Source: a bacterium | GTDB taxonomy: Bacteria; 4484-113; JAFGCY01 | Direction of reading: 5' to 3' | Length of the DNA stretch: 64,000 nt | Assembly: GCA_020440605.1 (NCBI GenBank) | Contig: JAGRNT010000007.1 | Location: 55,083-119,082, forward strand | In this document: one piece after another, positions 1 to 64,000 of the stretch | Numbering within the stretch: the stretch's first letter is position 1 | Layout: every line of letters begins with the position of its first letter | Program-made: the position numbers and the translations under genes | Notes under the pieces: generated by a model | What the model saw: the letters and a program-made list of their open reading frames with translations, nothing else | What the model was told of the DNA's origin: nothing | The model's database searches: none

Positions 1-53
1 TATATCGGAAAAATTCCGGGAATCCGCTGAAGGTGCTGCACTAGAATGGACAC

Positions 54-752
54 ATGTCAGAGCTGTTCCACAGTCCCGCTGAGCTGAAGCGCATGGCCGC
101 TGCAGCCGCGCTCACGGCCGTACCGAGCAACTGCAGGCTCGGCCTGGGCAGCGGCAGCACCGCTGAGATCTTCGTGGAAGAGCTTGCAGTCCGGGTCCGC
201 CAGGGTCTGCAGGTACGTTGCTGCGCCACCTCTGAGCGCACGGCACGCCTGGCAAGAAGCAAGGGAATCGAGGTTGCGGGCCTTGATGCCTTCGAGGGAC
301 TGGACCTGACCGTGGACGGCGCTGACGAGATCGATCCGCAGCTCAACCTGATCAAGGGGGGCGGAGCCTGCCACCTGCGTGAGAAGGTCGTGGCGGCTTT
401 CAGTGCAAGACTGATCATCATCGCCGATGACAGCAAGTTGGTTGACAGCCTCGGAGCCTTCCGCATCCCGCTCGAGGTGATTCCCTTCGCCCTGCCACTG
501 GTGCTGCGTGAGGTCTCGGGCCTGCCGGGCTGCCGGAGCTGCTTGCAGCGCCGCAGCGAGAGTGCTCCCGTGCTGACTGACGAAGGCAATCTGGTGCTGG
601 ACGCCGACTTCGGCCTGCTAACCGACCCGGGCAGCCTCGCGATCCGGCTCAGTGACGTGCCGGGCATCGTCGAACACGGGCTGTTCGTCGGCATGGCTGA
701 GACAGCATTCATCGGAACGCAGGACGGGGTGCGGATCCTCGAGCGCGCTTAG
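54..752 (+). CDS. rpiA: ribose-5-phosphate isomerase A
   Basis: 232 aa; GLGSGST, DGADE and KGGGA motifs typical of RpiA; stop overlaps stop of convergent gene. Confidence 0.85.
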   Translation: MSELFHSPAELKRMAAAAALTAVPSNCRLGLGSGSTAEIFVEELAVRVRQGLQVRCCATSERTARLARSKGIEVAGLDAFEGLDLTVDGADEIDPQLNLIKGGGACHLREKVVAAFSARLIIIADDSKLVDSLGAFRIPLEVIPFALPLVLREVSGLPGCRSCLQRRSESAPVLTDEGNLVLDADFGLLTDPGSLAIRLSDVPGIVEHGLFVGMAETAFIGTQDGVRILERA

Positions 753-3700
753 AACTGCAGCACGGTCACCTTGCCGCTGTCGTCAAATTCGGTGACCGTG
801 GCTTCCGTGCCATCCGCCCAGCGCACCGTCAGCTTCACGGGACTGCTGCCCTGCGGGATGCCGAAGTGCAGCGGTGCCAGCGAGCTGGAAAGGTATCCGC
901 TGCCGGCCTGCTGCTCGCGCAGCAGCAGCTCGCCACTGTCAAGTTCCAGAGTGGCCCGGCTGCCCACCGCCCAGCGGTTGCCGTCCCTGCCGACCAGATT
1001 CACGGAGAGACCGGTGCCGGACTGTTCCTGTGCATTGCGCCTGAGCATCACCGGGCTGGCGTATGACACGCTGACAAGCACCTCCAGCAGCCCGTCACCA
1101 TCACTGTCGAAGGCCTGCACGCCGCGGCCGTCGGTGAACAGGAAGATCCCGCTGCGGCCCGGCTCCACCGCGCTGAAGCCTCCGGAGCCCTTGCCGTCCA
1201 GCAGCTGGCCGTAACCTGCGTTCCAGCGACCGGTCTCAGGCTGGGTGGCGTAGTAGTTGTCAACCTGCAGCAGATCGATGTCTCCGTCATTGTTAAGGTC
1301 GCCCGCCGCGCAGCCGAAGGCGATGCTGTACTGTGCCGCCAGCGGCAGCTGCTCCGCGCTGAATCCGCCCTTGCCGTCGTTGACCAGCAGCATGCTGGCC
1401 AGCTCAGTGGCATAGTAGTGTTCCTGGATCTCCTGGGGATCGCCGTAGATGTCGCTGAAGCTGGCATTGGCGAAGTCGTGCCATCTGGGGAAGCGTTCCG
1501 CCACGCGTTGCGGCATCGCATAACCGCTGCACGAACGTCCGCGGCCGGGCAGGAATTCCTGCTCACCCTTCTGCTTGGCCTCCACCAGGTGGCGCTTGCC
1601 GTCGCCGTTGAACTCGCCGGCGAACAGGGTCATCGCATGCTCGTTGTCAGCCTTGTACTTCGTATTCAGTCCCTGGTTGCCGGCCACGATGTCGAGGTCG
1701 CCGTCATTGTCGGTGTCCGCCACAGTGAGGCTGGTCCAGATGCCGTGCGGGGCGATGTCGATGCCCTCCTGCAGTTTGCCATCCACGTTGCGGAACAGGC
1801 GCACCGGGCCGTACTCATCGCAGGTCAGCAGGTCCTGCCAGCCGTCGTTGTCAAGGTCGGCGAAGCAGGCATCGCTGATGCAGCCGCTGATCCCGCCCGC
1901 TGGCAAGCTGCCGGCGCCATCCACGAAGTTCAGGTTGCCTTCGTTCAGCAGCAGCTCACTGGGCACCGGGCTCAGGTAGCGGTGCGGCTTCAGCCGGCCT
2001 GCGATGAAGACGTCAAGGTCCCCGTCCCTGTCTATGTCAGCGCTGCAGGCACTGCCTGACGAAACTTCTGAGGTGCTGATCCAGCCGCTCTGCATCCCTT
2101 CCTCTGTGTTGAGCACCAGCCAGTTGCGGTACAGGGTGGTGTCACCGCCGGCCTCGTTGCCACCGCCCGTCACCAGCATGTCCGGCCGGTCATCACCGTT
2201 GGCATCAAAGCAGAGCACGCCCATCTCCTCAACATCCGCGGGAATGCTGCCTTCCATCAGGGAGCTGGCGGCGAATCCGCCATCCGCTCCCATGTAGAGG
2301 CGTCCGGTCTGGCCGGCTGCTCCGGCGAAGTAGACGTCCAGTCTCCCATCGAGATCGAAGTCGGCAATCCCCAGCCCGCCGCCGAGCGTGCTGCGCTGCC
2401 AGGGCAGCAGCGGCTCCTCCTCGAACTCCTGCGCCAGGGTGTCGGCTTCCTTGCGCTGCCAGGCGAAGTCCTCACGGGTGTAGATCCCCTGCTGTGCAGG
2501 CGGGGCCCAGGCCTCCAGATCGTCACGGCGGCTGATCACATAGTGGCTGCCGCAGGGCAGGTCGCGCTCGACCTGCAGCTTGCCGTCGGGCCAGATGATC
2601 TCCAGCCGCGTCAGGCTGGTCTGCTCGCCGGTGCCGATGTGCACCCGTGCGCTCTCCGCGCTGGAGTAGCCGCGGGCCAGCGTCACTTCGCTGGCGATCA
2701 CCTTCGTGCCGGCGTAGGCCTTCAGTCTGGCGCCGACGGCCTGCCAGTTGCTGCCTGGCTGGCGCAGGTCTATCGTCAGGCGGTTGCCGCACTGCTTGTC
2801 ATTGCGCCACACGCCAAGCAAGTCATTCGTACGGTTGGTGATGATGTCCAGGTCGCCGTCGCCGTCGTAGTCCTGGATCGAGGTGCCACAGGAGATGCTC
2901 TCGCCCGTGATCCCCCAGTTGTCAGCCGGCTTCTTGTAATGCAGCGGCGTGTCGGCGGTGAACAGCACGTCCTGGCGGGGCAGGGTGCCGAAACTGAGTG
3001 CATGCTGCTGCAGCTCCTCGTCGCTCGCCCCGGCGGCCGACATTGCAGCAGCTTCGTTCATAGCGTCCACGTCCACGCTGAAGCGCATGGTGTAGCCATT
3101 GGTGGCGAACAGCTCCGGAGTACTGGAGCAGTTCAGGTCGGCGATCCGGCAGCTCCAGGTCCATTCGCTGGCCTTCACTCCGGCCAGCTCGGCAACTTCG
3201 CTCATCCAGCCGAATCCACGGTTGAGGAACAGGCAGTTGCGCATGTTCTGCTGGGGCATGAAGCTGATCAGTTCCTGGCGGTACTGGTACATGTCCCCGC
3301 TCTGGATCTTGCCGTCCTTGTAATCAGCTGCCGCCATGTCGCCGACGAAGATGTCCAGCAGACCGTCGCCATCGAGATCGCCGTGGTCAGCCCCCATCGA
3401 GAAGTAGGGTGTACGCCTGAGCATCGTGCGCGAGTGGTCAGTGAACTTTCCGTGGCCGTTGTTGATGTAGTAGTAGTCCTGGGTCTCCATGTCACCGGAG
3501 AGATAGAGGTCGGTGTAGCCGTCCTCGTTGTAGTCCCCCGCCAGCGCCATCAGCGTCCAGCCGATGTGATCCATGCCGGCGTCGGCGATACCGTTGTCAA
3601 AGTGACCGGTGCCGTCATTGATCAGCAGCTGGTCGTCGTCGGGCCTGACCCGGGCCTTGTTGAGTTCGTCGAAGTAGTAGTATTCGGCGGCCTCACCGGT

Positions 3701-4429
3701 CATGATGTAGCGGCCGGTGTTCTGGTCGATGCGGAAGCTGCCCTGGATGTCCGTATCCATCTGGCTGGCCATGCTCTCCCGGCCCATGCGGTTGTTGGCG
3801 ACATACAGATCGAGATCCCCGTCGCGTTCGATGTCGATTGCGGCCACGGTCACGCAGGTGTTGCCGACGGATGCTCCCCGGGCCTCGCTTTCGTCGGTGA
3901 ATCCGCCGCTGCCGTCGCCCATGAACAGGCGGTTGCCGCTGCCACGCGTGAAGACGTAGAGATCAAGGCTGCCGTCTCCGTCCACATCCACGAACATCGC
4001 GCCTGAGCAGTACTCACCATCGAGGGCCAGGTCAGCGCCGGCTCCGGCAGTTGCATCGCTGAAACGGAAACCGCCCTCGTTGCGGTAGAGCCGGTTGGGC
4101 TGCTCAATCCCCGCCACGTAGATATCCAGGTCTCCGTCGTTGTCAAAGTCACCACTGGCGAGCCCGGCCTGGGCTGCGATCTGGTCCAGCAGGACCTGCG
4201 GGTTGCTGACGTTGTTGTCAAACTCCAGCCCGGTCTCGCTCGAGGCCAGCGCCACGAAGGAGTCAGCCGACACGTCAGCAGTGCTGAATGGAGTGGCCTG
4301 GATGTGACTGTCTCCGCCATGCATGCCCGCCTTGCCGGTGCCGCCTTCAGCAGTCTTCGTGTTGTCGGTGCAGGAGGCAAGGCACAGCAGTGCGAGTGCT
4401 GCGAGGGCCAGGGTGCTCAGTGTGTTCAT
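749..4429 (-). CDS. CRTAC1-family lipoprotein with FG-GAP/VCBS repeats and two ASPIC/UnbV domains
   Basis: 1226 aa; signal peptide with lipobox LCLASC; many DxDGDGxxD FG-GAP-like repeats; two C-terminal-type ASPIC/UnbV beta-sandwich segments (internal tandem duplication of the module). Confidence 0.8.
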   Translation of the reverse strand: MNTLSTLALAALALLCLASCTDNTKTAEGGTGKAGMHGGDSHIQATPFSTADVSADSFVALASSETGLEFDNNVSNPQVLLDQIAAQAGLASGDFDNDGDLDIYVAGIEQPNRLYRNEGGFRFSDATAGAGADLALDGEYCSGAMFVDVDGDGSLDLYVFTRGSGNRLFMGDGSGGFTDESEARGASVGNTCVTVAAIDIERDGDLDLYVANNRMGRESMASQMDTDIQGSFRIDQNTGRYIMTGEAAEYYYFDELNKARVRPDDDQLLINDGTGHFDNGIADAGMDHIGWTLMALAGDYNEDGYTDLYLSGDMETQDYYYINNGHGKFTDHSRTMLRRTPYFSMGADHGDLDGDGLLDIFVGDMAAADYKDGKIQSGDMYQYRQELISFMPQQNMRNCLFLNRGFGWMSEVAELAGVKASEWTWSCRIADLNCSSTPELFATNGYTMRFSVDVDAMNEAAAMSAAGASDEELQQHALSFGTLPRQDVLFTADTPLHYKKPADNWGITGESISCGTSIQDYDGDGDLDIITNRTNDLLGVWRNDKQCGNRLTIDLRQPGSNWQAVGARLKAYAGTKVIASEVTLARGYSSAESARVHIGTGEQTSLTRLEIIWPDGKLQVERDLPCGSHYVISRRDDLEAWAPPAQQGIYTREDFAWQRKEADTLAQEFEEEPLLPWQRSTLGGGLGIADFDLDGRLDVYFAGAAGQTGRLYMGADGGFAASSLMEGSIPADVEEMGVLCFDANGDDRPDMLVTGGGNEAGGDTTLYRNWLVLNTEEGMQSGWISTSEVSSGSACSADIDRDGDLDVFIAGRLKPHRYLSPVPSELLLNEGNLNFVDGAGSLPAGGISGCISDACFADLDNDGWQDLLTCDEYGPVRLFRNVDGKLQEGIDIAPHGIWTSLTVADTDNDGDLDIVAGNQGLNTKYKADNEHAMTLFAGEFNGDGKRHLVEAKQKGEQEFLPGRGRSCSGYAMPQRVAERFPRWHDFANASFSDIYGDPQEIQEHYYATELASMLLVNDGKGGFSAEQLPLAAQYSIAFGCAAGDLNNDGDIDLLQVDNYYATQPETGRWNAGYGQLLDGKGSGGFSAVEPGRSGIFLFTDGRGVQAFDSDGDGLLEVLVSVSYASPVMLRRNAQEQSGTGLSVNLVGRDGNRWAVGSRATLELDSGELLLREQQAGSGYLSSSLAPLHFGIPQGSSPVKLTVRWADGTEATVTEFDDSGKVTVLQF

Positions 4430-4560
4430 CCGCAGTAACCTTCCTCGGACGCATGGCGCGAGCGTGTCCGCGCTGGTCTAGCGTCCACTGCAGATTATAG
4501 GGGAGGCGGGCCGCCCTCCATGGCTGCCGCCCAGTCTCAATTGCCACGGGCGAATCCGCC

Positions 4561-4719
4561 TCAGCAGCAATCGGAACCACTGCAGCAGGACTCTCCGCAG
4601 TTCAGCGTGATGCTGACATTGGCGCAGCCGCAGCTGCTGCCCTCGGCAGGATGGATGTTCAGCGTGCAGCTGCCGTTCCCGTTGTCAATGCACTGAGCGC
4701 TCAGATTCACGTTCTGCAT
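4561..4719 (-). CDS. small Cys-rich peptide (52 aa, 9 Cys), candidate metallothionein-like protein
   Basis: ATG preceded by GAGGTG RBS; sequence MQNVNLSAQCIDNGNGSCTLNIHPAEGSSCGCANVSITLNCGESCCSGSDCC; immediately downstream of ArsR/SmtB gene on same strand; below the 60-aa cutoff of the ORF track. Confidence 0.45.
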   Translation of the reverse strand: MQNVNLSAQCIDNGNGSCTLNIHPAEGSSCGCANVSITLNCGESCCSGSDCC

Positions 4720-4767
4720 GTTCGTCACCTCATGTAATTAGACTATTAGAGAAGAATAGAAATAAAT

Positions 4768-4784
4768 CCGCAAAAAAAATGCGG
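4768..4784 (-). terminator. weak hairpin (CCGCA-T8-TGCGG) plus U-rich tract directly after arsR-family stop
   Basis: inverted repeat seen in sequence followed by AT-rich tract; possible partial terminator/attenuator between regulator and Cys-rich ORF. Confidence 0.3.
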
Positions 4785-5123
4785 CTAGATGCCGCAGACC
4801 TTCGGGTCAAAGAAGTCAGCCAGTTCCTGGATGGTCTGGGGATCAACCCAGCAGACGATCTTCTGCCCCTGACGCTCGGTGCGGATCAGTCCGGCGCGCT
4901 TCAGTTCCCGCAGATGATGCGAGACGGTGGAGGCGGCGACATCCAGCTTCTGGCAGATGTCTCCGACACAGACACAGGCCTCCCGGTCGGTCACGAACAC
5001 CGTGCCGGGGGTACAGCAGTTGGTCAGCATGCGGAAGATCTTCAGGCGGTTGATGTTGGACAGAGCCTGGAACATCTCCACCAGCTCTTCACTTCGATCG
5101 ATTTCTGTTAGAACTTTCGACAT
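4785..5123 (-). CDS. ArsR/SmtB family metalloregulatory transcriptional repressor
   Basis: 112 aa winged HTH (VSHHLRELKRAGLI) with Cys clusters (NCCTPG, CVCVGDIC) at positions typical of metal-sensing sites. Confidence 0.8.
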   Translation of the reverse strand: MSKVLTEIDRSEELVEMFQALSNINRLKIFRMLTNCCTPGTVFVTDREACVCVGDICQKLDVAASTVSHHLRELKRAGLIRTERQGQKIVCWVDPQTIQELADFFDPKVCGI

Positions 5124-5130
5124 CGCTCGA

Positions 5131-5159
5131 ATTATAACGCATTCTCAGAGTAGTTTCAA
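5131..5159 (-). promoter_or_regulatory. sigma70-like promoter TTGAAA-N17-TATAAT ending 7 nt before arsR-family ATG (leaderless or near-leaderless)
   Basis: perfect TATAAT at 5131-5136 (minus), TTGAAA at 5154-5159, 17-bp spacer; TTCGA-N6-TCGAA inverted repeat overlaps start codon. Confidence 0.4.
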
Positions 5160-5329
5160 GTCAGAATTGTGGGAACGGGGAAATGGAGCTGAGCCGTGAA
5201 GCGTGATCAATTCCAGCACGGACTCGCTGCCCCTCTGCGGTTCAAATGGGAAAGGCATTCCGCATGGAGAGCTGTATGTCACACACGATACACACCATGC
5301 TCTCCAGCTGGATGATACCGGAGCATGCA

Positions 5330-7252
5330 TCACCAGCCGCGGCCGCCACCGCCGCCGCCACCTCCACCGCTGAATCCGCCCCCGCCTGAGCTGGAGCCAC
5401 CGCTGAAGCCACTGCCTGAACTGCTACCCCAGGAGCCGCTGGATGTACTGCCTCCGCCCCAGCCTCCACCTGATGATCCGCTGGAGGGAGGTGGAGGTGG
5501 CGGCAGTGAGGCCCTGCGGTAGACCCGGCTCAAGTTGCGGGGCAGATGCCGCGCCAGCCGGCTGTAATCGAGGTCCTGCGGCGAGAGATACTCCCGCGCG
5601 GGATCCGCATACCAGCCCGGAGCGCCGGCTTTGTAATGCTCGGGACGCAGATGCTGCAGCAGGATGCTCCACTGCGTATTCACGCCGAGCGCCACGGCGT
5701 AGGGCAGGTACTGTTCGCTGAGCACTTCGTCAGCGTATTCATACTGCCCGAGGCTGTCCTCGCCGCCGGTCATGGCCAGCCGGAAGCCCTCGATGCGGTC
5801 CAGCACGGCGCGCCCCAGTTCGCTGTAGGCCGGCAGCAGTGCATAGAACAGGAAGTTCAGCACGAACAGGGCCAGCAGCAGCAGGAAGAAATCCGCAGCC
5901 GAGAAGAAGAACAGTCCGAGCGCAAGGCAGACCAGCCAGATCCCGAAGCCGCTGACACTCAATACAATCCCTGTCTGGCGCTGTCGCTCATTCATTTCAT
6001 AGTAGACATGATGCAGTTCATGCACCAGCGAACTCTCAACGGCTCGCGTGGCACTGCGGAAACGGTGGTGGTTCTTGCTGTCGAGGGTGATCTGCTTGTA
6101 CTTTCCGCGGTAGATCGCCTCGATGAAGGCCCGCTCCTCGGGACGCAGGCCGGCGACCCCGTCGCGCAGGCGATGCAGCTTCCAGGCGCCATGGTGATGA
6201 TGCTCGATGCGCAGCACTCCGTTCTGCGCCAGCTCAAGGATCAGCGCGGTCATCAGGGTTTCGTCCACATCCAGCTTCCAGATGTAGCGCAGGCTGGCGG
6301 CACTGAGGCCGATCAGTGGACGTTCCTCACGCAGCACCAGCCCTTCGTGGGGATCGCGCCCGACGCGGATCCAGCTTGCCAGGTAGTAGATCCCGACGAT
6401 TGCCAGAATCAGCAGGCCGAGCGCCCAGCCGCCGTTGCTCTCCAGCCACCAGCGCAGGCGCAGCGTCGCTGGTGGTTCGGCGATGATGCCCTTCGGGAAG
6501 CCGGCCACGACCGTCAGTCCTTCGGAGGGTGCCAGGGGGCGCGTTGTCCGGAACAGCAGACCCTTGTCAAGCTGCTCCACCGCGTAGTCCCGGCCCAGAC
6601 TGCCATAGGGCCCCGTGTAGGCCTCACTGTGCAGCTGCTCAGGCGGGACGCTCTCCGGCAGCAGCACCCGGCAGCTCATTTCGTCGATGCCGAAGGCCCA
6701 GGAATTGCCGTTGACATTCCAGTAGAGTTCGTCGTGTTCGCTGAAGCGTCCGATCTGGCGCTGCATGCGGTAGCTGATCGCGTATACGTGCACACCGTGA
6801 TCGAGGAAACGGGCGGGACTGCCGATGCGCAGGCCCACGCCGTTCTTCAGGGCGTATTCCATGAACTCGGCGGGCTCGCCATCCTGGCTGACCGAGATGC
6901 GGTCCATGGGCACCAGCACCCTGCGCCCGCCGGAGCGGTAGATCGTGGGGATCTCGCGGATGATCCCGCGCTGGATCTCATTGCCGAGCACGAGCACGCT
7001 GATCCGCTCCGTGACCTCGATCGCGCCGTCCGGTTTGATCTGAACGGTGCTGTCAAACGAGAGTACTCGCTCGGGACCCGCAGGGACTGCCGCTTGCCCT
7101 TCCTCCCAGTTCTCCTGGAGCAGGTTGTCAAACAGCGCTCTGACTTCCGGACCTGGGTCGTATGGTGGATCAGGCACACTGCGCGGGGATTCAGCCTGCG
7201 CTGAGCAGGGCAGCAGCAGGGCCAGCAGGAGGCACAGCAGGCAGCGCATCAC
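5330..7252 (-). CDS. DUF2207-family membrane protein with C-terminal poly-Gly/Ser tail
   Basis: 640 aa; signal peptide, extracellular domain, TM segments, C-terminal GGGGFSGGGGGGGGGRGW tail; paralog of adjacent gene. Confidence 0.65.
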   Translation of the reverse strand: MMRCLLCLLLALLLPCSAQAESPRSVPDPPYDPGPEVRALFDNLLQENWEEGQAAVPAGPERVLSFDSTVQIKPDGAIEVTERISVLVLGNEIQRGIIREIPTIYRSGGRRVLVPMDRISVSQDGEPAEFMEYALKNGVGLRIGSPARFLDHGVHVYAISYRMQRQIGRFSEHDELYWNVNGNSWAFGIDEMSCRVLLPESVPPEQLHSEAYTGPYGSLGRDYAVEQLDKGLLFRTTRPLAPSEGLTVVAGFPKGIIAEPPATLRLRWWLESNGGWALGLLILAIVGIYYLASWIRVGRDPHEGLVLREERPLIGLSAASLRYIWKLDVDETLMTALILELAQNGVLRIEHHHHGAWKLHRLRDGVAGLRPEERAFIEAIYRGKYKQITLDSKNHHRFRSATRAVESSLVHELHHVYYEMNERQRQTGIVLSVSGFGIWLVCLALGLFFFSAADFFLLLLALFVLNFLFYALLPAYSELGRAVLDRIEGFRLAMTGGEDSLGQYEYADEVLSEQYLPYAVALGVNTQWSILLQHLRPEHYKAGAPGWYADPAREYLSPQDLDYSRLARHLPRNLSRVYRRASLPPPPPPSSGSSGGGWGGGSTSSGSWGSSSGSGFSGGSSSGGGGFSGGGGGGGGGRGW

Positions 7253-8994
7253 CAGCCGCTGCCTCCACCACCGCCGCCTCCGCCGCCGCTGAAGCCACCA
7301 CCGCCCCCGCCACTGCTGCTGCTCGGCGGTGTGGCGCTGTGGCTCACGGAACTGTTGAAGCTGCGCGGCATGTCGTCACTGAAGCCGCCGAAGTCAAAGG
7401 CATTGCCATGCATGTAGCGGCTGCCGCTGTATCCGCGGTACCAGCCCGGGGCTTCGACGCGCTCGCCACGGGACTGCAGCACGCGTCCGAACTGTTCGCC
7501 CCATTCCTTGTTGACATCCAGGGCCACGGCATGCGCCAGGTAGCGCTCAGAGAGCACGGTGTCGGCGTAGACGTAACCGCCGAGTGAATCCTCACCACCG
7601 AGCATTGCCAGCCTGAAGCCCTCGATGCGGTCCAGCACCGCGCGGCCCAGCTGGGTGTAGCTGGGCAGCAGCGCGCTGAAGATCCCCATCAGGATGATCA
7701 GCAGGATCGCCGTTGTCACGAGTATGACGTAGTTCGGGAGAATGATGTAGGTCGCGCTCAGCAGCCAGTAGATCATGAAGCCGATGATGCAGAACCACAT
7801 CCCGCGCCCCACATAGCTGGAGTTGCGCTCGTAGTAGACGTGGTGGTGCTCACGGTTGAGCTGCTCGCCGATGGCGCTCAGGGCCGCCGAGACCTTGGCA
7901 TAGTTGTCCTTGTCAATCTCGAACTTCTTCGTGCGACCGCTGAAGATCTTGTCCATGAAGATCCGTTCCTCGGGAAGGAGATCTCCATCCGTGACCTGCG
8001 TGCGCTCGATGCGGTACTTGCCCTTGCCGTACTCATGGATGATGATCCAGCCCTTCTGCGCGAGCTGGATCATGACCGCGCTCAGCAGGCCGCTGTCAGC
8101 GCTCATCTGCCAGATGTAGCGCAGGGCCGCAGGCGAGAGCCCGATCAGCGGGGTCTCCTCACGGATCACGAGCCCCTCGAGCGGGTCGCGGCCCACGCGC
8201 CACCAGAGCACCATGTAGTAGATGAAGCAGATGCCCAGCAGCAGCAGCGAGCCCGCCCAGAAGCCGTTGTCGGCAATCCACCAGCGCAGGCGACTCTGCG
8301 GAGTATCGAGCATCACCTGGCCGCGGGGGAAGCCGGCCACGATCGTCATGCCTTCATGGATACTCAGCGGACGTGTGCTTTCGTAGACAACCCGGCCCAG
8401 TTCCTCCACGCGGCTGACATAATCCTGGCCCGTGGCACCATAGACACCGGTGTAGCCATCCATGTCAATGCGGGAAGGCGCGATGTCATCGGGCAGCAGC
8501 ACGGTGGCCTTCACCTTGTCAATGCTGAAGGTCCAGTGGTTGCCGGTCACGTTCCAGTACAGTTCGTCGTGGTCGGCATATCTGCGCACCTGGCGCGGAG
8601 CGCTGTAGCGGATGGTGTAGACATGCTCACCCTGGGAGACTATGCGGTCCGCACTGCCGATGCGGATGCGCGTGGCTCCGCCTTCATGCTCGACCTTGAA
8701 TTCCTCGGGCACTCCGTCAAGGCGGATCTCCTTGACGCGCAGCGGTACGCGCACGGGACGCAGCATCCCGTGACGGATCGGGATGTCACGCAGGATGCCG
8801 TGGCGGATGGACTGGTTGCGCACGTTGAAGCGGATGTTCTCTGTGACGTCCACGCTGCTGTCGGCATTGATGCGGATCTCGGCCTCGTAGAGCAGGATCC
8901 GCTCCCAGAGGTCGGACTGGCTGACCGCCGATCCCGGCAGCAGGCAGACCACGAGGGCACACAACAGGCTCAGCAGGCGCAGGGAGCTTCGCAC
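7249..8994 (-). CDS. DUF2207-family membrane protein, paralog
   Basis: 581 aa; same architecture and C-terminal GGGGGGFSGGGGGGGGGSGW tail; stop overlaps downstream paralog start (4-nt overlap). Confidence 0.65.
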   Translation of the reverse strand: MRSSLRLLSLLCALVVCLLPGSAVSQSDLWERILLYEAEIRINADSSVDVTENIRFNVRNQSIRHGILRDIPIRHGMLRPVRVPLRVKEIRLDGVPEEFKVEHEGGATRIRIGSADRIVSQGEHVYTIRYSAPRQVRRYADHDELYWNVTGNHWTFSIDKVKATVLLPDDIAPSRIDMDGYTGVYGATGQDYVSRVEELGRVVYESTRPLSIHEGMTIVAGFPRGQVMLDTPQSRLRWWIADNGFWAGSLLLLGICFIYYMVLWWRVGRDPLEGLVIREETPLIGLSPAALRYIWQMSADSGLLSAVMIQLAQKGWIIIHEYGKGKYRIERTQVTDGDLLPEERIFMDKIFSGRTKKFEIDKDNYAKVSAALSAIGEQLNREHHHVYYERNSSYVGRGMWFCIIGFMIYWLLSATYIILPNYVILVTTAILLIILMGIFSALLPSYTQLGRAVLDRIEGFRLAMLGGEDSLGGYVYADTVLSERYLAHAVALDVNKEWGEQFGRVLQSRGERVEAPGWYRGYSGSRYMHGNAFDFGGFSDDMPRSFNSSVSHSATPPSSSSGGGGGGFSGGGGGGGGGSGW

Positions 8995-9124
8995 CGCATA
9001 ACCATATTGGCATATCTATGTGCTGTCAATTGTGACCGCCAGCCGATTTCACCATAAGCACACCCCCTGCCCGCAGCGGATGTATAGAATATGGCTGTCC
9101 CGCCCGGGCGGGACGGGAGGACTG

Positions 9125-10549
9125 ATGGCGGGAACCAAGATCGTCTGCACAATCGGACCGGCCAGCTCATCTGATGAGCAGATGCGCGCGTTGATCCGCG
9201 CCGGAATGAACGTGGCGCGGCTCAATTTCTCGCATGGCAGCCGGGATACGCACCGCGACTGGGTCAGGCGCCTGCGCCGCGTGGCAGCGGAAGAGAATTC
9301 GCCGCTGTGCATCATGCAGGACCTGAGCGGTCCAAAGGTGCGCATCGGGAAATTCGCCGAGGGCCGCGTGTTTCTCAGCCCCGGACAGCGCTTCATCCTC
9401 ACAGATGAGGAGATCATCGGGGACGAGCAGCGCGTGCATGTCGACATCGAGGATCTGCCGGGTCTGGCCAGCGGCTGTGAGCGGCTGATGCTGGCGGACG
9501 GCATGATCGAGCTCAGGGTGCTCTCGGTCAGCGGCCGCGAGGTGACGACGGAGGTCGTGGTCGGCGGTTATCTCTCCGACCGCAAGGGCATCGCCTTCCC
9601 GGGCCTGGCCCTACCGATTGACCCATTGACGGAGAAGGACATCGAGGATCTCGCGGTCGGGATCGAAATGGATGTGGACTACATCGCCCTTTCTTTCGTG
9701 CGCGGCCGCCACGACATGGAGGAACTGCGCCGTCGCGTGCAGGCCGCCGGCAGCCGCGCCGGGCTGATTGCCAAGCTGGAACGCCCTGAAGCGCTCAAGG
9801 ACCTGCACGGCATCCTCGAAGCCAGTGACGGTGTGATGGTGGCCCGCGGTGATCTCGGAATCGAGATGGCACCGGAGGAGGTGCCGCTGGCCCAGAAGCG
9901 CATCATCCGCGAGGCCACGCGCATCGGCAGGTACGTGATCACCGCCACGCAGATGCTGGAGAGCATGATCCACAACTCCTGGCCGACGCGGGCCGAGGCC
10001 AGCGACGTCGCCAATGCCGTGCTGGACGGCACGGATGCGGTGATGCTCAGCGGTGAGACCGCCACGGGTGACAATCCCGTGCGCGTCGTGGAAATGATGC
10101 GCCGGATCATCGTCGCCACCGAGGGCTCGAGCGAGCTGGGCCGGACGGAGCGCCGCCGCGAGATCGCCAACGAGGGCAGCGAATACCTGGCGATCGCCTG
10201 GGCTGCAGTCGAGATGGCGGAGATGACCGGGGCCAAGGCGCTGGTGGCCTACACGGAAGGTGGCAACACGGCGCGCCTGCTGAGCAAGCGCCGCCCGCGT
10301 GTGCCCGTGATCGGCATGAGCCAGCACGAGAAGGTGCTGCACCAGATCAACCTCGGCCGCAGCGTGGTGCCGGAGCTGGTGCGCGACGTGCAGGGTTTCG
10401 ACAGCCTGATCCGCGTGGTGGACAGCCGCGTGCGTGAACTGGGACTGGCTGAGGTCGGCGACAAGATCGTGATCGTGGCTGGACTGCAGGTCGGCGTGGA
10501 ATGGAAGACCAACGTGATCAAGCTGCACCGCGTGGGCAGCCTGGAGTAG
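9125..10549 (+). CDS. pyk: pyruvate kinase
   Basis: MAGTKIVCTIGPAS...NFSHGS N-terminus; GGGAGG RBS before ATG at 9125 (ORF-track start at 9020 judged too long). Confidence 0.9.
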   Translation: MAGTKIVCTIGPASSSDEQMRALIRAGMNVARLNFSHGSRDTHRDWVRRLRRVAAEENSPLCIMQDLSGPKVRIGKFAEGRVFLSPGQRFILTDEEIIGDEQRVHVDIEDLPGLASGCERLMLADGMIELRVLSVSGREVTTEVVVGGYLSDRKGIAFPGLALPIDPLTEKDIEDLAVGIEMDVDYIALSFVRGRHDMEELRRRVQAAGSRAGLIAKLERPEALKDLHGILEASDGVMVARGDLGIEMAPEEVPLAQKRIIREATRIGRYVITATQMLESMIHNSWPTRAEASDVANAVLDGTDAVMLSGETATGDNPVRVVEMMRRIIVATEGSSELGRTERRREIANEGSEYLAIAWAAVEMAEMTGAKALVAYTEGGNTARLLSKRRPRVPVIGMSQHEKVLHQINLGRSVVPELVRDVQGFDSLIRVVDSRVRELGLAEVGDKIVIVAGLQVGVEWKTNVIKLHRVGSLE

Positions 10550-10614
10550 GGGGGGGTGGAGGCCCGGAGCAATCCGGGCAATGGAGGTCGGGCGCCAGCT
10601 CGGCTGGCAGGCCG

Positions 10615-10810
10615 GACTCAATTCTGGCAACGGAGTGGAAGAAGTGGGGGAAGTGGGGGAAGTGGAAGAAGTTCCCGGTAGCGGTGGCACTCCTGCCGCC
10701 GGATCAGTGAACCGTGAACCATAAACAGTAAACAGTGATCAGTGAGCCGTAGCGGCGCAGTCCCACCGCGCCTGGGAGTGGATGCTGCGAAGCAATGAGC
10801 ATTTAAGATT
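10615..10810. repeat. mosaic intergenic repeat element (GGAAGT-type short tandem module + GTAGCGGTGGCACTCCTGCCGCCGG hairpin + CAGTGAACCG...TGGGAGTGGATGCTGCGAAGCAATGAGC module)
   Basis: modules recur at 13650-13750, 34135, 36024, 37490. Confidence 0.6.
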
Positions 10811-11283
10811 GAGCAATGTGCCTGACAAGCAATAGCCAGCTCGGCGCTTCTCTTCAATCTCTGCGCCTCTGCGCCGATAAACCAGGACTGGCGAGCACCC
10901 GGCTCCCGCGCGACTGCGCGCCTCCTGAGACAGAACCTGTGCACCTCACATTCTATCGATTGAACGCGTGGCCGGTGTGGCGGTTTTGTTGGTGCAGAGG
11001 CGCAGAAGGAATCCTGAGGCGCAGAGAATCTTAATTCTGGCAACAATCCTTCACACTAGAAGTGCATTACGCACGAAGCTCCCGCTCGCGTGCTGGCGTC
11101 GCTGGGCGACGCCGGTACTGTTGCCTGTTTACGGTTCACGGAAACGGCGGCCCGGAGGCCGCCGCTACTATCCAGACTATTCAAACTGCCAGGACTGTTC
11201 ACACTTTCCATAGCCCGAATTGCTTCGGGCCTCCAATTGGAGACCAGGCAGTTTGCCTGGCAATTGCCAAGCTTACAGCTTGG

Positions 11284-11365
11284 CCTCCAAGCCGAGCTTG
11301 CGCTCGACCTCCAAGCCGAGCTTGCGCTCGACCTCCATGCCCGGCTTGGGCCGGACCTCCTACTT
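11284..11365. repeat. 27-bp tandem repeat (CCAAGCCGAGCTTGCGCTCGACCTC x2 + degenerate third copy)
   Basis: seen directly; preceded by GCCAAGCTTACAGCTTGGCCTCC module also present at 37448. Confidence 0.6.
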
Positions 11366-13081
11366 GACAACCGCCCGTGCCGCGCAGGGACGGCCGTCGT
11401 CATTCGTCGTCACTTCCACGCGCACCTCGCAGTCGTAGCCATTCTCCTTCAGCCAATTGTTGACGGTCGCAGCCATCTTCCTGGCCGGAGTTTTGGCAGG
11501 GAAGCTGAACAGATGATCCTCGAAGCGGAAGCTCAGCTTGCCGTTGTCTGCTGATTCACGTTCCTCATCCATGAGCATCGTCAGTTCCAGCAGTTCCGCA
11601 TCCGGCAGCTGCAGCTCCAGGATCACATCCTGCAGTTCGTCAATCTTCTGCAGTTCAAGCTTCAGGTCACCGAGCTGCAGCTCCTCCAGGCCCTGCAGTT
11701 CGAGCCGCAGATCCTGGTTCATCTCCTCCAGGCTCAGCATCAGTTCCTGCTGGAAGGCCTCGCTCTCCAGATCACCGAGCTGCAGCTCCAGCACGAACTG
11801 CTCGCCATCGAGTTCATGCAGCAGCTCGAGCTGCAGGCCCTCATGCAGTTCACGCAGCTGCAGCTCCTGGTCGCGCAGTTCCTCGATGGCAACTTCGCGG
11901 ATCATGTCCAGCGAATCCAGGCCCTTGAGCGCCTCTTCGAGTTCAAGTCTGATCTCGCTGTCCTCGATTTCAATCAGGGCATCGTCGAGGTCGATCCCCG
12001 AGCTGCGCAGTTCCTCCTCCACCAGCTTCTGGATGTCCAGCTCCTCAAGCCTGGCGCGCTCCTCGTTCATTTCACTGCGGGCCTGCTCCAGTTCCTCACG
12101 CGCCCTGTCAATCTCGATCTTCCTGTCCTCAACCTGCACAGCTCGGACTTCCCTGAGCATCCGCTCATGCTCGCGATCGGAAATCCTGCGCTCAGATTCC
12201 CCGGCCCGGACCTTCTCCAGCCTGAGCTTCAGGTCCCTGACCCGTTCGCTCTCGCTGCCATCAGCATCCAGCAGCTCCAGCTGCGCCTCGATGACTGCAC
12301 TGGCCTCGGACAGGCGGCTTTCCCGCTCGCCCAGGGAGCTCTCCAGCAGATCACGGGCCCGCAGCAGTTCCTGCTGGGCCCGTTCGAGTTCCTCACGATT
12401 CTGCCGGTCAGCACCGCCGGCCAGCAGCTCGATCTCCTCCTTCAGTTCCTGCATCCGGCTGCGGATGCTGTCCTCATCGGTGTATTCACTGAAGCGCCGG
12501 TTGGCGCGCTCGCGTGCAGACTGCGCCTCGGGGTTCTCTTCTTCCATCACGAAGATCACACCGCTCAGGCTGCGCAGGTTGTCATCACTGAAACTGCTCA
12601 TCACCGCGACATGGTGTGCGCTTTCACGGATCGCACGGAAGCTGTCCAGGATGCCGCGGCTCTGGACCTCCCACTGCTCGCGCTTGGCGGCCTCCTCGTC
12701 GGCATTGCCGGCCACGCCGAGATCGAACACGATCGCCTGCCCGGCATTGTTGGCATAGGAGGTGCCGGCCGGCAGCTGGGCCACCACGCCGACTGCCAGC
12801 AGCAGTCCGCCCGCGATTGCCAGCCTGGCGGGCCAGGGCCGGCCGTGCATCAACTTCTCGATTGGATTCATCCTTTTCTCCCTGTTACTGGTTGCCTGTT
12901 CCCGTGCCGCTGCGAGCATCCGCTCCCGCCCGGGTTCGATCCCGGCGGGGATGCGCATGCCTGACAGCGCGCTGTTGATCTCAGCTTCCCGCCGCATCTC
13001 CGCGACTGTCTGCGCATCCACATCCGGCGGTGTGTCCGCCGCTGTCAGCTTGCCGAGCTGGATCCGTTTGATGGGGTCCAT
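11360..13081 (-). CDS. putative anti-sigma factor with single TM and ~470-aa acidic coiled-coil extracytoplasmic domain
   Basis: 573 aa; start overlaps ECF sigma stop (ATGA); N-terminal cytoplasmic segment, TM WPARLAIAGGLLLAVGVVAQL, then Glu/Leu/Arg-rich heptad-like repeats and a small C-terminal domain. Confidence 0.55.
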   Translation of the reverse strand: MDPIKRIQLGKLTAADTPPDVDAQTVAEMRREAEINSALSGMRIPAGIEPGRERMLAAAREQATSNREKRMNPIEKLMHGRPWPARLAIAGGLLLAVGVVAQLPAGTSYANNAGQAIVFDLGVAGNADEEAAKREQWEVQSRGILDSFRAIRESAHHVAVMSSFSDDNLRSLSGVIFVMEEENPEAQSARERANRRFSEYTDEDSIRSRMQELKEEIELLAGGADRQNREELERAQQELLRARDLLESSLGERESRLSEASAVIEAQLELLDADGSESERVRDLKLRLEKVRAGESERRISDREHERMLREVRAVQVEDRKIEIDRAREELEQARSEMNEERARLEELDIQKLVEEELRSSGIDLDDALIEIEDSEIRLELEEALKGLDSLDMIREVAIEELRDQELQLRELHEGLQLELLHELDGEQFVLELQLGDLESEAFQQELMLSLEEMNQDLRLELQGLEELQLGDLKLELQKIDELQDVILELQLPDAELLELTMLMDEERESADNGKLSFRFEDHLFSFPAKTPARKMAATVNNWLKENGYDCEVRVEVTTNDDGRPCAARAVVK

Positions 13082-13605
13082 CAGAGTTCCTCCGGTGCCG
13101 ATCCGGCACCACAGTAGATCGCCTGTGCATCGAGCAGCCGCCTGAGGCTGCGCCGCGCGCGGAACAGCCGCTGCGAGACCATGCTCACCGAGAGCCCGAG
13201 CACCGTTGCCAGTTCCGTGAGCTGCAGGTCCTCGATGTAGAAGAGGGTCAGCAGTTCACGCTGCGGCTCCGGCAGCTGCTGCATGGCCACGGCCAGTGCA
13301 TCCGAGAGGATGCTGCAGTCCTCGCCGGTGCTGATCCGGTCCTCAGCCAGCTCCTCCACCGGTCTGCGGCGCCGCAGTCCGGAGATGAAGCGCGTGCGCA
13401 CGATCGCCATCAGCCAGGCACGGAATCCGCCGGGATCCCGCAGCTGAGCGAACTTGCGCATCGCATGAGCGAGTGAGTCCTGCAGCAGGTCCTCGGAGTC
13501 CTCGCGGCGCGCGCAGAGGTAGAAGCAGTACCGCCAGGCAGCGCTGTAGATTTCCGGCGTCAGTGCTTCCTCGAAGGCCGCGGGAGCCGCGTCGCTCGCT
13601 TGCAC
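13081..13605 (-). CDS. ECF-type RNA polymerase sigma-70 factor
   Basis: sigma70 region 2 (DLLQDSLAHAMRKF) and region 4 (LTELATVLGLSVSMVSQRLFRARRSL); maximal ORF reaches 13773 but its 5' part translates a repeat element, so a GTG near 13605 is the probable start (uncertain). Confidence 0.7.
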   Translation of the reverse strand: MQASDAAPAAFEEALTPEIYSAAWRYCFYLCARREDSEDLLQDSLAHAMRKFAQLRDPGGFRAWLMAIVRTRFISGLRRRRPVEELAEDRISTGEDCSILSDALAVAMQQLPEPQRELLTLFYIEDLQLTELATVLGLSVSMVSQRLFRARRSLRRLLDAQAIYCGAGSAPEEL

Positions 13606-13649
13606 GTAATCAGGGATGCCTCGAGCATAGGCCAATCTAACGGGCAGGG

Positions 13650-13750
13650 GTGAAAAAATTGGAAGAAGTCGCGGGAACACTCCTGCCGCCGCAGCAGTGA
13701 ATCGGGAACAGTGAACAGGTGACCGTAACGGCGCACCCCACGTGTGCATG
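13650..13750. repeat. mosaic intergenic repeat element copy (GGAAGAAGT...CACTCCTGCCGCCG...CAGTGAATCGGGAAC...TGGGAGTGGATGGCGCAAG)
   Basis: shares modules with 10615-10810. Confidence 0.55.
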
Positions 13751-14024
13751 GGAGTGGATGGCGCAAGGTTCATGCGGCATGTGTACTAAGCGCTATTCCC
13801 TCAGCAGCTGTTTTCATTGCGTACGAAGCATTCACTTGCATGCCAGCCTCTCCAGCCTCTGATCCTTCAGTCACAAGCTGCTTATCAGGTATCAGACTTG
13901 TTGCCTTGTTTTTCCGCAAATCGCCTGATTCTGAAATAGCGCGCCTGAGAATCGAATATCAGATTGAATCGAGCCGTCTGGCAGGCATGCCCGAGGGCAG
14001 GAAAATGTGAAAGAGGTAGTGATC

Positions 14025-14600
14025 ATGATTAGTCGCATTCTTGCAGTCGCCCTGTCGATTCTGGCCGGTCTGGCCATGGCCCTGCCGGCCTCCGCAGCAG
14101 ACACCCTGACGGTGGACCAGGTCCACAGCAGCGTGATGTTCCGGATTGAGCATATGGGAGCGGCCCCCTTCTTCGGGCGCTTCAATGACAAGAGCGGCAC
14201 AATCATGCTGGACAGTGCGGATCCTTCAAAGAGCTCCATCGAGTTCACGATCGACCCCGCCAGCGTGGACACTGGCAATGAGAAGCGCGATGCGCATGTG
14301 ATGAGCCAGGACTTCTTCAGTGCCAAGGAATTCCCCGTGATGAGCTTCAAGAGCACGAGCGTCAGCAAATCCGGCGAAGGCAGCTGGAAGGTCAAGGGCA
14401 TGCTTGAGCTGCGTGGCGTGAAGAAGGAAATCACGATCAACGTCAATCACAAGCTCGGCAAGGGCATGAAAGGCGAAGCGATCCACGGCTTCTACACCGA
14501 GTTCGTCATCAACCGCATGGACTTCAACATCGGCGAGACCTTTGACAACAATGCGCTCAGCCAGGAAGTGATGATGTACGTCAGTCTCGAGGCCAAGTAG
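14025..14600 (+). CDS. YceI-family periplasmic polyisoprenoid-binding protein
   Basis: signal peptide; HSSVMFRIEHMG...FFGRF...IEFTIDPASVDTGNEKRDAH motifs; AGAGG RBS. Confidence 0.85.
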   Translation: MISRILAVALSILAGLAMALPASAADTLTVDQVHSSVMFRIEHMGAAPFFGRFNDKSGTIMLDSADPSKSSIEFTIDPASVDTGNEKRDAHVMSQDFFSAKEFPVMSFKSTSVSKSGEGSWKVKGMLELRGVKKEITINVNHKLGKGMKGEAIHGFYTEFVINRMDFNIGETFDNNALSQEVMMYVSLEAK

Positions 14601-14626
14601 CCCCGGGCGGATCAAACGAATCAGCC

Positions 14627-14665
14627 AGACAGCCCGTCCTTGCGGCGGGCTGTATCATTTTCCGG
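14627..14665 (+). terminator. rho-independent terminator after yceI-family gene
   Basis: CAGCCCG...CGGGCTG stem followed by TATCATTTTCC. Confidence 0.5.
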
Positions 14666-14688
14666 CAGCTCGCAACAGGAGATTTGGG

Positions 14689-15225
14689 ATGAAAGCAGGC
14701 ATGACAACACGGTTCACTATCGGTGCGCTGGTCCTCGTGGGACTGGTCTGGCTGGCGGGCTGCGGTGGCTCAGACACGGGTGGCGTTGATACCCGCGCCA
14801 ACCTCTACGCCACCTCGGCGGTCACGAACTTCAGCGGCCCGGACGGCGATGACACGGATGCCCGCCAGGATGCCCGGGCGCTGATGGTCAACCGTACCTT
14901 CGACCTGACACCGAGCGGCTTCGTGCTGCAGAGCGCGACGGCGAGCACAGCAGCCGGCGGCAACGTGAACTTCGGCAGCGGCACGGGCACTGTCAATCTC
15001 ACCGGCGACAGCGGCCTGCTGGTGCTGGGTATCGCCCCCGCGGATCCCTCCTACAGCAACGTGGATCTGAGCGGAACCTTCAGCGCCGCCGCCGCGCAGT
15101 CCGCGATCGACAACGCCGGCAACACCTTCACGGTGAACTGGGAGATGAGCTACACCCATGGCGCGATCAGCTATGAGATCCACTTCGAGAGCACGCTGAC
15201 CGGGGCGGACTTCCGCCAGATCTAG
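14689..15225 (+). CDS. hypothetical lipoprotein
   Basis: 178 aa; lipobox LAGC; Gly/Ser/Thr-rich. Confidence 0.55.
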   Translation: MKAGMTTRFTIGALVLVGLVWLAGCGGSDTGGVDTRANLYATSAVTNFSGPDGDDTDARQDARALMVNRTFDLTPSGFVLQSATASTAAGGNVNFGSGTGTVNLTGDSGLLVLGIAPADPSYSNVDLSGTFSAAAAQSAIDNAGNTFTVNWEMSYTHGAISYEIHFESTLTGADFRQI

Positions 15226-15896
15226 GATCCTTCACTCTTAACCGCGCTGGCGGCATCATCCTGCAGCAGTGGATCCTTGGAACGGATGATCGCCGCGCCG
15301 GAGCCGCCGAGGCTCATGGTGATGCTCGTCAGTTCATCCACGCTCAGGTTGACATCGTGGATGTCATGCACCGGGGCGAGGTAGTTCGTGCCGGAGGTCG
15401 GCAGGGGAGCGCTCGGCACATAGACGATGCGGTGCGGCACGCCATGCAGGTCGAATGACTCGGAATTGACCATCAGCCCCAGCATGTAGCAGTTGTCAAT
15501 CCGCACGAGCACCGTACGCCTGAGCAGAGCCGGGTCATCCAGCTCGCGGCCGCGGAACAGGTCAGCGATCTGGTCGGTGGAACTGTAGACCGTGTTCAGC
15601 ACCGGTACGCGGCGCATCAGGCGGCTGAAGAAGCTGCGCAGGCGCTGGGAGGCGATGCTGCCGCCGATGCGGCCCAGCACCCAGAACAGCAGCAGGGCCG
15701 CGAGCAGGATCACGAGATAGCTCACGAAGACGTAGCGGCTGCCCAGACCGTCGGCCAGCAGCCTGTAGAAGGGTGAACTCTCGCCGAGCAGGCCGTTCAG
15801 CCAGCGGTAGACGAGGCCGATGGCCCAGATGGTGGCAGCCAGCGGCAGGAAGTACAGCACTCCCGCCACGACCGTTCCGAGGAATCTCTTGATCAT
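15222..15896 (-). CDS. DUF502-family membrane protein
   Basis: two N-terminal TM helices; PLPTSG...SLGGS motif block characteristic of DUF502. Confidence 0.6.
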   Translation of the reverse strand: MIKRFLGTVVAGVLYFLPLAATIWAIGLVYRWLNGLLGESSPFYRLLADGLGSRYVFVSYLVILLAALLLFWVLGRIGGSIASQRLRSFFSRLMRRVPVLNTVYSSTDQIADLFRGRELDDPALLRRTVLVRIDNCYMLGLMVNSESFDLHGVPHRIVYVPSAPLPTSGTNYLAPVHDIHDVNLSVDELTSITMSLGGSGAAIIRSKDPLLQDDAASAVKSEGS

Positions 15897-15925
15897 GCCA
15901 GCTCCCAGACAGGGCTGGCTCCATC

Positions 15926-18676
15926 TTACAACCCCGCTGTGGAGCCGGACATGTAGCCGATCACGGCATTGTCACGCTCGTCCACCACACCATCGAGATT
16001 GCAGTCGGCGAAGGCGCGCCAGGCCAGCCCGTCCCGCAGATGCTGCTGCAGAGCCAGGCTGTCAGCGGCATCCACCACGCCGTCGGCATTCACATCCCCG
16101 GCGAGGTTGTACTGCCAGGCCGGGATCCGCAGCTCATCGCTGATGTTGCCGTGGAGATCGGTCACGCGCAGATGCAGGCGGACTTCAACGTTGCCGGAGT
16201 CGTAGGGTGCATCCCCGAGTTCGAAGACATAACCCAGCGGTGCTCCGGAGATGTGCACATGCTGGTCCGGCGGCTGCTCAATCTGATAGGCGGGATAGTC
16301 CAGCCACCAGTCAGCCACCATCAGGCCGGCAGGAAACTGCGGAGCGACGCTGAGCTGGCTGCTGCCTGGCACCCAGCCGAAGACCAGTGCCTGCGGGTCC
16401 TCGATCAGCGCTTCCGGCAGGTCGATCCAGCCATCCTCTCCGAAGCTCAGAACATCCAGCCACCAGCCCCAGTCGAAGTCGTGCCAGACGGCCTCACTGC
16501 CGGACTCGGCAGCGAGCAGGAACATCACGATCAGCTCTTCTCCGGCATATGGGGAAAGATCGAGCGTGAGCTGCGTATGCGGAAGGATGAACCCGCCAAG
16601 CGGTGGCATGCTGCCACCCGTTGTCAGCAGCGGCTGCCAGTTCTGGCCGTTGTCAGAACTGGCGAGGATGCGCTGCAGCACACCGGAGACGTTGCAATGG
16701 TGCTCCAGGCTGAGGGTGGGACTGCCTTCAGCCGGAACCAGGATAGGCTGGGTCAGCACTGCGTCCAGTTCGAAGCGGCCGTAGCCATCGAGTCCGATCT
16801 GCAGCTGATGCTGTGGGATTTCGCCCGGCTCCTCGAAGCCGTACCATTCCGCCAGGCCCAGCGTGCGGAACTGCTCTTCGTGACCGCTGTAGTCCTGGCC
16901 TGAGAGCTGTCCCATGGCAACGGGGTCGTACTGCGCGAGATCCAGAGCGGTGCAGATCCCGAATCCGGTTGTGAAATGCTCGGCGACCGGCGTTGCCAGG
17001 GCTGGACCGGCCACCATGATCCGCAGGCTGTCGGAACTCGTCCAGTCTGCGAAATGGGCCGTGACCGCCAGTTCGTGTGATCCGCCGGGAACGCCGTCAA
17101 GCGACAGCTCGTGCTCCCAGACCGGTCCGTCCAGCAGGGCCACGGTCTTGCCATCCAGCCGGATGTCGAGGGCCTGCGGTTCACCGCGCAGCATGAAGGA
17201 CAGCGGCATGCTGCCGTGCTGCACGATCCGCTCCGGCGGGCTGAAACGCACGGCGGGATTGACGGCGTTGTCAAACAGCAGGCCGAAGTCCAGGCGCAGG
17301 ACCTGCACGCCCTCACCGAAGCCCGTGGTCGGCACACCGCTGGTTTCCAGCAGTCCGCGCATTTCCGTGAGACTCAGTTCAGGGCGGGCGCTCCAGAGCA
17401 GGGCCGCTGCGGCACTGACGAGCGGCGTGGCATAGCTCGTGCCCGTCCCGCCGCTGACCATGCCGTTGTCATCACTGGGTGAGAGCGAACTGAGATTCCA
17501 GCCGGGAGCCACAACGTTCAGGGCCGGACCGAAGCTGCTGGACACGAAGCGGCTTTCGTCCGGCAGGGAATTGCCGACTGCGATCGCATCCGGATAGGCC
17601 CCGGGGTAGGTCACAAAGCCGTTGCCATAGTTGCCGGCACTGCAGACCAGCAGCACGCCGTCCGCCGCGAACTGCTCGGTCATGGCCTGCATGGCCTCGT
17701 TGCCACCACCACCCCAGCTCATGCTGATCACCTTCGCGCCGAGGGCATGTGCCAGCATGCAGCCGGCCACGATGCGTTCCAGATCCTCATTGCCGCCGTC
17801 ATCGCTGATCTTGACGGGGAACAGGCGGATCCCGGGGCAGGCTCCTGCGATCATGCTGCCGTTGTCACTTTCGGCGATCAGCTGGCCTCCGATGAAAGTC
17901 CCGTGCCCGTGGTTGTCTTCAATTGAACTGTCGTCATTGGCGATGTCGCAGTTGGTGCCGGGAAACTCAACTGCGGGATCAAGCAGGGCTGCGCCGAACT
18001 CGCTGTGGTCCATGTTGACGCCGGTGTCGACCAGGCCCAGCAGCAGGCTGTCCGAGCCGAGACCATGCTCCCAGGCCTGCTCGATGTGCATGTGCTTCAG
18101 GTTCCACTGGCCGCCGCTGTCATCGGCGCTGGCGGTATATTCCGGGTCGTCCGGACTGAAGGCCGGACTGCAGAGCAGGCTCAGCTCCGCCGTACTGACC
18201 CAGCCAGCATAGCGCTGGTGCAGGTCAGCCAGCAGGGAGGGAGCATCCGTGCCTTCGGGCAGGTTGAAACCCGCCAGAAGTACCCGGCCACTGTAGACCT
18301 GCTCGGTGATCGTCAGGCCGTAGCGGCTGGCGATACTCTGCGTGATGTCCTCATAGGCCCGGCGTGGACGCAGAATTGCATTGCTGGCGGACTGGGCAGC
18401 GCCGCTGGGAACCATCAGCTCCGGCGGCAATGCCAGGAATTCCGCATCGTCACGGTAGGTGACGCAGATGCTGTCCGTGGCGCGCAACTCAAACGGTGAG
18501 GCGGTACTGGTCTGGGTCGAAATCGGCTGGGCTGAAGGGATTGCAGATCCGCGTCCGCAGCCACAGCACAGCAGCGCCAGGCAGGCCAGCGCAGTCAGTA
18601 GTGGAGTCTGTTTCAGCCGGGACAATCCGCCCTGAGTATAACCGCGGGTCAGTTTCCGCGCAGCTGCGTGTCTCAT
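15926..18676 (-). CDS. S8-family serine peptidase (subtilase) with N-terminal pro-domain and C-terminal dockerin-like module
   Basis: 916 aa; catalytic D (VDTG), H (HGHGT), S (GTSYATP); signal/lipobox CCGC; C-terminus DVNADGVVDAADSLAL...DCNLDGVVDERDNAV matches duplicated dockerin calcium-binding loops. Confidence 0.85.
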   Translation of the reverse strand: MRHAAARKLTRGYTQGGLSRLKQTPLLTALACLALLCCGCGRGSAIPSAQPISTQTSTASPFELRATDSICVTYRDDAEFLALPPELMVPSGAAQSASNAILRPRRAYEDITQSIASRYGLTITEQVYSGRVLLAGFNLPEGTDAPSLLADLHQRYAGWVSTAELSLLCSPAFSPDDPEYTASADDSGGQWNLKHMHIEQAWEHGLGSDSLLLGLVDTGVNMDHSEFGAALLDPAVEFPGTNCDIANDDSSIEDNHGHGTFIGGQLIAESDNGSMIAGACPGIRLFPVKISDDGGNEDLERIVAGCMLAHALGAKVISMSWGGGGNEAMQAMTEQFAADGVLLVCSAGNYGNGFVTYPGAYPDAIAVGNSLPDESRFVSSSFGPALNVVAPGWNLSSLSPSDDNGMVSGGTGTSYATPLVSAAAALLWSARPELSLTEMRGLLETSGVPTTGFGEGVQVLRLDFGLLFDNAVNPAVRFSPPERIVQHGSMPLSFMLRGEPQALDIRLDGKTVALLDGPVWEHELSLDGVPGGSHELAVTAHFADWTSSDSLRIMVAGPALATPVAEHFTTGFGICTALDLAQYDPVAMGQLSGQDYSGHEEQFRTLGLAEWYGFEEPGEIPQHQLQIGLDGYGRFELDAVLTQPILVPAEGSPTLSLEHHCNVSGVLQRILASSDNGQNWQPLLTTGGSMPPLGGFILPHTQLTLDLSPYAGEELIVMFLLAAESGSEAVWHDFDWGWWLDVLSFGEDGWIDLPEALIEDPQALVFGWVPGSSQLSVAPQFPAGLMVADWWLDYPAYQIEQPPDQHVHISGAPLGYVFELGDAPYDSGNVEVRLHLRVTDLHGNISDELRIPAWQYNLAGDVNADGVVDAADSLALQQHLRDGLAWRAFADCNLDGVVDERDNAVIGYMSGSTAGL

Positions 18677-18790
18677 GCAGGTGATATCGGCCGGCAGCGC
18701 ACTGCGGCGCAGTTTGGAATCGTGGTCATATGAATCCGGTAAAGGAACTGTTAAAGTTCACCTGTACTTAACCCAACAGCGGAGTGCACG

Positions 18791-21523
18791 ATGAAGCCCG
18801 CCGGGGCCGTTGCCATACTGATCCTGCTGCTGAGCGCCGCCTGCGCAGGCGGTCCTGTCGCTTCGCTTCCCGAAGGGAACGCAGCAGCTGGAGATCGGGA
18901 TGCAATGGACAGCAGTCTCTTCGAAGGCTGGGAGGAATGGCAGCAGATCCTCGCTGATCCCGGTATTCCCGGAACTGACTATGACCCGCAGGCCCTGACC
19001 GTCAACTACCGTGCAGATGCGGATTTTCAGCTGACTGGCAACTTCCTGCCTCCTCCGGGACAACGGGCCGCGGACCGGCCGAACGCCATGTTGCGCCAGG
19101 ACAGCCGTTTCGAAGCTCTCACGGACCATATCAGCGGCCACTTCGGCATAGCGATAGTGCAGCAGGTCTATGCCCATGGCGTGCTGCTGGCCAGTTTCAG
19201 GCTGCCAGCAGGTACGGACGGGGATGCTCTGATCACTGCGATCCGCAATGAGTATTCCGACCAGGTGCTGGATGTCACCTACAGCCGCCTGATCGGCGCG
19301 GACTCCAGTCCTGACGACACGCTGTTCATCTTCAGCGATGACAATGACGGAGCGCAATGGGACCTGTACCGCTGCGGCTTCCCGCAGGCCTGGGAGCAGG
19401 CGCAGGCGGACAAGCAGCTGCTCGTCGGTGTGGTGGACAGCGGCTGCTGGCTGGGGCACGAGGACACAGCCGCTGCGATTGCCAATCCCTTCGAGCTGTT
19501 CCCCCAGGCCAGCTGCGATCTGCTGGACGGGGATCGCGACATCACTGACACCGATGGCCATGGCACCGCTGTCTGCGCACTGATCGGCGCCCGCACCGGC
19601 AATGGCCGAGGCCTGGCTGCCGCCCTGCCCGGCGCAACCGTACTGCCCATCAGGGTCGGCACGGAGAATCTGGCAACGCATGCCACGGTGGTGGCGGGCT
19701 GCATGCTGGCTGGAGAGCTGGGCTGCCGGATCGTCAATCTCAGCTGGTCCTCCGCCACTCCCAGCCGCCAGCTCAGTCAGATGGCGGACTCCCTGGATGC
19801 TCGCGGCGTGCAGCTCGTGGCTTCAGCCGGAAACACCGGAAATGCCGATCCTCGTTGGCCGGCGGCCTGTGAAGCCGTAGTGGGAGTGGCCGCAAGTGAC
19901 AGGTCCGACGGCCTGGCCGGCTTCAGCAGCTCAGGGGACTGGTGTGATCTGAGCGCTCCCGGCAGCCTGATCGGAGTGCCCGATCTGCTGCGGGACAACA
20001 GCTACAGGCTTGATGCCTCGGGCAGCAGTCTGTCGGCATCGCTGGTCAGTGCAGGACTGGGACTGCTGGCTTCCCGGCTCCCGGAATACGACAATGCGGA
20101 ACTGCGCCAGCTGCTCATCCAGAGTGCCAGCCCGCTCAGCGGCGGTGGACCGCCAAGGCTGGATCTGGCAGCTGCCCTGACTTTGCTCGACACCCCGCAG
20201 ATCAGCCTGGACAGACCGGACAGCCTGGAGCAGCAGGACTTCCTCACGCTGGCTCCGGCGCTGTCCGGTTCGGTTAGCTCCATGGAACTCTGGATTGACG
20301 ACGGCTACGTGATGAGCCGCAGTCAGGCTCCGTGGGAGATCATCGCCGATCTGCGCTCCCTGGCTGCCGGCTCTCATACGCTGGAACTGCGGATTCCGCT
20401 GCATGACGGCGCAGGTTTCGTTGCCGATGGATTCAGCTTCCTGCGTCGGGCAGACAGTGTTGCCATGCCCTGGTCAACTGGCTTCGAGCCGGGAGCGGAA
20501 CTGAAGATGCATGCGCTGGACCTGAGCGATTATCCGCAGGCTCTGCTGGCTGCCCTGGCAGGGGCTGCAGGCCTGGATGCGGGCTCAGATCAGGCAGCAG
20601 GTGCGGAGTTGCTTGACTGGAAAATCGTCAGCGGCGATGCGTGGCAGGGAACGTCGATGCTTAGATCAGACTGGGAGCAGCGCGACAGTGGTCCGGGCCG
20701 ATTCTGTGCATTGCTGACACCACCGGTCCGGCTGAGCGGCCATGCGCTGCCGACACTGAGCCTGGCCCTGCGCTGGCAACTGGACCAGTCCAGGACCGTG
20801 CTGCTGCTGAGCGCGGATGGAGGCCGGAGCTGGCAAGTGCCTGAGGAAGTTCATGGCCAGCCGCTGAGCCTGAGCGGCGACAGCCAGGGCTGGCGGCAGC
20901 TGGGAATTGACCTGGCGGGACTGGTAGACCGCGAGGTGCAGCTGCTGCTCCTGACACAGCTTGACAGCGGTGTGCAGTCCGCCGGACAGTTCGTCGAACT
21001 CGATGCCCTGGGCTTCGGAACCCTGTTCCAGCCCAGCCAGCCCACGATCGGCGGCCTGCTGCTTGAGGAACGGATTGTCGGAGCGGTGCCTGGTCATGCG
21101 GATCTGAAACTCAGGCTGGACGGGACGGTGAATGTTGCCAGGGCCAGCTACTGGCTTGACTGTGAACCCTTCGACAGCCTGGGGCCGGAGGACGTCGTCA
21201 CCGAGGCGATCCTCGGAGCCGGGCTGCCGGCGGTCCTCGAACTCCCACCGGCGCAGTCCGGCAACAGGCGCGCTTTCCTGCATGCGGACTACGAGGATGC
21301 GGCCGGCCATAGCGGTCCGAGGTTCAGCCTGCCTGTCTGGATCTTTGACCGGCGCGGGGATGCCAACGCAGACGGCATTGTCAGTCTCGCGGATCTTGAG
21401 GCATTCAGCGGGCATTACGGAGCACGCCAGGGTGATGCTCTGTACGAACCATTCCTGGACAGTGATCTGGACGGGATGATCACGGAGCTGGACAGTGCTG
21501 CCGTGGCCTACGCCCTGGACTGA
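18791..21523 (+). CDS. S8-family serine peptidase (subtilase), paralog, with C-terminal dockerin-like module
   Basis: 910 aa; lipobox LSAAC; D (VDSG), H (DGHGT), S (GSSLSAS); homologous pro-domain; C-terminus DANADGIVSLADLEAF...DSDLDGMITELDSAAV. Confidence 0.8.
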   Translation: MKPAGAVAILILLLSAACAGGPVASLPEGNAAAGDRDAMDSSLFEGWEEWQQILADPGIPGTDYDPQALTVNYRADADFQLTGNFLPPPGQRAADRPNAMLRQDSRFEALTDHISGHFGIAIVQQVYAHGVLLASFRLPAGTDGDALITAIRNEYSDQVLDVTYSRLIGADSSPDDTLFIFSDDNDGAQWDLYRCGFPQAWEQAQADKQLLVGVVDSGCWLGHEDTAAAIANPFELFPQASCDLLDGDRDITDTDGHGTAVCALIGARTGNGRGLAAALPGATVLPIRVGTENLATHATVVAGCMLAGELGCRIVNLSWSSATPSRQLSQMADSLDARGVQLVASAGNTGNADPRWPAACEAVVGVAASDRSDGLAGFSSSGDWCDLSAPGSLIGVPDLLRDNSYRLDASGSSLSASLVSAGLGLLASRLPEYDNAELRQLLIQSASPLSGGGPPRLDLAAALTLLDTPQISLDRPDSLEQQDFLTLAPALSGSVSSMELWIDDGYVMSRSQAPWEIIADLRSLAAGSHTLELRIPLHDGAGFVADGFSFLRRADSVAMPWSTGFEPGAELKMHALDLSDYPQALLAALAGAAGLDAGSDQAAGAELLDWKIVSGDAWQGTSMLRSDWEQRDSGPGRFCALLTPPVRLSGHALPTLSLALRWQLDQSRTVLLLSADGGRSWQVPEEVHGQPLSLSGDSQGWRQLGIDLAGLVDREVQLLLLTQLDSGVQSAGQFVELDALGFGTLFQPSQPTIGGLLLEERIVGAVPGHADLKLRLDGTVNVARASYWLDCEPFDSLGPEDVVTEAILGAGLPAVLELPPAQSGNRRAFLHADYEDAAGHSGPRFSLPVWIFDRRGDANADGIVSLADLEAFSGHYGARQGDALYEPFLDSDLDGMITELDSAAVAYALD

Positions 21524-21529
21524 GACGGG

Positions 21530-21841
21530 TTATTCCGCTGGCTGGCCGAGAAAGGCAACATGATAAGGATGCAGCTCCGCTGACATCACTCCGGCCAGCA
21601 CCGGTGGGTCACTCTCCATCAGCCTGCGCGCGGCGTCCTCATCCTCGGCGCGCAGCACCACCAGGCCCATGGTGCGCATGTCGTCATACTGGGTGCGACC
21701 GGCCAGCACAAGGCGGCCCTGTTCAAGCAGCTGCTGCAGATGTGCGCCATGGGCACTGAGCACCTGCATTTCCTCAGGGCTTGGACCCTCGCTCAGCATC
21801 GCCTCCCGCAGGGGGCGCAGGATATAGAGCCATTCCTTCAT
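21530..21841 (-). CDS. YciI-family protein
   Basis: 103 aa; HGAHLQQL, DPPVLAGV, PYHV pattern of YciI-like dimeric alpha/beta barrel. Confidence 0.6.
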   Translation of the reverse strand: MKEWLYILRPLREAMLSEGPSPEEMQVLSAHGAHLQQLLEQGRLVLAGRTQYDDMRTMGLVVLRAEDEDAARRLMESDPPVLAGVMSAELHPYHVAFLGQPAE

Positions 21842-21880
21842 AAGGCAATCATGATAGCGGAAGAAGCTTGAGGGAGAGGC

Positions 21881-24800
21881 TCAGGAGTTGGCAGGCCTGC
21901 GCTCATCGATGCTTTCGCGGATCAGTTCGGCCAGGCGGCTGGGAATCACGGGCTTGTTGACGAAGCGGGAGATACCGAGTTCGGCCGCACCCTTCTCATC
22001 GATCAGTTCGCTGTAGCCCGTGCACAGCAGAACCGGCAGTTCCGGACGCTCCTCGAGGATCCTGCGGCAGAGTTCGTCGCCGGTCATGTGCGGCATTGTC
22101 TGGTCAGTCACGACCACGTCAACCTCCGAGCCGCTCTCCTGCCAGTAGGTCCATGCATCGCGGCTGTCGGTGAAGACCACCGCCTCATAGCCGAGCCGTG
22201 TCAGGCCCGTCTTCAGCATCTGCGCGATGCCGGGTTCATCGTCAACGACCATCACGCGCTCACTGCCGCGCGCCGGCTGGCTGCGGGCCTGGCGCTGGAC
22301 GCGGGGCCGTTCGTGTTCCGGCATGGCCGGGATCAGGATCACCACGGCAGTACCGCGCTCCGGTTCACTCTCAATGCTGATCCAGCCGCCCATCGAGCGC
22401 ACGATGCCGTGCACCGTTGCCAGTCCGAGCCCTGTGCCCTCGCCCACGCGCTTGGTCGTGAAGTAGGGGTCGAACACACGTGAGGCGGTCTGTTCGTCCA
22501 TGCCATGGCCGCTGTCGGCAACACGCAAGTGCACCATCGGGCTGCCGGTTGCCAGACCGAGTTCGGATGCGATCGTCGGAGAGCAGACGGTGTTGCTGCA
22601 GGAGATATGCAGCTCTCCGCCATGTTCCCGCATTGCATGGAAGGCGTTGGTGCTGAGGTTCATCAGCACCTGCTGCATCTGGGTCTCATTGCCCAGAATC
22701 GTGTCGGTCTCGCTGATCTTCGTGACGATGCTGATCGTGGAGGGCAGACTGCCGCGCAGCAGTCCGACGGATTCATGCACGATCGCGGAGAGGTTGACAG
22801 GTTCGCGGGTCTGCTCGGACTGGCGGCTGAATGTCAGCATCTGGCGGACGAGATCCGCGGCCCGGCTTCCGGCTGCACGGATCTCCGTCAGGCAGGCCGC
22901 GGCCTCGCTGGCGGGATCCAGCTGATCTCCGGCGATGTCAGCGAATCCGAGCATGGCCTGCAGGATGTTGTTGAAGTCATGCGCGATGCCGCCTGCCAGT
23001 ACGCCGACGGCCTCCATCTTCTGGGCCTGCTGGAGCTGCAGGGCCAGCTGCTGGGTTTCCGTGATGTCCTGGAAGGTGCCGAGTGCACCGGAGTAGCGGC
23101 CGTGGTCGTCAAACTGCGGCGTGGCCGTCATGCGGATCCGCCGGCGGTTGCCGTCCGGACGCATGATGTCCATGTCGTAGGTGCTTGTCAGCCCCGCACG
23201 GCGATTGGCCTGCTGGCGTTCCAGCTCCTCCTCGCTCAGCCGGTCCGCTACGAACTCATTTATCGTGTGTCCGTACATCTCGGTGGTGCTGCGTCCGAAG
23301 ATCACGCTGCCGTTCGGATTGAGGAAGCTGATGTGGTTGTCATCCCCGACGAGGATCATGCCCTCTGCCATCGTGTGGATCAGCTCACGGTTGCGCTTCT
23401 CGCTGTCAGCGAGGGAGTTCTCCATCACCTTGCGGTCCGTGATGTCCGTCAGCATGCCGACGAAACCGCTGAGGCGACCCAGGCCGTCGCGCACCGGGTT
23501 GATCTGGGTGATAACCCAGGAGATGCGCTCGCCCCTCACCAGCCGCACCTCGCCTTCCAGGCTGCTGCCCTGTTCCACCATTCTCCGGCTTTCCGTTTCA
23601 ACGCGCTCCCGATCCCCCGGATGCACTGCTGCGAGGAATCCACCCTCTCGGCAGCTGGCGACGTCCAGTCCGAACAGCTCCTCCGCCCGCGGGTTCATGT
23701 AGATCACATTGCCATCCGCTGCCAGGTGGAAGATGCCGACAGGAGACATCTGCATCATCGAACTGAGCTGGCGTTCGCTGTCAGCAAGTGCAAGTGTGGC
23801 ATGGCGCTGCGCCGTGACGTCGCGCGTGGTGCCCCAGACCATTACAAGGCTGCCATCGGAGACGGTTCCCTGAGCGCTGTTCAGGAAGTAGTTCACCTCC
23901 GGTCCATGTTCCTTCAGCAGGTTCTCATCGTCAATGATCCGGTAACCGTTCCGGGCAAAGCGTTCCATCATTTCGAGGATTCCCTGATTGACTGGAATGA
24001 AATCCTCGAGCCGCAGACCGATCATTTCCGAGGCGTACTCATAGCCGTAAATGCGCGCGAACACATCGTTGCATTCGGCGATGGTCAGCTGCGCGAACAT
24101 CATGCGTGCCTGTTCCGCCGCGGGAACATCAGTCGGGATCGGCGGAATGCAGTCGTAGCGCCAGATGGCCTCTGAGCTGTTGGCAACGAATTCGCGGTAA
24201 CGCAGCTCACTCTCCTCGAGGCGGCGGCGGGCCAGCATCAGATCCGTCATCTCGGAGGTCGCACCCCAGACCCGCAGCAGGGACTCATTGCGCAGGGTAC
24301 CGGTCACGTTGCTCACGGAATAGCGTTCCCGGCCGTCCGGAAGGACAACATGGTTGATCGCATCGCTGAGCACGTAGTTGCTGGCGACGAAGCGGTGGAT
24401 CAGCTCCACCGTACTGCGCATGTCCATACCGGAACTGGCATCCATCACGGAGCGGCCGATCAGCTCGGCCGCGCTGCCAAAGCCCCAGGATCGGGCGAAC
24501 ATGTCATTGCAGTCCTCGATGAATCCGTCCCTGAGGATGCGCTGGACCTGTTCCTCGACGCTCAGGTCAGTGGGCACCGGGCTTTCGAAGGCGATGCACC
24601 AGAGGATCTGCGTACTGTTGACAACGAACTCGCGATAGCGCTGCTCACTGACGCGGAGCTGCTCCTCGGCATGCTTGCGCTCAGTGATCTCCAGCTCCGT
24701 ACCCAGTGCGCGCAGGGCCCGGCCCTGTTCATCCCGCGAAATCACCTTGCCCCGAGAGAGCGTCCAGATCCAGTAACCACGCCTGTGGCGCAGGCGCTGC

Positions 24801-27800
24801 TCGACCTCGAAGACATCGTCGTCACCGTGGATCACCCTGCGGATCTCAGCCAGCACCCGCCTGCGGTCGGCGGGGTGCACGCTGCGGATCCAGGTGTCGA
24901 AGTTCCAGGTGAGGTTGTCACGCTCGAATCCGAGCATCGCGGCAAAGCGGTCGTTGCAGATCACCCGGCCGGATGCGATGTCCAGATCCCAGGTACCCAG
25001 GCCTCCTGCGTTGATCGCCAGCTCATAGCGCTGTTCGCTTTCCCGCAGGCGTTCCTTGATCTCCATCTGGTCGGTGACATCCCTGCAGGTGGCCCAGAGC
25101 GCCTGGAGGTTGCCATCCAGGATCTCGCTGTCTATGTTGTACAGGTACCAGCGGCGGCTGCCGTCCGCATATTCGATGGTCAGCAGTTCATTCTCAAGCA
25201 GGAATCCGCGCTGGATGAATATGTCAATCATGTTCCCGGCGGAGGTGATCGGGCTGCGGGCGAAGATCTCAGGCATCTTCAGGCCGATTACCTGCTCGGC
25301 ACGCTCCATGCCATAGAGGCGAGCCATCAGGTCGTTGCAGTCCATCATCCGGGCGTCGAAATGCAGCCTGCGCCGCAGCTCATCCTCCGGGACATCCAGG
25401 GGCAGCGGAGGTTCGAAGCGCACGCTGCCGATTGCTTCGGTGCTGCGGGATACGAGGTTGCGCAGACGTCCCTCGCTCGTGACCAGCAATACGTCAGCAT
25501 GCTTGCGGGCACTCACGTCCATCAGCATCCCGATCGCCCGCAGCGGCAGTCCGTCGGCATCCCGCATGATCACCTTGCCGCGGTTGTGAATCCAGATGAT
25601 GCTGCCATCCGGGCGTTCCAGCCGGTGCTCAGCCTCAAAGAACTCCGACTCTCCATCAAGGTGCCTCTGCAGCACTGTCCTGAGCTCTGCCGAATCCTCC
25701 GGGAGCAGCAGTTCAGTCCAGAGCTCCTGGCCACCACTCAGGTCCTGATCCAGGCCCAGGATCTCGCAGCCGCGATCGCTGTAGCGTGCCTTGTCCCGCC
25801 TGATGTCCCAGTCCCAGGTTCCGAGCTGGGCTCCGTCCACTGCCAGTTTGAAGCGCTCCTCATTCTGGCGCAGCTGTTCCTGGAGATTGAGACTGTCCGT
25901 CAGGTCGCGGCTGGTGCCCCAGATCCGCACGAGTTCACCGTTGACAATCTCACCCTCGGCGTTGTAGAGATAGATCCGGCTGCTGCCGTCCTCGTAATCC
26001 AGTTTCAGCAGTTCATCCCGCAGCAGGAATCCCTCTGATACAAGGCGGCGTACGCGTTCCGGGTTTCGCTGCAGACGGCTGATGGCACGGATCTCACTGA
26101 CGGGGCGGCCGCGGATCTGATCAGCGCTGTCAACGCCGTAGAGAGTGGCCATCTGTTCATTGCATTCGGCGAGGATGCCGTTTTCGGCAAAACACTCAAC
26201 CAGCTGATCGATATCGAGGTCGACGGGAACCGGCGGGTCGTATTCGATGCACCAGATTCCCTCAAGGGTCTTGTCAACGAGCAGCCGGAAGCGCTGCTCG
26301 CTGTTCTGCAGCTCCTCCTGGATATGCATCAGCTCGGTGATCTCACGGCTGGTGCCGCGGGCCTCCACCAGCATGCCGTTCTCCACGACACCCTGTGCGT
26401 TGTCAAGATAGATCCGGCGGCTGCCGTCGGGATAACGCAGCTCCACCTGTTCTTCCTGGAAGGAATGACCATTGCCGATGAAGCGGATGGCACGGTTCAG
26501 TGCCATGGACAGCCCGCATTCCTGCATCAGTTCGCTTATCCGGCGGCCTCGTACCTGGCTGGCCTCGCGCAGGCCGTACATCCGGGCCATCAGATCGTTG
26601 CAGTCCGAGAGATAGCCGTTCGACCGGATCAGCCGGGCCTGTTCCTCGGCCGGTAAATCAACGGGAACGGGAGGGTCGTAGCGGATGCGCCAGATGGCTT
26701 CGGAGCTGAGCGCGGCCATGTCCCGGTAGCGTTCCTCGCTGCGTTCCAGTTTCCGGCGGGCCTCGATCCTGTCCGTGACATTGCGGCTGTTGCCCCAGAG
26801 GCTGATGAGCATACCCTCGCGGATGATGCAGGTGATGTTCTCCTCCAGGAATCGGTCCCGGCCATCAACCTCCCTTGCCACGCGGATCCGGTCCCGCAGC
26901 ACGTAGTCGTTGTCAAGCAGCAGGCCGGCCAGTTCCTCCAGCAGTCCGGAATCCGGCAGGATGTCCGCAAATGGCCTGCCCGTGATTTCCACAGGTTCGC
27001 GGAAACCGAGACGTTGCGCGAAATGCAGGTTGCATTCGGCCAGCACCGCTCCTGTGAGCATCAGTCGCAGCTGCTCCTCCCGCGGCAGAGAGGTATCCAC
27101 CGGCTCTGCCAGGTCCACTCGCCAGATCGCTTCGCTGCTGCGGGCGATGTAGTCGCTGAAGCGCTGCTCGCTGATCTCCATCCGCAGCTGCGTCTCGATT
27201 CGTTCAGTGACGTCTGTGATCAGGGACTGGATTGCCTGTTCGCCGCCGAAGCTGACGGGACGTGAATGAATCTCTCCCGTGAAACTGCTGCCGTCACGAC
27301 GCTGGAAGCCGATCACCTGCGCCTGCAGTCCCTCCTGGCTCTGAAGCATGCGCAGATAGCGATCATGCGCGATGTTGTGATACTCGGTGCGGAACAGATC
27401 GAGCACCGGCAGTCCGATCATTTCCTCCGGACTTTCGTAGCCGAACAGCTGCGCCATGCGCGCGTTGGCAAAGCGAACCCGTCCCTCGGCCTGGATGGAG
27501 ATTGCCAGAGGGCTGTTCTCCGTCAGGCCGCGATAACGTTCCTCGCTCTCGGCCAGCCGTTGCTGCTGTTCATGCCGGCCGGAAACATCAATGATCATGC
27601 TCTGCACGGCCGGGCGGCCATCAATCTCGATGGAAGTCGGATAGATCTCGCCTTTGAAGGTGCTGCCGTCTGCCCGGATGAAGTCGTAAATCTGTGCATC
27701 AAGGCTGCAGATACTTCCCTCGAGGATACTGTTGCGCCTCCGGGCGGTCTCGCGCTGCTCCGGGACAATGAAATCGACTGCAGACATACCCAGCATCTCA

Positions 27801-28165
27801 TCGGTGCTGGAGAAGCCGAAGAGCTGCAGCATTACTTCGTTGACGTAGACAAAGCGGCCATTCTCATGGATGGAAAATCCGAGAGGGCAGTTTTCGGTCA
27901 GCTGGCGATAGCGCAGCTCGATTTCCCGGGCGCGCTGCTGCAGATTGTTCTGGCCGGACTGGATATCCTGTTTGGCAATCCCGGGTTGCTGGCTGGCGGG
28001 GTATTGCGGATCTGGTGCGAAAAGCAGCGTAATGAATCCGAGCAGGGGCCAGGCTGCGAAATCACTCCGTAGACAGTCCAGCATCAAGCATCTCGAGGGA
28101 TCTGAAAAGTCCGCCACGAGATAATGCGCGATACTGAGAACCCATGAAAGGTCCGGATGCCCCAT
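21881..28165 (-). CDS. hybrid sensor histidine kinase with ~12 tandem PAS/PAC domains, HisKA, HATPase_c and C-terminal receiver
   Basis: 2094 aa; repeated PAS cores; H-box [11 protein letters not shown]; receiver [13 protein letters not shown]...[13 protein letters not shown]; possible N-terminal TM. Confidence 0.85.
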
Positions 28166-28189
28166 CTAGCCAAGCCACCAAAATAGAAA

Positions 28190-28209
28190 TTGCGAAACGG
28201 ATTTCGCAA
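28190..28209. promoter_or_regulatory. perfect palindrome TTGCGAAA-CGGA-TTTCGCAA in AT-rich region upstream of the giant kinase gene
   Basis: seen directly; candidate operator. Confidence 0.3.
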
Positions 28210-28242
28210 ATATATTATGTCAGTTTGCAAAATTCAATACTA

Positions 28243-28257
28243 TTGAATCTGGTCAAA
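28243..28257. promoter_or_regulatory. palindrome TTCAATA-C-TATTGAA in same AT-rich region
   Basis: seen directly. Confidence 0.25.
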
Positions 28258-28574
28258 TATGAATAAAAAACACTGCAGAATGCCGCGGCAGCCACATCCA
28301 CAAAGCCAGAAAGGAACTGGAGGCAAGTAACTTCTCTCAATTCGTTCCCTGAATGCAGATTGGAATTAATCTGGATTTGTTGTTTCATGAGGATCCAACC
28401 CAACCATCTCGCAGTCTGATAACGGGTATAAGGAAATTGAGGAGCAATTCGAGGGATTACCGGCAGGACACGCAACTTTTTCCTTCTGACAGGCTTCAAT
28501 TGGATTGATGGTGGGAGACAGGAAGGGCGCAAGCCATTCCCTGGGAAACGGTAAGTGAATCTTGGAGGTTTGGC

Positions 28575-28979
28575 ATGGATCTTTACCTGACCAGGCGACT
28601 GAATGCCGGCTTTGAGGAGACCCTTGAGAAACTGCGGCTGGCTCTGCTTTCCCACGGATTCAGACTGCAGTCCGAAGTAGCCGTCAACGCCGGACAGCGT
28701 GGCCCGCTGGAACTGCCTTACAGGATCCTCGCTGTAAGCAACCCGCAGCTGGAGTTTCCGGGCTCCCTCGGTCCACAGCAGGCCCCATGCCTGCCTATGC
28801 ACATCGTGGTCCAGCGAGACCGGGATGGCAGCGTGGAACTGAGCGCGATGGACCCCGTGAAGGTGATGCTGGCTGCTCTTGGTGATACCCACCGCGAAGA
28901 AGCCCTGCAGACCCGGATGCGCATGCAGAAGCTGCTGGATTCAATGGTTGCCAGCGCGGTTCCGGTTCAGGCTGCGTAG
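28575..28979 (+). CDS. DUF302-domain protein
   Basis: 134 aa; FEETLEKLRLALLSHGF...PYRILAVSNP...LPMHIVV pattern of DUF302. Confidence 0.7.
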   Translation: MDLYLTRRLNAGFEETLEKLRLALLSHGFRLQSEVAVNAGQRGPLELPYRILAVSNPQLEFPGSLGPQQAPCLPMHIVVQRDRDGSVELSAMDPVKVMLAALGDTHREEALQTRMRMQKLLDSMVASAVPVQAA

Positions 28980-29038
28980 CACAGCAGACAGTCAATGTAG
29001 CCGGAATCAGAGGCTGGTGTGGATCCGCCGTGCGGCAA

Positions 29039-29359
29039 TCAGTGCAGACGCCAGGGCCATTCACCCTGCTGCAGGATCACCATCGTCATGCCCAGCATGA
29101 TCATGAAGGTGCTGACGGCCTGCAGGGTCATCAGCACTGGCAGCAGGCGGCCTTCCAGCAGCAACAGGCAGACCAGGCAGAGATGCGGCAGCAGGATCAG
29201 CGACAGAGTGAGCGGATCTGAATAGTCGATGATGATCACGGGATTGCCGGCCAGGGTCGTGTAGTACTGCAGCGCAAACACTGCGAAAGTGCACAGCAGC
29301 GCAAATGCACTCACGAATGTCATCGCCTTGGTAAAGAACTCTCTGGTCTCAACATCCAT
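29039..29359 (-). CDS. small hypothetical membrane protein
   Basis: 106 aa, 3 predicted TM; downstream of ABC ATPase gene. Confidence 0.4.
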   Translation of the reverse strand: MDVETREFFTKAMTFVSAFALLCTFAVFALQYYTTLAGNPVIIIDYSDPLTLSLILLPHLCLVCLLLLEGRLLPVLMTLQAVSTFMIMLGMTMVILQQGEWPWRLH

Positions 29360-29516
29360 TTCAGTAAGTTACCCTGCCATTCTGCACGGGTCACCGGTAA
29401 CACTTTACCGGCATTGAACTGTTCGGAAAAAAGCCCTTCAAGGATAACGCCTTCCGCCAGATCTGACCAGTGCAGCACGAATGCTCGGTCAGATCAGATT
29501 TTAACAGAGAATTCCT

Positions 29517-30392
29517 TTAAGGAGAGTCCATTTCCGGATTCGCCTCCGTACTCTCCATTCCGCTGATGCTGCCCACCGTCCGGATGAATTCGGCTTCCAG
29601 TCCATCCCAGTTGGGTCGGGACTTGAGATCAGCCATGCTTGCTTCCAACCTGATCCGGCCCTGGTGGATGATGGCGAGGCTGGTGCAGAGCTTCTCCACC
29701 ACTTCCATGACATGGCTGGAGAACATGATCGTCACGCCCTGGGCTACGCGCTTCTGCAGCAGCTGCTTGATCTGATGCGAGCTGACGGTGTCTATGCCGT
29801 TGAAGGGTTCGTCGAGGAACAGCACGCGAGGCTCATGGATCAGGGCGCAGCCGAGCGCGACCTTCTTGCGCATCCCCTGGCTGAAGTCCACGATCAGCTT
29901 GCTGCCCGCAGCCTGCAGATCAAGCAGTCGGATCAGTTCGGCACTGCGCTCCCGTGCGATTTCGCGCTCCAGGCCGTACATCATTCCCGTGAATTCGAGA
30001 TGCTCCGGGGCACTCAGCCGCTCGTAGAGCATCGGATCCTCCAGCATCACACCGATGCGAGACTTTACACCGATGCTGTCCGTGCGCAGGTCATGTCCGG
30101 CAATGCGGATCGATTGATAGTCCCCGGCAAGCAGGCCACAGAGTACGCGGATGGTTGTCGATTTTCCGGCGCCGTTGGGGCCTAGGAAGCCGAAGAATTC
30201 ACCCTGAGGCACGGCAAAGGAGATGTTGTCCACCGCCAGGAACTTGTCGTAGCGCTTGGAGAGACCGTGTACTTCCACGGCGAGCAGACGCTGAACCGGC
30301 AGTTCCGGCTGCGCTGTCGGAGCGGGGGCGTGCGCCTGGCTGGCGATTCCGTCCACTTCCCCCGCGATATGCTCGTGATCCATCCTGTCCAT
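29517..30392 (-). CDS. ABC transporter ATP-binding protein
   Basis: Walker A GPNGAGKST, signature FSQGMRKKVAL, Walker B LFLDEP. Confidence 0.85.
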   Translation of the reverse strand: MDRMDHEHIAGEVDGIASQAHAPAPTAQPELPVQRLLAVEVHGLSKRYDKFLAVDNISFAVPQGEFFGFLGPNGAGKSTTIRVLCGLLAGDYQSIRIAGHDLRTDSIGVKSRIGVMLEDPMLYERLSAPEHLEFTGMMYGLEREIARERSAELIRLLDLQAAGSKLIVDFSQGMRKKVALGCALIHEPRVLFLDEPFNGIDTVSSHQIKQLLQKRVAQGVTIMFSSHVMEVVEKLCTSLAIIHQGRIRLEASMADLKSRPNWDGLEAEFIRTVGSISGMESTEANPEMDSP

Positions 30393-30409
30393 TATATTTT
30401 GCGCGGAGC

Positions 30410-30814
30410 TCAGCGGCCCATCAGCCGGCGAAACAGCACCATCAGGCCGACCAGCACGAACATCGCCGGGCCGAAGAGGATCAGCAGCAGGTCGGCGATG
30501 CGCTCCACGATCCAGGGTGTCGGTTCGTCATCCGGGTCCTCGGGGCCGAACAGCGAGCTGACCGTCTCATAGCCGATCAGCCAGCCCAGCCAATGCTGGT
30601 AAAGGCTTTCCGAGGCATCATCGTCACCGACTCCATAGCGTTCAGCCAGGCGCATGCCAAACACCATGGCGATGCCGCAGCCGAAGTACAGTGCCAGCAG
30701 GATGCTTGAAAGGCCAGGTGCCACGCACAGAGGATAACGGAAGTCCGGGAGCTGGCAGGCTCTGCGGCGGAGCCCCGCCTTGGCAGGGCTCCGGGAATCG
30801 GGGATGGCATACAA
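30410..30814 (-). CDS. hypothetical membrane protein
   Basis: 134 aa, 2-3 TM, acidic loop. Confidence 0.4.
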   Translation of the reverse strand: MYAIPDSRSPAKAGLRRRACQLPDFRYPLCVAPGLSSILLALYFGCGIAMVFGMRLAERYGVGDDDASESLYQHWLGWLIGYETVSSLFGPEDPDDEPTPWIVERIADLLLILFGPAMFVLVGLMVLFRRLMGR

Positions 30815-30823
30815 GGTGGCTGC

Positions 30824-31390
30824 TCAGCGGAGCTTGGCTCCTGCGGCAACGGCAGCCATGCGGATCTGCTCCAGTTCGGCAGGATCATCCAGTGGCAGGG
30901 TGACCGCCGGGCCAGCCTGCCTGCCGACGTGGATCCGCACCGCCTGCTGCCGACGCAACTGCACGGTCTCCAGCCGGCTGATGTCGGCCAGGCGGATTTC
31001 ACTCAGCCGGCGTTTCTCGCGGAATACCATCCGCCGGTCGGTGAGCACTGCCTGCAGCGCACCGAACTTGCGGACCACCGCATAGATCACTGTGGCCAGC
31101 AGCATAGTCAGGCCGAGGCCGATGGCGAGCCACTCCCACACTGAGCGGGCAGAGCTCGGGGTGGAACCGGCCTGAGTGGTGATCAGCGTGCTGATGCCGG
31201 CAGCCGCAGATACCATCACCGTCGTGCTGCGCTGCTGCAGGTCCTTGCAGCCGCAGCCCCGGCCCCATCTGAGCAGCAGCTGCTCGCCAGGCTGGATCCC
31301 GAGCCAGCCCGGGGGGCCCTGGCCGGCTCCCCGGGCTGCAGATGACAATGGTTTGAGAATCATGATTGTTTGCTCCATGGCCACTTGCAC
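30824..31390 (-). CDS. hypothetical membrane protein with bacterial PH-like domain
   Basis: TM VWEWLAIGLGLTMLLATVIYAVV followed by YdbS/YdbT-like bPH-type segment; start uncertain. Confidence 0.4.
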   Translation of the reverse strand: MQVAMEQTIMILKPLSSAARGAGQGPPGWLGIQPGEQLLLRWGRGCGCKDLQQRSTTVMVSAAAGISTLITTQAGSTPSSARSVWEWLAIGLGLTMLLATVIYAVVRKFGALQAVLTDRRMVFREKRRLSEIRLADISRLETVQLRRQQAVRIHVGRQAGPAVTLPLDDPAELEQIRMAAVAAGAKLR

Positions 31391-31430
31391 TGCTTGTCAG
31401 CAAGGGCCTGCGGATGGCTTGCCGGTTCGT

Positions 31431-32570
31431 TCAGCTCTTCGGTGGGTTGTTCTGGGTATTGGCGTGGTGCTGCATGCCCATCGAGGCCATGCCGCTCAGT
31501 CCGCCGAGGTTCATGCTGTCAATCGCGCTGGAGGGCACGATCATCAGGCTGCCCTTTTCCTTCAGGCCCTCGAACAGCATGTTCATCGCACGCAGGTGCA
31601 GAGCAGTCGGGTTGTCAGCGTACTGCTCGGCGGCCTCGGCGAAGGACTTGGCAATCTGCTTCTCGGATTCACCGAGGATCACGCGGGCCTGGCGCTCACG
31701 CTCGGCCTGGGCCTGGCGGCTCATGGAGTCCTGCAGGTTCTGCGGGATGCGGATCTCACGGATCTCAACTGACTGCACGGTCACGCCCCAGGGCTCCGTG
31801 CGGCCGTCAATGATCTCCTGCAGCTGGGCATCAAGCACGTCGCGTCCGACCAGCAGCTCGGCGAGCTGTGTCTTGCCGATCAGATCGCGCAGGGCGGTCT
31901 GGGCCGCCCATGTTACGCTCTCCTCGAGCTTCTCCACCTCGAGTGCCGCCTTCTTGGCGTCGTAGACCAGCCAGAACATCACTGCGTCGACATCGACGGG
32001 CACGGTGTCCTTGGTGAGGGTCTCCTCCGCCAGCAGGTCGGCGGTCTTGACGCGGGTATCAATCCACTTGGCAACCTGGTCCACGAATGGCACCAGGAAG
32101 AACATCCCTGCCTTGTAGGTGGCATGGTACTTGCCGAGCTTGAGCACGATCACGTGGTCCCACTGGTCCGCCACCTTCAGGCAGGTCAGCATGATCATCG
32201 CGGCGATGAACAGCACGACGAAGGCGCTGATGCCGAAGGCGTACGCACCCAGCGCGAGTCCGGCGACGAGGCCCACCACGCTGCCAAGCAGCAGCAGGAT
32301 GAACCAGAACACGGCGATCGGGTGGATCTTGCCGCTTTCCGAGGTGGCGGACTGGATCCCACCGCCGGTCTGAGGAATGTGAACGTATGTCATTGCCATC
32401 TCCTTTTGTCTGTTGTTTCCCCCGCCGGAGCGGAGGCTCTCCATCTGCTTGCGCTTTTCCGCCGCGACTGCGATCGCGATCATGATGATTGCAAAGGCGA
32501 CAATCGCTGAAACCGCGATCACAGCCTCATCATCACCGCGCAGCAGCGCCGGTTGCCAGTAAAAGCCCAT
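31431..32570 (-). CDS. SPFH/band-7 (stomatin-like) domain membrane protein
   Basis: SPFH core VIVLKLGKYHATYKAG...VDVDAVMFW...VQSVEIREIRIP; two candidate starts (32570 coupled to GntR stop, or internal AAGGAG-ATG at ~32408). Confidence 0.75.
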   Translation of the reverse strand: MGFYWQPALLRGDDEAVIAVSAIVAFAIIMIAIAVAAEKRKQMESLRSGGGNNRQKEMAMTYVHIPQTGGGIQSATSESGKIHPIAVFWFILLLLGSVVGLVAGLALGAYAFGISAFVVLFIAAMIMLTCLKVADQWDHVIVLKLGKYHATYKAGMFFLVPFVDQVAKWIDTRVKTADLLAEETLTKDTVPVDVDAVMFWLVYDAKKAALEVEKLEESVTWAAQTALRDLIGKTQLAELLVGRDVLDAQLQEIIDGRTEPWGVTVQSVEIREIRIPQNLQDSMSRQAQAERERQARVILGESEKQIAKSFAEAAEQYADNPTALHLRAMNMLFEGLKEKGSLMIVPSSAIDSMNLGGLSGMASMGMQHHANTQNNPPKS

Positions 32571-32572
32571 GC

Positions 32573-32971
32573 TCAGGCCTCCCGTCCGAGGACTTCCCCG
32601 GTCAGTTCCTGGATCTGCCGCGCACTGTAACCGAGGCTGCGCAGCTGGCGCACAGTCTCGCGCAGCTGCGCGATGCCGGGCAGTTCATCCAGGCCGTTGT
32701 CAGCGCTGCCCTCGTTGGGGTCGACGGCGAAGGTGCCGACGCCCCGCTTGCGCGAGAGGTAGCCCTCGCGCTCGAGGTCGGAATAGATCCGGCTGACGGT
32801 GTTGGCATTGATTCCCAGCTGCAACGCCATGTCCCGCACCGTGGGCAGCTGCATGCCGCTGGGCAGCTTGCCACGGTCGATCAGGTATCTGATCTGGTTC
32901 TTCACCTGTACGTAAATGGGCACTTCGCTCTCCAGATTCACGCGGATGGTGAGTTTGTCAGTGCTTTCCAT
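32573..32971 (-). CDS. GntR-family transcriptional regulator (short YhcF-like type)
   Basis: 132 aa winged HTH LPTVRDMALQLGINANTVSRIYSDLEREG. Confidence 0.8.
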   Translation of the reverse strand: MESTDKLTIRVNLESEVPIYVQVKNQIRYLIDRGKLPSGMQLPTVRDMALQLGINANTVSRIYSDLEREGYLSRKRGVGTFAVDPNEGSADNGLDELPGIAQLRETVRQLRSLGYSARQIQELTGEVLGREA

Positions 32972-33034
32972 GAATCCTCCTCCCGGCGGGACCGGTATCC
33001 ATGGCGGGTTTCCTCGCTGCTTTCAGCATGGCGA

Positions 33035-33217
33035 TCAGTCCAGCGGGCGCCTGAACCACATGTGGATGTAGGTGCTGCCGGCCTCCAGTACGGAAGTCAG
33101 TTCCCAGCCCTGCAGGCCGAGATCGCGCAGGCTTTCATCGCTGGTCTTGATCTTGGAGTTCTCCACCTGCAGGCGCAGGTACTCCCAGCGCGTTCCCTTT
33201 GAATCTGATCTGCTCAT
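33035..33217 (-). CDS. DUF4177-like small protein
   Basis: 60 aa; WEY...LGLQGWELTSV motif. Confidence 0.5.
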   Translation of the reverse strand: MSRSDSKGTRWEYLRLQVENSKIKTSDESLRDLGLQGWELTSVLEAGSTYIHMWFRRPLD

Positions 33218-33284
33218 TGTTCTCCTCCACTAGACAATCGGTGTACTAGTGAACTAGAACAATAATAACCTAGAAGATAGTGGA

Positions 33285-33500
33285 AGTCAAGTGGGAGAAG
33301 TGGAAGTCAAGTGGGAGAAGTGGAAGAAGTGGATGAGGAAGTTCACCGTAGCGGCTGCTTCCAGCAGCCGGAGTGTAGCTCTGAGAGCTACAGGGCCTTG
33401 TCGGTCTGAGACCGACACTCCTTCGCTCCATGGCACGGCTTCACAGCACCTCCGTCTGCCGCTGAAGCGGGTAGCTCCGTTGTGCGACTTGCACCGCAGT
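33285..33500. repeat. mosaic repeat element copy A (GGAAGTCAAGTGGGAGAAGT tandem module, GTAGCGGCTGC hairpin, double-hairpin core 33370-33421, CCGCTGAAGCGGGTAGCTCCGTTGTGCGACTTGCACCGCA tail)
   Basis: core GGAGTG-GTAGCTCTGAGAGCTAC-AGGGCCTT-GTCGGTCTGAGACCGAC-ACTCC seen directly. Confidence 0.7.
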
Positions 33501-33529
33501 TCTGACATACGGCTGGGATAATTGCCCGC

Positions 33530-34093
33530 ATGTATTCGCATGATGAACTGACGCGCATCAGCCGCACGATCTCCCACGCTCTGCGGCATGCGCCGCAGGA
33601 GTACGGCATCGAGCTTGACAGGGAAGGCTGGGTGGAGCTGGGGACCCTGCTGGCAGCTCTCAGGCAGAAGGGCAGGCGTTTCCGGGATGTGGACGAGTCC
33701 AGCGTGCTTGACCTGATGGCCATCGCGGAGAAGCAGCGCTTCGAACTTGACAATGGCCGCATCCGGGCGGTCTACGGCCACAGCATCGAGCAGCCGATCA
33801 GCTACATGGCGAAGCAGCCACCACAGTATCTCTACCATGGCACCACCTCACGCGCGTTGGATGTGATCATGCGCGAGGGGCTGAAGTGCATGAACCGCCA
33901 GAAGGTGCACCTGTCCAGCGGCACGGAAACAGCGACCATAGTTGGCGCACGGCGGCAGAAGGCCCCGGTGATCGTCAGGGTGCGTGCGCTGGAGGCGAAT
34001 TCCGCAGGCGTCGGCTTCTACTACTGCAACCAGGACATCTGGCTCAGTGACGATGTGGGACCGGAGTGGTTGGAGCTGGAGGTCAGCCGTTAG
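33530..34093 (+). CDS. kptA: RNA 2'-phosphotransferase (Tpt1/KptA family)
   Basis: 187 aa; SHALRHAP, GWVEL, RFEL...IRAVYGHS, HGTT...EGL..M.R..VHLS motifs. Confidence 0.8.
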   Translation: MYSHDELTRISRTISHALRHAPQEYGIELDREGWVELGTLLAALRQKGRRFRDVDESSVLDLMAIAEKQRFELDNGRIRAVYGHSIEQPISYMAKQPPQYLYHGTTSRALDVIMREGLKCMNRQKVHLSSGTETATIVGARRQKAPVIVRVRALEANSAGVGFYYCNQDIWLSDDVGPEWLELEVSR

Positions 34094-34099
34094 GCTGAC

Positions 34100-34295
34100 A
34101 ACAATGGGGGAAGTGGTCAGTTGTCAGTGGTCAGTAGCGGCGGCACTCCTGCCGCTGGGGGAGGTTGGAGGTTGGAGTGGGGAGGTTGGAGGTTGGAGAA
34201 GGGAGTGTAGCTCTGAGAGCTACAAGGCCCTGTCGGTCTCAGACCGACTCACCGTCATTCCAAGGCACAGCTGCGCTGTGCCTCCGTTGTCAGCT
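34100..34295. repeat. mosaic repeat element copy B (GGAGGTTGGAG tandem module, GTAGCGGCGGCACTCCTGCCGC hairpin, double-hairpin core ~34201-34250)
   Basis: seen directly. Confidence 0.7.
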
Positions 34296-34480
34296 TTACA
34301 GCAGACCTCCTTGTCATCCTCACGGATGACCTCCGCGTAAAAAAAAATCCCCGCCGGCACCACTGTTGCAGGTGCTCAGGCGAGGACTCTCAGGCGGTGC
34401 GCCGCACTGCCAACTGCAGTGCTGAGCCCGATGCGGGCTGGGCTGCACCTCAGGGAAGCAAGGACCTGCTTCCCCCAGGT

Positions 34481-35458
34481 TCAAAGGTCGCGGTAGCTGA
34501 AGTTCTTGTCAAAGCCGTCGCGGGCCTTGCCATCCACCTCGACATAGGGGTAGATCAGGAAATTCAGCGGACCGTCCTGCACGCCGGGGATGGCGAGGTC
34601 GCGGCCCATCACGAATTCGATGCGGTCGTTGTCAAGGTTGCCGAACAGCTCCTCACGGCGCTCCGGGGCCTTGGCGACTTCGCTGGCATCGATCGGGATC
34701 CAGCCCTGGTCGTCATCGTAGAACTCGGCCCAGCAGTGGTAACCGCCCACGCTGCCCTCGGGGGCATCATTCGGGATCGGGAAGCCCATCAGGAAACGGG
34801 CCGGCACACCGAGGCTGCGGCTCTCGCCGATGAACAGGCTGTGGAAGTCCGTGCAGTTGCCATAGCGGGCATCACAGGCCCACTCGGCATCCCCGCGGCC
34901 CCAGCCCTCGCGGCTCTTGTCGTAGACGACGGTCGTGACGATGTTGTCATACAGCGCACGGGCGATCATGTAATCGTCGGCGGCATCCCCGGCGACCCGG
35001 GCGGCCTCCTCGGCGACCTCACCCTCCAGCGTGACCATGTTGTCAGGCTTGAGGAAGCGCTCCACCATCGAGGCATCGGTGTCATAGCCCCCGGCATAGC
35101 CGTAGCGCTCGACTTCGTAGCTGACGCTGACGGGCAGGCGGCCCTCACTGTCCGGCTCGATCGCCAGCAGGTCCACCTGCAGGAAGCTGTTGCCGTACTC
35201 CGGATCCGTGACCATTTCGTAGGAGAGATCGCCGGCATCCCAGCTCAGCACCTTCTGGCGCTCATTGCTCGGCGGCACGGGAATCCAGACGAAGGCGGAA
35301 CTGGCTCCTTCATCAACGGCGGGCACGAACACCCCGTAGGTGAACTCCATCTTGCGCGGCTCCAGTGCGCCGTCCATCTCGTCCTGCTGGGCCTGAGCCT
35401 GGCCGAACAGCCCGATGGAAAGCGCGAGCAGCGCAAGCGAAAGCAGCTTGCGTTTCAT
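34481..35458 (-). CDS. secreted transglutaminase-like cysteine protease domain protein
   Basis: signal peptide; Cys (GNCTDF), His (GYHCWAEF), Asp (WIPID) triad. Confidence 0.75.
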   Translation of the reverse strand: MKRKLLSLALLALSIGLFGQAQAQQDEMDGALEPRKMEFTYGVFVPAVDEGASSAFVWIPVPPSNERQKVLSWDAGDLSYEMVTDPEYGNSFLQVDLLAIEPDSEGRLPVSVSYEVERYGYAGGYDTDASMVERFLKPDNMVTLEGEVAEEAARVAGDAADDYMIARALYDNIVTTVVYDKSREGWGRGDAEWACDARYGNCTDFHSLFIGESRSLGVPARFLMGFPIPNDAPEGSVGGYHCWAEFYDDDQGWIPIDASEVAKAPERREELFGNLDNDRIEFVMGRDLAIPGVQDGPLNFLIYPYVEVDGKARDGFDKNFSYRDL

Positions 35459-35573
35459 GCTTACTCCTTATATATATGGGTTGGCAGGAGCGATACCGCT
35501 CCGCGCAGTAATGTAACCTACCGCTGGACGGGTTCATTTGATTTTGTGTTCTCATTTGAGGAGTGAGCTGAGT

Positions 35574-35966
35574 ATGGAGCCGATGAGATCCTGGAAGTAC
35601 ACGGTCTACAAGGAGGTGGAGTTCGCCGCTTCGCACTTCCTGCGCGAGTATCACGGCAAGTGCGAGCACCTGCATGGGCATAACTACGTGGTGCGGGTCT
35701 ATGTCAGCGCGGACGAGCTGGACGGTGAGGGGATGGTCTACGACTTCGTGCGGCTCAAGCAGATGATGAATGAGGTGTTCTATGAGCGCTTCGACCACAA
35801 GCATCTGAACGAGATCCCGCCCTTTGATGAAATCAACCCCTCGGCGGAGAACATCGCGACATGGATCGGCGAGCAGATGGGCGGGCTGCTGGACGATGGG
35901 CGCGTGCGGGTCACGGAAGTGCGGGTCTGGGAAACGGCGCGCAACGGCGCGATCTACAGGAGGTAG
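35574..35966 (+). CDS. queD: 6-carboxy-5,6,7,8-tetrahydropterin synthase (QueD/PTPS family)
   Basis: CEHLHGHNY zinc-binding motif; GAGGAG RBS. Confidence 0.8.
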   Translation: MEPMRSWKYTVYKEVEFAASHFLREYHGKCEHLHGHNYVVRVYVSADELDGEGMVYDFVRLKQMMNEVFYERFDHKHLNEIPPFDEINPSAENIATWIGEQMGGLLDDGRVRVTEVRVWETARNGAIYRR

Positions 35967-36250
35967 TGGGCAGATGCAGAAGCAGAAGCAGAATGAGAAG
36001 CAGAAGCAGCAGGCGGTAGCGGCGGCACTCCTGCCGCCGGGGTAGGTTGGAGGATTGAGTGCGGAGGTTGGAGTGGGGAGTGTAGCTCTGAGAGCTACAG
36101 GGCCTTGTCGGTCTAAGACCGACACTCCGATGGAGGCCAGGCGGATCTGCCTGGCGGAAGCAGGTTGGAGTGGGGAGTGAGAAGGTTGGAGAATAGGCAG
36201 AAGGCAAAAGGCAATAGGCAGTGGGCAATGATGGGCAGGTCACATCGGGG
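35967..36250. repeat. mosaic repeat element copy C (GCAGAAGCAGAAGCAGAATGAGAAGCAGAAGCAG tandem module, GTAGCGGCGGCACTCCTGCCGCCGG hairpin, core 36077-36128, GGCAGAAGGCAAAAGGCAATAGGCAG tail)
   Basis: seen directly. Confidence 0.7.
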
Positions 36251-36258
36251 AATGGAAC

Positions 36259-37311
36259 ATGGACAGAAAGATAATCCTGGCAGTGAGCTCAGCGCTACTT
36301 GTGCTGGTGGTGGTACTCGCCGGCTTGTTGCTTTTGTTTGCCAACAGGGGTACTGTCAACCTCCTGAACATAATCTCCCCACCGCAGCAGCAGGTCAACA
36401 ACACGCAGGGCAGTACAACATCCAAGACACCCCAGGCTACAGCTGATGCCGACTATGCCGCGAGGCGTGCGGAGGCCCTTGATTGCAGGTATGGGATCGG
36501 CCGCGATGTCGACATGCTTGAGGCGGAGCGCATCCTCACTGAACTAACTGACGAAGGCGATGCAGTTGCCGCAGCCCACCTGTTCACGCAGATCGTGATC
36601 GGCCTGCATCCGTACTCCCGTCGGGAAGAGGCGGATGAGATCTGGCGGAAGGCAAGCGATGAGTTGTATGAGCTATCCGAAAGTGGCGACCTGGAGGCAG
36701 GATTTGCTGTGGCCTGCGCCTACAAGGGAGTAGATGAGGAGAAGAGCTGGAGCCTGTTCATGGACAGGCTGACGAACCGTTGTGTGGAGGAGGGCTTCAT
36801 TCCGGGGATCCTGCTGCGGGCCGAGCTGCTGATGAAGGGCCGCCACCTTGAACAGGACCGCTACGAGTCAATCCGGCTGTACCAGATGTGTGTGGACATG
36901 GACTGCGTGGCGGCAATGACGAGGCTTGGCAATATAAACATGAGTGTGGACTACCCGGAGCATGACATGGAACTGGGGCGGGCAATGCTGGAGCAGGCCG
37001 GCGAACGCGGAGACCCCGACGCCTGGTACCAGCTCGTTTACCGCGAATGGACTGATGAGATGGATGCGGCAACTCGCGACAGGGTTGAGCTCCACCTGCG
37101 CAAGGCATGGAAATGCGGGGAAATCGGTGCGTCCATCAGGCTGGTCAAGCTGCTGCTGGATGACAGTGGACCTGCGCCGGACCTTGTGGAGTGCAGGCGG
37201 ATCATGGATGAAATCGGGCCTGAGCTGAGCATCGCACCACCGGATGATGACAACCGGCTGCTGTACGACGAATGCGCTGCTGAACTTGAGCAGCTGGAAG
37301 GCGGACGGTAG
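36259..37311 (+). CDS. membrane-anchored Sel1/TPR-like repeat protein
   Basis: 350 aa; N-terminal TM; repeated A-x-x-Y/W helical hairpins; flanked on both sides by repeat elements. Confidence 0.55.
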   Translation: MDRKIILAVSSALLVLVVVLAGLLLLFANRGTVNLLNIISPPQQQVNNTQGSTTSKTPQATADADYAARRAEALDCRYGIGRDVDMLEAERILTELTDEGDAVAAAHLFTQIVIGLHPYSRREEADEIWRKASDELYELSESGDLEAGFAVACAYKGVDEEKSWSLFMDRLTNRCVEEGFIPGILLRAELLMKGRHLEQDRYESIRLYQMCVDMDCVAAMTRLGNINMSVDYPEHDMELGRAMLEQAGERGDPDAWYQLVYREWTDEMDAATRDRVELHLRKAWKCGEIGASIRLVKLLLDDSGPAPDLVECRRIMDEIGPELSIAPPDDDNRLLYDECAAELEQLEGGR

Positions 37312-37690
37312 CGGTGGCTTCAAGCCGCCCGGGTAGGTTGGATGTTGGAGTGGGGAGTGTAGCTCTGGGAGCTACAGGGCCTTGTCGGTCTAAGACCGAC
37401 ACTCCGGAGCCAGCGCAGCTACGGCTTAGCCTCCGCAACGCGGCTCCTTCCGTTGCCAGGCTTACAGCTTGGCCTCCCCTAAGCAATGAGTTGCGAAGAG
37501 TGAGCAATGAGTGATTCGCAGGTCGAAGTTTACACCAGCCCTTCCCAGGCTCATGGCTCATTCTTCATTGCTCATCACTAGCCAGTCCGGAATGTTCCGG
37601 CGGCGGCATCCGTCGCCCGACTGACATCGAGCCTCCGCCTACCGCTGAAGCGGGTAGCTCTGTTGTGCGACTTGCGCCGCACTTCCATCA
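37312..37690. repeat. mosaic repeat element copy D (GGTTGGATGTTGGAG module, core 37355-37405, GCTTACAGCTTGGCCTCC module, GCGAAGAGTGAGCAATGAG module, CCGCTGAAGCGGGTAGCTCTGTTGTGCGACTTGCGCCGCA tail)
   Basis: seen directly. Confidence 0.7.
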
Positions 37691-38368
37691 GCCGTCGTTG
37701 ACGACCTCGAGCTTGATGTGCTGGTGGCGGATGATCTCACCCTCCACCATGAACACCACGTCCTCGGCGATGTTCGTGGCCTGGTCCGCGATGCGCTCCA
37801 GGTGCCGGCTGGACATCATCAGCTCGATGTTCTGCTGCGAGTTCTGCGGATTGGCGACCAGGTTGTCGGTCAGCTCGTTGATGATGCGCTCATTGGCGGC
37901 GTCGATCACATCATCACGGGCAATCACCGCGCGGGCCAGTCCGGCGTCCAGGTTGACGAGCGCCTTGAGGCTGTCCCCGACCATGGCCCGCACCTGCTCC
38001 GCCAGTGCCGTGAGCTGCGGGCGTCCCGCCGGAGTCGGCATCTGCGAGAGCCGCAGGGCGCTGCGGGCAATGTTGCAGGCCAGGTCACCCATCCGCTCCA
38101 GCGTGCTGTTGACCTTGATGGAAGCCACTATGAAGCGCAGGTCCGTGGCCACCGGCTGGTGCAGAGCCAGCAGCTTCAGGCAGTCCTCCTCGATGTCAAC
38201 CTCGAGCTGGTCGATGGTCTGGTCGAGTTCCAGCACCTCCTGGGCCAGCTCGGGCCGCTGGCCGGCAAGGGCGGCTATCGCCTTCTGGATCGAGCTCTCC
38301 ACCAGGCCGCCGATCTCGAGGATGTGGCGCTCGATGGAGCTCATGTCGCGGGTCAGATGCTTGTTCAT
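37688..38368 (-). CDS. phoU: phosphate signalling complex protein PhoU
   Basis: 226 aa; two PhoU repeats. Confidence 0.9.
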   Translation of the reverse strand: MNKHLTRDMSSIERHILEIGGLVESSIQKAIAALAGQRPELAQEVLELDQTIDQLEVDIEEDCLKLLALHQPVATDLRFIVASIKVNSTLERMGDLACNIARSALRLSQMPTPAGRPQLTALAEQVRAMVGDSLKALVNLDAGLARAVIARDDVIDAANERIINELTDNLVANPQNSQQNIELMMSSRHLERIADQATNIAEDVVFMVEGEIIRHQHIKLEVVNDG

Positions 38369-38392
38369 TGTTTGCTCCAGTGCTCCGGTGGA

Positions 38393-39274
38393 TCAGCCGA
38401 ATCGGCCGGTGACGTACTCTTCCGTCTGCTTCTGGCCGGGACGCGTGAACACCTGCTGGGTCTCACCGAATTCTATCAGCTTGCCGAGCACCATGAAGGC
38501 GGTGTAGTCGGAGACGCGGGCAGCCTGCTGCATGTTGTGCGTCACGATCACGATCATGTAGTCCTTGCGCAGTTCCAGCAGCAGGTCCTCGATCGCCGCG
38601 GTGCTGATCGGATCCAGCGCCGAGCAGGGCTCATCCAGCAGGATCACCTCCGGGCGGATGGCAACGGTGCGCGCGATGCAGAGGCGCTGCTGCTGTCCGC
38701 CGGAGAGGCTCATGCCGTTGGCATGCAGCTTGTCCTTGACCTCATCCCACAGCGCGCTCTTGCGCAGGCAGTCCTCGACGCGGGCGTCGATCTCGCTCTT
38801 GGGCAGCTTTTCGTAGAGCTTGATCCCGAAGGCGATGTTGTCATAGATGCTCATCGGGAAGGGCGTCGGCTTCTGGAAGACCATCCCGACGCGCGAACGC
38901 AGCAGGTTCAGGTCCAGTCCCTGGCGCAGGATGCTCTCACCCTCGAGTGTGACCTCGCCCTCGGCGCGCTGGCCGGGGTAGAGGTCGTACATCCGGTTGA
39001 GCACGCGCAGCATGGTGGACTTGCCGCAGCCGGAGGGGCCGATGAAGGCCGTCACACGCCGGTCGTAGAGCGGCAGGTTCAGGTTGAAGAGGGCCTGGCT
39101 GTTGCCATAGAAGAAGTTCAGGTTGCGCAGGGTCATCTTCTCATGCAGATCCTGCGCCGTGCTGTCATCTCCACTGGTATCACGCACCATCAGCTCGGCC
39201 TTCATGGTGGGCAGCTTCGGGCGTTCATCACGTCCGGGGACGCTGTCCGCGGATTCCATCTTGATCCTATCCAT
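38393..39274 (-). CDS. pstB: phosphate ABC transporter ATP-binding protein PstB
   Basis: Walker [10 protein letters not shown], signature [13 protein letters not shown]. Confidence 0.9.
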
Positions 39275-40193
39275 TCTTGCTCCTTTGCGTGCCGAGAGTG
39301 CGGGCGAAGATGCTCAGCATCAGGACTGCACTGGTGATCAGCAGGGCACCGACCCAGGCCAGGCGCTGCCATTCCTCGTAGGGACTCATTGCGTACTGGA
39401 AGATCACCACCGGCAGGTTGGCAAGCGGGTGGTTCAGCTCCAGGCTCCAGAACTGGTTGTTGAGCGCGGTGAACAGCAGCGGGGCGGTCTCACCGCTGAT
39501 CCTGGCAACAGCCAGCAGCACACCGGTGATGATCCCGGCCCGGGCGGCCCGGTAGGCCACGTGGCGGATCACCAGCGAGCGCGGCATGCCGAGTGCTGAG
39601 GCCGCCTCGCGCAGGTGCACCGGCACCAGGTTCAGCATGTCCTCGGTGGTGCGGACCACAACCGGGATCACGATGATCGCCAGCGCTACGGCTCCGGCCA
39701 GGCCGGAGAAGTGTCCGCCGAGCTCCACGTTGATGGCACCGCCGAACAGGTTGCCGGGCATCGGGATGGCGAACTCGATGTGCGGGGCCACGAGGATCGT
39801 GTAGACGAACAGGCCGATTACGATGCTCGGAGCACTCAGCAGGATGTCATTGATGAAGCGCACGAAGGTTGTCAGCTTCGAGTTGCGGCCGTACTCCGCC
39901 ATGTAGGTGCCGGCCAGGATGCCGATCGGTGTACCCATCAGCGTGCCGAGCACCGTCATGAACAGGCTGCCGACGATGGCATTCAGCAGGCCGCCGGAAT
40001 CACCGGGTGGCGGGGTCATCTCGGTGAAGACCTTCAGCTCGACGCCGGTTACACCTTCGAACAGGAGAGTGCCGAGGATCAGGGCCAGCCACATCAGGCC
40101 GATACCGGCGGCGGCGACACAGAGGGTCATCATCACCGAGTTGCGCAGCTTGCGGCTGGCGTAGAGGCGCATGTCCATATTGACAGCTGACAT
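39267..40193 (-). CDS. pstA: phosphate ABC transporter permease PstA
   Basis: 6-TM permease; operon position; overlaps pstB start. Confidence 0.85.
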
Positions 40194-41188
40194 CAGTTTC
40201 CCAGCCTCCGCTCAATCCGCATCAGCATCAGGCGGGCAGCCGCCAGCACGATGAAGGTGATCACGAACAGGATGAAGCCCAGCGCGAACAGGGTGCTGGA
40301 GTACAGTCCGGGGTCGGCCTCGGTGAACTCATTGGCAATGGTCGCCGAGATCGTGGTGCCGGGATCGAGGAATGACGGGTTGATGCGGTGCGCGTTGCCG
40401 ATCACGAAGGTGACGGCCATGGTCTCACCGAGCGCACGGCCCAGTGCCAGCATCCCGCCGCCGATCACGCCGACGCGGGTATGCGGGATCACCACCTTGC
40501 GCACGACCTCCCAGGTGGTGCAGCCCAGTCCGTAGGCGGCTTCCTTCAGCACGGCCGGGACGGTCTCGAATACGTCGCGGCTGACGGAGCTGATGAAGGG
40601 GATGATCATGATAGAGAGGATCAGCGAGGCGGTAAGCACGTTTGTCCCGTAGGAGCCGTTGGCGAATAGGGCGTTGAGCAGCGGGATCGGTGCAAAGAAC
40701 TTCACCAGTGCGGGGTTGACATGCTCCGCAAGGAAGGGGGCGAAGATGAACAGGCCCCAGATACCGTAGATGATGCTCGGCACGCCGGCCAGCAGCTCGA
40801 CTGCGATGCCGATCGGCTTGCGCAGCGCCATCGGGCAGGTCTCGGTCAGGAAGATCGCAATCCCGAGCCCGATCGGCATGGCGATTGCCATGGCGATCAG
40901 CGAGGTGATCAGGGTTCCGTAGATCGCCGGCAGTCCGCCGAAGATCTCTTTGGGCGGGCTCCAGCGCTGGCTGACGAAGAATTCCCAGCCATATGCCTGG
41001 AAGGCCGGCAGGGCACCGCGGAACAGCGCGACCATCACTCCCGTGAGAATGATGACCACGGTCCAGCAGGCGATCAGGGTGGTGAGTGAGAATGCGCGGT
41101 CTCCCTTGGCAAAGCCGCGCAGGACCCTGCTGCGCTGCTCAGTCAGTTTCGCCGCATCCAGGCCCACATTTAGCATGGTTCCAGACAT
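40193..41188 (-). CDS. pstC: phosphate ABC transporter permease PstC
   Basis: operon position; GGAAGG RBS before ATG at 41188. Confidence 0.85.
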
Positions 41189-41342
41189 CTGCCTTCCGTT
41201 GCTTGTCCTCGCCGTCGCCGGCGGGCGGGGTGCGGCTTCCAGACATTTAATTCCTGGTTGAGCCGGCTGCTGATATTGAATCAAACCAGTATGAAGATAA
41301 TGTGAAGATTGCCGTCGGATTGCGTAAATGCTAAAAGGACTC

Positions 41343-41378
41343 CCCCCGCCGTTAAGCGGGAGAAGTCCTCCATACGTC
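41343..41378 (-). terminator. imperfect hairpin + U-tract between pstS-1 and pstC (partial terminator/attenuator)
   Basis: GGACTTCTCCCGC-TTAA-CGGCGGGGGGAGTCC then TTTT on minus strand. Confidence 0.4.
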
Positions 41379-41398
41379 TAGGGGTAGCTGTGTTGGGG

Positions 41399-42601
41399 TC
41401 AGACGAGCGGCTGGCCGTTCTCGCCCTTGATCTCGCCGGCCCACATCGCCTCAACGCTCTCCACCACGGAGCTGGGCATCGGGATGTAGTCGAGGCCGAG
41501 AGCTTCCTCGCTGCCGTACTCGAAGGCCCACTTGAAGAACTTCAGGGCCTCTGCGGAAGCGGCATCATCCTCGGGGCTCTTGTACATCAGGATGAAGGTG
41601 GCGGCGGTCATCGGCCAGGTGGAGTCGCCGGGCTGGTTGGCGAGGATCACACCGTAACCGGGAACGCTGTTCCAGTCAGCGCTGGCGGCTGCGGCGGCGA
41701 AGGCATCGGCATCGGGGCTGACGGTTTTGCCGGCCTTGTTGATCATGTTGCAGTGCGTCATGCTGTTCTGCTTGGCGTAGGCGTACTCGACGTAGCCGAT
41801 GCTGAACTTGGCGCCAGCCACGTTCTGGGCAACGCCCTCGTTGCCCTTGGCACCGATGCCGACCGGCCACTCGACGGCCTTGTCAACACCGACCTCGTTC
41901 CTCCAGGCCTCGCTGACCTCGGCCAGGTAGTAGGTGAAGTTGTAGGTCGTACCGGAACCGTCGGAGCGGGTGACCACGTTGATGCTGGCATCGGGCAGCG
42001 TCACGCCGGCATTGAGGGCGGCGATCGCCGGGTCGTTCCAGTTGCTGATCTTGCCCATGAAGATGTCAGCGAGTGTCGTGCCGTCCAGGGTGATCTGGCC
42101 TGCAGTGATTCCGTCGAGATTGATGACGGGGACGATGCCGCCCATCACCATCGGCCACTGCACGAGGCCGCTCTCCGTAAGCTCCTCACCGCTGAGCGGG
42201 GCATCGGTGGCGCCGAAGGTCACGGTTTTGGCCTTGATCTGCTTGATGCCGCCGCCGGAACCGATGGACTGGTAGTTCAGGCCCACGCCTGTTTCCTTCT
42301 GGTAGCTGTCAGCCCATTTGGAATAGATCGGATACGGGAAGGTGGCTCCGGCACCGGCGATCTGGCCCACACCGCCCGCGGAGGAAGTATCGCCTGCGGT
42401 CGTGTCGGCAGCGGAGCTGTCGGTGCTGGTGCTGCTGTTGTCCGCTATGCTGGAAGAGCTGGAGCTGCTGCTGTCGGTTGACGTGCTGTCAGTCTCGGAC
42501 GGGCAACCCGTCGCAAACGCGGCGAGGATGGCAACCGTGGCCAGCAGGGCCAGCGCCCGGAGCGGGAAGATGGTGTTCAGGATCATGCCTGTGCGATTCA
42601 T
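41399..42601 (-). CDS. pstS: phosphate-binding lipoprotein PstS (copy 1) with Ser/Thr-rich linker
   Basis: GGAGG RBS, lipobox FATGC, then 40-aa S/T/D-rich linker, then GAGATFPYPIYSKWADSYQ PstS fold. Confidence 0.85.
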   Translation of the reverse strand: MNRTGMILNTIFPLRALALLATVAILAAFATGCPSETDSTSTDSSSSSSSSIADNSSTSTDSSAADTTAGDTSSAGGVGQIAGAGATFPYPIYSKWADSYQKETGVGLNYQSIGSGGGIKQIKAKTVTFGATDAPLSGEELTESGLVQWPMVMGGIVPVINLDGITAGQITLDGTTLADIFMGKISNWNDPAIAALNAGVTLPDASINVVTRSDGSGTTYNFTYYLAEVSEAWRNEVGVDKAVEWPVGIGAKGNEGVAQNVAGAKFSIGYVEYAYAKQNSMTHCNMINKAGKTVSPDADAFAAAAASADWNSVPGYGVILANQPGDSTWPMTAATFILMYKSPEDDAASAEALKFFKWAFEYGSEEALGLDYIPMPSSVVESVEAMWAGEIKGENGQPLV

Positions 42602-42644
42602 TGTTATACCTCCGTTATAGGCAGGGAGAATGTACTGAGGCCGT

Positions 42645-42671
42645 GTGTGAATTTCGTGAAGATAACGTGAA
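42645..42671 (-). promoter_or_regulatory. Pho-box-like triple direct repeat TTCAC-N6-TTCAC-N4-TTCACA upstream of pstS-1
   Basis: GTGAA at 42647, 42656, 42667 (spacing 9 and 11), 46 nt upstream of ATG. Confidence 0.5.
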
Positions 42672-42770
42672 TCCACATGAATTCTTGACAAATCAGCTGC
42701 ATTGGCAACTCTGTGGATTGCCGGACTCCCGGCTCACGGGACAGCTGCATCACCGTCCGGGCTTGCCTGC

Positions 42771-42819
42771 AAAATGCAGAGGCTCCCCCGCAGGCAACTT
42801 GCACCTTCGGGAGAGCCTC
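42771..42819 (-). terminator. hairpin + U-tract after pstS-2
   Basis: GAGGCTCTCCCG...CGGGGGAGCCTC stem then TGCATTTT. Confidence 0.4.
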
Positions 42820-42839
42820 ATCTGGTCGAAGCCTGGGGC

Positions 42840-43925
42840 TTAGATCAGCGGCTTGCCGTTGGCACCCTTGATCTCCTTGGACCACATCGCCTCGACACTG
42901 TCCACAACGGACTTCGGCATCGGGATGTAGTCCAGGCCGAGCGCCTCGGTGTCACCCATCTCAAAGGCCCACTTGAAGAACTTCAGGGCCTGGGTGGAAG
43001 CGGCGTCATCCTCGGGGCTCTTGTACATCAGGATGAAGGTGGCGGCGGTCATCGGCCAGGTGGAATCGCCGGGCTGGTTGGCGAGGATCACACCGTAACC
43101 GGGCACGCTGCTCCAGTCAGCACTGGCGGCGGCGGCGGCAAAGGCATCGGCATCGGGGCTGACGGCCTTGCCGGCCTTGTTGATCATCTTGGTATACGTC
43201 AGACCGTTCTGCTTGGCATAGGCATACTCGACGTAACCGATGCTGTTCTTGGCGCCGGCCACGTTCTGGGCCACGCCCTCGTTGCCCTTGGCACCGATGC
43301 CGACCGGCCACTCGACGGCCTTGTCAACGCCGATCTCGCTCTTCCACGTGCTGCTGACATCAGCCAGGTAGTAGGTGAAGTTGTAGGTGGTGCCGGAACC
43401 GTCGGAGCGGGTGACCACGTTGATGCTCGTGCTCGGCAGGCTGACGCCGCCGTTGAGCTTGGCAATCGCGGGATCGTTCCACTTGGTGATCTTGCCCATG
43501 AAGATGTTGGCAAGCGTGCTGCCATCCAGCACGAGCTGGCCGGGCTTGACACCCTCCACGTTGATGACGGGGACGATGCCGCCCATCACCATCGGCCACT
43601 GCACGAGGCCGGACTCGCTGAGTTCCTGGCCGCTGAGCGGGGCGTCGGTGGCACCGAAGGTCACGGTCTTGGCCTTGATCTGCTTGATGCCGCCGCCGGA
43701 ACCGATGGACTGGTAGTTCAGACCGATACCGGTTTCCTTCTGGTAGCTGTCAGCCCACTTGGAATAGATCGGATACGGGAAGGTCGCTCCCGCGCCGGCG
43801 ATCTGCTCGGCTGCGCTGGCGGGCGTGCCGCGGAAACCGGCAGCCAGGGCAGCGAGAATGACAACTCCGGTGAAGACCAGCATGGCCTTCAGCGGATTAC
43901 TGTTCAGGTTCTTACCTGTGCGCAT
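42840..43925 (-). CDS. pstS: phosphate-binding protein PstS (copy 2)
   Basis: GGAGG RBS; signal peptide; no S/T linker; ~85% identical mature domain to copy 1. Confidence 0.85.
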   Translation of the reverse strand: MRTGKNLNSNPLKAMLVFTGVVILAALAAGFRGTPASAAEQIAGAGATFPYPIYSKWADSYQKETGIGLNYQSIGSGGGIKQIKAKTVTFGATDAPLSGQELSESGLVQWPMVMGGIVPVINVEGVKPGQLVLDGSTLANIFMGKITKWNDPAIAKLNGGVSLPSTSINVVTRSDGSGTTYNFTYYLADVSSTWKSEIGVDKAVEWPVGIGAKGNEGVAQNVAGAKNSIGYVEYAYAKQNGLTYTKMINKAGKAVSPDADAFAAAAASADWSSVPGYGVILANQPGDSTWPMTAATFILMYKSPEDDAASTQALKFFKWAFEMGDTEALGLDYIPMPKSVVDSVEAMWSKEIKGANGKPLI

Positions 43926-43969
43926 TGTTATACCTCCGTTATAGGCAGGGAAAATGTACTCAGGCAGTA

Positions 43970-43995
43970 TGTGAATCAAGTGAAGGACAGGTGAA
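43970..43995 (-). promoter_or_regulatory. Pho-box-like triple direct repeat upstream of pstS-2
   Basis: GTGAA at 43971, 43980, 43991 (spacing 9 and 11), 46 nt upstream of ATG; leader duplicated from pstS-1. Confidence 0.5.
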
Positions 43996-44027
43996 CCCGG
44001 GTAATTTACTGGGGAAACGGCTGGTTG

Positions 44028-45818
44028 TCAGTTTCCCCGCAGTTCGGAAGGGAAGCTCAGAATGAACTCAGAACCCTCTCCGGGACTGCTCTTGATGCGC
44101 ACCTCACCGCCGTGGGCAATCATCACGTGCTTGACGATCGCGAGCCCGAGCCCGGTGCCGCCGAGCTGGCGGGAGCGCGCCTTGTCAACGCGGTAGAAGC
44201 GCTCGAAGATCCTGGCGTGGTGTTCCTCGGGAATGCCGAGCCCGTAGTCGCGCACGCTGATGAAGGGGCTGCTGCCCTCCAGACCGACCCGGACCTCCAC
44301 AAGCTGCCGGCTGCCGGCGTACTTGATGGCATTGTCCACGAGGTTGCCGATGGCCAGCAGCAGGTTCTCCTGGTCGCCCATCACGCGGATCGGCTGATCA
44401 GGAAGGCTGAGCCGGATCTCCACCCCCGCTGATTCACTCTTGGCCGAGCAGTTGTCAATGGCCAGACGGGCTGTCGAGGCGAGATCCAGCGGCTCGTCCT
44501 CCCGCTCATGGAAGCCGTGCTCCACGCGCGAGAGTGAGAGCATGTCGTTAACGAGCCCGCTCAGGCGCAGTGACTCATCGAGGATACTGCCCATGAATCG
44601 GTCGCGCACCGCATGCTCCATCTCCGGGTCGCTGATGATGGTCTCCGCCAGGCCGCGGATCGCGGTCACAGGGCTCTTCAGTTCATGGCTGGCATTGGCA
44701 ATGAACTGCGTGCGCATGTGCTCGAATTCATGCGTGCCGGTGATGTCGCGGATGATGCCAACCGCGCCGAGCACGCCTTCCGTGGCATCCCGCCAGGGAG
44801 TGACGATGATGCTGATCCAGCGGTTGCTGCCGGTGCCGACCAGTTCCAGCTCGCGCTGGATGGTGCTGCCGTTGCTGATCGCCGCCGAGAGGGCCTGTAC
44901 CAGTTCAGGCACCGTCAGGCATTCCCAGGCATGTCGCCCGGCGATGGCGTCATACTCCTGGCGGCAGTAGCCGGCAGCAACGCGGTTGACGTGCACGATG
45001 CGTTCCTGGCTGTCAACGGCGATCAGGCCCTCGCTCATGCTGGAAAGGATCGCCTCGAGCTGGCTGCGGTCGCGGGCGATCGTCAGCATCCGCTGGGCCA
45101 GGCTGTCTGACATGCTGTTGAGCATTTCCGCAAGCTGTCCGAGTTCATCATGGGTCATGACTTCCGCCCGCTTGCTGTAGTTGCCGCGGCTGATTCCACG
45201 GGCGACCTCCATCATGCGCGTCACCGGCCGGGTCACGCGGCGCGCGAACAGCAGGCCGAGCGGCAGGCTGACAAGCAGGGTGATCCCCGTACCCATCAGC
45301 ACGCTGAGACGCAGGGCGCTGAGCTGGTTGTCAATGTCACTGAGAGGCAGGGAGGTGCGCACATAGCCGGTCAGGCGACTGCCATCGTGCACCGCCACCG
45401 CGTAGTACATCATCCGCTCATGCACGCTGCGACTGAAGCGCCGGGACATACCGCTGCCGCTGCTGCCCGCGGCAAGCAGTTCGGGGCGGTTGGCATGGTT
45501 CTCCATCTCCGCTGCCGCCATATGCGAATCCGCCAGCACCACACCATCATCACGGATAACCGTGAAGCGCGTGGCAGTGGCCCGGCCGAGATCCTTGAGC
45601 TGGTCATCAAGCGCCGGCAGGGCTGCGCCAGCCTGCAGGCTGTCCTGGGCCATGGCTTCGAGCATCAGGCATTGCTGCTGCAGCGATCGCTCGATGCGCA
45701 GCAGTGAGTCTGCGGAGATCCGGAACTGGATCAGCAGTCCGACGGTCAGGGCGGTGAGCACGATCAGGATCGCGTACACCGAGTACAGCTTCCAGAAGAA
45801 CTGCGTACGCAGGGCCAT
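44028..45818 (-). CDS. phoR: phosphate regulon sensor histidine kinase PhoR
   Basis: TM-HAMP-PAS-HisKA (HELKSP)-HATPase_c; overlaps phoB stop. Confidence 0.85.
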   Translation of the reverse strand: MALRTQFFWKLYSVYAILIVLTALTVGLLIQFRISADSLLRIERSLQQQCLMLEAMAQDSLQAGAALPALDDQLKDLGRATATRFTVIRDDGVVLADSHMAAAEMENHANRPELLAAGSSGSGMSRRFSRSVHERMMYYAVAVHDGSRLTGYVRTSLPLSDIDNQLSALRLSVLMGTGITLLVSLPLGLLFARRVTRPVTRMMEVARGISRGNYSKRAEVMTHDELGQLAEMLNSMSDSLAQRMLTIARDRSQLEAILSSMSEGLIAVDSQERIVHVNRVAAGYCRQEYDAIAGRHAWECLTVPELVQALSAAISNGSTIQRELELVGTGSNRWISIIVTPWRDATEGVLGAVGIIRDITGTHEFEHMRTQFIANASHELKSPVTAIRGLAETIISDPEMEHAVRDRFMGSILDESLRLSGLVNDMLSLSRVEHGFHEREDEPLDLASTARLAIDNCSAKSESAGVEIRLSLPDQPIRVMGDQENLLLAIGNLVDNAIKYAGSRQLVEVRVGLEGSSPFISVRDYGLGIPEEHHARIFERFYRVDKARSRQLGGTGLGLAIVKHVMIAHGGEVRIKSSPGEGSEFILSFPSELRGN

Positions 45819-46510
45819 CAGTCCTCCCGGAAGCGGTATCCCACCCCGCGCACGGTTTCCACGAGCTCACGCTGTTCCCCCAGCTTCTTGCGGATCGACT
45901 TCACGTGCGTGTCAATGTTGCGTTCGATCACGATCCCGCCGCTGTTGCCCGTGAGCGAGAGGATTTCCTCGCGGCTGAAAACGCGGCCCGGACTGCGCAT
46001 TAGCAGGCTCATGATCTGGAACTCGGAGGGAGTGAGTTCCACCAGTTCATCCGCAACGTAGAAGCGGTGGCGCTCAGTATCTATCCGCAAGCCGCCGGCA
46101 TTGATCACGGTGCGGCTGCCGTCCTGGGCCTGGTGCAGGCGGCGCAGGCTGGCCTTGACGCGGGCCACGAGCTCGCGCGGGCTGAAGGGCTTGACGATGT
46201 AGTCGTCCGCACCGATTCCCAGGCCGAGCACTACGTCGGATTCCTCCGAACGCGCGGTGACCATCAGCACGGGAATATGGCGCAGCGAGATATCCGTCTT
46301 CAGGTTCTGGCAGATCTGGATGCCGTCCATGCCGGGCAGCATGATGTCCAGCAATGCCAGATCGGGCTTTTCGCGGCGGATCATGTCGATACCTTCGACA
46401 CCATCACGCGCTTCCAGCACGCGGTAGCCTTCACGGCGCAGGTTGTAGGAAATCACCTCGAGGATGTTGTTCTCATCCTCGACGACGGCGATGCGGTACT
46501 GTCTGCTCAT
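45818..46510 (-). CDS. phoB: phosphate regulon response regulator PhoB (OmpR family)
   Basis: receiver + winged helix (VRGVGYRF); AGGAAA RBS before ATG 46510. Confidence 0.85.
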   Translation of the reverse strand: MSRQYRIAVVEDENNILEVISYNLRREGYRVLEARDGVEGIDMIRREKPDLALLDIMLPGMDGIQICQNLKTDISLRHIPVLMVTARSEESDVVLGLGIGADDYIVKPFSPRELVARVKASLRRLHQAQDGSRTVINAGGLRIDTERHRFYVADELVELTPSEFQIMSLLMRSPGRVFSREEILSLTGNSGGIVIERNIDTHVKSIRKKLGEQRELVETVRGVGYRFRED

Positions 46511-46601
46511 TTCAGTTTCCTGTTGTGATTTGCCGGACAGGTGCCTATGATCCTGTTCGGACACTTTCGGGAAAATATGCAGACGGGGTATAACACCATT
46601 G

Positions 46602-46636
46602 ATTATACACAAGCCTGCCCCGGGGGCGGGGCAGGC
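46602..46636. promoter_or_regulatory. TGTATAAT -10 element (minus) abutted by perfect 10-bp-stem hairpin GCCTGCCCCG-GGG-GCGGGGCAGGC in phoB/HTH divergent region
   Basis: seen directly. Confidence 0.3.
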
Positions 46637-46744
46637 GCATTTCTTTTCGAACGTATCGCGGCTGAAATTCCTGAATACAGCCACTACGGCTAAATCCCGG
46701 TTCACTGCACGCTGGGTCCAGTTCCCTGTGTTTCAACTTAGGCA

Positions 46745-47275
46745 GTGAACATTCGCAGCAACATCTTCGCGGAAGTGATTGAAGAAGCCTGCAGGCAACG
46801 CGGCTGGAATCTATCACAGCTTGCGCGCCACGTGGGGAAGAGTGCCACAACTCTGGCCCGCTGGAAGGAAAGCACGAGTGGGAGCTGCGATGTATATGCG
46901 CTGGCTGAGATCTTCCGACTGGCGGGTCTCAGCATGGATGAAGGATTCAGGCTGCGGGACCATGCTCTCACACATGCGGTTTCTGAAAATGCGCAGCTGC
47001 GCGGTGAACTGGATGACTTGCGAGGCCAGCTTGACCGGCATGAAAGCGTGCTCAACGGCCTGCACAGCGTCTTTGCCCTGCTCGGTGAAGGTTCCGTTCG
47101 TCTCACGGCAGCTTCCGGGAGGAAGGAATCACAAGTGCAGGCTGAGCAGGAAAGCTGTCTGAGTGATGTGCTCTCCAGCCTGGACAGGACCATAGACCAG
47201 ATCGACCGGCTGCCCGGCGAGGATTCCGCAAGGCTGGATGAGGATGAGGACTTCGGCTGGCAACGCCGGGCCTGA
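46745..47275 (+). CDS. XRE-type HTH domain protein with C-terminal coiled coil (paralog of 61603..62040)
   Basis: LSQLARHVGKSATTLARW HTH; LAGLSMDEGFRL block shared with paralog. Confidence 0.6.
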   Translation: MNIRSNIFAEVIEEACRQRGWNLSQLARHVGKSATTLARWKESTSGSCDVYALAEIFRLAGLSMDEGFRLRDHALTHAVSENAQLRGELDDLRGQLDRHESVLNGLHSVFALLGEGSVRLTAASGRKESQVQAEQESCLSDVLSSLDRTIDQIDRLPGEDSARLDEDEDFGWQRRA

Positions 47276-47294
47276 GCCCTGATGGAAAAGCAGG

Positions 47295-48227
47295 ATGCGT
47301 GAAACTGAGACAAACTATGCCTGGCTGGCCAACCTGGCAAAGCTTGCCACGGAACATTTCCATGCCGGAGACTCGGCAGCGCTGGCAGGCGTACTGCGGC
47401 GACTGCGGAGCATGGCCGGCAGCTGCAGCAGCGGCACGAATCTGACGAGCTATGAGACGACCGTCTGCCGCTGCCTGCTGCTCTTTGGCTCTCTGCGACT
47501 CGATGCCGGAGATTTCGCAGGCTGCCGCCAGGCGAGCATCGATGCCTGCCGGATCCTTGACAACAAGCGACTGAGGCTCGAACATGCAGGCGAACAGGCT
47601 CGGCCAGACAGCCTTGCCTGGCTGGCAGTCCTGAAACTGGAGGCTGACATGTCCTGGCTGGCGCTGCCTGAGGATGAGGTCCAGTCTCTGGCAACAACAG
47701 ACATTGCCCAGCGCATGGGGCATGCTCTGCGTGCCCTGGAGATCGGCCTCAGCCGCAACCGCAGCATGAATCCGGAACGAAGGCGAAACATTGAAGTCCA
47801 GCAGCTTGCCTGCCTTTCGTCATTGCAGCGGATTGCCCTGCGCGATGACTGTGCACTGCACGAGCAGCTCCGTGCCGAATACAGATATCAGCTGGAACCG
47901 GTTGCCACTGATGAATCCAATCCCTTCCACTGGGAACTGTTCATCGCCCAGAGCCATCTGCAGGGCAGGCTTGACTCGCCGCAGCATACTCGCCTGGCGA
48001 GGATCAGACGTGAAGCCTATCTTGCATGCTACCCCGAGTTTGTGGACGAGCGGCATTTCGGACGGCTGGCTGCTCTGGAGAAGCGCAGGTTCTTCAGCGA
48101 TGAAGCATCACTGGTACCACTCGGGAGCATCGAGCACGACATGCAGCAGGTCGTCAATGTCAGTGTCGGGCATGAGCGCGGACTGCACCTCGTCCTGGAT
48201 GGCCTCCATCAGGGCCGTAGAATCTGA
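47295..48227 (+). CDS. hypothetical protein
   Basis: 310 aa; no recognisable domains; 3' end overlaps convergent lipoprotein ORF by 120 nt (one of the two ends is likely miscalled). Confidence 0.35.
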   Translation: MRETETNYAWLANLAKLATEHFHAGDSAALAGVLRRLRSMAGSCSSGTNLTSYETTVCRCLLLFGSLRLDAGDFAGCRQASIDACRILDNKRLRLEHAGEQARPDSLAWLAVLKLEADMSWLALPEDEVQSLATTDIAQRMGHALRALEIGLSRNRSMNPERRRNIEVQQLACLSSLQRIALRDDCALHEQLRAEYRYQLEPVATDESNPFHWELFIAQSHLQGRLDSPQHTRLARIRREAYLACYPEFVDERHFGRLAALEKRRFFSDEASLVPLGSIEHDMQQVVNVSVGHERGLHLVLDGLHQGRRI

Positions 48228-48479
48228 GGCGAAGCTGCTGCCGTTGTAGAGATCGCCTAGATCCTCCTGGGTATAGGGCGTCATCAGCACGCCGGCGGGG
48301 CAGGCATCGAAGTTGCAGCTGCTGCAATGGATATCCCAGGCGTTGACGACATCCGCCCGGCTGGTGGCAACCTTCACACTGCGGGGCAGCGCGGATTCGG
48401 GGGAGGGGGCAGCGGATGAACCGCAGCCGACAAATACAAATACGCTGACAATGAAGCAAATCCCAAACAAAACTCGCAT
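48108..48479 (-). CDS. hypothetical lipoprotein
   Basis: signal peptide with lipobox FVGCG; TTAAGA-N16-TATAAT promoter at ~48513-48540 (minus). Confidence 0.5.
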   Translation of the reverse strand: MRVLFGICFIVSVFVFVGCGSSAAPSPESALPRSVKVATSRADVVNAWDIHCSSCNFDACPAGVLMTPYTQEDLGDLYNGSSFASDSTALMEAIQDEVQSALMPDTDIDDLLHVVLDAPEWYQ

Positions 48480-48703
48480 ACAGGCACCTCTATTCAGGGA
48501 GAAAAGTGCCAGATTATACCAGTATTAAGGGTGTTCTTAAATGCGATTTGGCAATTGTACCGGAAGTCGGCGGCAGGACATATTCACATTGTCAATATTC
48601 AATTCGTCGGCCCTGAAATCCGAATGATCCACTTTTGCCGGACAATCTGCAATGATTCAGGGACGATCATGCAGCTTTGTCGAAGGCCAGGGTGTTTCCG
48701 CGC

Positions 48704-49114
48704 TCAGGCGTATGCGGTCTGGCTCATGGGCTTGTCGGTCAGGTTCAGCCTGGTGAGGGCCTCGGCAAGCTTGGTATCGCTGACCGGCTTGACGAGAATC
48801 GAGTTAACACCGGCCTCCATCAAGGGCAATGCCGTGTCCGGCGTGACGGAGGCGCTGATCACGATGATCTTGGTATCTCGGTTGACCGTACGGATCATCC
48901 TGGCGCATTCCAGCCCGTTGCAGACCGGCATCTCATAGTCCAGAATCACGAGTGAGGGCTGGAGCGAATTCACCTGCTCAGCTCCCAGCACGCCGTTGTC
49001 AGCCAGTCCGACGATCCGGATGCCGTGGTACTCCAGCGTCCGGGCGAAGCGGAAGCGGAATACCTTGCTGTCGTCAATTACCACTGCGGTGTGTTCCATC
49101 TCTGCAAGTTCCAA
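48704..49114 (-). CDS. stand-alone CheY-like receiver protein
   Basis: 136 aa; VVIDDS, ILDYEMP, KP motifs; paralog of 62312..62755. Confidence 0.75.
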   Translation of the reverse strand: MELAEMEHTAVVIDDSKVFRFRFARTLEYHGIRIVGLADNGVLGAEQVNSLQPSLVILDYEMPVCNGLECARMIRTVNRDTKIIVISASVTPDTALPLMEAGVNSILVKPVSDTKLAEALTRLNLTDKPMSQTAYA

Positions 49115-49221
49115 GATCTGAGATAGGGGATTCTATCCGAACCGGCAGACCAATAATGGACCTGCCGCCAGGTAATTCTGTACCGTCCTTCAGATTCAAC
49201 TCTGGCAACACGAAAAAGCAA

Positions 49222-49244
49222 GGTTGATTGCCACAAACTTGCCA
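49222..49244. promoter_or_regulatory. GTTGATTGCCACAAACTTGCCAC motif upstream of receiver gene
   Basis: matches GTTGATTGGCAAAT upstream of the paralogous receiver at 62081. Confidence 0.3.
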
Positions 49245-49391
49245 CTCCGCCGGACGGTTCGGACACAATTCCGCGGAACCGCAGGGATATCCAGCGAAAG
49301 CGCAGGATTCCTCCACGGAATCGCAGACTTAAATCAGGATTAAGACTTGGTTGCCGGTTCCCGGCAGGCTGCCGTCATTCGCAAACCGGAT

Positions 49392-49424
49392 AAAAAAACG
49401 GGGAGGCCTGGGCTGGCCTCCCCG
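49392..49424 (-). terminator. rho-independent terminator after nucleotidase gene
   Basis: GGGGAGGCC-agccc-AGGCCTCCCC followed by TTTTTTT on minus strand. Confidence 0.65.
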
Positions 49425-49480
49425 GATGCTGGTGGTCCCCGGTGTCTTTTCACCGGAATGAGGATGGTTAAACGAGGGAT

Positions 49481-52400
49481 TTACTCCGTCACATTGAGCA
49501 CCCAGCTGACGACGGTTCCGCTGTCCTCACATGCGTAGAGGACAAGCGGCTTGCCGTAGGGGTTCATGTCAGCCGGAATGAACTGGAATCCTTCAGGAGC
49601 GATGTCCACCATCGTTCCGTCGGGGTTTGTGGTCACGTAGTCGAGGCGGGTGGCGCTTGCCGGATTGCTGATGTCGTAGATGAACATCCCGCCCTGGCGC
49701 TCCAGGCCGATGAAGCCGAAGGTCGTGCCGCGGTAGGATCCGACGCACAGGCCCTCGGGCTCGCAGCCCTTGTCGTCACTGCGGGCATCGAACTCGCCGA
49801 TGTCACCGTCGTTCATGTTGAAGACCGAGGCATAGTTGGCCGCGAGGTACTGCTCGAACTCATCGCCGCTGTCGTAGACCTGGGAACCCGCGTTCCAGAT
49901 GCTGAAGCTGCGTCCGCCGTAGCCGTAGATCTCGTCGTAGTCTCCGTCATCATCCGTGTCACCGTTGGCGAGGGTTACCTTGAAGCGGCCGAGCATGCCG
50001 TCCTCGAGCAGGGTCGCCTCATCGGGCCACAGCGTGTCGTCCAGATCGAGATCCTTGGCACGGGCCTCCTCGGAGTAGCCGCCGTAGTCGCGGGAGTCGC
50101 CTTCGTTGGCACCGATCGTGTAGAACACGCCGTTGGCAGCAAAGCTCTTGACCGTGTCGGGCATATAGAAGGTCTTCACAGGCCAGTTGCCGAGCTTGAT
50201 CGAGGCGGTGTCGCCCGGGCCGTCACGGTCGGAGACGTCGATCATCGGACCGCCGGTGGACCAGTCCTTGGTGCCCAGCGCATACAGGTTGGTGATGCTG
50301 TAGTCCGAGAGGTCGATCTCCAGCAGGGCGTTGTTCTCCTGGCAGGCAACCCAGGCCATGCTGTTGTCCGGTGCGATGGCGATGTACTCGGGTTCGAGGT
50401 CCTCAGCCAGGTTGCTCGGCACGTCACCGGGCTGCTTGATGCCGAACACTCGCACGCCCGCTGCCTCATAGGCAGCCTGATCCACGTTGAGACCGGTGAA
50501 GGGGATCTGGGTGATGACGGGGCTGGCGAGGTCGCCGGTCACGTCAATCACGGTCACGCTGCCCTCGGGGTCGATCGTCCAGTCATCGCTGGGCTGGCCC
50601 TCGTTGGCGGTCAGCAGCAGGCGGTGGTCGTTGGTCAGCACCACGTTGTCAGGCAGCACACCCGTCGGGTTGCTGGAAATCAGCGCCAGCGTCATCGCAT
50701 CGTAGATGTTGCAGACGCCGGGATCCGTCTCCGGGTCAGCGGCGATGGAGACGGCGACGTAGCCCTCCCAGGCCACGCAGCTGGTCGGGCTGCCATAGCT
50801 GCTGGTGTCAATGCCGGCACCGGCATCCACCGGGGCGGAGGGATCAGAGTAGTCAATCACACTGACGGACTGCGATCCGGCGTTGGTCAGGAAGATCCGG
50901 CGGCTGTCGGGGTCGTAGGTCACGATCTCCGCGGAGCCCGCGCCCAGTCCCGTATCAAAGGTAGACAGGTAGTCGAAGCTCCAGCTGCCGGGATTGACGG
51001 TCTGGATGCGGCGCTCGCCGGGCAGGATGTTCATGTCACCATCCTCGCCTTCGTACGGATACTGCTCCGCGCTGACAACTCCCCCGAGGCCGTCCTCGAT
51101 GTAGTTGCGCAGCGCCTGCTGGTAGCTGACACCGAGGGTGTAGAGCTTGTCGCCGACAAACGGGCTGCCGTCGCCGCCGCGGGCCAGGAAGTCAATCGTC
51201 GCCAGGTTGATCTTCGTGTCCGGGTTGAGCACGATGCCGTCGCTGATGAACTGCGTGCCGTCCCTGAACCAGGCGTTCTGCACGCGGGTACCGCTGCCGG
51301 GGCTGCCGAAGACGTAGGGATCGCCGTCCTTGTCGTAGACGAAGCGCAGGCCGCTGACCTGCAGGAAGCCGCCGCTGGTGCCCTGCACGCCGTTGACGGC
51401 GCTCTCCAGGATGTCACGCAGGGTACTGTGGCTGACGCCCTCGAGGATCGTGACGAAGTTCGGGAAGGCGTTGATGTCGAAGGTGTCGAGCTCGGTGATG
51501 TTGCCGGGCTCGATGATCGCGTCATTGCGCATGCCGCCGCCGTTCTGGAAGGCGACATCGGCATGCGGAGCACTGAAGCTGTCAGCCAGTTCGTTGGCCT
51601 GCCAGAGCAGGGCATCGGCGTCGAGGTTGCCGAGGTTGGTCTCGGAGTTGCGCACGCCGACGATGGAAGGCCTGTCATTCACGTCATCCCAGCCACCGCG
51701 GCGGCCATTGAGCGGAACCTCTGTGGTACCGATCACATTGGCAGCCAGCGCGGCCAGGCTGCTGCTGACAGGGGTGGTCACGCTGCTCTCGATGGCGGCA
51801 TTGCCGATCACGGCGTCCGGGTAGTCGCTGTTGGCGACGCGCTGCAGGCCGGAGTGGTCATCCACCACACCGGTCACCTCGCCGGCGTCGTTGAACTCAA
51901 CCGTAAGCTGGCCGACGTACTTGTAGTTTCCGGGCGTGGTGACGACCGGGATGTCCTTGCCATCAGCATCCTGCAGGATCACGGGGTAAGTGCGGCCCGC
52001 CACCGGCTCGTCACCGGGGATCAGGTTCTCGCTGGCATCACCGTTGGCAAGCAGTTCATCACCGCCGCCGGCGACCGCGATGTCGATGCCGCGCAGGGTG
52101 GAGATCAGGGCCTCATCCTCGCCGATGCCCTGCATGTGGGAGATCAGCACGATGATGTCCACGCCCTCGCTCTCGAGGCTGTCAACCTCTGCCTGGATGC
52201 TGGACTGCGCGCTGAGCACGCTGACATTGCGCGGGTTGGAGAACTCGGCATGCACGCCGGTCTCGCTCACGCCGCGCGGGCTGGAGATGATGTCAAGCAG
52301 CTCGGTGGTTGCGCCGACGATACCGATCTTGCGGCCGCCCTTGGTGACGGTCACGCTCTTGAACAGGCGGTCGTCGACGAGTGCCTGAAGATTCGGCTCA

Positions 52401-53608
52401 TCCGTATAATCCAGGTTGCTGGAGAGGTAGGGCACGCTGCTGGAGAACTCATTGATGAAGTCCGCGAGCACATCCGGTCCGAAGTCGAAGTCGTGGTTGC
52501 CGAGGCAGATCGCGTCGTAGCCGATCGCGTCCAGCACCAGCGCGTCGTAGTAGGTGCCGTCCTGCAGGCTGGCGTTGAACTCCGCACCGGCGAGGAAGTT
52601 GTCACCGCTGGAAACCGTGATGCTGGCATCCGCGAAGCTGCCGGAGTCAGTGCGCAGCTCATTGAGCTTCGTGATGAAGTTGGCAGCGCCGCCGAAGCTG
52701 GAGAGGTTGCCGCTGTCAGGCAGTTCCTCGCTGCCGGCGTTGAGCAGCTGGCTTTCACCGTCGTTGTTGTGGAACAGGGTGAGCGTGAAGGGCTCGGGCT
52801 CCACATCAAGGGGTGCAACCGTGAAGCTGCCACTGGCGCTGTCGCCATTGCCGTTGGCATCCAGCACGGTCACGCTGTATGTATATGTCTTGGCAGCGCT
52901 CGTGCTGTTGAGCATCTGCACCGTGCGGCTGTCAGGGCTGGTGGCAGAGCTGGACTGCGCGGTATTCGGATCCGCACCGCCGCCGAAGTTCCACTCAATG
53001 CTGTAGGGGGCCTCACCGCCGCTCCAGCTGGCCTGCCAGAGGGCATCCTCAGCCGCCTTGAGCCCGGAGGGCACGGTCACATTCAGTTCAGGCATGCTCA
53101 CTTCAAGCTCGCTGCCGGCCACGAAGGAACCGAAGCGCGTGCTGTTCACCGTGGCCGTACCGCCCTGTACGTTCACCTTGCCGAGGCTGGTCCAGCCGGG
53201 GACGGCGGAAACGGAGCTGTCGTTGAAGCGGTAGACTTCCACCTCACCTGTCGCGCTGCCCGCGGGCACGCTGATGCTGACACTGCGGTCGAAAACGCAG
53301 TCCGCAGGGCCGAAGGCCACGCTGCCGAAGCGGGTGGCGGTGAAGCTGTCCAGCACCGACTGGCTGACCGCCCCGCTGCTGAACTGGATCGTGCCGTTGC
53401 TGACCGAGTCACTGGTGACGATGCTGCCCGCCGGAATGCTGGCGACTGCGCCGTTGCTCCCGGTGACCGTCTCGGCCTGGCTGATGGTGGCCTCATTGTC
53501 CGGCTGTTTCGGACCGCCGCCTCCACCACATGCCGCGCAGCTCAGCGCCAGCAGCAGGGAGATGCTCAGCGAAGCCAGGAGCTGGCCCGCAAAATGTTTC
53601 CTGTACAT
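49481..53608 (-). CDS. secreted lipoprotein: PKD-like domain + metallophosphatase/5'-nucleotidase + C-terminal beta-propeller (choice-of-anchor I / phytase-like) domain
   Basis: GAGGAGG RBS, lipobox LSCAAC; LTLFHNNDGES and ICLGNHDFDFGPD metallophos motifs; 5'-nucleotidase C-terminal domain; ~500-aa C-terminal propeller. Confidence 0.8.
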   Translation of the reverse strand: MYRKHFAGQLLASLSISLLLALSCAACGGGGGPKQPDNEATISQAETVTGSNGAVASIPAGSIVTSDSVSNGTIQFSSGAVSQSVLDSFTATRFGSVAFGPADCVFDRSVSISVPAGSATGEVEVYRFNDSSVSAVPGWTSLGKVNVQGGTATVNSTRFGSFVAGSELEVSMPELNVTVPSGLKAAEDALWQASWSGGEAPYSIEWNFGGGADPNTAQSSSATSPDSRTVQMLNSTSAAKTYTYSVTVLDANGNGDSASGSFTVAPLDVEPEPFTLTLFHNNDGESQLLNAGSEELPDSGNLSSFGGAANFITKLNELRTDSGSFADASITVSSGDNFLAGAEFNASLQDGTYYDALVLDAIGYDAICLGNHDFDFGPDVLADFINEFSSSVPYLSSNLDYTDEPNLQALVDDRLFKSVTVTKGGRKIGIVGATTELLDIISSPRGVSETGVHAEFSNPRNVSVLSAQSSIQAEVDSLESEGVDIIVLISHMQGIGEDEALISTLRGIDIAVAGGGDELLANGDASENLIPGDEPVAGRTYPVILQDADGKDIPVVTTPGNYKYVGQLTVEFNDAGEVTGVVDDHSGLQRVANSDYPDAVIGNAAIESSVTTPVSSSLAALAANVIGTTEVPLNGRRGGWDDVNDRPSIVGVRNSETNLGNLDADALLWQANELADSFSAPHADVAFQNGGGMRNDAIIEPGNITELDTFDINAFPNFVTILEGVSHSTLRDILESAVNGVQGTSGGFLQVSGLRFVYDKDGDPYVFGSPGSGTRVQNAWFRDGTQFISDGIVLNPDTKINLATIDFLARGGDGSPFVGDKLYTLGVSYQQALRNYIEDGLGGVVSAEQYPYEGEDGDMNILPGERRIQTVNPGSWSFDYLSTFDTGLGAGSAEIVTYDPDSRRIFLTNAGSQSVSVIDYSDPSAPVDAGAGIDTSSYGSPTSCVAWEGYVAVSIAADPETDPGVCNIYDAMTLALISSNPTGVLPDNVVLTNDHRLLLTANEGQPSDDWTIDPEGSVTVIDVTGDLASPVITQIPFTGLNVDQAAYEAAGVRVFGIKQPGDVPSNLAEDLEPEYIAIAPDNSMAWVACQENNALLEIDLSDYSITNLYALGTKDWSTGGPMIDVSDRDGPGDTASIKLGNWPVKTFYMPDTVKSFAANGVFYTIGANEGDSRDYGGYSEEARAKDLDLDDTLWPDEATLLEDGMLGRFKVTLANGDTDDDGDYDEIYGYGGRSFSIWNAGSQVYDSGDEFEQYLAANYASVFNMNDGDIGEFDARSDDKGCEPEGLCVGSYRGTTFGFIGLERQGGMFIYDISNPASATRLDYVTTNPDGTMVDIAPEGFQFIPADMNPYGKPLVLYACEDSGTVVSWVLNVTE

Positions 53609-53684
53609 GGGATCCTCCTCGATAGCGGCACCAGCTCTTAAGCGTGCCGTCGTTGCCATCAGGCGCAATGCTAGAACGCTGTTA

Positions 53685-53710
53685 TGTGAATGGCGTGAAC
53701 CCGTAGTGAA
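53685..53710 (-). promoter_or_regulatory. Pho-box-like triple direct repeat upstream of nucleotidase gene
   Basis: GTGAA at 53686, 53695, 53706 (spacing 9 and 11), 78 nt upstream of ATG. Confidence 0.5.
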
Positions 53711-53945
53711 GAACCCTCAGGTTCAGGGCAAATGCGGTCCGATTGACAGCGCAGGCCGGTAATGCTAGATTCTTCCGGCGGTGCTCCCGGCACCGGACCT
53801 CCTGACCGCCCGCCTGCGCCGGACGGCACTGCGGAGGCGAAGGGGACCTCTGTTCTCCGGGACTGGCGACTCTGTATCATTCATCTGGTCCGCTGCATGG
53901 ACCGGGACCGCGCAGGGGTGGGAGTCCGTGCGGCCACTGGAGAGA

Positions 53946-55247
53946 ATGATGACGAAACGCAGCAGTTTCAAGAAGCTCGTACGCGAGCGGATGAAGAGGA
54001 CGGGCGAGAGCTACAGCTCGGCCCGCAGGCAGATCATTGCCGCAATGGCCCCCGCCGCGGGCCTGACCCATTTCCCCGGCACCAACCCCGGCAGCACGGC
54101 TCTGCGCATCCTGCTCAGTGCAGCCGGGATCATGAATCCGGCCACGCAACAGGCATTCAGCGAGTCGATGATTCTGGGAATCGCAGGTGGGCTGGGAGCA
54201 GGCGTCTTCACCTTCCGCTATGAACAGCATGACTTCAGTTCATTCTTTGCGGCTGGGCGGCATCTCTGGCATGACAACCTGCTGTACATGCAGGGATGTC
54301 TGGACCGGCTCGGCGTGGAATACAGGGTCTGGGAAAGCACTGCAGCGAAGAAGGGCTGGGAGCAGCTGCGCGAGGCACTGCAGCATGGCCCGGTGGCGGC
54401 CTGGCTGGACATGGCCGAGCTGCCATACCACGGCCTGCCGGCCTGGATGAGCGGCGGCGGCTATCACCTGCTGGTGATCCAGTCGCTTGACGAGGAACGC
54501 GAGCTGGCTGTGTTGAGCGACCTGATGGATGAAACAGTGGAATTGCCGTTTGCCGATCTCGAACGCGCGCGATTGCGGATCAAAAAGGACAAGCAGCGCC
54601 TGCTGGCAATCACCGGCCGCAGGCAGGCAGCCGGGCTGCAGCCTGCTGTGCTGGCGGGGATCAGAGCCTGCCGTGAGGGACTGACAACGGGAAGGATGAA
54701 GAACTTCACGCTGGCGGCCTTCGAGGACTGGGCGAAGCAGCTGCATGGCAGCTCCGGCAAGCAGAGCTGGAGCGTGCTGTTCCCGGCCGGGCGGCATCTC
54801 TGGACTGCCCAGACCTGGGCCTACGACTGCATCGAACACTACTTCAGCGGGGGCGGAATGCTCCGGCCAGTGTATGCCGACTTCCTGGAGGAGGCCGCTT
54901 CACAGGCGGATCTGCCGGAACTTGCGGAACTGGCAACCCAGTACCGCTCCATCGGCGCTCAGTGGAGCGCGCTGGCGGATACCCTGCTCCCAGCGGATGG
55001 CGGGCTGCTGGGACAGGCCCGCGAGTTATACGAGCTGCGGGCGGAAAGCTACAACAGTCCAGCGGAGGTCGAAGTGGAACGGGCGGAGATCATGACGCGG
55101 TTGGATGCACTGAAGCGCCAGGCGGCCCAGAGCTATCCGCTGGATGCGCAAGCCGTTGACAACATGCTCAGCAAGGCCCAGCAGCAGCTGCAGGAGATCT
55201 GCACTGCTGAGCGAGCTGCATTGGCCGGGCTCGGGGAGGTGCTGTGA
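53946..55247 (+). CDS. BtrH_N + DUF4872 domain protein
   Basis: N-terminal BtrH-like (butirosin BtrH N-terminal, papain-like fold) block ...GIAGGLGAGVFTFRYEQ...LPYHGLP...GGYHLLVIQSLDEE; start chosen at MMTKRS after GGAGAG. Confidence 0.55.
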   Translation: MMTKRSSFKKLVRERMKRTGESYSSARRQIIAAMAPAAGLTHFPGTNPGSTALRILLSAAGIMNPATQQAFSESMILGIAGGLGAGVFTFRYEQHDFSSFFAAGRHLWHDNLLYMQGCLDRLGVEYRVWESTAAKKGWEQLREALQHGPVAAWLDMAELPYHGLPAWMSGGGYHLLVIQSLDEERELAVLSDLMDETVELPFADLERARLRIKKDKQRLLAITGRRQAAGLQPAVLAGIRACREGLTTGRMKNFTLAAFEDWAKQLHGSSGKQSWSVLFPAGRHLWTAQTWAYDCIEHYFSGGGMLRPVYADFLEEAASQADLPELAELATQYRSIGAQWSALADTLLPADGGLLGQARELYELRAESYNSPAEVEVERAEIMTRLDALKRQAAQSYPLDAQAVDNMLSKAQQQLQEICTAERAALAGLGEVL

Positions 55248-55711
55248 TGGATGCAGGTAATCGCAATTCCCAGGACTCCATTCGCCGCAGTCCGCTGTCC
55301 GTACTGCTCAGCATCTGGGCGGTACTGGCGGGCTACCTGACATTGTCAATCCTCGTGATGCTGCTGCTGATGGTCGCACTCGTGATCGTCCCGGAATGGC
55401 GGGAGACGGTCTCCGGCGGCTACCTGCTCGCCAACATCCTGCTGAGCATCATTTCCGCAGCGGCCGGAGGCTATGTCACGGCCCGCATCGCCCCGGCCAG
55501 CCCGCTGGGGCATGGTCTGGCTCTCGGCTTGATCAGCCTGTTATTCGGAGTGCTGTATGCGATGAACATGCCCACGGAGCCTGGTCGCCCGGAGCCTCCG
55601 GAATGGTACGGCGTGCTGCTGGCTGTGCTGGCCCTTCCATCCGTAATGCTCGGAGCTTTGGTTCGCGTCCGAACACTGCCGGCCAGCGCTCGTCCAGCTG
55701 GCAAACGCTAG
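55244..55711 (+). CDS. hypothetical 4-TM membrane protein
   Basis: start overlaps upstream stop (GTGATGG). Confidence 0.45.
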   Translation: MMDAGNRNSQDSIRRSPLSVLLSIWAVLAGYLTLSILVMLLLMVALVIVPEWRETVSGGYLLANILLSIISAAAGGYVTARIAPASPLGHGLALGLISLLFGVLYAMNMPTEPGRPEPPEWYGVLLAVLALPSVMLGALVRVRTLPASARPAGKR

Positions 55712-55740
55712 AATGTGCATATCTGGTAAAGGGGTTTGCA

Positions 55741-56454
55741 ATGAACACGTCATTCAGATCAGTGATTCTCGGCCTGCTGCTGGCAGCGGCCGTGCTGCTG
55801 CCGGTGTCCGGGGCCAGGGCCCAGGAGGACAGCAGCCGCGACTACATCTTCGGCACCCGCCTGGTGATCTTCAGCCCGAACAATCTGAGCGGGCCGAACT
55901 ATGCATGGTGGGGCGACAAGCTGCCGATGCCCTACACGCATGCGGTGGGCTGGATCGTGAAGATAGTCAACGAGGCCCGCGCCGAACGCGGTAACAATGA
56001 AGTCGTAAACTACAGGGAGTACCCGGTCTCCATCAACGGAGAGGTCCAGAAGGGTGACAGCTGGGAGTACTACATCGACTTCATGAAGATGAGCCCCGAG
56101 GATGTGCAGGTCGTGCTCAACGAGTTCCCGATGGAAGGTGCAATGGCCGACCTGCGCACGGAGATCCGTCCCGTGGGCATGGGCAACTACTATGGCAACA
56201 GCCAGGAAGGTGGACCCGTGAGCCTGGCCCTGCCGGGCGGCGAGATGCAGTTCAGCCCGCAGGTCAGCTACGATGAGAACTGGAACCGCGTCAGCCAGCG
56301 CCTGACGGACTACTTCGGCCGTGAGGTCAAGTTCGACATGAGCATGAACCGCTACAAGGCCGCCAATGGCTACAACAGCTTCGACGTGAGCGTCACCATC
56401 TACATGGACGACAGCTACGAAATGGGCGGAGGCTACCCGGCCGAGTACGATTGA
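55741..56454 (+). CDS. hypothetical secreted protein
   Basis: AAGGGG RBS, signal peptide MNTSFRSVILGLLLAAAVLLPVSGARA. Confidence 0.55.
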   Translation: MNTSFRSVILGLLLAAAVLLPVSGARAQEDSSRDYIFGTRLVIFSPNNLSGPNYAWWGDKLPMPYTHAVGWIVKIVNEARAERGNNEVVNYREYPVSINGEVQKGDSWEYYIDFMKMSPEDVQVVLNEFPMEGAMADLRTEIRPVGMGNYYGNSQEGGPVSLALPGGEMQFSPQVSYDENWNRVSQRLTDYFGREVKFDMSMNRYKAANGYNSFDVSVTIYMDDSYEMGGGYPAEYD

Positions 56455-56496
56455 CTCGGCTGCTGAATCGGCAATCCGGGCCGGGATGGGCACTGC

Positions 56497-57126
56497 TCAT
56501 TCCGGCCCTTTCCGTTTCTCCCGCCTGCTGAAGACCGACCGAAGCCGTGTTCCATGCTCCTGCCCGCTGCTGCGCAGACGGGACATACCGGTGCTGCCGG
56601 CATCCTGCATACGTTGCCACTGCCTGCGGCTCCCAGCCTGAATCCGGTCAAACTGTTCCTCGGTCGTGTTCAGCAGATCCTCATGCCGCTCGCGCAGTTG
56701 CTCCCCGGCCTCGCGGGCCAATACACCCAGCTTCACGGATTCCTCGCTGGCAAAGGCATACAGCATGCGGACCTTGGCGGCATAGTGGGCGGCGAGGACG
56801 AAAGGCGGGGCCCAGAGGCAGACATTGGCGAGCAGCAGTTCCGTCCAGGCCAGCCAGAGTGGATGTGGGCGGAAGATGAACTCAATCAAGCTGGCAATCA
56901 GCAGCACCACGCTGAGCAGCAGCAGCAGACCGCAGAGCAGCATCAGATGCAGGGGTGGCCACCAGCTGATCGCTTCATCCGCCGTGTCCAGATAACGAAG
57001 CACCACTTCCAGATCAGTGCTGTGCAGCAGACCCAGCCGCACAGCTAGCCTGAGCGGCAGACGCGCGAAGAAGGGCAGGTTCGGAATCGCGCCGATGAAT
57101 TTCAGGACCGGTATGTTGACTGGCAT
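56497..57126 (-). CDS. hypothetical membrane protein
   Basis: 209 aa, 3-4 TM. Confidence 0.4.
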   Translation of the reverse strand: MPVNIPVLKFIGAIPNLPFFARLPLRLAVRLGLLHSTDLEVVLRYLDTADEAISWWPPLHLMLLCGLLLLLSVVLLIASLIEFIFRPHPLWLAWTELLLANVCLWAPPFVLAAHYAAKVRMLYAFASEESVKLGVLAREAGEQLRERHEDLLNTTEEQFDRIQAGSRRQWQRMQDAGSTGMSRLRSSGQEHGTRLRSVFSRREKRKGPE

Positions 57127-57189
57127 GGCTTCCCCGCCCGGCTTGTCGCCTGATAGAGCCTAGCACAGCGGCTGCGCTAGGATAGTAGG

Positions 57190-58146
57190 GTGAGTACTGA
57201 GCTGCCACCTGACATGCGCATCGTCAGCCTGCTGCCTTCCGCCACTGAGATCATCTGTGCACTGGGCGGACAGCGGAACCTGGTCGGCGTGAGCCATGAA
57301 TGCGACCATCCCGCCGGGGTGGGAGAGCTGCCGAAGCTGACCCGGCCGCGCTACCGGATCCCGGACTCGAGTGCCGGCATCGACGGAGCTGTGCGTAGTG
57401 TGCTGGAATCCGCGTTGTCAATCTACGAAGTGGACGTGGAACTGCTGCGCGAACTGCAGCCGGACATCGTGTTCACGCAGGATCTCTGCCGGGTGTGTGC
57501 TCCCAGCCTGGATGACGTAAGGCAGGCGGTGCACGCCTGGTGCGGGCAAGATACGGTGGTTGTCAGCCAGTCGCCGCAGGACCTCAGAGAGGTCCTGCAG
57601 AGTTTCCATGATGCAGGCAGCGCACTGGGAATCTCAGCTGAAGGTGAACGCCTCAAGCAGCAGACCGCACGCGCGCTGCTGGAACTGCAGATGAATTGGG
57701 TCCGGTCGGAACGGCCCGCGGTTCCCGTGCTGACCATCGAATGGATCGAACCGCTGATGCCCGGTGGGCTGTGGATGTCCGAACTGATCAGGCAAGCTGG
57801 TGGCGATCCCTTGTTGACATCCCCCGGCCAGCACAGTACTCCGCTCAGCGATGAGCAGCTTGCATCCATATCACCCGAGCTGGTGCTCGTGCATCCCTGC
57901 GGCTTCGACCTCACACGCGGACTGCGTGAGGCGGACATCCTGATGAGGCGCCTGCCGGCGGACTGGCCGGCTGTTGTCAACAAGCGGATCTGGTTCACGG
58001 ATGGCAGCCACTACTTCAATCGGCCGGGTCCACGCCTGTATGATTCCGCCTGGCTGCTGAACCTCGTGCTGCATCCTGAGCTGCATGACGACCAGCGCGC
58101 GATGTTCAGCAAGGCACTGATGAAACTGGGAGGACTGCCATGGTAG
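57190..58146 (+). CDS. ABC-type substrate-binding protein, cobalamin/Fe-siderophore (BtuF-like) class, without detectable signal peptide
   Basis: RIVSLLPSATEIICALG...LVGVSHECDHP pattern. Confidence 0.65.
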   Translation: MSTELPPDMRIVSLLPSATEIICALGGQRNLVGVSHECDHPAGVGELPKLTRPRYRIPDSSAGIDGAVRSVLESALSIYEVDVELLRELQPDIVFTQDLCRVCAPSLDDVRQAVHAWCGQDTVVVSQSPQDLREVLQSFHDAGSALGISAEGERLKQQTARALLELQMNWVRSERPAVPVLTIEWIEPLMPGGLWMSELIRQAGGDPLLTSPGQHSTPLSDEQLASISPELVLVHPCGFDLTRGLREADILMRRLPADWPAVVNKRIWFTDGSHYFNRPGPRLYDSAWLLNLVLHPELHDDQRAMFSKALMKLGGLPW

Positions 58147-58820
58147 ATGGAGCAAAGCAGAAGCTGGCCGTGGCCTGGAGCAGCGGCAAGGACAGCGCCT
58201 GGGCGCTGACGAAACTGCTGCGGGATGAGCGCTATGAAGTGGTGGCCCTGCTGACAACACTGAGCGAGGAGGATGGCAGCATCGGCATCCACGGTACCAG
58301 CCGTGATGTGCTGCATGCACAGCTTGCGGCGATCGGGCTGCCGCTGTACGAGGTGAGCCTGCCCTGGCCCTGCCCGAATGAGGTATATGAGCAACGCCTG
58401 CGGGACTGCGCTTATCTCCTGATGACGAATGACATCACTGCGCTGGCTTTCGGCGATCTGCATCTGGCGGATGTCCGGCAATATCGGGAAGAGCTGTTTG
58501 CCGACAGCGGGCTGGAGCTGCTGTTTCCGCTCTGGCAACGCAGCACCCGCGAACTGGCCGGTGAGATGCTGGCGGGAGGATTGCAGGCGGTGGTCTGCTG
58601 CGTGCAGCATGCGCTGCTGCCGGCGTCGCTGCTGGGCCGGCCCTATGATGCGGATTTCCTGGCTGAATTGCCTGAAGGTGTGGATCCCTGCGGTGAGAAC
58701 GGGGAGTTCCATACAATCGTTACGGCAGCGCCCTGCATGTCCGTCAGCCTGGATCTCCTTCCCGGTGAAATCCGCAGGGATGAACTGCACAGCTGGCTGG
58801 AATTCCAGCCAGCGGAATGA
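58140..58820 (+). CDS. PP-loop ATP pyrophosphatase, Dph6-related (ATP_bind_4/DUF71)
   Basis: SSGKDS PP-loop; 7-nt overlap with upstream gene. Confidence 0.65.
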   Translation: MVDGAKQKLAVAWSSGKDSAWALTKLLRDERYEVVALLTTLSEEDGSIGIHGTSRDVLHAQLAAIGLPLYEVSLPWPCPNEVYEQRLRDCAYLLMTNDITALAFGDLHLADVRQYREELFADSGLELLFPLWQRSTRELAGEMLAGGLQAVVCCVQHALLPASLLGRPYDADFLAELPEGVDPCGENGEFHTIVTAAPCMSVSLDLLPGEIRRDELHSWLEFQPAE

Positions 58821-58996
58821 GCCCACACTTTCGCCACACTTCCCGCGCAGAATCTCTACGTGGCCCTGCTACATTTCCAGTGTCAGGCAGTGCCTGCGGG
58901 AGGAAGCCATGCAGTACGGTGACCACTGGTTCGAACTGAAACTGGAAGAGATGACTCCGGCTCCCCTGTATTGCTGCCAGGAGGGAGCAGAGGAAT

Positions 58997-59482
58997 TCAG
59001 CCCTGCTTCATTGATGCCAGCCAGTTGCTGAGATTCTGCGCGATCTCCTCCTCGGTGTAATTCCACTGCCGGGTGGCAATCGCCCAGTGATGGCCGAAGG
59101 GATCGGCAAGCTTGCCCATCCGGTCGCCCCAGAAGGCATCCATGGGCGGCATCAGGGCCTTGGCTCCATGCTCCACGGCCTTGCCGAACACGGCATCGCA
59201 ATCTTCAGTAAACAGCCACAGCCCGCCCGTGGTGAAACCAGCGGGTCCCTGTTCGCCTGAGCCGGGCATCGCGTCATTGAGCATGATGTGGCTGTTGCCG
59301 ATCTGCAGCATCGCATGCCAGACACTGCCACCATCAGGGCTCATGGAAATCTCACCCATAGGCACGGCATCCAGTGCCGCCTTGTACCACTCGATAGCCT
59401 GCATGCAGTTCCCGCTGAATGCCAGTGTCGTGGTCAGGTTGTTCATGCCCGCCGGGATCGGTCCGTTTGCTTTTTCCGCCAT
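58997..59482 (-). CDS. VOC-family (PhnB-like glyoxalase/bleomycin-resistance fold) protein
   Basis: GGAGG RBS before ATG 59482; ORF-track start at 59539 judged too long. Confidence 0.6.
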   Translation of the reverse strand: MAEKANGPIPAGMNNLTTTLAFSGNCMQAIEWYKAALDAVPMGEISMSPDGGSVWHAMLQIGNSHIMLNDAMPGSGEQGPAGFTTGGLWLFTEDCDAVFGKAVEHGAKALMPPMDAFWGDRMGKLADPFGHHWAIATRQWNYTEEEIAQNLSNWLASMKQG

Positions 59483-59585
59483 GTCTACCTCCTGGGAATT
59501 CAGGCTGATTGTATGCCAGGCTTTCTCCATACTTATCATGCAGAAGCGTGATCTGTCCGCTGGCGCCGCCTGCTAGGCTCTGCCG

Positions 59586-61031
59586 GTGAGTGAATCGACA
59601 ACCCGGCCCGTGCTGCTGCTGCTCAGGCGTGACCTGCGCCTCGCCGACAATCCGGCCCTGCTGGAGGCTGCGCACAGCGGGCTGCCGGTGCATGCCGTGT
59701 ACGTCTGGCCCGCTGCCGGACAGGCAAGCAGGCCGGGTCAAGTTGCAGCAGCCTGGTATCTGCGGAACTTCACGGCCTTCGCCGCTGAACTGCAGGAAGA
59801 ATGCGGGCTGACAGTGGATCTGCTGCAGGGCAGCCTGGAGGAAGTGTTCCTAAAGCTGCGGACGCAGCATGCCTACGGCGCGGTAATGCTCAACGCCGGA
59901 CATGACCCGCCGGCGCTGGCTGAGGAAGTGGAGCTGCAGCAGGCCTGCCGGGATGCGGATGTGGATTGTCTGATGCTGCCTGCCAATACACTGCTGCCAA
60001 CCGGTGCGGTGCTGAACAAGGATGGCAATAGCTTCCGGGTATTCACACCCTATTACAAGCGCTTCCTCGAACGCTACCGGCACCAGCCGCCGCTGGCGCA
60101 GCCGGGCAGGATGCGGGATGCCGGACTGTCCGGCCAGGGGGATTCAGTTGAGTCGATGCTGCAGGAGATCCCGGAAGCCCATCGTGATGCGGCCTCACAC
60201 TGGGAGCCGGGGGAGCAGGCTGCCCGGGACTGCATGGAGCAGTTCATCGCCAGGCACCTGCGGGAGTATGGCAGCGACCGCCACAGCCTGGAAATCAGCG
60301 GGACATCACGGATCTCGGCCTGGCTGCAGGCCGGCGTGATCAGCACCCGCCAGGTCTGGGAACTGGTGCAGCAGGCCCGTGAGCGGGATCCCGCACTGGC
60401 GGATGGCGCAGCGATCTTCCAGCGCCAGCTGATCTGGCGCGAGTTCGCGATGCAGGTGCTGGATGACAATCCGCAGCTGCCGGACAGACCACTGCAGGAG
60501 AAGTTCGCGGCCTTTCCCTGGCAGGAGGACAAGGCAGCTCTTGCAGCCTGGCAGTCCGGGCAGACGGGCTACCCGGTCGTGGATGCCGCAATGCGCCAGC
60601 TGACCAGCGAGGGCTGGATGCCGGGCAGGGCCCGGATGGTGGTTGCCAGTTTCCTCGTGAAGCACCTGCTGCAGCCCTGGCAGCAGGGCGAGGCCTGGTT
60701 TGCGGACTGGCTGATTGACTACGACCTGTCATGCAACGCCTTCAACTGGCAATGGGTGGCGGGTTGTGGCACGGATGCAGCTCCGTACTTCCGCATCTTC
60801 AACCCGATCCTGCAGGGACGGAAATTCGATGCGGATGGCACATACGTGCGGCAATGGCTGCCCGAACTGGCTGACCTGCCTGACAAGGTGCTGCACAGCC
60901 CCTGGGAGGCCTCACCACTGGAACTGCAGGCGGCGGGCATCAGCCTGGGAAATGACTATCCCCAACCCCTGATCGAGCATGGTCTTGCCAGGAAGCGGGC
61001 CCTGGATGCCCTGAGCAGGATCAGCTCCTGA
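59586..61031 (+). CDS. phr: deoxyribodipyrimidine photolyase / cryptochrome family FAD-binding protein
   Basis: N-terminal alpha/beta domain (LRLADNPAL) and FAD-binding domain (TSRISAWLQAGVIS, WREF, NWQWVAG); GTG start. Confidence 0.85.
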   Translation: MSESTTRPVLLLLRRDLRLADNPALLEAAHSGLPVHAVYVWPAAGQASRPGQVAAAWYLRNFTAFAAELQEECGLTVDLLQGSLEEVFLKLRTQHAYGAVMLNAGHDPPALAEEVELQQACRDADVDCLMLPANTLLPTGAVLNKDGNSFRVFTPYYKRFLERYRHQPPLAQPGRMRDAGLSGQGDSVESMLQEIPEAHRDAASHWEPGEQAARDCMEQFIARHLREYGSDRHSLEISGTSRISAWLQAGVISTRQVWELVQQARERDPALADGAAIFQRQLIWREFAMQVLDDNPQLPDRPLQEKFAAFPWQEDKAALAAWQSGQTGYPVVDAAMRQLTSEGWMPGRARMVVASFLVKHLLQPWQQGEAWFADWLIDYDLSCNAFNWQWVAGCGTDAAPYFRIFNPILQGRKFDADGTYVRQWLPELADLPDKVLHSPWEASPLELQAAGISLGNDYPQPLIEHGLARKRALDALSRISS

Positions 61032-61143
61032 TTGTTTACCTACTGCCTGGTGCATGCCCTGAGGCAATGCACTTCTCATTCAATTATCCTCATGAGAATT
61101 GTGAGATTCCCATGTATAAATTGGTTTTAAGCTAGTTTTTCCT

Positions 61144-61172
61144 TGACAAAATTGTGAGTGCAGCGAATACTG
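61144..61172 (+). promoter_or_regulatory. sigma70-like promoter TTGACA-N17-AATACT
   Basis: perfect -35; -10 ends 6 nt before ATG 61178 (possible leaderless transcript). Confidence 0.4.
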
Positions 61173-61177
61173 CTGCG

Positions 61178-61561
61178 ATGTTTCCCCGATGCCAGAACTG
61201 TGAATCCGTTCTGCGCTGGAGTATGACCCAGGAGAGCCGTAACGATCCGGCCCTGCATAACTACCGGCTCTGTGCCTGTTGCACAGAGCGCCAATGCCGC
61301 CTGTGGGGTGTTGTGCAGCTAACCATCATCGATCTGAGTCGCACATTCTTCCTCAGCCTTCGCAGCACCCCGCGGATTCCAGCTGGAAGCCTTTTGCGGG
61401 CGGAGATAATCGTTCAGCAGCGGCACTGCAATGATGAACTGCCTCCAGGGCTGCAGATAATTGCAGTAACGGTGGAAGAACCCCAGGCCTGCGGAGTTTA
61501 TGCACTGGAGGAACTTGTGCTCCATTCTTGTCCCCTGCCTGGCAGTACCCGTCGCAATTGA
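61178..61561 (+). CDS. hypothetical Cys-rich (Zn-ribbon-like) protein
   Basis: CxxC...CxCCxxxxC near N-terminus; low-GC context; start uncertain (track uses GTG 61154). Confidence 0.35.
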   Translation: MFPRCQNCESVLRWSMTQESRNDPALHNYRLCACCTERQCRLWGVVQLTIIDLSRTFFLSLRSTPRIPAGSLLRAEIIVQQRHCNDELPPGLQIIAVTVEEPQACGVYALEELVLHSCPLPGSTRRN

Positions 61562-61602
61562 TCCCGGAATAGACCTGTCGTGAACAGCATTGTTTCCGGG
61601 AG

Positions 61603-62040
61603 CTACTCAGGTTTGGTCTGCTGGTCATCCCGATCAGACTGCGTAGTTCTGCCCTGATTGATGAATTTGATCACCGTTGACTCAACTGTGTCACCGCTCT
61701 CCATCGCGTACTTGCGGATCCAGTCCAGCAGCAACCGCTTTTCCAGCTCCAGCTCCTCCACATGGGACTTGAGCTGGTGAAAGCTCTTCTGCACATCCTG
61801 CCATTCACGGTCCTCGCGGGTTTGTAGGCCGAACTGCTCATCCATGCTGAAGCCGGCCAGTTCGTGGAGCTTGAGGATCACATCAAAATATGGACGCTTC
61901 ACATTGCCACGCACCAGGTTCCGCATCGGTTCGTAGTTCATGCCTACCATTTCCGCGATCTGCGCGAGACTTAAACCTGATTCGGACTGGAGTTTCTCAA
62001 CACATCTAACAATCGCTGTGTCCAGTTTGGTACGTGTCAT
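61603..62040 (-). CDS. XRE-type HTH domain protein with coiled coil (paralog of 46745..47275)
   Basis: LSLAQIAEMVGMNYEPMRNL HTH; LAGFSMDEQFGL block. Confidence 0.6.
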   Translation of the reverse strand: MTRTKLDTAIVRCVEKLQSESGLSLAQIAEMVGMNYEPMRNLVRGNVKRPYFDVILKLHELAGFSMDEQFGLQTREDREWQDVQKSFHQLKSHVEELELEKRLLLDWIRKYAMESGDTVESTVIKFINQGRTTQSDRDDQQTKPE

Positions 62041-62085
62041 TGAGATATTCTACCAACCTTGAGTCGCAACTGATACCACTGTTGA

Positions 62086-62111
62086 TTGGCAAATTTCAGT
62101 TTAATTGCCAA
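62086..62111. promoter_or_regulatory. inverted repeat TTGGCAA-N12-TTGCCAA in AT-rich divergent region between HTH and receiver genes
   Basis: seen directly; 45 nt upstream of HTH gene start. Confidence 0.35.
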
Positions 62112-62311
62112 CATTCGTGTGTTCAATTATTGCAAAATACAATATTGGAGTGGAAGTCAGCAGTAAATCATGCTAGTTTCCCTTGGAAAACACGTTTTTC
62201 AGCTATCACGGATTGGAAACAGCCACTCCTGAATGAATACCGGATTTTTCGCCAACTGTTTCATTGTTGAATGCCTGATTAGGAAATCGGAAATCAACTG
62301 CTGGAGACTTC

Positions 62312-62755
62312 ATGCGCGCCTTGATCATCGACGACAGTTCAATCTTCCGCAGGAGAATGTCATGCCTGCTGTGCTTTCTTGGCCACAGTGTCTGTGGAAT
62401 GGCTGAAGACGGCGTGATCGGAGCAGAGCTGGTGGGGATGCACCGGCCTGACTTCGTGATCCTCGACAACGAACTTGCCGGAATGCGTGGGGTTGAATGC
62501 GTCAGCCTGATCCGCCTTGCCAATCCCGGAAGCCGGATCATCCTGGTAAGCGGGGGCATCACTCCGGAGGAAGCGCTGGAGCTGTCACGGATGGGAACTG
62601 ATGCCGTGCTGCTCAAGCCGATCAGCGAGGCCAAACTGGCCAATCTGCTGCGCGGCTTCTCTCTGATGGAACAATTCAGTTCTCCCGGGGAAAGCCCGGC
62701 CTTGGTTAGAATTGAGGCTGGAGGCAGCAGTGGAAACAGTGAAACAGATACCTGA
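62312..62755 (+). CDS. stand-alone CheY-like receiver protein (paralog)
   Basis: [17 protein letters not shown] motifs. Confidence 0.75.
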
Positions 62756-64000
62756 TCCGGCCATATTCGAGAAGCTCGGGGTGTTCTACCTCGGAGCCGA
62801 GCGCGAAAGCGTTGCCAGTGGCACGATGCAGCCCGTGCTCTACGACTCACGCGACCTGACCACGCATGCGGTCTGTGTGGGCATGACCGGCAGCGGCAAG
62901 ACGGGGCTCTGCACCTGCCTGCTGGAAGAGGCTGCGCTGGACGGAATCCCGGCGATCGTGATCGACCCCAAGGGTGATCTTGCCAACCTGCTGCTGACCT
63001 TCCCGGACCTGTCCGCCGAGAGCTTCGAGCGCTGGATCGACCCGGGCAGCGCCCAGCGCAAGGGCCAGAGCGTGGCTGAGTTTGCGGCGGCCACCGCCGA
63101 ACTCTGGCGCAGAGGTCTGGCGGGCTGGGGTGAGGACGGCGAGCGGATCGCTGCCCTGCGCCGCGCAGTCGAGATGCGGATCTACACGCCGGGCAGTGAC
63201 AGCGGCCTGCCGCTCTCCGTGCTGAAGTCCTTCAGTGCTCCGCCGGCGGAGATCATCAATGATGGCGACGCCTTCCGTGAACGGATCTCCGGCAGCGTAA
63301 GCGGGCTTCTGACCCTGCTCGGGATCGACGCCGATCCGCTGCGCAGCCGCGAGCACATCCTGCTGGCGAGCATCCTTGACAACGAATGGAAGGCTGGACG
63401 GGACTGCGGCCTGCCTGAGCTGATCCGCCTGATCAGCACGCCGCCCTTCAGCCAGGTGGGCATCCTCGACCTGGAGAGCTTCTATCCCGGCAAGGAGCGC
63501 ATGGAACTGGCGGTCACGCTCAACAACCTGCTGGCCTCGCCGAGCTTCGGGGCCTGGGCGGTCGGTGAGCCGCTCGACGTGCAGTCCCTGCTCTGGTCGC
63601 CGGAGGGCCGGCCGCGGGTTTCAATCCTCTACATCGCACATCTAAGTGAAGCTGAGCGGATGTTCTTCGTGACCCTGCTCCTCAACGAGGTGGTGAGCTG
63701 GGTCCGCCGCCAGACCGGCACCGGCAGCCTGCGCGCGCTGCTCTACATGGATGAGGTGTTCGGCTACCTGCCGCCTGTTGCCAATCCGCCCAGCAAGGCC
63801 CCGATGCTGACCCTGCTCAAGCAGGCCCGGGCCTTCGGCCTGGGACTGGTACTGGCAACGCAGAATCCGGTGGATCTCGACTACAAAGCGCTCTCCAATG
63901 CGGGCACCTGGCTGCTCGGACGCCTGCAGACCGAACGCGACAAGCAGCGCATGATCGACGGGCTGATCGGGGCCCAGGGCGGGAGCGGGCTGGACCGCGA
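62730..64000 (+). CDS. HerA-like / DUF853 (YjgR-type) P-loop NTPase, 3'-partial
   Basis: not in ORF track (no stop in window); GGAGG-N6-GTG start; Walker [16 protein letters not shown], Walker [19 protein letters not shown]; overlaps receiver gene by 26 nt. Confidence 0.65.

Follow-up and report, generated by a model that had tools for sequence, protein, structure and literature searches.

A conserved cysteine-rich peptide gene next to an arsM-linked ArsR regulator in UBP7-lineage bacteria

Directly downstream of an ArsR/SmtB-family repressor gene, the 64,000-nucleotide stretch of DNA analysed here (the window) carries a short cysteine-rich open reading frame, which raises two questions: is the ORF a real gene, and could its product be a metal- or metalloid-binding peptide controlled by the neighboring regulator? 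Bacteria are known to have only a few families of metallothionein-like peptides, and none is known to be tied to an arsenic-type ArsR. According to a 2025 paper (PMC12093948), ars operons are not known to contain a gene for intracellular sequestration. The preliminary description of the locus, made from the sequence alone, had likened the pair to SmtB-SmtA; we compared the peptide, the regulator and the DNA between their genes with those of related bacteria and with known metal-responsive systems. The features of the locus are listed in Table 1.

Table 1. Features of the arsR-peptide locus (positions in the window)
Feature	Position	Strand	Basis or remark
arsR promoter, sigma-70-type, TTGAAA/17-nt spacer/TATAAT	5131..5159	-	promoter scan, 11/12 matches
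Candidate ArsR operator, inverted repeat TTCGAGCGATGTCGAA	5116..5131	-	palindrome, sole copy in window
ArsR/SmtB-family repressor gene, 112 aa	4785..5123	-	NF033788 and PF01022 matches
Hairpin TGCGGC/GCCGCA followed by T8, terminator-like	4772..4796	-	terminator scan; overlaps arsR stop codon
AT-rich block TTCTAWTATTCTCTAAYnnTCTAA	4738..4761	-	nearly invariant, between T8 and Shine-Dalgarno sequence
Shine-Dalgarno sequence GAGGTG	4726..4731	-	6 nt before peptide ATG; sequence reading
Cys-rich peptide gene, 52 aa	4561..4719 (including stop)	-	ORF reading

The peptide gene and its conservation

Read from 4719 to 4561, the ORF translates to MQNVNLSAQCIDNGNGSCTLNIHPAEGSSCGCANVSITLNCGESCCSGSDCC. 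Translation agrees with the preliminary description in giving 52 residues and nine cysteines (17%) with one CxC and, more exactly, two CC pairs; there is no CxxC, and the complete layout is C10-x7-C18-x11-C30-x-C32-x8-C41-x3-C45C46-x4-C51C52. Phe, Trp, Tyr and a signal peptide are all absent. Small size, high Cys content with CxC/CC pairs and few or no aromatic residues are the operational sequence criteria for a metallothionein, and the peptide has all of these properties. The AlphaFold2 (AF2) model consists of three beta-strands, with the Cys-rich tail at low confidence. The GAGGTG ribosome-binding site reported earlier is indeed present upstream of the ATG, and in all other lineages GAGGTG or a GGAG core (GGAGG, AGGAGC) is found at this position. 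The reported adjacency to arsR also holds, but not the distance of 62 nt, since 65 nt separate the arsR stop codon from the peptide ATG. As a side observation, two of the three NxS sequons (N-glycosylation-like) in the peptide are gone in the closest homologue.

Nine distinct variants of the peptide were found, 51-52 aa in length and 48-83% identical to the window peptide, and all nine directly follow an orthologous ArsR, 56-66 nt downstream, in UBP7-lineage MAGs; one homologue (P0001) carries the NCBI annotation "hypothetical protein KDL29_11110". The ORF is not confined to this genome: the same frame is open in the relatives, and the pairing of ArsR with the Cys peptide recurs in all nine loci, which belong to one narrow clade. 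Seven cysteines together with N13, G16, S17, T19, G27 and S36 are invariant across the nine aligned variants; the C45-C46 pair is missing in one of them (L025), and aromatic residues are absent from eight of the nine, L024 having a single Tyr. The peptide frame is the only one open in 8/8 aligned loci. Its pooled pN/pS is 0.43, compared with 1.2-1.4 for four other frames and 0.59 for the antisense frame -1, in which stops occur in 4/8 loci. Constraint on the peptide is relaxed relative to ArsR (pairwise dN/dS of 0.14-0.55 vs 0.02-0.09). The Cys codons alternate between TGC and TGT among loci, and GC3 (0.68-0.85) is similar to that of the neighboring genes. Two other readings of this DNA were rejected: an antisense ORF at 4520-4696, for its stops in 4/8 lineages and its higher pN/pS, and a GTG start at 4728, which falls within the Shine-Dalgarno sequence and does not keep the frame in L014.

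Could the frame be open by chance in GC-rich DNA, or belong to a non-coding regulatory region? Seven other small ORFs with at least 12% Cys exist in this window of 62% GC, all of them off-frame artefacts inside genes, and high Cys content by itself is within chance expectation for such a window; moreover, the peptide has no known domain. Against this stand an open frame of the same length in nine diverged lineages with ATG and Shine-Dalgarno sequence kept, a pN/pS lowest in the peptide frame, the synonymous changes among Cys codons and the lack of any Rfam match in positions 4300-5400. We regard a non-coding origin as extremely improbable and, because of the conservation and not of Cys-richness alone, conclude that the 52-aa ORF is a real gene.

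The family is small. The window peptide and the nine variants have no match in Pfam or NCBIfam; nor did any of them match PF02069 (BmtA/SmtA metallothionein) at E <= 1, in keeping with the earlier remark that the Cys spacing differs from that of BmtA/SmtA. Among Pfam/NCBIfam models no match to ArsD (PF06953) was obtained for the peptide, and homology to CopZ was likewise not found. The profile search against solved structures (PDB) matched only a 14-residue filamin/Ig-type beta-hairpin motif (CIDNKDGTCTV), to which residues 9-22 (QCIDNGNGSCTLNI) correspond with both Cys included (E = 0.0011); this motif also accounts for matches in large repeat proteins. A word-indexed protein database search with the peptide returned only three clusters. 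Against 1.84 billion representatives, an exhaustive HMMER scan gained one further distant member and nothing outside this small family, the remaining matches being repeat proteins that share a DNGDGT motif and were judged spurious. In metagenome contigs the peptide profile found no match and the ArsR profile one new locus (L023); tblastn against plasmids gave no match. The comparison with metallothionein families that had been suggested earlier therefore produced no family match, but revealed a small conserved family of its own, lineage-restricted and found only in UBP7-lineage bacteria.

Within this clade the entire region is syntenic (pyruvate kinase, two DUF2207 genes, ArsR, peptide, FG-GAP gene, RpiA). 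The ArsR-peptide pair occurs in one narrow, fully syntenic clade only (nine loci), and the conserved adjacency is therefore weak independent evidence of coupling or function. Lineage-specific insertions upstream of arsR (ORFs of 129-144 aa in L014, L015 and L024; in L001 an ORF of 233 aa on the opposite strand) leave the arsR-peptide spacer unchanged in length and its conserved block in place. Among the 34 window ORFs scanned there is no ars transporter, reductase or methyltransferase, no arsA/arsB partner and, as the preliminary description had stated, no RiPP maturase.

The regulator, its operator and the arsR-peptide spacer

The assignment of the upstream gene to the ArsR/SmtB family is confirmed by profile scores of 69.6 bits for NF033788 (cutoff 55), 41.5 for PF01022 (cutoff 22) and 44.3 for PF12840 (cutoff 27). 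The protein contains seven Cys (C36, C37, C50, C52, C57, C91 and C110): it has a loop insertion, NCCTPGTVF, and the sequence CVCVGDIC at helix alpha-3, with C91 in the wing and C110 near the C-terminus. The best PDB matches are CzrA and SmtB, with E only about 1e-7, and both lack the CCxPG insertion, which is invariant in an ArsR subfamily of more than 2000 proteins. We define this CCxPG subfamily here by a CC-x-PG loop after helix alpha-2, an ECWVDP wing motif and the operator; the window ArsR has all of these, including TTCGA-N6-TCGAA over its start codon. Fifteen aligned members from outside the clade show 47-61% identity, and the UBP7-lineage ArsRs have acquired Cys residues (C57 and a C-terminal C/CC/CCC) beyond those of the subfamily at large.

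Outside the clade, four of the five relatives sampled have a gene for ArsM directly downstream of arsR; against the arsenite methyltransferase model NF008823 (cutoff 263), these ArsM proteins score 324-371 bits. In R773-like type 1 ArsR the As(III) site is C-x-C-x2-C (ELCVCDLC) at helix alpha-3 (PMC11868830). The CVC of the window ArsR aligns with this ligand position, with the third Cys displaced (C50-V-C52-VGDI-C57, that is C-x-C-x4-C). By sequence, the window regulator is not SmtB-like, and its subfamily would normally control an arsenite methyltransferase. Because the regulator falls in this arsM-linked subfamily and not with the Zn-sensing SmtB/CzrA type, As(III) or a related thiophilic metalloid is a likelier ligand than Zn. 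The hgcAB-linked ArsR2 of P. mercurii was considered as a member of the same subfamily and rejected because its Cys layout differs.

The candidate operator overlaps the arsR ATG and the final base of the -10 hexamer; both promoter hexamers are kept in all UBP7-lineage loci. Only 7 nt lie between TATAAT and ATG, and arsR is therefore probably leaderless. A single copy of TTCGA-N6-TCGAA is present in the 64-kb window, at the arsR start, and no ArsR-type operator was found before the peptide gene when the whole window was searched. In the distant homologues L021 and L026, too, the arsR ATG is covered by this palindrome (TTCGACATATGTCGAA).

The spacer between the two genes carries two further elements. 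Folding energies of the hairpin fall into two groups of four lineages each, with -12 to -18 kcal/mol in one group and -3.6 to -8.5 kcal/mol in the other, and the T8 followed by G is invariant across lineages. The AT-rich block is unique in the window (chance expectation, 0 matches), occurs in all 21 UBP7-lineage loci that cover the spacer and keeps a constant distance to T8-G. It may act as a weak promoter of the form TTGnnn-17-TCTAAY, bind a protein or serve as a translation leader; the promoter scan detected no consensus sigma-70 promoter for the peptide. With the T8 hairpin in between and the operator only at arsR, control of the peptide by ArsR is a proposal. Downstream of the peptide gene, RNAalifold gave weak support for a structured RNA.

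Two known arrangements invite comparison with the locus. The likeness to SmtB-SmtA/BmtA (cyanobacteria, pseudomonads) survives in that an ArsR/SmtB-family repressor stands beside a small (about 50-aa) Cys-rich cytosolic peptide of metallothionein-like composition; it fails for the regulator, which is not of SmtB type, and the peptide sequence is unrelated, with other Cys spacing. Moreover, smtB and smtA are divergent, whereas arsR and the peptide gene are co-directional with a hairpin between them. In the arsR-arsM operons (Desulfatitalea L021; L026-L031; L032; L036) the regulators are homologous, with the invariant CCxPG loop, the same palindromic operator covers a leaderless arsR ATG, and an effector gene follows directly on the same strand. 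In contrast to the 52-aa Cys-rich peptide, that effector is a SAM-dependent arsenite methyltransferase of 266-454 aa, and in L026 a second operator (TTCGATATATGTCGAA) precedes arsM, which the peptide gene lacks. The idea that the peptide is a remnant of the ArsM N-terminus was discarded (hhalign probability 0.3%).

Proposed function and competing readings

Our tentative reading, to which we give somewhat less than an even chance, is that the gene encodes a cytosolic, thiolate-rich mini-protein in a two-gene ArsR unit, binding As(III) or another thiophilic metal(loid) in the manner of a metallothionein or metallochaperone. The sequence comparisons show that the gene is real, that its family is restricted to this lineage, to which subfamily the ArsR belongs, where the operator lies and that the outside relatives are associated with arsM. 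The inducer, co-transcription of arsR with the peptide gene and all metal binding are what we infer from them; the metal(loid) would probably be As(III), bound by the peptide in the place of ArsM. An ArsR dimer would sit on TTCGA-N6-TCGAA, covering the -10 hexamer and the start codon of leaderless arsR, and by this overlap the unit would be shut off. Metalloid bound by the ArsR cysteines (CC loop, CVC, C57, C91 and C110) would release the repressor from DNA, the near-consensus arsR promoter would fire, and some transcripts would extend past the hairpin/U8 into the peptide gene; the AT-rich block may instead serve as the peptide's own weak promoter. The nine peptide thiols (CxC, CC, CC) would then take up and buffer the metalloid; in S3 coordination they could accommodate as many as three As(III). 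In favor of this model are the evidence for a real gene, the metallothionein-like composition of the peptide, the arsM-linked type of the regulator and the signs of tight coupling, namely a spacer preserved beside the insertions upstream of arsR and the lack of a consensus sigma-70 promoter for the peptide. The terminator-like hairpin with T8 between the genes, and the lack of homology between the peptide and any metallothionein or ArsD, speak against it, as do the missing operator before the peptide gene, the confinement of all nine loci to one syntenic clade, the absence of ars genes among the 34 window ORFs scanned, the relaxed constraint on the peptide and the loss of C45-C46 in L025. A bolder form of it, that the arsR-arsM module of UBP7 swapped its methyltransferase for a 52-residue "arsenic thionein" holding at most three As(III) through its nine thiolates on a small three-stranded beta scaffold, is rather unlikely.

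If that form were true, a peptide for sequestration or chaperoning would for the first time be known from within an ArsR-controlled arsenic unit. As(III) binding by the peptide would add sequestration/chaperoning to efflux, reduction and methylation in the ArsR-controlled repertoire, and its compact scaffold with nine thiols could then be of use in biosensing or bioremediation. General reach is limited, as this small family belongs to one uncultured lineage. Independently of the peptide, the comparison defines a large arsM-linked ArsR subfamily with its palindromic operator TTCGA-N6-TCGAA, and an apparently leaderless, self-overlapping mode of arsR autoregulation.

Three other functions for a real peptide were weighed against metalloid binding under ArsR control. 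An unlikely, though by no means negligible, alternative is that the peptide works independently of ArsR, either with a structural metal, as a Zn or Fe-S knot, or in redox chemistry, as a thiol/persulfide carrier. Such a mini-protein would be expressed from a separate promoter within the AT-rich block, the adjacency to arsR being inherited synteny only. The hairpin and T8 after arsR, the missing operator upstream of the peptide, the neighborhood syntenic as a whole across the clade, the 17-nt TTG-to-TCTAAY spacing, which is invariant and fits a separate weak promoter, and an AF2 model that gives an ordered three-stranded sheet and not a disordered metallothionein-like chain all speak for this reading. 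However, the hairpin is weak in half of the lineages, TCTAAY is without the key A that a -10 hexamer has at position 2, and the peptide occupies the slot that the regulated effector arsM has in sister ArsR systems. Rubredoxins and zinc ribbons have two CxxC knuckles, and no CxxC occurs in the nine peptide variants, which therefore lack the knuckles of Zn ribbons and rubredoxins as well as the CxxC of thioredoxin-like redox sites.

Considerably less probable is a role as a partner of ArsR itself, that is, as a mini-chaperone or anti-repressor that passes metalloid to ArsR or buffers the inducer, for which CopZ/CopY and the vicinal Cys pairs in ArsD provide analogies. The two-gene unit has no attached transporter or enzyme, the UBP7-lineage ArsRs carry extra Cys, and the two C-terminal vicinal Cys pairs of the peptide, 4 residues apart, resemble the C-terminal CC...CC of ArsD, to which the peptide is also likened by its genetic linkage to an ArsR-type regulator. 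The hallmarks of ArsD are a thioredoxin-like fold and a Cys12-Cys13-Cys18 site, whereas the peptide does not reach half of ArsD's size and is modelled by AF2 as a three-stranded sheet only, without a thioredoxin-like fold. Neither ArsD nor CopZ homology was found, L025 does without the C45-C46 pair, and ArsR and peptide do not co-vary: between the window and L017, ArsR is 99% identical while the peptide differs at 15/52 positions. A RiPP or bacteriocin-like precursor, modified or disulfide-rich and exported by a maturase and exporter encoded elsewhere, is more improbable again. Small size, Cys-richness with a Cys-dense C-terminus, fast evolution and restriction to one lineage would suit such a precursor, but radical-SAM, LanM/LanB, YcaO, MNIO and ABC-peptidase proteins are absent from the 34 window ORFs scanned and from the syntenic loci, the NCBIfam models for SCIFF and other RiPP precursors did not match, and the peptide has no signal or leader-like segment. 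Its conserved residues run the full length of the sequence, and there is therefore no leader/core split.

The Cys-rich peptide gene and its relatives

Nine of the 52 residues of the peptide are Cys, among them one CxC and two CC pairs, and a Shine-Dalgarno sequence (GAGGTG) is located 6 nt upstream of its ATG. Cys-richness by itself is little proof of a gene, as seven other small ORFs in the window (62% GC) also contain at least 12% Cys and all are off-frame artefacts within genes. The preliminary description placed this ORF and its GAGGTG 62 nt downstream of an ArsR/SmtB regulator gene; the ORF, the GAGGTG and the regulator identity agree with the sequence and the family scores (69.6 bits for NF033788, cutoff 55; 41.5 for PF01022, cutoff 22), but the spacer between the two minus-strand ORFs measures 65 nt. 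The closest homologue (P0001, 83% identity) was the one close match in a word-indexed protein search, and HMMER, run exhaustively over 1.84 billion representatives, added two more small peptides (P0002 and P0018); the remaining HMMER matches, large repeat proteins with only the DNGDGT hairpin motif in common, were rejected. Further variants were gathered by fetching loci via the ArsR gene. The nine distinct peptides (51-52 aa, 48-83% identity to that of the window) all have an ATG with a Shine-Dalgarno sequence and are encoded downstream of the orthologous arsR at a distance of 56-66 nt; the ArsR-peptide pair, whose conservation had been proposed as a check, is retained in 9/9 variants.

Across eight aligned loci, the peptide frame alone is stop-free and has the lowest pooled pN/pS (0.43), compared to 1.2-1.4 in four other frames; antisense frame -1 reaches 0.59 and is interrupted by stops in four of the eight. 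TGC and TGT interchange as Cys codons among loci, and GC3 (0.68-0.85) is similar to that of adjacent genes. Pairwise dN/dS is 0.14-0.55 for the peptide versus 0.02-0.09 for ArsR, i.e., the peptide is under purifying selection, more relaxed than that on ArsR. Residues C10, N13, G16, S17, C18, T19, G27, C30, C32, S36, C41, C51, and C52 are invariant in the nine variants, and the C45-C46 pair is found in eight (replaced by C41-x-C43 in the UBP7-lineage locus L025). We conclude with high confidence that the ORF is a real gene; that it is not a gene is hardly credible.

The peptide-bearing records are by title uncultured 'UBP7' bacteria, some titled Planctomycetales by depositors, and the genomes are CP060262.1 (HK-STAS-UBP7_A-1), JAGRNR01 (UBP7 HKST-UBA01), JAWLAZ01 (AC1.30), and JAHEFU01 (Ww346). 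The family is confined to this one uncultured lineage. Gene order in these genomes is syntenic (pyruvate kinase, two DUF2207, ArsR, peptide, 1226-aa FG-GAP/ASPIC lipoprotein, RpiA); because the whole neighbourhood is shared, the family is narrow and the conserved arsR-peptide adjacency is partly inherited synteny. Lineage-specific ORFs are inserted 5' of arsR in four UBP7-lineage loci (L001, L014, L015, and L024), whereas the arsR-peptide spacer keeps a constant length and a near-invariant block, which counts in favour of a tight unit. The gene and its pairing with arsR are solid.

Compared to L017 (MAG AC1.30), the stretch that begins with the DUF2207 genes and includes the peptide is 93% identical in nucleotides and the FG-GAP gene 81%, with the drop near position 4488; ArsR differs at one residue and the peptide at 15 of 52 positions (dS 0.65 against 0.22). 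The drop and the peptide divergence suggest a recombination breakpoint near 4488 or accelerated change at the peptide.

Coordinates of the features discussed (window positions unless a locus is named)
Feature	Position	Strand	Remarks
Cys-rich peptide ORF, 52 aa	4719..4561	-	Translation MQNVNLSAQCIDNGNGSCTLNIHPAEGSSCGCANVSITLNCGESCCSGSDCC
ArsR/SmtB regulator, 112 aa, 7 Cys	4785..5123	-	Matches NF033788 and PF01022
AT-rich block TTCTAWTATTCTCTAAYnnTCTAA	4738-4761	-	Between T8 and peptide Shine-Dalgarno
arsR start/candidate operator overlap	5116-5136	-	
Same, L021	~4960-4985		
Same, L026	~4985-5010 and ~5350-5375		
Peptide stop to FG-GAP/ASPIC ATG (4429)	4430-4535	-	GC-rich inverted repeat, invariant TATAAT, ~65-nt leader ending AGGAAGG
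FG-GAP/ASPIC predicted lipoprotein, 1226 aa	749-4429	-	11 FG-GAP_3 repeats, two ASPIC/UnbV domains
Tandem DUF2207 membrane-protein paralogues	5330-7252, 7249-8994	-	Stop and start codons overlap
Pst/Pho-like cluster	40193-46705	-	Binding-protein-dependent transport permease, two PBP_like_2 (PstS-like), PAS/HAMP histidine kinase, OmpR-type response regulator
82-aa protein, L035	3438-3686		
ArsM fusion, L026	5392-6756		

The ArsR subfamily and its association with arsM

Compared to the CzrA and SmtB structures, the window ArsR carries a 13-residue insertion (NCCTPGTVF...CVC) ahead of helix alpha-3. A profile search found >2000 relatives at E < 1e-10; the 18 of these that were aligned have an invariant CC-x-PG loop and an ECWVDP wing in common. 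The CVC aligns with two As(III)-ligand positions, out of three, in R773 ArsR (known ArsR metal sites are summarized by type in PMC11868830). Genomic context was sampled for five subfamily members outside the UBP7 clade, and in four (L021 from Desulfatitalea, L026-31, L032-34, and L036) an arsM-type gene lies directly downstream, with products that NF008823, the arsenite methyltransferase model (cutoff 263), scores at 324-371 bits. The peptide is in the place held by ArsM in these sister systems. The exception is L035 (Desulfobacterales CP070668.1), where an unrelated 82-aa protein follows ArsR; this protein lacks Cys, has neither a recorded Pfam hit nor an NCBIfam match, and is followed by two HSP20 genes. 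The L026 ArsM is a 454-aa fusion whose C-terminal C-GCAxxG-C-C domain (TIGR01909, 67.7 bits) is a Cys-rich accessory domain joined to the methyltransferase.

The candidate operator and the arsR-peptide junction

In L021 and L026, the arsR ATG is within the perfect palindrome TTCGACATATGTCGAA, a variant of which (TTCGATATATGTCGAA) recurs 5' of arsM in L026. The equivalent site in UBP7-lineage loci, TTCGA(G/T)CGATGTCGAA, takes the same position over the arsR start, which holds the only such palindrome in the 64-kb window. In these loci a TATAAT hexamer precedes the ATG by 7 nt; this gap and the candidate operator over the ATG imply a leaderless, autoregulated arsR. The candidate operator is common to the subfamily, in which CCxPG-type arsR genes appear leaderless. 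The TATAAT-7 nt-ATG layout with operator overlap is seen in the UBP7 lineage and as far away as Desulfatitalea, and one half of the candidate operator TTCGAnnnATGTCGAA consists of the first three arsR codons (MSK or MSN), so that the ArsR N-terminus and its own candidate operator are the same DNA.

A hairpin that overlaps the arsR stop codon precedes an invariant T8 and G; four lineages have a stable form of it (-12 to -18 kcal/mol) and another four a weak one (-3.6 to -8.5 kcal/mol). The AT-rich block, which reads TTCTAWTATTCTCTAAYnnTCTAAYT when two further positions are included, occurs once in the window and in 21/21 UBP7-lineage loci that include the spacer; it is near-invariant although synonymous sites are saturated among the same lineages, and its spacing to T8-G is fixed. 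From the TTG at the T-run end to TCTAAY is 17 nt in every locus, compatible with a weak promoter TTGnnn-17-TCTAAY; TCTAAY lacks the critical A at -10 hexamer position 2, and a promoter scan of the spacer detected none. Expression of the peptide would depend either on transcripts that start at the ArsR-controlled promoter and read through the hairpin, or on its own non-canonical element, and this alternative is the chief weak point in placing the peptide under ArsR control.

The inverted repeat beyond the peptide (GGAGGGCGGCCCGCCTCC in the window, GGCGGGAAG-N10-CTTCCCGCC in L024) may serve as the terminator of the peptide gene, as an operator or as a structured 5' UTR. Its region is conserved in eight UBP7-lineage loci, and the window copy has 3-4 differences from L001 over ~100 nt; RNAalifold gave weak support with three compensatory pairs, and Rfam gave no match.

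Possible function and gene surroundings

Pairs of a metalloregulator and a Cys-rich binding peptide are a known kind of system, as in SmtB-SmtA. We propose, at somewhat short of an even chance, that the gene pair is a unit in which the peptide, rich in thiolates, is under the control of an arsenic-type ArsR and would bind As(III) or another soft metal(loid) of this kind; such a function is plausible. The analysis shows that the gene is real, to which subfamily its ArsR belongs, where the operator lies and that relatives are associated with arsM, whereas we infer the inducer, arsR-peptide co-transcription and binding by the peptide. By composition the peptide, which lacks Phe, Trp and Tyr, falls within an operational metallothionein definition. 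Metallothionein, ArsD and RiPP precursor models (Pfam/NCBIfam) did not match it, in line with the earlier remark that its Cys spacing differs from BmtA/SmtA. An AF2 model from four sequences (pLDDT 75.5) has beta-strands at 6-12, 17-24 and 35-40, and a low-confidence tail holding five Cys. With such a predicted fold, and a possible promoter of its own, the peptide might be an independent structural or redox mini-protein, which we consider possible but unlikely; it has no CxxC. That the peptide partners ArsR as a chaperone or anti-repressor is improbable, and a RiPP or exported peptide is more improbable still: the sequence has no signal peptide, and the 34 window ORFs scanned for domains include no RiPP maturase, as first noted for the vicinity. 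The same 34 ORFs include no ars genes. The peptide family and its link to an arsM-type ArsR are new, as is the modelled beta-sheet scaffold; according to a 2025 paper (PMC12093948), ars operons have no known gene for sequestration.

The first hairpin is like the filamin repeat motif CIDNKDGTCTV, a likeness at motif level only, and kinship to the ArsM N-terminus was ruled out. The scanned ORFs include RpiA, the FG-GAP/ASPIC protein, two DUF2207, pyruvate kinase, an ECF-type sigma factor, YceI, two subtilases, a large PAS histidine kinase, an ABC ATPase, Pst/Pho-type components and a photolyase. The Pst/Pho-like cluster resembles, by its domains, the phosphate system that is the usual arsenate entry route; no ArsR operator is found near it. 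The FG-GAP/ASPIC lipoprotein gene is always next after the peptide in the clade and has its own TATAAT without the ArsR operator. The DUF2207 paralogues carry long Gly/Ser-rich C-terminal tails, ending in GGGGRGW and GGGGSGW, respectively.

Follow-up and report, generated by a model that had tools for sequence, protein, structure and literature searches.

What kind of element is the short hairpin-bearing sequence that recurs in the intergenic gaps of this locus, and how did it come to lie there? Within the window (the whole 64-kb stretch of DNA that was analyzed), we found four plus-strand intergenic copies of a 52-nt core, all inside 4.1 kb, where shuffled sequences are expected to give no matches. 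The core has the layout GGAG-(TGTAGCTC-N3-GAGCTACA)-GGGCCT-(TGTCGGTC-N3-GACCGACA)-CTCC and the consensus sequence GGAGTGTAGCTCTGAGAGCTACAGGGCCTTGTCGGTCTAAGACCGACACTCC. The copies are as follows.

33370..33421, plus strand: core copy 1, one mismatch to the core, in the gap from which the 60-aa/GntR operon and KptA diverge
34202..34253, plus strand: core copy 2, the most diverged of the four, with an altered outer 3′ arm, between the convergent KptA and transglutaminase-like genes
36077..36128, plus strand: core copy 3, the consensus sequence with no mismatches, between QueD and a 350-aa gene
37354..37405, plus strand: core copy 4, one mismatch, between the convergent 350-aa gene and PhoU

The original prediction of a 52-bp core thus captured a real repeat of that length in four copies, but the string it wrote out has 54 letters; because two letters were inserted, this literal string has no match in the window even when 3 mismatches are allowed. 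It also counted seven or more loci. Only four cores are present in the window, and its "partial copies" at 10615-10810, 11258-11365, and 13650-13750 consist of accessory modules only, with no core found there by a covariance model. An assembly artifact was ruled out, as independent ENA assemblies match the region at 99.7 to 100% identity; one ENA contig (L009) terminates within core 2.

The core is made of two related hairpins in tandem, each folding separately on a stem of 8 bp (rather than the 7 bp first claimed), with short inverted ends that form a 4-bp outer helix (GGAG/CUCC). Its fold energy is −24.6 kcal/mol as RNA (z = −3.4) and −14.4 kcal/mol as DNA (z = −4.3), in both cases more stable than that of shuffled sequences, and folding is equivalent on the two strands. 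GTAG and GTCG in the core are paired with CTAC and CGAC within perfect palindromes, leaving no free tags.

Across 11 aligned core copies, the mean identity is 91%, and both hairpins are kept in every copy. Variable columns make up 5 of the 32 hairpin stem positions versus 8 of the 13 unpaired positions (P = 0.004 by Fisher's test), or 1/32 versus 7/13 when the copy from L016 is left out (P = 0.0003). The L016 copy (11121-11173, minus strand) is the positional orthologue of core 2 and has double changes, from A-U to C-G and from U-A to A-U, with both hairpins retained. These data show that the core is constrained to keep both hairpins. The outer stem, which had been drawn as enclosing a three-way junction, is poorly supported: the inverted ends (GGAGT/ACTCC) span 4 to 5 bp and are degenerate in 4 of the 11 copies, and the third pair of the stem is broken, uncompensated, in 4/11.

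In 10 of the 11 copies, across four genomes, the palindromes are invariant while the loop centers vary freely, as would be expected if the N3 loops were spacers in a double-stranded DNA site. Each 19-bp palindrome would then bind one dimer of a nucleoid-associated, chromosome-organizing, or regulatory protein, under purifying selection and with no mobile spread. The low copy number combined with conservation that is high even where a genome has only one exact copy, and the clustering of copies within 4 kb at a GC-skew step (−0.006 to +0.043) would also suit such a site. However, the L016 copy alters the palindromes and keeps the pairing, a better fit to a single strand that folds than to a fixed double-stranded sequence. 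All sites are intergenic, most of them at 3′ ends rather than promoters, no candidate binding protein was identified, and identical 52-nt sequences at nonorthologous sites would still require a copy-paste origin. We consider a protein-binding site of this kind unlikely.

Exact matches to the core among 185,579 species genomes were limited to six loci in three UBP7-lineage MAGs (one to three each), and the exact-pattern scan gave one match in the complete 4.1-Mb genome CP060262.1. The covariance model of the core found 12 copies in ~197 kb of related DNA and nothing besides. The core was absent from the viral contigs, plasmids, and phages searched, and a full-text literature search did not find it; a JGI metagenome match (L007) was rejected as a chance 22-nt match, with neither hairpin present in the alignment. 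A comparison with Rfam 15, one of the checks originally proposed, placed the core in no known family, with no matches at the gathering score over 64 kb and none at an E value of ≤1 over 33200-37700. The core is a discrete low-copy module that occupies nonorthologous gene 3′ ends in four or more related genomes; its family is not abundant. Core copies at nonorthologous sites are 92 to 98% identical, whereas the flanking genes of the carrier genomes are only 68 to 94% identical. The single-copy genome has ~94% identity to the consensus, which points to purifying selection on the sequence, something that a purely selfish element would not need.

As a separate observation, the GC skew steps from −0.006 to +0.043 at ~33 kb. 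An origin or terminus marker was rejected: the window contains no dnaA/par-type genes, and the skew goes from zero to positive with no sign reversal. No tRNA or tmRNA genes were found in the window.

The core has been gained or lost between close relatives, as the proposed check for insertion polymorphism revealed. Cores 1, 3, and 4 have no counterpart at the orthologous sites of any relative examined (L016, L013, L012, L011, and L018; for core 1, L016, L013, and L018), and the site that carries a core in L001/L003 has none at its equivalents in the window, L016, and L012. At the core 3 site, the repeat/hairpin scaffold is shared by L013, which lacks the core, and in L011 the two genes that flank core 3 are separated by a gap of only 7 nt. 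The core at the L001 site stands in place of an unrelated spacer of equal length and is therefore no clean insertion. No target-site duplication was found at 10 core sites; core 3 is placed within a GGTTGGAG tandem repeat, and the 18-nt direct repeat AGGTTGGAGTGGGGAGTG that flanks it (36065-36082 and 36162-36179) belongs to the tandem repeat. With no target-site duplication and no cognate IS, the suggestion of a classical MITE is not supported.

Changes in gene content around the cores raise another explanation, a plasticity zone whose gene cassettes are bounded by the cores and recombine there, which would mediate the gain and loss of KptA and the 350-aa gene. The four copies are in direct orientation, with cores 1 and 2 enclosing KptA and cores 3 and 4 enclosing the 350-aa gene; KptA is missing from L013 and L012, and the gene content of the QueD-PhoU interval is different in every relative examined. 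However, KptA occurs with one core in L016 and with none in L018, a 343-aa homologue is found in L013 without cores, and all relatives keep the transglutaminase-like gene and QueD, the pair located between cores 2 and 3. At other loci, single cores are found next to housekeeping genes, e.g., lexA and dnaX, the 64-kb window has no integrase or recombinase, and the core ends are unlike attC sites. Cassette boundaries seem extremely unlikely.

About 9 of the 10 independent core sites are downstream of a gene, and ~5 are between convergent genes. In L001/L003, L002, L006, and L016, the cores lie 2 to 5 nt past stop codons, and in L001/L003 the core exactly fills the intergenic gap. Together with the stable fold, its equivalence on both strands, and the compensatory change in L016, the placement between convergent genes and the filled gap in L001/L003 could indicate an independent structured RNA gene (the sRNA family of the original prediction) or a strict factor-independent bidirectional terminator. 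However, copies that abut stop codons leave no room for a promoter, making an independent sRNA gene unlikely, and core 1 occupies a divergent promoter gap. None of the cores coincides with a promoter-like or terminator-like consensus, and Rfam gave no match even at an E value of ≤1. No U tract follows the hairpins, although the lineage uses canonical hairpin-plus-U7-9 terminators elsewhere (sequence at 49385-49425). We regard an RNA gene or strict terminator as very unlikely.

The cores are only one part of the intergenic gaps, which are a patchwork of short tandem repeats, GTAG hairpins, hairpin-CCTCC units, and the core. The GTAG hairpins of the window include the following.

33348..33370, plus strand: GTAG-CGGCTGCT-TCC-AGCAGCCG, directly abutting core 1
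34134..34157, plus strand: GTAG-CGGCGGCA-CTCC-TGCCGCTG, with one G·T pair
36016..36039, plus strand: GTAG hairpin with a perfect 8-bp stem
37308..37332, plus strand: variant CGGTGGCT/AGCCGCC-CG, its tag overlapping the TAG stop codon of the 350-aa gene
10678..10772, plus strand: two GTAG hairpins (10678-10701 and 10749-10772) with a CAGTGAA tandem repeat between them, downstream of pyruvate kinase, with no core
11145..11168, minus strand: GTAG-CGGCGGCC-TCCG-GGCCGCCG, in the sense orientation of the convergent minus-strand gene

These hairpins have 8-bp stems and 3- to 4-nt loops, and their unpaired terminal GTAG tag is invariant in eight scanned copies (from the window, L002, and L013) and in the copy at 37308. 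Stem position 8 occurs as A-T, T-A, C-G, and G-C, positions 2, 5, and 6 are compensated, and three copies have T·G pairs; the compensated positions and G·T pairs are on the sense strand of the upstream gene. Six of the seven window copies are downstream of a gene, with the tag 5′ on its sense strand. The presence of a GTAG-CGGYGGCA...TGCCGCCG hairpin near the cores, noted in the original prediction, was confirmed. Published GTAG-REPs have an unpaired tag, a 6- to 13-bp stem, a short loop, and complementary stem variants; they lie downstream of ORFs, are present in the PVC superphylum, and are clustered at a few T. roseum loci (PMC3733652). In its tag, in its stem, loop, and variants, and in its extragenic downstream position, the accessory hairpin GTAG-CGGCGGCA-CTCC-TGCCGCCG matches what defines a GTAG-tagged REP by sequence. 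We count this agreement with the published traits (PMC3733652) in favor of a BIME-like reading.

The other modules of the patchwork are listed below.

33273..33333, plus strand: GGAAGT-type tandem repeat with 9- and 20-nt units, one of which holds the −35 box of the 60-aa/GntR promoter
34112-34135 and 34158-34205, plus strand: GGTCAGT repeat and GGAGGTT/GGTTGGAG repeat, respectively, flanking the REP hairpin upstream of core 2
35970..36009, plus strand: GCAGAA tandem repeat, beginning 4 nt past the QueD stop codon
36162..36228, plus strand: GGTTGGAG-type and AGGCAAA-type tandem repeats, downstream of core 3
34264..34334, plus strand: three tandem 22- to 25-nt stem-loop-stem-CCTCC units, which read as GGAGG-hairpin on the minus strand (z = −4.1)
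11266..11360, plus strand: four tandem 23- to 24-nt hairpin-CCTCC units, abutting the stop codon of the minus-strand gene at 11360-13081 (z = −5.4)
37590..37687, plus strand: hairpin-CCTCC and CTACCGC-TGAA-GCGGGTAG tail modules, abutting the PhoU stop codon
37478..37585, strand unassigned: ~110-nt imperfect palindrome with AGCAATGAG-type arms, a separate repeat family also found in L013 (two copies), L004, and L018

Copy-specific short tandem repeats thus accompany the cores, as predicted, and the tail modules are indeed held in common (33449-33502 and 37632-37685 are 91% identical; 11264-11288 and 37453-37477 are 96% identical). Module combinations vary both between copies and between related genomes, in agreement with the earlier view of an interchangeable-module mosaic resembling BIMEs and Correia elements. 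A Csr/Rsm-type GGA-rich sponge RNA was considered for the GGAAGT and GGTTGGAG repeats and was rejected because the GCAGAA, CAGTGAA, and AGGCAAA repeats are without GGA motifs. We also set aside the GntR-family regulator (32573-32971) as a protein using the core palindromes as operators, because the conserved promoter region of its operon carries its own, different palindrome (GTACTAGTGAACTAG) and because cores are absent from relatives that keep the operon.

The repeat is probably part of a lineage-specific, BIME-like mosaic of small noncoding copy-paste hairpin modules in a few intergenic gaps. Its parts would be the GTAG REP-type hairpins, the tandem GTTG-stem-loop-stem-CCTCC units, the purine-rich tandem repeats, and the 52-nt core. 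New core copies may be made by copy-paste from a conserved source sequence, either by a trans-acting enzyme or through gene conversion between gaps bearing tandem repeats; because GTAG REPs are coresident, a RAYT-type HUH transposase would be the obvious candidate enzyme. Given their position against stop codons, the copies are probably part of transcripts, at mRNA 3′ ends or in intercistronic spacers, where the hairpins would act like REPs, as barriers to 3′-exonucleases or read-through and not as canonical terminators. A Pfam search of ~260 kb found no RAYT, IS200-like, integrase, or other transposase gene in the window or beside any copy, and tblastn for RAYT/IS200, a weak test, gave only noise. 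The lack of a nearby transposase, of target-site duplications, and of free tags counts against the BIME-like reading, as does the low copy number, since tens to hundreds of members are usual for REP and MITE families. A more specialized role, beyond that of an ordinary selfish repeat, is doubtful: the core could be the dedicated recognition substrate of a protein in this candidate phylum (e.g., a domesticated HUH nuclease or an RNA-binding protein), held at low copy across species by purifying selection, marking gene 3′ ends and seeding local plasticity. If so, that plasticity would comprise tandem-repeat growth, module shuffling, and gene gain and loss at KptA and QueD-PhoU.

Nearly all work on REPs, BIMEs, and REPINs has concerned Proteobacteria and a small number of cultured PVC bacteria. 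Such modules are now documented in the uncultured UBP7 lineage, with dated gain and loss between close relatives and with compensatory evolution. These repeats break short-read assemblies of the lineage and could serve as strain markers. A low-copy, highly conserved core in constant association with tandem repeats could show how REP-like elements are recognized and how they reshape intergenic DNA, which would require finding the cognate enzyme.

Several known systems can be set beside the core. It has neither the IS-matching terminal inverted repeats nor the target-site duplication of a MITE, and its flanks lack the T runs of a canonical intrinsic terminator, with no terminator-like site at any copy. 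Integron attC sites are imperfect single long hairpins with R″/R′ sites (RYYYAAC/GTTRRRY) and an adjacent intI integrase; the core has GGAGTG/CACTCC ends and two short perfect hairpins, and no integrase is found in the window. Pneumococcal BOX and neisserial Correia elements are 100 to 150+ nt long, and the Correia type carries 26-nt terminal inverted repeats along with a TA duplication and an IHF site. Like the repeats described here, BOX and Correia elements are modular and intergenic, vary in the number of internal units, and form stable RNA structures, and cotranscription with neighboring genes is a further likeness. Unlike them, the repeats here show no length of 100 to 150+ nt, no 26-nt repeats, TA duplication, or IHF site, and no sequence similarity.

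Among the closest parallels are GTAG-REPs and BIMEs (Di Nocera et al. 2013, PMC3733652; Nunvar et al. 2010, PMC2817692), which are likewise small GC-rich intergenic hairpins, mostly downstream of ORFs, in gaps with convergent or codirectional genes, with complementary stem variants and G·T pairs and with several families per genome forming mosaics. In contrast to GTAG-REPs, the GTAG and GTCG of the core are base-paired within perfect palindromes, and the core joins two different hairpins head to tail, between short inverted ends; its copy number is apparently low, no RAYT gene was seen in the ~260 kb examined, and the modules are interleaved with many different short tandem repeats. REPINs are REP doublets mobilized by RAYTs, with tens to hundreds per genome (Bertels & Rainey 2011, PMC3116915). 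They share with the core a two-hairpin unit as the replicating entity, the lack of target-site duplication, and a conserved "master" consensus across relatives beside older decayed copies (PMC3116915). However, a REPIN joins two inverted REPs into one long hairpin, whereas the hairpins of the core are direct neighbors that fold separately and are few. With no free tag and no inversion into one long hairpin, the core itself does not fit the description of a GTAG-REP or a REPIN. Despite the mosaic build, the gaps do not show the alternating REPs and small conserved linker set of BIMEs: on the 3′ side of any one gene, the modules all have the same orientation, and variable short tandem repeats serve as linkers. 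The repeat is a new UBP7-lineage family of the familiar REP/BIME type rather than a new kind of system; as it stands, it is an ordinary type of feature in a new host.

The repeat in these gaps is a 52-nt core, GGAGTGTAGCTCTGAGAGCTACAGGGCCTTGTCGGTCTAAGACCGACACTCC. The 54-letter string put forward for it in the original prediction does not occur as such; minus one G and one C, it is the real core. A pattern search, for which shuffled sequences predict no matches, returned one exact and two near-exact copies, and a fourth copy is more diverged. The four cores occupy four consecutive intergenic gaps:

33370, + strand: core 1, one mismatch
34202, + strand: core 2, more diverged
36077, + strand: core 3, exact match
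37354, + strand: core 4, one mismatch

The flanking genes are of ordinary kinds (a GntR regulator, KptA/Tpt1, a transglutaminase-like protein, QueD/PTPS, a 350-aa protein with no Pfam match, and PhoU-PstBAC). The repeats are real, as independent ENA assemblies give the same region at 99.7 to 100% identity; one contig of these assemblies stops inside core 2.

The core folds into two 8-bp hairpins, TGTAGCTC-N3-GAGCTACA and TGTCGGTC-N3-GACCGACA, with GGGCCT between them and a 4-bp GGAG/CUCC helix closing both. Its stability is alike on both strands and above that of shuffles (RNA fold, -24.6 kcal/mol, z about -3.4; DNA fold, -14.4 kcal/mol, z about -4.3). The integrity of the hairpins is under selection: among 11 aligned copies, 5/32 hairpin stem columns vary, compared with 8/13 unpaired columns (P = 0.004), and when the copy from the related genome AC1.30 (locus L016) is left out, the proportions are 1/32 and 7/13. 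In the L016 copy, two double substitutions (A-U to C-G and U-A to A-U) leave both hairpins intact, and one outer G-C pair has become G-U. This copy and core 2 are 77% identical, each being nearer to the family consensus than to the other, as would be expected if both are old and have decayed separately, the near-consensus copies being young. The outer helix, on the other hand, is not maintained, with its third pair broken on one side only in 4/11 copies, which makes the predicted three-way junction doubtful.

To follow the core between relatives, we fetched orthologous loci from five related genomes (L011 to L016 and L018). Nucleotide identity to the window is 87 to 94% for L016, 68 to 89% for L013 (CP060262.1), and 70 to 81% for L012. 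The core has been gained and lost among these genomes. Cores 1, 3, and 4 have no counterpart in the orthologous gaps of any relative compared. Downstream of QueD, L013 has the same scaffold as the window (GGTCAGT repeat, accessory GTAG-tagged hairpin, GGTTGGAG repeat, and AGGCAG repeat) without the core; in the window, core 3 and an extra hairpin sit inside the GGTTGGAG repeat, with one copy of an 18-nt unit on each side. In the more distant L011, only 7 nt separate QueD from the next gene. At L001/L013 and L003, a core exactly fills a 62-nt gap with convergent genes on either side, and the same site in the window and in L016 lacks the core and holds an unrelated spacer equal in length. Core 2 is the sole window core with a positional orthologue, located in L016 2 nt past the KptA stop codon; L018 has KptA and no core. 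The idea that cores mark cassette boundaries fits the data poorly. As a separate observation, the QueD-PhoU interval (35967-37687) is a gene-content hot spot, holding one to three genes whose set differs in each relative (L011, L012, L013, and L016), and KptA/Tpt1 occurs in the window, L016, and L018 but in neither L013 nor L012.

Cores prefer the 3′ ends of genes. They lie 2 to 5 nt past stop codons at L001/L003, L002 (after lexA), L006, and L016, and the remaining ones are about 40 to 350 nt or less from a stop codon. Of ten independent sites, about five have convergent genes on either side, and one falls in a divergent gap. Cores point either way with respect to the gene upstream, which is what an almost symmetric element should show. 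No U tract was found 3′ of the core hairpins, and canonical terminators are in use elsewhere in the lineage; a strict terminator fits the data poorly, as does an sRNA. The cores would instead be transcribed within 3′ UTRs, where they may play a REP-like role as a barrier at the RNA 3′ end.

A different element lies nearby, downstream of the transglutaminase-like gene. This ∼140-nt stretch (34335-34480, - strand) matches L016 at 100% identity and L013 at about 93%, and it is more conserved than the surrounding coding DNA, being recognizable even in L012, a relative at 74% amino acid identity. It folds into four to five hairpins and has a canonical stem-plus-U7-9 terminator at its end, with four pairs showing compensatory change, and has no match in Rfam. 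It is a candidate 3′-UTR-derived sRNA or cis-regulatory element.

Across one genome per species (185,579 species), an exact-pattern scan found six core loci, all in three MAGs labeled UBP7 or Planctomycetales (CP060262.1, JAWLAZ01, and JAGRNR01). A covariance model trained on 11 copies and run over about 197 kb of related DNA found only 12 copies. The family is therefore lineage restricted and low copy, and the four window cores within 4.1 kb are an unusual local cluster. The model found nothing at 10.6, 11.3, and 13.7 kb, where further partial copies had been proposed; these sites hold accessory modules only. No core was found in viral contigs, plasmids, or phages, and neither Rfam nor the searched literature held a match. 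A single JGI metagenome match was attributed to chance. That a low-copy element should be so strongly conserved in sequence is the main tension in these data and keeps alive the alternative that the core is a protein recognition site.

The whole-window GC skew profile has a step at ∼33000, coinciding with the repeat cluster: the skew is flat (-0.006) over 1 to 33 kb and steadily positive (+0.043) over 33 to 64 kb. The orthologous loci L016 and L013 show the step too, and most genes on either side of it lie on the - strand.

The short tandem repeats, the GTAG-CGG hairpin, and the shared tail modules around the cores are present as originally described. The GTAG hairpin, GTAG-CGGCGGCA-CTCC-TGCCGCCG, recurs in the window (seven copies), L002, L013, and L018. 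Its tag is invariant, its stems carry compensated differences (stem position 8 shows all four pair types), and where T.G pairs occur, they are on the sense strand of the gene upstream. A second module is a ∼24-nt tandem unit, GTTG-stem-loop-stem-CCTCC, that abuts the stop codons of - strand genes:

11266-11360, upstream gene on - strand: ∼24-nt hairpin units
34264-34334, upstream gene on - strand: ∼24-nt hairpin units
37590-37687, upstream gene on - strand: ∼24-nt hairpin units

The stem sequence varies from unit to unit, the single-stranded flanks are conserved (GGAGG...CAAC when read along the sense strand of the gene upstream), and each array starts 0 to 1 nt from the stop codon. A separate family consists of imperfect palindromes of ∼110 nt with arms of AGCAATGAG/CTCATTGCT units:

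37478-37585, window: ∼110-nt palindrome
∼4700-4887 and ∼7854-8022, L013: ∼110-nt palindrome
4633-4760, L004: ∼110-nt palindrome
∼3200-3280, L018: ∼110-nt palindrome

Other duplications were also seen. At 33262-33333, the -35 hexamer TTGACT of a promoter-like site of the 60-aa/GntR operon is within a 20-nt unit that is single in L001 and L016 and tandemly duplicated in the window; the repeat thus duplicates a promoter element. The PstS-like phosphate-binding genes at 41399-42691 and 42840-43979 (region 41395-44023) lie next to each other and are tandem paralogues with about 86% nucleotide identity, and two neighboring DUF2207 membrane protein paralogues (5330-8994) have 3′ (C-terminal) coding ends made of GCC/GCCACC triplet-type low-complexity repeats.

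Combinations of modules and short tandem repeats differ at each orthologous gap compared, which bears out the BIME-like description first given. Of the readings considered, a BIME-like mosaic built from REP-type hairpin modules has the most support; in it, the core is a discrete two-hairpin unit spread by copy-paste. Neither the 64-kb window nor the surroundings of any core copy contain transposase, integrase, or RAYT (REP-linked Y1 HUH transposase) genes; an unseen HUH-type enzyme could mobilize the core, or copies could pass between tandem-repeat-bearing gaps through gene conversion. The core family is real and previously undescribed; it comes from an uncultured lineage and belongs to a well-known class of bacterial repeats. 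GTAG-tagged REPs have been described in PVC bacteria and are sometimes grouped at a few loci (PMC3733652), and the window's GTAG hairpin has their published defining traits (PMC3733652). The ∼110-nt palindromes are closer to MITEs and REPINs than the core is.

Follow-up and report, generated by a model that had tools for sequence, protein, structure and literature searches.

The window, by which we mean the whole 64,000-nt stretch of DNA analysed here, carries the gene cluster phoB-phoR-pstS2-pstS1-pstCAB-phoU together with the gene of a giant 1375-aa phosphoesterase, and the repeat sites described below precede both pstS genes and the giant gene (Table 1). The best family for the PhoB-like response regulator is TIGR02154 PhoB (239 bits), a score under the equivalog cut-off of 296, and PDB sequence searches with this protein placed BaeR, MtrA and RegX3 above PhoB. 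For the PhoR-like histidine kinase, the closest families are PnpS, PhoR and WalK, each under its cut-off. The conserved leader of phoB gave no Rfam match. An ORF at 46738–47697 on the minus strand was discarded as spurious, the real genes there being on the plus strand. The giant protein begins with a region without family match (residues 1–270), followed at about residues 273–822 by a UshA/CD73-like 5′-nucleotidase that aligns to the Thermus 5′-nucleotidase 2z1a (E ∼5e-36) and to CD73, and then by a choice-of-anchor I domain (residues 889–1366; PF22494, 356 bits with a cut-off of 32; NF038117, 433 bits with a cut-off of 300), for which no solved structure was matched by sequence. The C-terminal domain of the 5′-nucleotidase is recognized by PF02872 (79 bits with a cut-off of 23.6), and GNHDFDFG in the protein is the GNHD motif of metallophosphoesterases. 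Because a strong intrinsic terminator is located 3′ of the giant gene, we read this gene as monocistronic.

Table 1. Genes and predicted regulatory features around the three repeat sites (positions in the window)
Feature	Position	Strand	Remarks
pstC, pstA, pstB, phoU	37688..41188	-	pstC start probably ATG 41188
Candidate weaker internal box before pstC	41279..41306	-	TTCAC attatc TTCAT actggt TTGAT; PWM 17.1, within shuffle range
pstS-1, 400 aa, phosphate-binding protein	41399..42601	-	NF008171 PstS, 407 bits vs cut-off 339
Predicted -10 TACATT of pstS-1	42629..42634	-	26 nt after unit 2 start
pstS-1 Pho box (predicted)	42644..42671	-	TTCAC gttatc TTCAC gaaatt CACAC A; PWM 41.3
Extra upstream unit TTCAT	42677..42681	-	10 nt before unit 1 of pstS-1 box
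pstS-2, 361 aa, tandem paralog of pstS-1	42840..43925	-	NF008171, 424 bits
Predicted -10 TACATT of pstS-2	43953..43958	-	from sequence and fixed geometry
pstS-2 Pho box (predicted)	43968..43995	-	TTCAC ctgtcc TTCAC ttgatt CACAT A; PWM 31.3
phoR-like histidine kinase	44028..45818	-	sCache-like, HAMP, PAS, HisKA, HATPase
phoB-like OmpR-family response regulator, 230 aa, presumed binder	45818..46510	-	true start ATG 46510
Strong intrinsic terminator	49399..49424	-	3′ of giant gene; 10-bp stem, 9 GC pairs, T run
Giant gene, 1375-aa probable lipoprotein	49481..53608	-	
Predicted -10 TAGCAT of giant gene	53668..53673	-	invariant in L001, L002, L005, L084
Giant-gene Pho box (predicted)	53683..53710	-	TTCAC tacggg TTCAC gccatt CACAT A; PWM 30.9

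Each of pstS-1, pstS-2 and the giant gene is preceded, on the gene strand, by a triple TTCAC repeat. The first-pass annotation of this DNA had placed the complementary GTGAA on the plus strand at 42647/42656/42667, 43971/43980/43991 and 53686/53695/53706, and reading the sequence confirmed these positions, with an identical arrangement TTCAC-N6-TTCAC-N4-TTCAC at all three sites (42647–42671, 43971–43995 and 53686–53710, minus strand). The third TTCAC of that annotation at pstS-1 corresponds to 42647–42651. The repeats are located 46–70 nt ahead of the ATG at pstS-1 and pstS-2, and 78–102 nt ahead of it at the giant gene. On both strands of the 64 kb the pattern was matched three times, compared with an expectation of 0.00 from 100 dinucleotide-preserving shuffles; allowing up to two mismatches added zero matches in the window, and the two half patterns (the N6 pair and the N4 pair) were each confined to the same three places (expected 0.04). 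There are 133 TTCAC/GTGAA pentamers in the window, which beyond the three sites form one same-strand pair within 13 nt. No exact match was found in 77 unrelated loci (1.2 Mb). With a 28-nt PWM the three sites scored 31–41, compared with 18.9 for the next-best match in the window and a shuffle maximum of 20.7, and within the scanned 64 kb and loci of about 24 kb the motif was confined to pst and the giant gene. Two further, sub-threshold PWM matches, one upstream of an S8 subtilase gene (18727–18754) and one intragenic (62391–62418), were rejected as being within the shuffle range and without the -10 geometry. A metagenome scan for TTCAC-N6-TTCAC-N4-TTCACA-N11-TA gave 96 stretches, none of them UBP-like and none upstream of pst or phosphatase genes; these stretches were for the most part low-GC and of unrelated repeat families.

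Other upstream regions of the cluster gave weaker signals. In L001, L002 and L005 the candidate box before pstC is kept, but so is the entire spacer; in the window the box is located downstream of the pstS-1 hairpin (about 41332–41370), and there is also a long hairpin 3′ of pstS-2, at about 42780–42821. Upstream of phoB, where a box would point to autoregulation, none was found in the window, and only an inverted weak copy is present upstream of phoB in L002, L005 and L084.

An exact look-up of the PstS-2 sequence gave no record, and homology placed the window next to MAGs of the candidate phylum UBP7. Comparison of 16 sites from six related lineages showed that the repeat cores are kept while spacers and flanks have diverged. 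For the upstream region of the giant gene, the window and L002 agree in 15/16 core positions, 5/12 spacer positions and 7/7 positions of the -10, whereas the flanks are 34–43% identical. The pstS upstream sites are also present in L001, L002, L005, L084, L087 and L088, and the element also precedes giant-gene orthologs of 88–92%, 79%, 65% and 63% protein identity, reduced to two good units in L081 and to a doubtful TAAAC/CTTAC/TTAAT version in L082/L083, the 63% ortholog. The giant gene is directly upstream of phoB in L002, L005 and L084, and therefore all genes of the set adjoin one another there and point in one direction, with the phoB-phoR pair between the giant gene and pstS in every close lineage. 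Among 77 non-UBP7 homolog loci, however, phoU was found nearby in only one (L007), hence linkage to pst is lineage-specific and provides no general evidence. In L081 and L085 the giant-gene orthologs are away from pst/pho genes and yet carry the element upstream, and L087, from the same contig as L081, has it upstream of pstS. That orthologs bear the same element, in two lineages without adjacent pst/pho genes, lends sequence-based support to the earlier prediction that the giant phosphoesterase is a phosphate scavenger of the Pho regulon.

The relatives also changed the reading of the motif itself. The spacing from unit 1 to unit 2 is exactly 11 nt in 16/16 sites from the six lineages. For unit 3 outside the window's clade, TTCAC is matched at 27/35 positions in the 11-nt register compared with 14/35 in the 9-nt register, and because of this better fit the element is best read as three 11-nt units, which among the relatives compared are TTCAC, TTCAC and yyCAY followed by A. 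A TTCAC at a 9-nt offset from unit 2 is restricted to the window's clade. Thus, of the PhoP/PhoB-like direct repeats proposed in the first-pass annotation, the 11-nt periodicity holds, whereas a third repeat at 9 nt is real in the window but clade-specific and not the conserved feature; likewise the formula TTCAC-N6-TTCAC-N4-TTCACA describes the three sites of the window and breaks down beyond its clade. A motif that looks irregular in a single genome (11 + 9 nt) becomes a regular 11-nt array after comparison of relatives. Moreover, in 16/16 sites of the six lineages the distance from the start of unit 2 to the start of a -10-like hexamer TAnnnT, the predicted -10, is exactly 26 nt, and unit 3 with its A ends 9–10 nt ahead of this hexamer. 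No canonical -35/-10 pair was found at the three promoters, where the -35 is absent. The third TTCACA was rejected as a -35, because only 11 nt separate it from the -10 and no -10-like sequence is located 17 nt downstream. As judged from sequence, this geometry is that of a PhoB-type, activator-dependent promoter. Whether the perfect TTCAC 9 nt after unit 2, superimposed on the ancestral 11-nt CAY core, makes a dual-register site in the window's clade is a doubtful matter, and we consider it improbable. If it did, a third PhoB protomer could dock in two rotational settings, by which contact with sigma region 4 might be tuned or activation strength switched. OmpR-family operators are otherwise reported to require strict spacing, and such docking would be unusual among them.

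Known Pho boxes are 11-nt direct repeats, and in E. coli, where the box replaces the -35, 10 bp separate it from the -10 on its downstream side (PMC4415409, PMC1906773). The present element resembles the E. coli box in its position relative to the predicted -10, the absence of a canonical -35 and the head-to-tail repeats, whereas the E. coli box consists of two 11-bp units with a CTGTCAT core, and here the core is another one and there are three to four units (PMC4415409, PMC1906773). In Streptomyces the core is GTTCACC, complex operators include weak units, and a 10-nt unit results in poor binding (PMC2275107). The PHO box of Streptomyces coelicolor PhoP, which acts by positive control, shares with the present sites the TTCAC core, the strict 11-nt phasing with at least two units, the weaker units beside conserved core units and the location upstream of pstS and phosphatase genes (PMC2275107, PMC4415409). 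In contrast to that box, the flanking G and CC are not conserved here, unit 3 is systematically degenerate (yyCAY and A), the window's clade also has a TTCAC shifted by 2 nt, and the host belongs to the candidate phylum UBP7, not to the Actinobacteria. The PhoR site of C. glutamicum at pstSCAB, CCTGTGAA-N3-CCTGTGAA, or TTCACAGG-N3-TTCACAGG on the opposite strand, likewise has a TTCAC(A) core and an 11-nt period, but its unit is of 8 bp, with a conserved AGG extension for which the present sites have no counterpart (PMC3353115). At sphX, pstS and phoA-nucH of cyanobacteria, SphR boxes are built of at least three copies of CTTAACCT separated by 3-bp linkers, and here, too, three 11-nt tandem units serve the Pst system as well as a very large ‘atypical’ enzyme of the alkaline phosphatase/nucleotidase type; their core sequence differs from TTCAC (PMC1906773). 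Upstream of cyanobacterial homologs of the window's nucleotidase, we found CTTAA 11-nt repeats in 5/7 loci, which match the SphR consensus (PMC1906773). Compared with UshA/CD73-type 5′-nucleotidases, the protein of the window is alike in residues 273–822 and in its GNHDFD metallophosphoesterase motif, and differs in the fusion to the unmatched 270-aa N-terminal region and a 480-aa choice-of-anchor I domain. The homologs P0085 and P0089 (43% identity, 80% coverage) bear the JGI name ‘alkaline phosphatase’. Going by this naming and by the architecture of PhoA, the whole 1375-aa protein may be homologous to PhoA of Synechococcus/Synechocystis.

Taken together, we consider it likely, on sequence grounds, that the three elements are Pho boxes and serve as operators for the PhoB-like response regulator of the OmpR family encoded beside them. 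When phosphate is limiting, PhoB would be phosphorylated by the PhoR-like kinase and would then bind three consecutive 11-nt units head-to-tail, namely TTCAC in units 1 and 2 and the degenerate yyCAY and A in unit 3, with a fourth upstream TTCAT in the pstS promoters. If TAnnnT is the -10, the array would extend from roughly -49 to -22 of the presumed transcription start and would cover the position of the -35, so that bound PhoB could recruit the sigma70 holoenzyme to promoters that have no -35. In this way PhoB would switch on both pstS genes and, as a monocistronic unit, the gene of the 1375-aa cell-surface 5′-nucleotidase/choice-of-anchor-I phosphoesterase, and this enzyme would free Pi from organic phosphate, its presumed substrate.

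The binder could instead be another OmpR-family regulator encoded elsewhere, which would control pstS and the phosphoesterase together in answer to a signal other than Pi such as envelope or metal stress. An Anaerolineales contig (L013) carries, at a non-Pho two-component locus, triple TTCAC repeats in 11-nt phase at the same distance to the -10: TTCAC-N6-TTCAC-N6-TTCACA-N10-TATAGT is upstream of a DUF2680 gene, and a second copy, TTCAT-N6-TTCAC-N6-TTCACA, is upstream of a GDT1 transporter gene that is followed by response-regulator and kinase genes. Because the first of these arrays is near-identical to ours, this type of motif is not PhoB-specific, and PhoB is assigned as the binder from context. 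Moreover, the window's own regulator is under the PhoB equivalog cut-off, and another CheY-like gene is present in the window (48704–49114). Nevertheless we regard such a regulator as an unlikely binder, because the targets, namely both PstS genes and the gene of a secreted phosphoesterase, are those at the canonical core of Pho regulons, each close lineage has phoB-phoR placed between these targets, and PhoB is the top-scoring family for the adjacent regulator.

Slightly less likely still is a reading in which constitutive sigma70-like promoters lie immediately upstream and the repeats serve them as a repressor operator or as a roadblock, instead of being an activator site in place of the -35. 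Directly upstream of both pstS boxes are CTGACA-17-TAAATT (44031–44003) and TTGCCA-16-AAGAAT (42708–42681), two such pairs compared with 0.5 expected, from which the boxes would fall at about +1 to +30. However, the fourth repeat unit (TTCAT/ATTAC) shares positions with these hexamers: at pstS-1, the weak sigma70-like -10 AAGAAT overlaps the extra TTCAT, a unit that L084 and L088 likewise have in their pstS promoters. Upstream of the giant gene no promoter of this type is present, what is conserved in 16/16 sites is the -10-like hexamer that follows unit 2 at 26 nt, with no -35, and known pstS promoters are activated by PhoB (PMC4415409, PMC2275107). Finally, the similarity of the sites might be due to chance or be a by-product of the tandem duplication of pstS, without regulatory meaning. 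Since the paralogs pstS-1 and pstS-2 share 86% identity and their 5′ UTRs hardly differ, the likeness of their promoters is indeed partly inherited. Yet zero matches are expected by chance, the cores of the two pstS promoters are kept while spacers and upstream flanks have diverged, and the giant-gene promoter has nothing in common with them beyond the cores and the -10 geometry, both of which are kept in lineages whose intergenic DNA has otherwise diverged. This last explanation is effectively refuted, and we give it hardly any weight.

The observation is real and the Pho-box reading of the three sites well supported; the switch would be an ordinary one and leaves the understanding of Pho regulation unchanged. 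For the uncultured candidate phylum UBP7, it provides a testable model of the Pho box (three 11-nt units, a PWM and a fixed distance to the -10) that can serve as a tool for annotating the phosphate-starvation regulons of UBP7 MAGs. It also proposes a role for a large, widespread and uncharacterized fusion of 5′-nucleotidase and choice-of-anchor I domain, namely to scavenge phosphate, with nucleotides or organic phosphate as the source. If true, this would be the first definition of a regulon in the candidate phylum UBP7, and would tie the fused nucleotidase/choice-of-anchor-I enzyme to phosphate starvation.

The pattern TTCAC-N6-TTCAC-N4-TTCAC matched three times in the 64-kb window, all on the minus strand, with 0.00 matches expected in 100 shuffles, and the plus-strand GTGAA starts read from the sequence (42647/42656/42667, 43971/43980/43991 and 53686/53695/53706) are those that the first-pass annotation had placed upstream of pstS-1, pstS-2 and the giant gene. 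Permitting two mismatches gave no extra match in the window, each half pattern was likewise limited to these sites, and the 133 TTCAC/GTGAA pentamers included just one further same-strand pair ≤13 nt apart. A 28-nt weight matrix derived from the collected sites scored the three at 31–41, the next best at 18.9 and the maximum in shuffles at 20.7. One repeat rejected as a site, TTAAC-N6-TTTAC-N4-TTCAT (18727–18754, minus strand), scored inside the shuffle range and had no −10 at the expected offset; it lies ∼50 nt upstream of the gene for an S8 subtilase of 916 aa that carries a dockerin domain (15926–18676).

Sixteen sites from six lineages (the window with homologous locus L001; L002 with L005; L084; L088; L081 with L087; L085 with L086) were anchored on unit 1 and aligned without gaps; giant-gene orthologs stand at 79% (L084), 65% (L081 with L087, one 2.7-Mb contig) and 63% (L085 with L086). 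Unit 1 is TTCAC, except for one CTCAC and one TTCAT, and unit 2, 11 nt after it, is mostly TTCAC (variants TTCAT, CTCAC, TTTAT and TTTAA). Unit 3, 11 nt after unit 2, is CACAC or CACAT in the window's clade and TACAC, TCCAC, TCCAT, CTCAC or TTCAC (twice) outside it, with TTTCT once, and A almost always follows directly. A TAnnnT hexamer (versions TACATT, TAGCAT, TAAATT, TAACAT, TATAAC or TATCGT) always begins precisely 26 nt past the unit 2 start (16/16 sites). Spacers and flanks drift between lineages; for the giant-gene promoter, window and L002 share 15/16 core, 5/12 spacer and 7/7 −10 positions, with flanks at 34–43%.

The motif as first proposed, TTCAC-N6-TTCAC-N4-TTCACA, therefore holds for its three occurrences in the window, but its 9-nt third repeat is not conserved outside the window's clade. 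There the third unit matches TTCAC at 27/35 positions in the 11-nt register, against 14/35 in the 9-nt and 11/35 in the 10-nt register, and within the clade CACAYA is invariant, whereas the first two bases of the '9-nt' TTCAC vary (TT, TC, TG, AG); hence the conserved element is three 11-nt units, and the N4 repeat consists of 'tt' and the CAC that belongs to a degenerate third unit. PhoP of Streptomyces depends on 11-nt units, has poor affinity for a 10-nt one and occupies weak units cooperatively when they adjoin core units (PMC2275107); PhoP of M. tuberculosis tolerates only a 4-bp spacer and reads the motif's central base pairs best (PMC4832192). The three-unit reading agrees with the spacing demands of both.

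No canonical −35/−10 pair was found at the pstS-1, pstS-2 and giant-gene promoters. With TAnnnT as predicted −10, the array spans about −49 to −22 and ends 9–10 nt before the −10, the same geometry as in E. coli Pho boxes (PMC1906773, PMC4415409). In sequence, the core coincides with the middle of the GTTCACC unit of Streptomyces (PMC4415409) and, read on the opposite strand, with the C. glutamicum unit CCTGTGAA (PMC3353115). The motif is thus real, non-random, conserved in its cores across six lineages and positioned as expected for a Pho box, as the first-pass annotation had suggested. The best reading is that PhoB∼P would bind the repeats and activate three separate transcription units. There is a small chance that they are instead an operator or repressor site with weak sigma70-like promoters upstream, since one such promoter (9/12 matches) directly precedes each pstS box; the two may serve basal transcription or be chance matches overlapping an additional fourth unit (TTCAT/ATTAC) found upstream at the pstS promoters.

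A scan of 0.70 Mb of unrelated GC-rich loci returned one high-scoring contig, L013 (Anaerolineales), where the GDT1 transporter gene is followed by OmpR-type response-regulator and kinase genes; its arrays look like a non-Pho regulon with the same repeat type. Because these copies lie at a non-Pho two-component locus, the motif type is shared among OmpR-family regulators in general, and the choice of PhoB here rests on context. In related loci the matrix gave high scores only at orthologous sites, the others being weak (the pstC array and the inverted copy at L002/L005 phoB), and in a metagenome scan the extended pattern hit unrelated sequences only.

Features of the pst–pho region and comparison loci (window positions unless a locus is named)
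Feature	Position	Strand	Remark
phoU	37688–38368	−	then pstB, pstA, pstC
weaker array between pstS-1 hairpin and pstC	41279–41328	−	TTTAC-N6-CGACG-N6-TTCAC-N6-TTCAT-N6-TTGAT, 11-nt phase
terminator-like hairpin, pstS-1/pstC spacer	∼41332–41370	−	spacer 210 nt
pstS-1	41399–42601	−	above NCBIfam PstS equivalog cut-off
weak sigma70-like promoter	42681–42708	−	before pstS Pho box
pstS-2	42840–43925	−	above NCBIfam PstS equivalog cut-off
weak sigma70-like promoter	44003–44031	−	before pstS Pho box
PhoR-like kinase	44028–45818	−	
PhoB-like OmpR-family regulator	45818–46510	−	best family TIGR02154 PhoB, 239 bits, under 296 cut-off
inserted segment, giant gene to phoB	46745–49114	both	
176-aa ORF in insertion	46745–47275	+	no Pfam match; N-terminus XRE-type helix-turn-helix-like
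310-aa protein in insertion	47295–48227	+	family unassigned
CheY-like receiver in insertion	48704–49114	−	single-domain
giant gene, 1375 aa	49481–53608	−	5'-nucleotidase + choice-of-anchor I
BtrH_N/DUF4872 promoter	53743–53771	+	near-consensus TTGACA-17-TAGATT, upstream TG; 33 nt past Pho box
BtrH_N/DUF4872 gene	53781–55247		divergent
L013 array	19962–19989	−	TTCAC-N6-TTCAC-N6-TTCACA-N10-TATAGT; TATAGT at 26-nt offset; upstream of DUF2680 secreted-protein gene
L013 second copy	17469–17496	−	TTCAT-N6-TTCAC-N6-TTCACA, then TACCCT; upstream of GDT1 cation antiporter gene
inverted weaker copy, L002	14241–14268	−	CACAC-N6-TTCAC-N4-TCCAC
inverted weaker copy, L005	14242–14269	−	CACAC-N6-TTCAC-N4-TCCAC
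inverted weaker copy, L084	about 7380–7400		TCCAC-N6-TCCAC

All pst and pho genes and the giant gene are on the minus strand, and a hairpin follows pstS-1, pstS-2 and the giant gene, the last with a strong terminator. pstS-1 and pstS-2 share 86% identity. Both PstS proteins match those of Rhizobium, Mesorhizobium and Reyranella (Alphaproteobacteria) at 70–75% identity, a level unusually high across phyla that may stem from horizontal transfer or from extreme conservation. The closest genomes are MAGs of a poorly known candidate phylum, UBP7 (L001, 88% identity; L002 and L005, 92%; L005 being complete genome CP060262.1). In L002, L005 and L084 the order giant gene, phoB, phoR, pstS2, pstS1, pstCAB-phoU is codirectional and contiguous, whereas in the window and L001 an insertion separates phoB from the giant gene; its first two ORFs recur in L001 and lack counterparts in L002 and L005, and a mechanical ORF at 46738–47697 (−) is spurious. 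The giant gene was gained or lost at this position, because in L088 the BtrH_N/DUF4872 gene directly adjoins phoB and the giant gene is missing from between them.

The pstS-1/pstC spacer is nearly invariant throughout in L001, L002 and L005, and its array may serve pstCAB-phoU as an internal promoter under Pho control; pstC probably starts at ATG 41188, not at TTG 41284. No Pho box was found upstream of phoB in the window, where the upstream region (46508–46610, minus strand) has a consensus extended −10 (TGTGTATAAT; TATAAT 46607–46602). The ∼90-nt leader starts with an 18-nt block, GTGTTATACCCCGTCTGC (46596–46579), invariant in four lineages, and includes a stem-loop with a few compensatory changes; it has no Rfam match. 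Where the giant gene and phoB adjoin, the inverted copy lies between the giant-gene terminator and the phoB promoter and might be a reverse-oriented site for autoregulation; it is absent from the window.

Residues 273–822 of the 1375-aa protein form a UshA/CD73-like 5'-nucleotidase (2z1a, E 5e-36) and residues 889–1366 a choice-of-anchor I domain; the protein also has a probable lipoprotein signal. Its predicted membership of the Pho regulon, proposed in the first-pass annotation, is well supported computationally and very probable, the element being kept before the giant gene in L081 and L085 where pst/pho genes are not nearby; L087 carries TTCAC-N6-TTTAT-N6-TTCACA upstream of pstS, and the element is doubtful in L082/L083. 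Two homologs (P0085 and P0089; 43% identity, 80% coverage) bear the JGI name 'alkaline phosphatase', and the likely characterised relative, judging by its architecture, would be the large 'atypical' PhoA of Synechococcus PCC 7942 (Ray et al. 1991, cited in PMC4548154). Upstream of nucleotidase-moiety homologs, 5/7 cyanobacterial loci have CTTAA repeats spaced 11 nt apart (L049, L062, L057, L066 and L007, with two to four CTTAA(CCT)-like units). The repeats fit the SphR Pho-box consensus CTTAACCT, which in Synechocystis governs phoA-nucH and the pst operons (PMC1906773). These upstream sequences suggest that Pho regulons have recruited the enzyme family repeatedly.

Follow-up and report, generated by a model that had tools for sequence, protein, structure and literature searches.

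A lineage-restricted gene cassette with an orphan receiver domain beside a conserved HerA-fold ATPase gene in an uncultured bacterial lineage

The HerA ATPases of the FtsK-HerA superfamily (archaeal and Deinococcus HerA-NurA, Sir2-HerA, DUF4297-HerA, TdpAB) share a P-loop domain of a kind that forms hexameric translocases. E. coli YjgR (DUF853, PF05872 HerA_C) has its Walker A motif near the N-terminus and lacks a long HAS domain. Among response regulators, CheY, Spo0F and DivK consist of a receiver alone, with the full D-D-D-S/T-K set and no DNA-binding or enzymatic output domain. XRE/Cro-C1-type repressors have an N-terminal HTH, and regulators of the XRE type often go with defence and mobile modules; the cI repressor of phage lambda, when transcribed from PRM, is made from a leaderless mRNA. 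We analyzed a locus in which proteins resembling these to varying degrees are encoded side by side (Table 1), within a stretch of DNA of 64,000 nt (the window). The original prediction had described it as a low-GC patch holding a candidate novel signalling or defence module, with an REC-HerA operon under an XRE-type regulator that was not known to have been described; no description of a pairing of REC and a HerA-like ATPase was found in the literature searched.

Table 1. Features of the locus, in positions of the window.
Feature	Position	Strand	Remarks
Sigma-70-type promoter, TTGACA-N17-AATACT	61143..61171	+	-35 block and promoter-to-start geometry kept in L087 and L094
Cys-rich protein gene, 127 aa	61178..61561	+	N-terminal CxxC...Cx4C, putative zinc ribbon
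Hairpin, 8-nt perfect arms (TCCCGGAA...TTCCGGGA)	61562..61601		Between the convergent Cys-rich and HTH genes
XRE/Cro-like HTH protein gene, 145 aa	61603..62040	-	HTH at about residues 15-60
Divergent HTH/REC control region, 271 nt	62041..62311		AT-rich, 39% GC; dyad and two TTGGAAA copies
Extended -10-like element TGGTAGAAT	62047..62055	-	6 nt upstream of the HTH ATG
Single-domain CheY-like receiver (REC) gene, 147 aa	62312..62755	+	PF00072, E 5.5e-17
TAGAAT (62707-62712) and GGAGG (62720-62724)	62707..62724	+	Invariant in three lineages
HerA-fold P-loop ATPase gene, first 423 codons	62730..64000	+	Walker A, Walker B, TQNP; gene runs off the window

The predicted HerA-like P-loop ATPase gene was confirmed, and its Walker-type motifs and QNPVDLD are all present (Walker A at G51-G59, Walker B at Y339-E342, TQNP at residues 377-380). 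The C-terminus and the genes downstream were taken from a 97%-identical relative (L001) and not from the window's own contig; in this relative the full protein has 812 aa, and in its C-terminal part a beta domain is joined by a long coiled-coil hairpin. The AF2 model has a pLDDT of 82; compared with PDB structures, its fold comes closest to D. radiodurans HerA (E 1.6e-10), then to Sir2-HerA and TdpA. The ATPase has the P-loop fold of the HerA ATPases (Foldseek E 1e-10 to 1e-7, TM 0.40-0.54) and shares Walker A and Walker B with them, and TQNP aligns with the HerA QRP region in PDB sequence alignments, but identity is only 12-19% and sequence matches are confined to the stretch from Walker B to the sensor region. 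In contrast to these proteins, the stretch ahead of Walker A, which starts at residue 51, is too short to hold a full N-terminal HAS barrel, and the ~300 aa of C-terminal beta domain and coiled-coil hairpin have no significant PDB match. It also lacks a nuclease, Sir2 or DUF4297 partner gene and stands alone among variable neighbours.

Assignment to the YjgR/DUF853 type did not hold. Walker A near the N-terminus, the lack of a long HAS domain and a marginal PF05872 match (25 bits against a cut-off of 22) are common to both proteins, but this match covers 50 of 502 profile positions, a phmmer comparison with the YjgR chain 11kk_A gave E 0.035 in the Walker A region only, and the C-terminal halves are unrelated (812 aa versus 503 aa for the YjgR chain). 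A family search, in which 7998 of 8000 scored candidates matched, placed the protein elsewhere. Among the matches listed, the best are 63-71% identical and the taxa include Acidobacteriota, Planctomycetota, Steroidobacteraceae, Nitrospira, Bacteroidota and Gemmatimonadales. Family members typically have 790-840 aa, arranged as N-terminal P-loop domain, linker, beta domain and long coiled-coil hairpin, without variation in Walker A, Walker B or TQNP. The ATPase is a core-type member of a very large, uncharacterised family of ~810-aa HerA-fold NTPases. This family is conserved across phyla but is not YjgR, and its gene neighbours are variable and of housekeeping type, with none that is fixed.

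For comparison of the locus we used L001, a second, diverged genome (L087) and, from a third lineage, the short contigs L093 and L094. Gene order in L087 is that of the window, namely PBP, Dph6-like, photolyase, Cys-rich, HTH, REC and ATPase, with identities to the window of 82, 75, 80, 37, 50, 59 and 94%, respectively. On L093 and L094, which show the part from the Cys-rich gene to the ATPase, these values are 45-48% (Cys-rich), 60-65% (HTH), 64% (REC) and 91% (ATPase). The ATPase, at 91-94% against 37-65% for the three small genes, is more conserved than even the neighbouring housekeeping genes. Past it lie a convergent BamB-like propeller gene, malic enzyme, Rrf2 and a multihaem cytochrome, and a convergent beta-propeller gene follows in L087 as in L001. 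Since the flanking housekeeping genes are conserved along with the REC-ATPase pair in these three related lineages, the pairing reflects shared ancestry and is not independent evidence of functional coupling.

The drop in GC content predicted at 61030-62310 is real: between ~61000 and ~62400 values in 200-nt windows are 0.38-0.55, against 0.62-0.69 on both flanks, and the two intergenic regions of the patch have 0.41 and 0.39. Atypical composition extends to the three small genes (GC3 0.59 for the Cys-rich gene, 0.67 for HTH and 0.66 for REC, versus ~0.72-0.85 for other genes of the window), but not to the ATPase, whose GC3 of 0.84 is at the top end of the normal range and places it outside the patch. 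An island that includes the ATPase finds no support, given this native composition, a degree of conservation that no other gene of the region reaches, and the diverged L087, in which both the layout and the dip (0.33-0.59) recur. Furthermore, a search around the locus for tRNA, integrase, transposase and flanking or att-like repeats found none.

The site between the photolyase and ATPase genes is occupied by three fast-evolving, lower-GC genes, to which we refer as the cassette; they are of regulatory type and were found in one uncultured lineage only. The first encodes the Cys-rich protein and has the consensus promoter that had been predicted. A single TTGACA-N17-AATACT match was found where 1.3 are expected from shuffles; its -35 block TTTTCCTTGACA(A/G)AATTGT is kept in two further lineages, and the distance from -10 to start codon is 4-6 nt in all three. 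With the ATG (61178) 6 nt past the -10, the mRNA would be leaderless. The CxxC...Cx4C pattern, which makes a zinc ribbon the putative fold as had been proposed, is retained in the three lineages at 37-48% overall identity (L087, L093, L094), and the C-terminal domain is conserved as well (RIPAGSLLRAEI, HxC). No matches to this protein were obtained in Pfam, NCBIfam, PADLOC or PHROG. Only four were obtained among 1.84 billion representatives: the query protein itself, two short relatives and a 1368-aa protein aligned on short repeated stretches only. By its sequence, the gene is a clade-restricted orphan. The hairpin that follows it is a candidate bidirectional terminator.

The HTH protein resembles XRE/Cro-C1-type repressors in its N-terminal motif and in the divergent AT-rich control region that separates its gene from REC. 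Profile matches are weak (HTH_26 and HTH_31 at E ~0.01-0.02, under the Pfam gathering thresholds; PHROG transcriptional regulator, E 6e-5), the NCBI name for the ortholog P0122 is 'helix-turn-helix transcriptional regulator', and only three protein clusters were found in 5.8 billion. Unlike cI, the protein has a short coiled-coil-like C-terminal segment (LELEKRLLLDWIRKYA) instead of a peptidase or cI-type dimerisation domain, and there is no prophage context. In the extended -10-like element, columns ATTCTACCAA are invariant across all three lineages, which suggests that this mRNA, too, may be leaderless, as for cI from PRM. The control region contains the predicted dyad TTGGCAA-N12-TTGCCAA (62086-62111) and TTGGAAA at 62183 and 62213. 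However, 28-36% of shuffles of the 271-nt region yield inverted repeats of this kind (7 bp, perfect, spacer of 0-20 nt), and therefore the dyad alone is not beyond chance. Its core ATTGG...CCAAT recurs in L087 only, any operator is putative, and an Rfam search of the region gave no family match. Of the paralogs proposed within the window, that of REC (48704-49114) is clear, with 40% identity (E 5e-28); for HTH the case is weak, the gene at 46745-47275 matching at 27% over 60 aa (E 0.016) and at 18% overall.

The REC gene encodes the canonical single-domain receiver expected, with D7, D8, D52, S80 and K102-P103 present and conserved, and GGAG lies 5 nt upstream of its ATG. In contrast to CheY, Spo0F and DivK, no chemotaxis, phosphorelay or kinase genes are found near the locus, and the last 24 aa form a lineage-specific read-through tail (orthologs have 123 aa). 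The 26-nt overlap of the two genes is present, the ATPase starting with GTG at 62730 within REC. In relatives, TAGAAT and GGAGG sit in a non-coding REC-ATPase spacer of 44 nt; we identify GGAGG as the ribosome-binding site of the ATPase, and TAGAAT may be a promoter of its own. The overlap, judged by these alignments, derives from loss of the REC stop codon in the window's lineage, and we rejected it as a conserved coupling device.

In the reading that we favour, and hold with about even confidence, one uncultured lineage has inherited the locus vertically, as a chromosomal arrangement of old date and not as a mobile defence island, with regulation as follows. The HTH protein would bind the divergent region, autoregulate and set REC transcription, possibly with read-through into the ATPase gene. 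An unlinked kinase would phosphorylate REC at D52. Since REC has no output domain, it must work through contacts with other proteins; among candidate targets the ATPase, encoded in the same orientation 44-49 nt further downstream, is the most obvious.

It is possible, if less probable, that cassette and ATPase have no functional link, the cassette forming a small regulatory unit for itself or for other targets such as photolyase or distant genes, with the ATPase under its own promoter. The paralogous HTH-like/REC pair (46745-49114) stands without any ATPase. None of the cassette genes was found at 84 further loci of the ATPase family, and receiver domains occur near the ATPase at four of these, one of them upstream, which is roughly chance level. 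The conserved TAGAAT and GGAGG in the spacer, the recent origin of the overlap, and the sharp contrasts between cassette and ATPase in identity (37-59% versus 94% in L087) and GC3 (0.59-0.67 versus 0.84) point the same way. Against such independence, REC and ATPase are on the same strand and tightly spaced in all three lineages (44-49 nt), with no terminator-like site found between them; a receiver without output domain needs a protein partner, for which the ATPase is the nearest candidate; and in a distant lineage (L005) genes for a histidine kinase and a REC protein lie directly upstream of a member of the ATPase family.

We consider it quite improbable that the cassette goes back to an ancient mobile element or to the immunity region of a prophage, inserted in the common ancestor between photolyase and ATPase and now largely decaying, with a leaderless cI-like repressor and small orphans. 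Its GC and GC3 below the surrounding genome, its fast-evolving orphans, the cI-like arrangement of the HTH gene and the weak PHROG match would fit, but all three ORFs are intact and conserved at the protein level in three lineages, including the Cys pattern and the D-D-D-S-K set of REC, promoters and SD sequences are conserved, the Cys-rich protein has no PHROG match, and integrase, transposase, att-like repeats and tRNA are lacking.

Hardly credible is an acquired anti-phage system with the ATPase as immune sensor or motor under REC and an XRE-type repressor, in spite of the low-GC patch with orphan genes, the type of regulator, the role of HerA-fold ATPases as anchors of Sir2-HerA, DUF4297-HerA and TdpAB, the Sir2-HerA and TdpA fold matches and weak, partial PADLOC matches (HerA and mad8, E 1e-11 to 4e-12), as no effector gene (nuclease, Sir2, DUF4297, NurA, TdpB) was found on either side of the ATPase, the composition of the ATPase gene is native, L087 keeps the locus in synteny amid housekeeping genes, and the widespread family gave no match in 50,697 phage records, three distant matches in 72,556 plasmids and two in 2.9 million IMG/VR viral contigs.

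The locus is thus best read as a lineage-restricted cassette, comprising a Zn-ribbon gene, an XRE-like regulator and an orphan CheY-like REC, that was recruited beside a conserved chromosomal motor, of which control by REC is plausible but unproven.

The four genes that follow the photolyase gene at the end of the window are listed in the table. The GC content is 0.38-0.55 at approximately 61000-62400, against 0.62-0.69 in the flanks (200-nt windows), and GC3 is 0.59, 0.67 and 0.66 in the Cys, HTH and REC genes, respectively, compared to 0.84 in the ATPase gene and approximately 0.72-0.85 in ordinary genes of the window. The GC drop that had originally been predicted across this locus is therefore real, and the three small genes are indeed atypical, but the ATPase gene is not: as its GC3 is native, the compositional anomaly (61030-62755) ends with the REC gene and leaves out the ATPase. 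No tRNA and no flanking direct or inverted repeats were found at the locus, and an integrase is absent from its ORFs.

Features of the cassette next to the ATPase gene, of a second low-GC cassette (Locus 1) and of a hybrid kinase region, in window coordinates
Feature	Position	Strand	Remarks
Photolyase gene	59586-61031		four genes come after it
Cys-rich ORF, 127 aa	61178-61561	+	
Hairpin	61562-61601		perfect 8-nt arms; between the convergent Cys and HTH genes
HTH ORF, 145 aa	61603-62040	-	convergent with Cys gene
HTH/REC intergenic region	62041-62311		271 nt, 39% GC
REC ORF, 147 aa	62312-62755	+	GGAG 5 nt 5' of ATG
ATPase gene	62730 to past window end	+	GTG start; GGAGG at 62720-62724
Locus 1, HTH-like gene, 176 aa	46745-47275	+	
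Locus 1, orphan gene, 310 aa	47295-48227	+	no Pfam
Locus 1, lipoprotein-like gene, 123 aa	48108-48479	-	
Locus 1, single-domain REC gene	48704-49114	-	40% identical to REC of the ATPase-adjoining cassette
Hybrid histidine kinase, 2094 aa	21884-28165	-	many PAS, C-terminal REC
Orphan ORF	28215-28892	-	GC 0.52; no Pfam match; adjoins hybrid kinase gene

The REC protein matches PF00072 with 62.4 bits (cut-off 30.2). Residues D7, D8, D52, S80 and K102-P103 align with D12, D13, D57, T87 and K109 of CheY (alignment A3), and by these sequence features REC is a bona fide receiver. It lacks an output domain. There is no kinase gene inside the locus; elsewhere in the window a PhoR-like kinase (44028-45818) and the PAS hybrid kinase are encoded. 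Both REC and the HTH protein had been described as having a paralog in the window. For REC the paralog is convincing (E 5e-28), but the HTH-like protein shares little beyond a LAGxSMDExFxL motif with the HTH protein. Both candidates belong to Locus 1 (46745-49114), which has neither an ATPase nor a kinase within the cassette and lies just downstream of PhoB/PhoR-like genes (44028-46705).

The HTH protein scores below threshold against HTH_26 (16 bits, cut-off 22) and HTH_31 (15.5 bits, cut-off 27). Its single PHROG match is a transcriptional regulator (E 6e-5), its ortholog P0122 is named HTH transcriptional regulator by NCBI, and PADLOC gives a marginal match to a CARF domain (E 0.016). The first 60 residues fit the expected HTH pattern, and the C-terminus resembles a short coiled coil (alignment A4). 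Relatives are rare, as 5.8 billion protein clusters contain three: the protein itself and two others, at 50% and 65% identity. The Cys protein has no profile match in Pfam, NCBIfam, PADLOC or PHROG, and a search of 1.84 billion representatives returned, apart from the protein itself, two relatives that are short and one protein of 1368 aa that aligns over short repeated stretches only. Its CxxC (residues 5-8) and Cx4C (33-38) motifs, a putative zinc ribbon, are kept in three lineages, and a C-terminal RIPAGSLLRAEI block is conserved as well. Across the same four databases, the four proteins and the C-terminal half of the ATPase yielded no specific family, only REC and generic HerA/DUF87.

The promoter TTGACA-N17-AATACT named in the original prediction is present at 61143-61171, with the ATG of the Cys gene 6 nt further on; the pattern was found once, where 1.3 matches are expected from shuffling. 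Two diverged lineages keep the block TTTTCCTTGACA(A/G)AATTGT and, as in the window, have the start codon 4-6 nt past a -10-like hexamer; the residues directly after the start, including the CxxC, are conserved at the protein level. Because of the conservation of promoter block, start spacing and N-terminal residues, it is reasonable to infer that the Cys-gene mRNA is leaderless. The HTH gene has the same promoter-to-start geometry: 6 nt 5' of its ATG is TGGTAGAAT (reverse complement of 62047-62055), which is invariant in all three lineages (alignment A1). The cassette offers two well-conserved candidate leaderless promoters from an uncultured lineage.

A 22-nt direct repeat (73% identical; 61084-61105 and 61137-61158) has AATTGTGAG common to both copies, the second of which is located in the spacer of the Cys promoter, the position expected of an operator. 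The 146-nt stretch between the photolyase and Cys genes contains four copies of AATTG, where chance would give 0.8 (P ~0.02, post hoc); this count and that of TTGGAAA are post hoc and marginal, and carry no multiple-testing correction. The predicted dyad is found at 62086-62111, but it is not significant against shuffles, since a perfect 7-bp inverted repeat with arms 0-20 nt apart arises in 28-36% of shuffles of the 271-nt region. Its core ATTGG...CCAAT is the sole part that recurs, in one relative only. An Rfam search of 60900-62900 at E up to 1 gave a spurious lncRNA match only, and thus no riboswitch in the 271-nt leader region.

All motifs originally quoted for the ATPase are present. Walker A (GMTGSGKTG) is found at residues 51-59 and Walker B (LLYMDE) at 337-342, with G51-G59 and Y339-E342 invariant across 40 homologs, and PF01935 (DUF87) is matched over its cut-off (E 3e-7). 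The 423 residues encoded in the window gave an AF2 model (pLDDT 82) whose best Foldseek match is D. radiodurans HerA (E 1.6e-10, TM 0.52), followed by Sir2-HerA, Sulfolobus HerA and TdpA (12-19% identity). By the Walker motifs and the modeled HerA-like RecA/ASCE fold, the protein is a P-loop ATPase of the FtsK-HerA superfamily. Profile matches cover two regions only, that of Walker A (DUF87, HerA_C, TrwB) and that from Walker B to the sensor.

The ATPase differs from canonical HerA, in which the aligned Walker A motif lies more than 140 residues into the PDB chains. Here it begins at residue 51, and the approximately 50 residues that precede it are modeled as three short strands (pLDDT 49-68), so that the full N-terminal HAS barrel of HerA-NurA cannot be accommodated. 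Whereas HerA-NurA has nurA or mre11/rad50 as neighbors, neither is found beside the ATPase, which has REC on its 5' side and a convergent propeller gene on its 3' side; the arrangement in L087, a diverged second genome, is alike. The assignment to the YjgR/DUF853 type does not hold, as PF05872 (HerA_C/DUF853) is matched at profile positions 15-64 of 502 only and the YjgR chain 11kk_A over residues 45-87 only, with a negligible E of 0.035; a YjgR ortholog is thereby ruled out. Literature searches for YjgR, DUF853/DUF87, HerA with response regulator, and the accession numbers yielded nothing relevant.

The remainder of the ATPase was read on a relative contig, JAWLAZ010000001.1 (1.88 Mb), identified by an exact-match scan (24 mismatches in 757 nt, 97% identity). 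The gene ends 1168 nt past the window edge and encodes 812 aa. On this relative it is followed by a convergent gene for a BamB/PQQ-like beta-propeller and then by genes for malic enzyme, an Rrf2 regulator and a multihaem cytochrome. Extending the contig, as originally proposed, thus supplied the full ATPase but no downstream partner, as read on the 97%-identical relative rather than on the window's own contig. The C-terminal half is less conserved (33-36% in few matches), and its 305 aa used as a query retrieved 19 unannotated fragments. In the model of a homolog (P0131) it consists of a beta domain and an antiparallel hairpin with helices of approximately 55-70 residues each. The tip loop of this hairpin carries a conserved Gly-rich hydrophobic motif, SVGGxLLGxxFGG, flanked by basic residues, and could, judged from the model, be a membrane- or partner-binding element. 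A fold search with the C-terminal domain gave no significant PDB neighbor, the best being generic coiled-coil hairpins (E 0.016 or weaker).

The ATPase is a member of a very large, uncharacterised HerA-fold family without a curated family model. Nearly all scored candidates matched (7998/8000), and 534 of 600 stretches in a metagenome scan encode a relative; the typical length is 790-840 aa. Identity is 63-71% among the best matches listed, across phyla; the listed hosts include Acidobacteriota, Planctomycetota, Gammaproteobacteria, Nitrospira, Bacteroidota, Gemmatimonadales and others. The 94%-identical ATPase of L087 is not among the matches listed for the ATPase fragment, which reach 71%, although the HTH protein of the window is in the same collection; the gap probably reflects the limit of 8000 candidates rather than biology. 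Of 50,697 phage records none gave a match to the ATPase; 72,556 plasmids gave three, all distant, and 2.9 million IMG/VR contigs gave two. Elsewhere the family is found beside unrelated housekeeping genes, which by sequence reading are FabD/PlsX-like, ABC ATPase, YbaK-like and glyoxalase genes. The only recurrent neighbor encodes a small DUF2780 (VcgC/VcgE) protein, immediately upstream or downstream in 11 of 84 metagenome loci (L011, L018, L029, L041, L046, L052, L055, L066, L067, L072 and L075); this gene is absent from the window. This conserved and apparently unstudied family, with no recognisable partner genes, is the more notable by-product of the analysis.

Syntenic loci were reached via the HTH relatives. 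In L087 (JAGRNR010000003.1) the order PBP, Dph6-like, photolyase, Cys, HTH continues with the genes for REC (123 aa) and the ATPase (813 aa), which are divergent to the HTH gene, and a convergent beta-propeller gene comes after the ATPase. The order in the window is the same except for one gene, glyoxalase in the window and DUF1003 in L087, and a low-GC dip (0.33-0.59) is present there too. The cassette is therefore no recent insertion. Identities of L087 to the window are 82% (PBP), 75% (Dph6-like), 80% (photolyase), 37% (Cys), 50% (HTH), 59% (REC) and 94% (ATPase); in a third lineage, known from two short contigs (L093 and L094), they are 45-48% (Cys), 60-65% (HTH), 64% (REC) and 91% (ATPase). 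By these values the ATPase is the most constrained gene of the neighborhood, and the three small cassette genes are fast-evolving yet intact. Beyond the ATPase and beta-propeller genes, L087 (1-4870) encodes a glycosyltransferase, a phytoene-desaturase-like oxidase and a Caroten_synth protein (PF04240), all of the carotenoid pathway, which, together with the photolyase gene at the opposite end, places its locus amid light/UV-related genes. The 97% relative of the window lacks carotenoid genes at this place and has malic enzyme instead.

The original prediction took the locus for a candidate signaling/defence module or island. PADLOC matches of the ATPase to HerA and mad8 are partial (E 4e-12 or weaker), and the other three proteins match no defence-system effector in PADLOC. 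Membership in Sir2-HerA, DUF4297-HerA, TdpAB or MADS would require HerA and effector in one operon and strong matches to the profiles of the system, but in this locus no effector ORF (of Sir2, DUF4297 nuclease or TdpB type) adjoins the ATPase; a HerA-type anti-phage system is not supported on these grounds. Against a genomic or defence island speak the lack of mobility marks, the same site of the cassette in L087 and the native composition of the ATPase. The lack of an island signature had itself been named as grounds for abandoning the island, and as far as the ATPase is concerned this is what was found. Both readings are not supported, because the ATPase is conserved, native in composition, without an effector and not mobile. 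The locus can be set aside as a defence candidate and ought not to be listed among HerA-type immune systems.

The observations made originally on this locus were themselves confirmed, and we consider the cassette most likely a lineage-restricted regulatory unit beside the ATPase gene. The HTH protein would act on the divergent AT-rich region, and REC would be phosphorylated by an unlinked kinase and signal via protein contact, with the adjoining ATPase as its prime, unproven, candidate target. This signaling reading is possible. Its strongest rival is that cassette and ATPase may be unconnected. In favor of this rival are the paralogous Locus 1, which has no ATPase, the contrast in evolutionary rates between cassette and ATPase, and the chance level of the REC-ATPase association. 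None of the 84 other ATPase loci contains the Cys, HTH or REC genes of the cassette, and receivers (REC HMM against six-frame ORFs) lie near the ATPase relative in four of them: upstream in one (L005), two genes off in L009, and downstream as REC-PAS in L035 and L045. This is about the frequency predicted by the abundance of two-component genes. L005 (1465-5474), from a distant lineage, is still of note: in its frameshift-prone assembly a series of HisKA, HATPase_c, REC, HisKA and HATPase_c segments passes directly into the ATPase ORF, the one other juxtaposition of two-component and ATPase genes found directly upstream of a family member. A possible internal promoter for the ATPase also favors the rival. 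In the relatives, REC ends at a TGA followed by a 44-nt spacer before the ATPase (junction alignment A6); in the window (62680-62755) a 1-nt difference abolishes this stop, resulting in a 24-aa tail and the 26-nt overlap with the ATPase gene. TAGAAT and GGAGG blocks are invariant in the spacer, and the ATPase may therefore carry its own promoter.

The locus combines known parts in a new way within a single uncultured clade and is of modest interest. The regulatory reading has a stronger form, which we regard as unlikely: that a phosphorylatable CheY-like REC has been recruited in this lineage as a direct allosteric switch of a HerA-fold motor, whose very widespread family comprises at least 8000 sequences and is marked by a unique coiled-coil hairpin, hydrophobic at its tip, in the C-terminal part. 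If true, this would make the locus the first regulatory handle on the role of this conserved motor and an experimental entry to it. Should REC control the motor, the orphan receiver and XRE-like regulator directly before it would provide a clue to the biology of the ATPase family.
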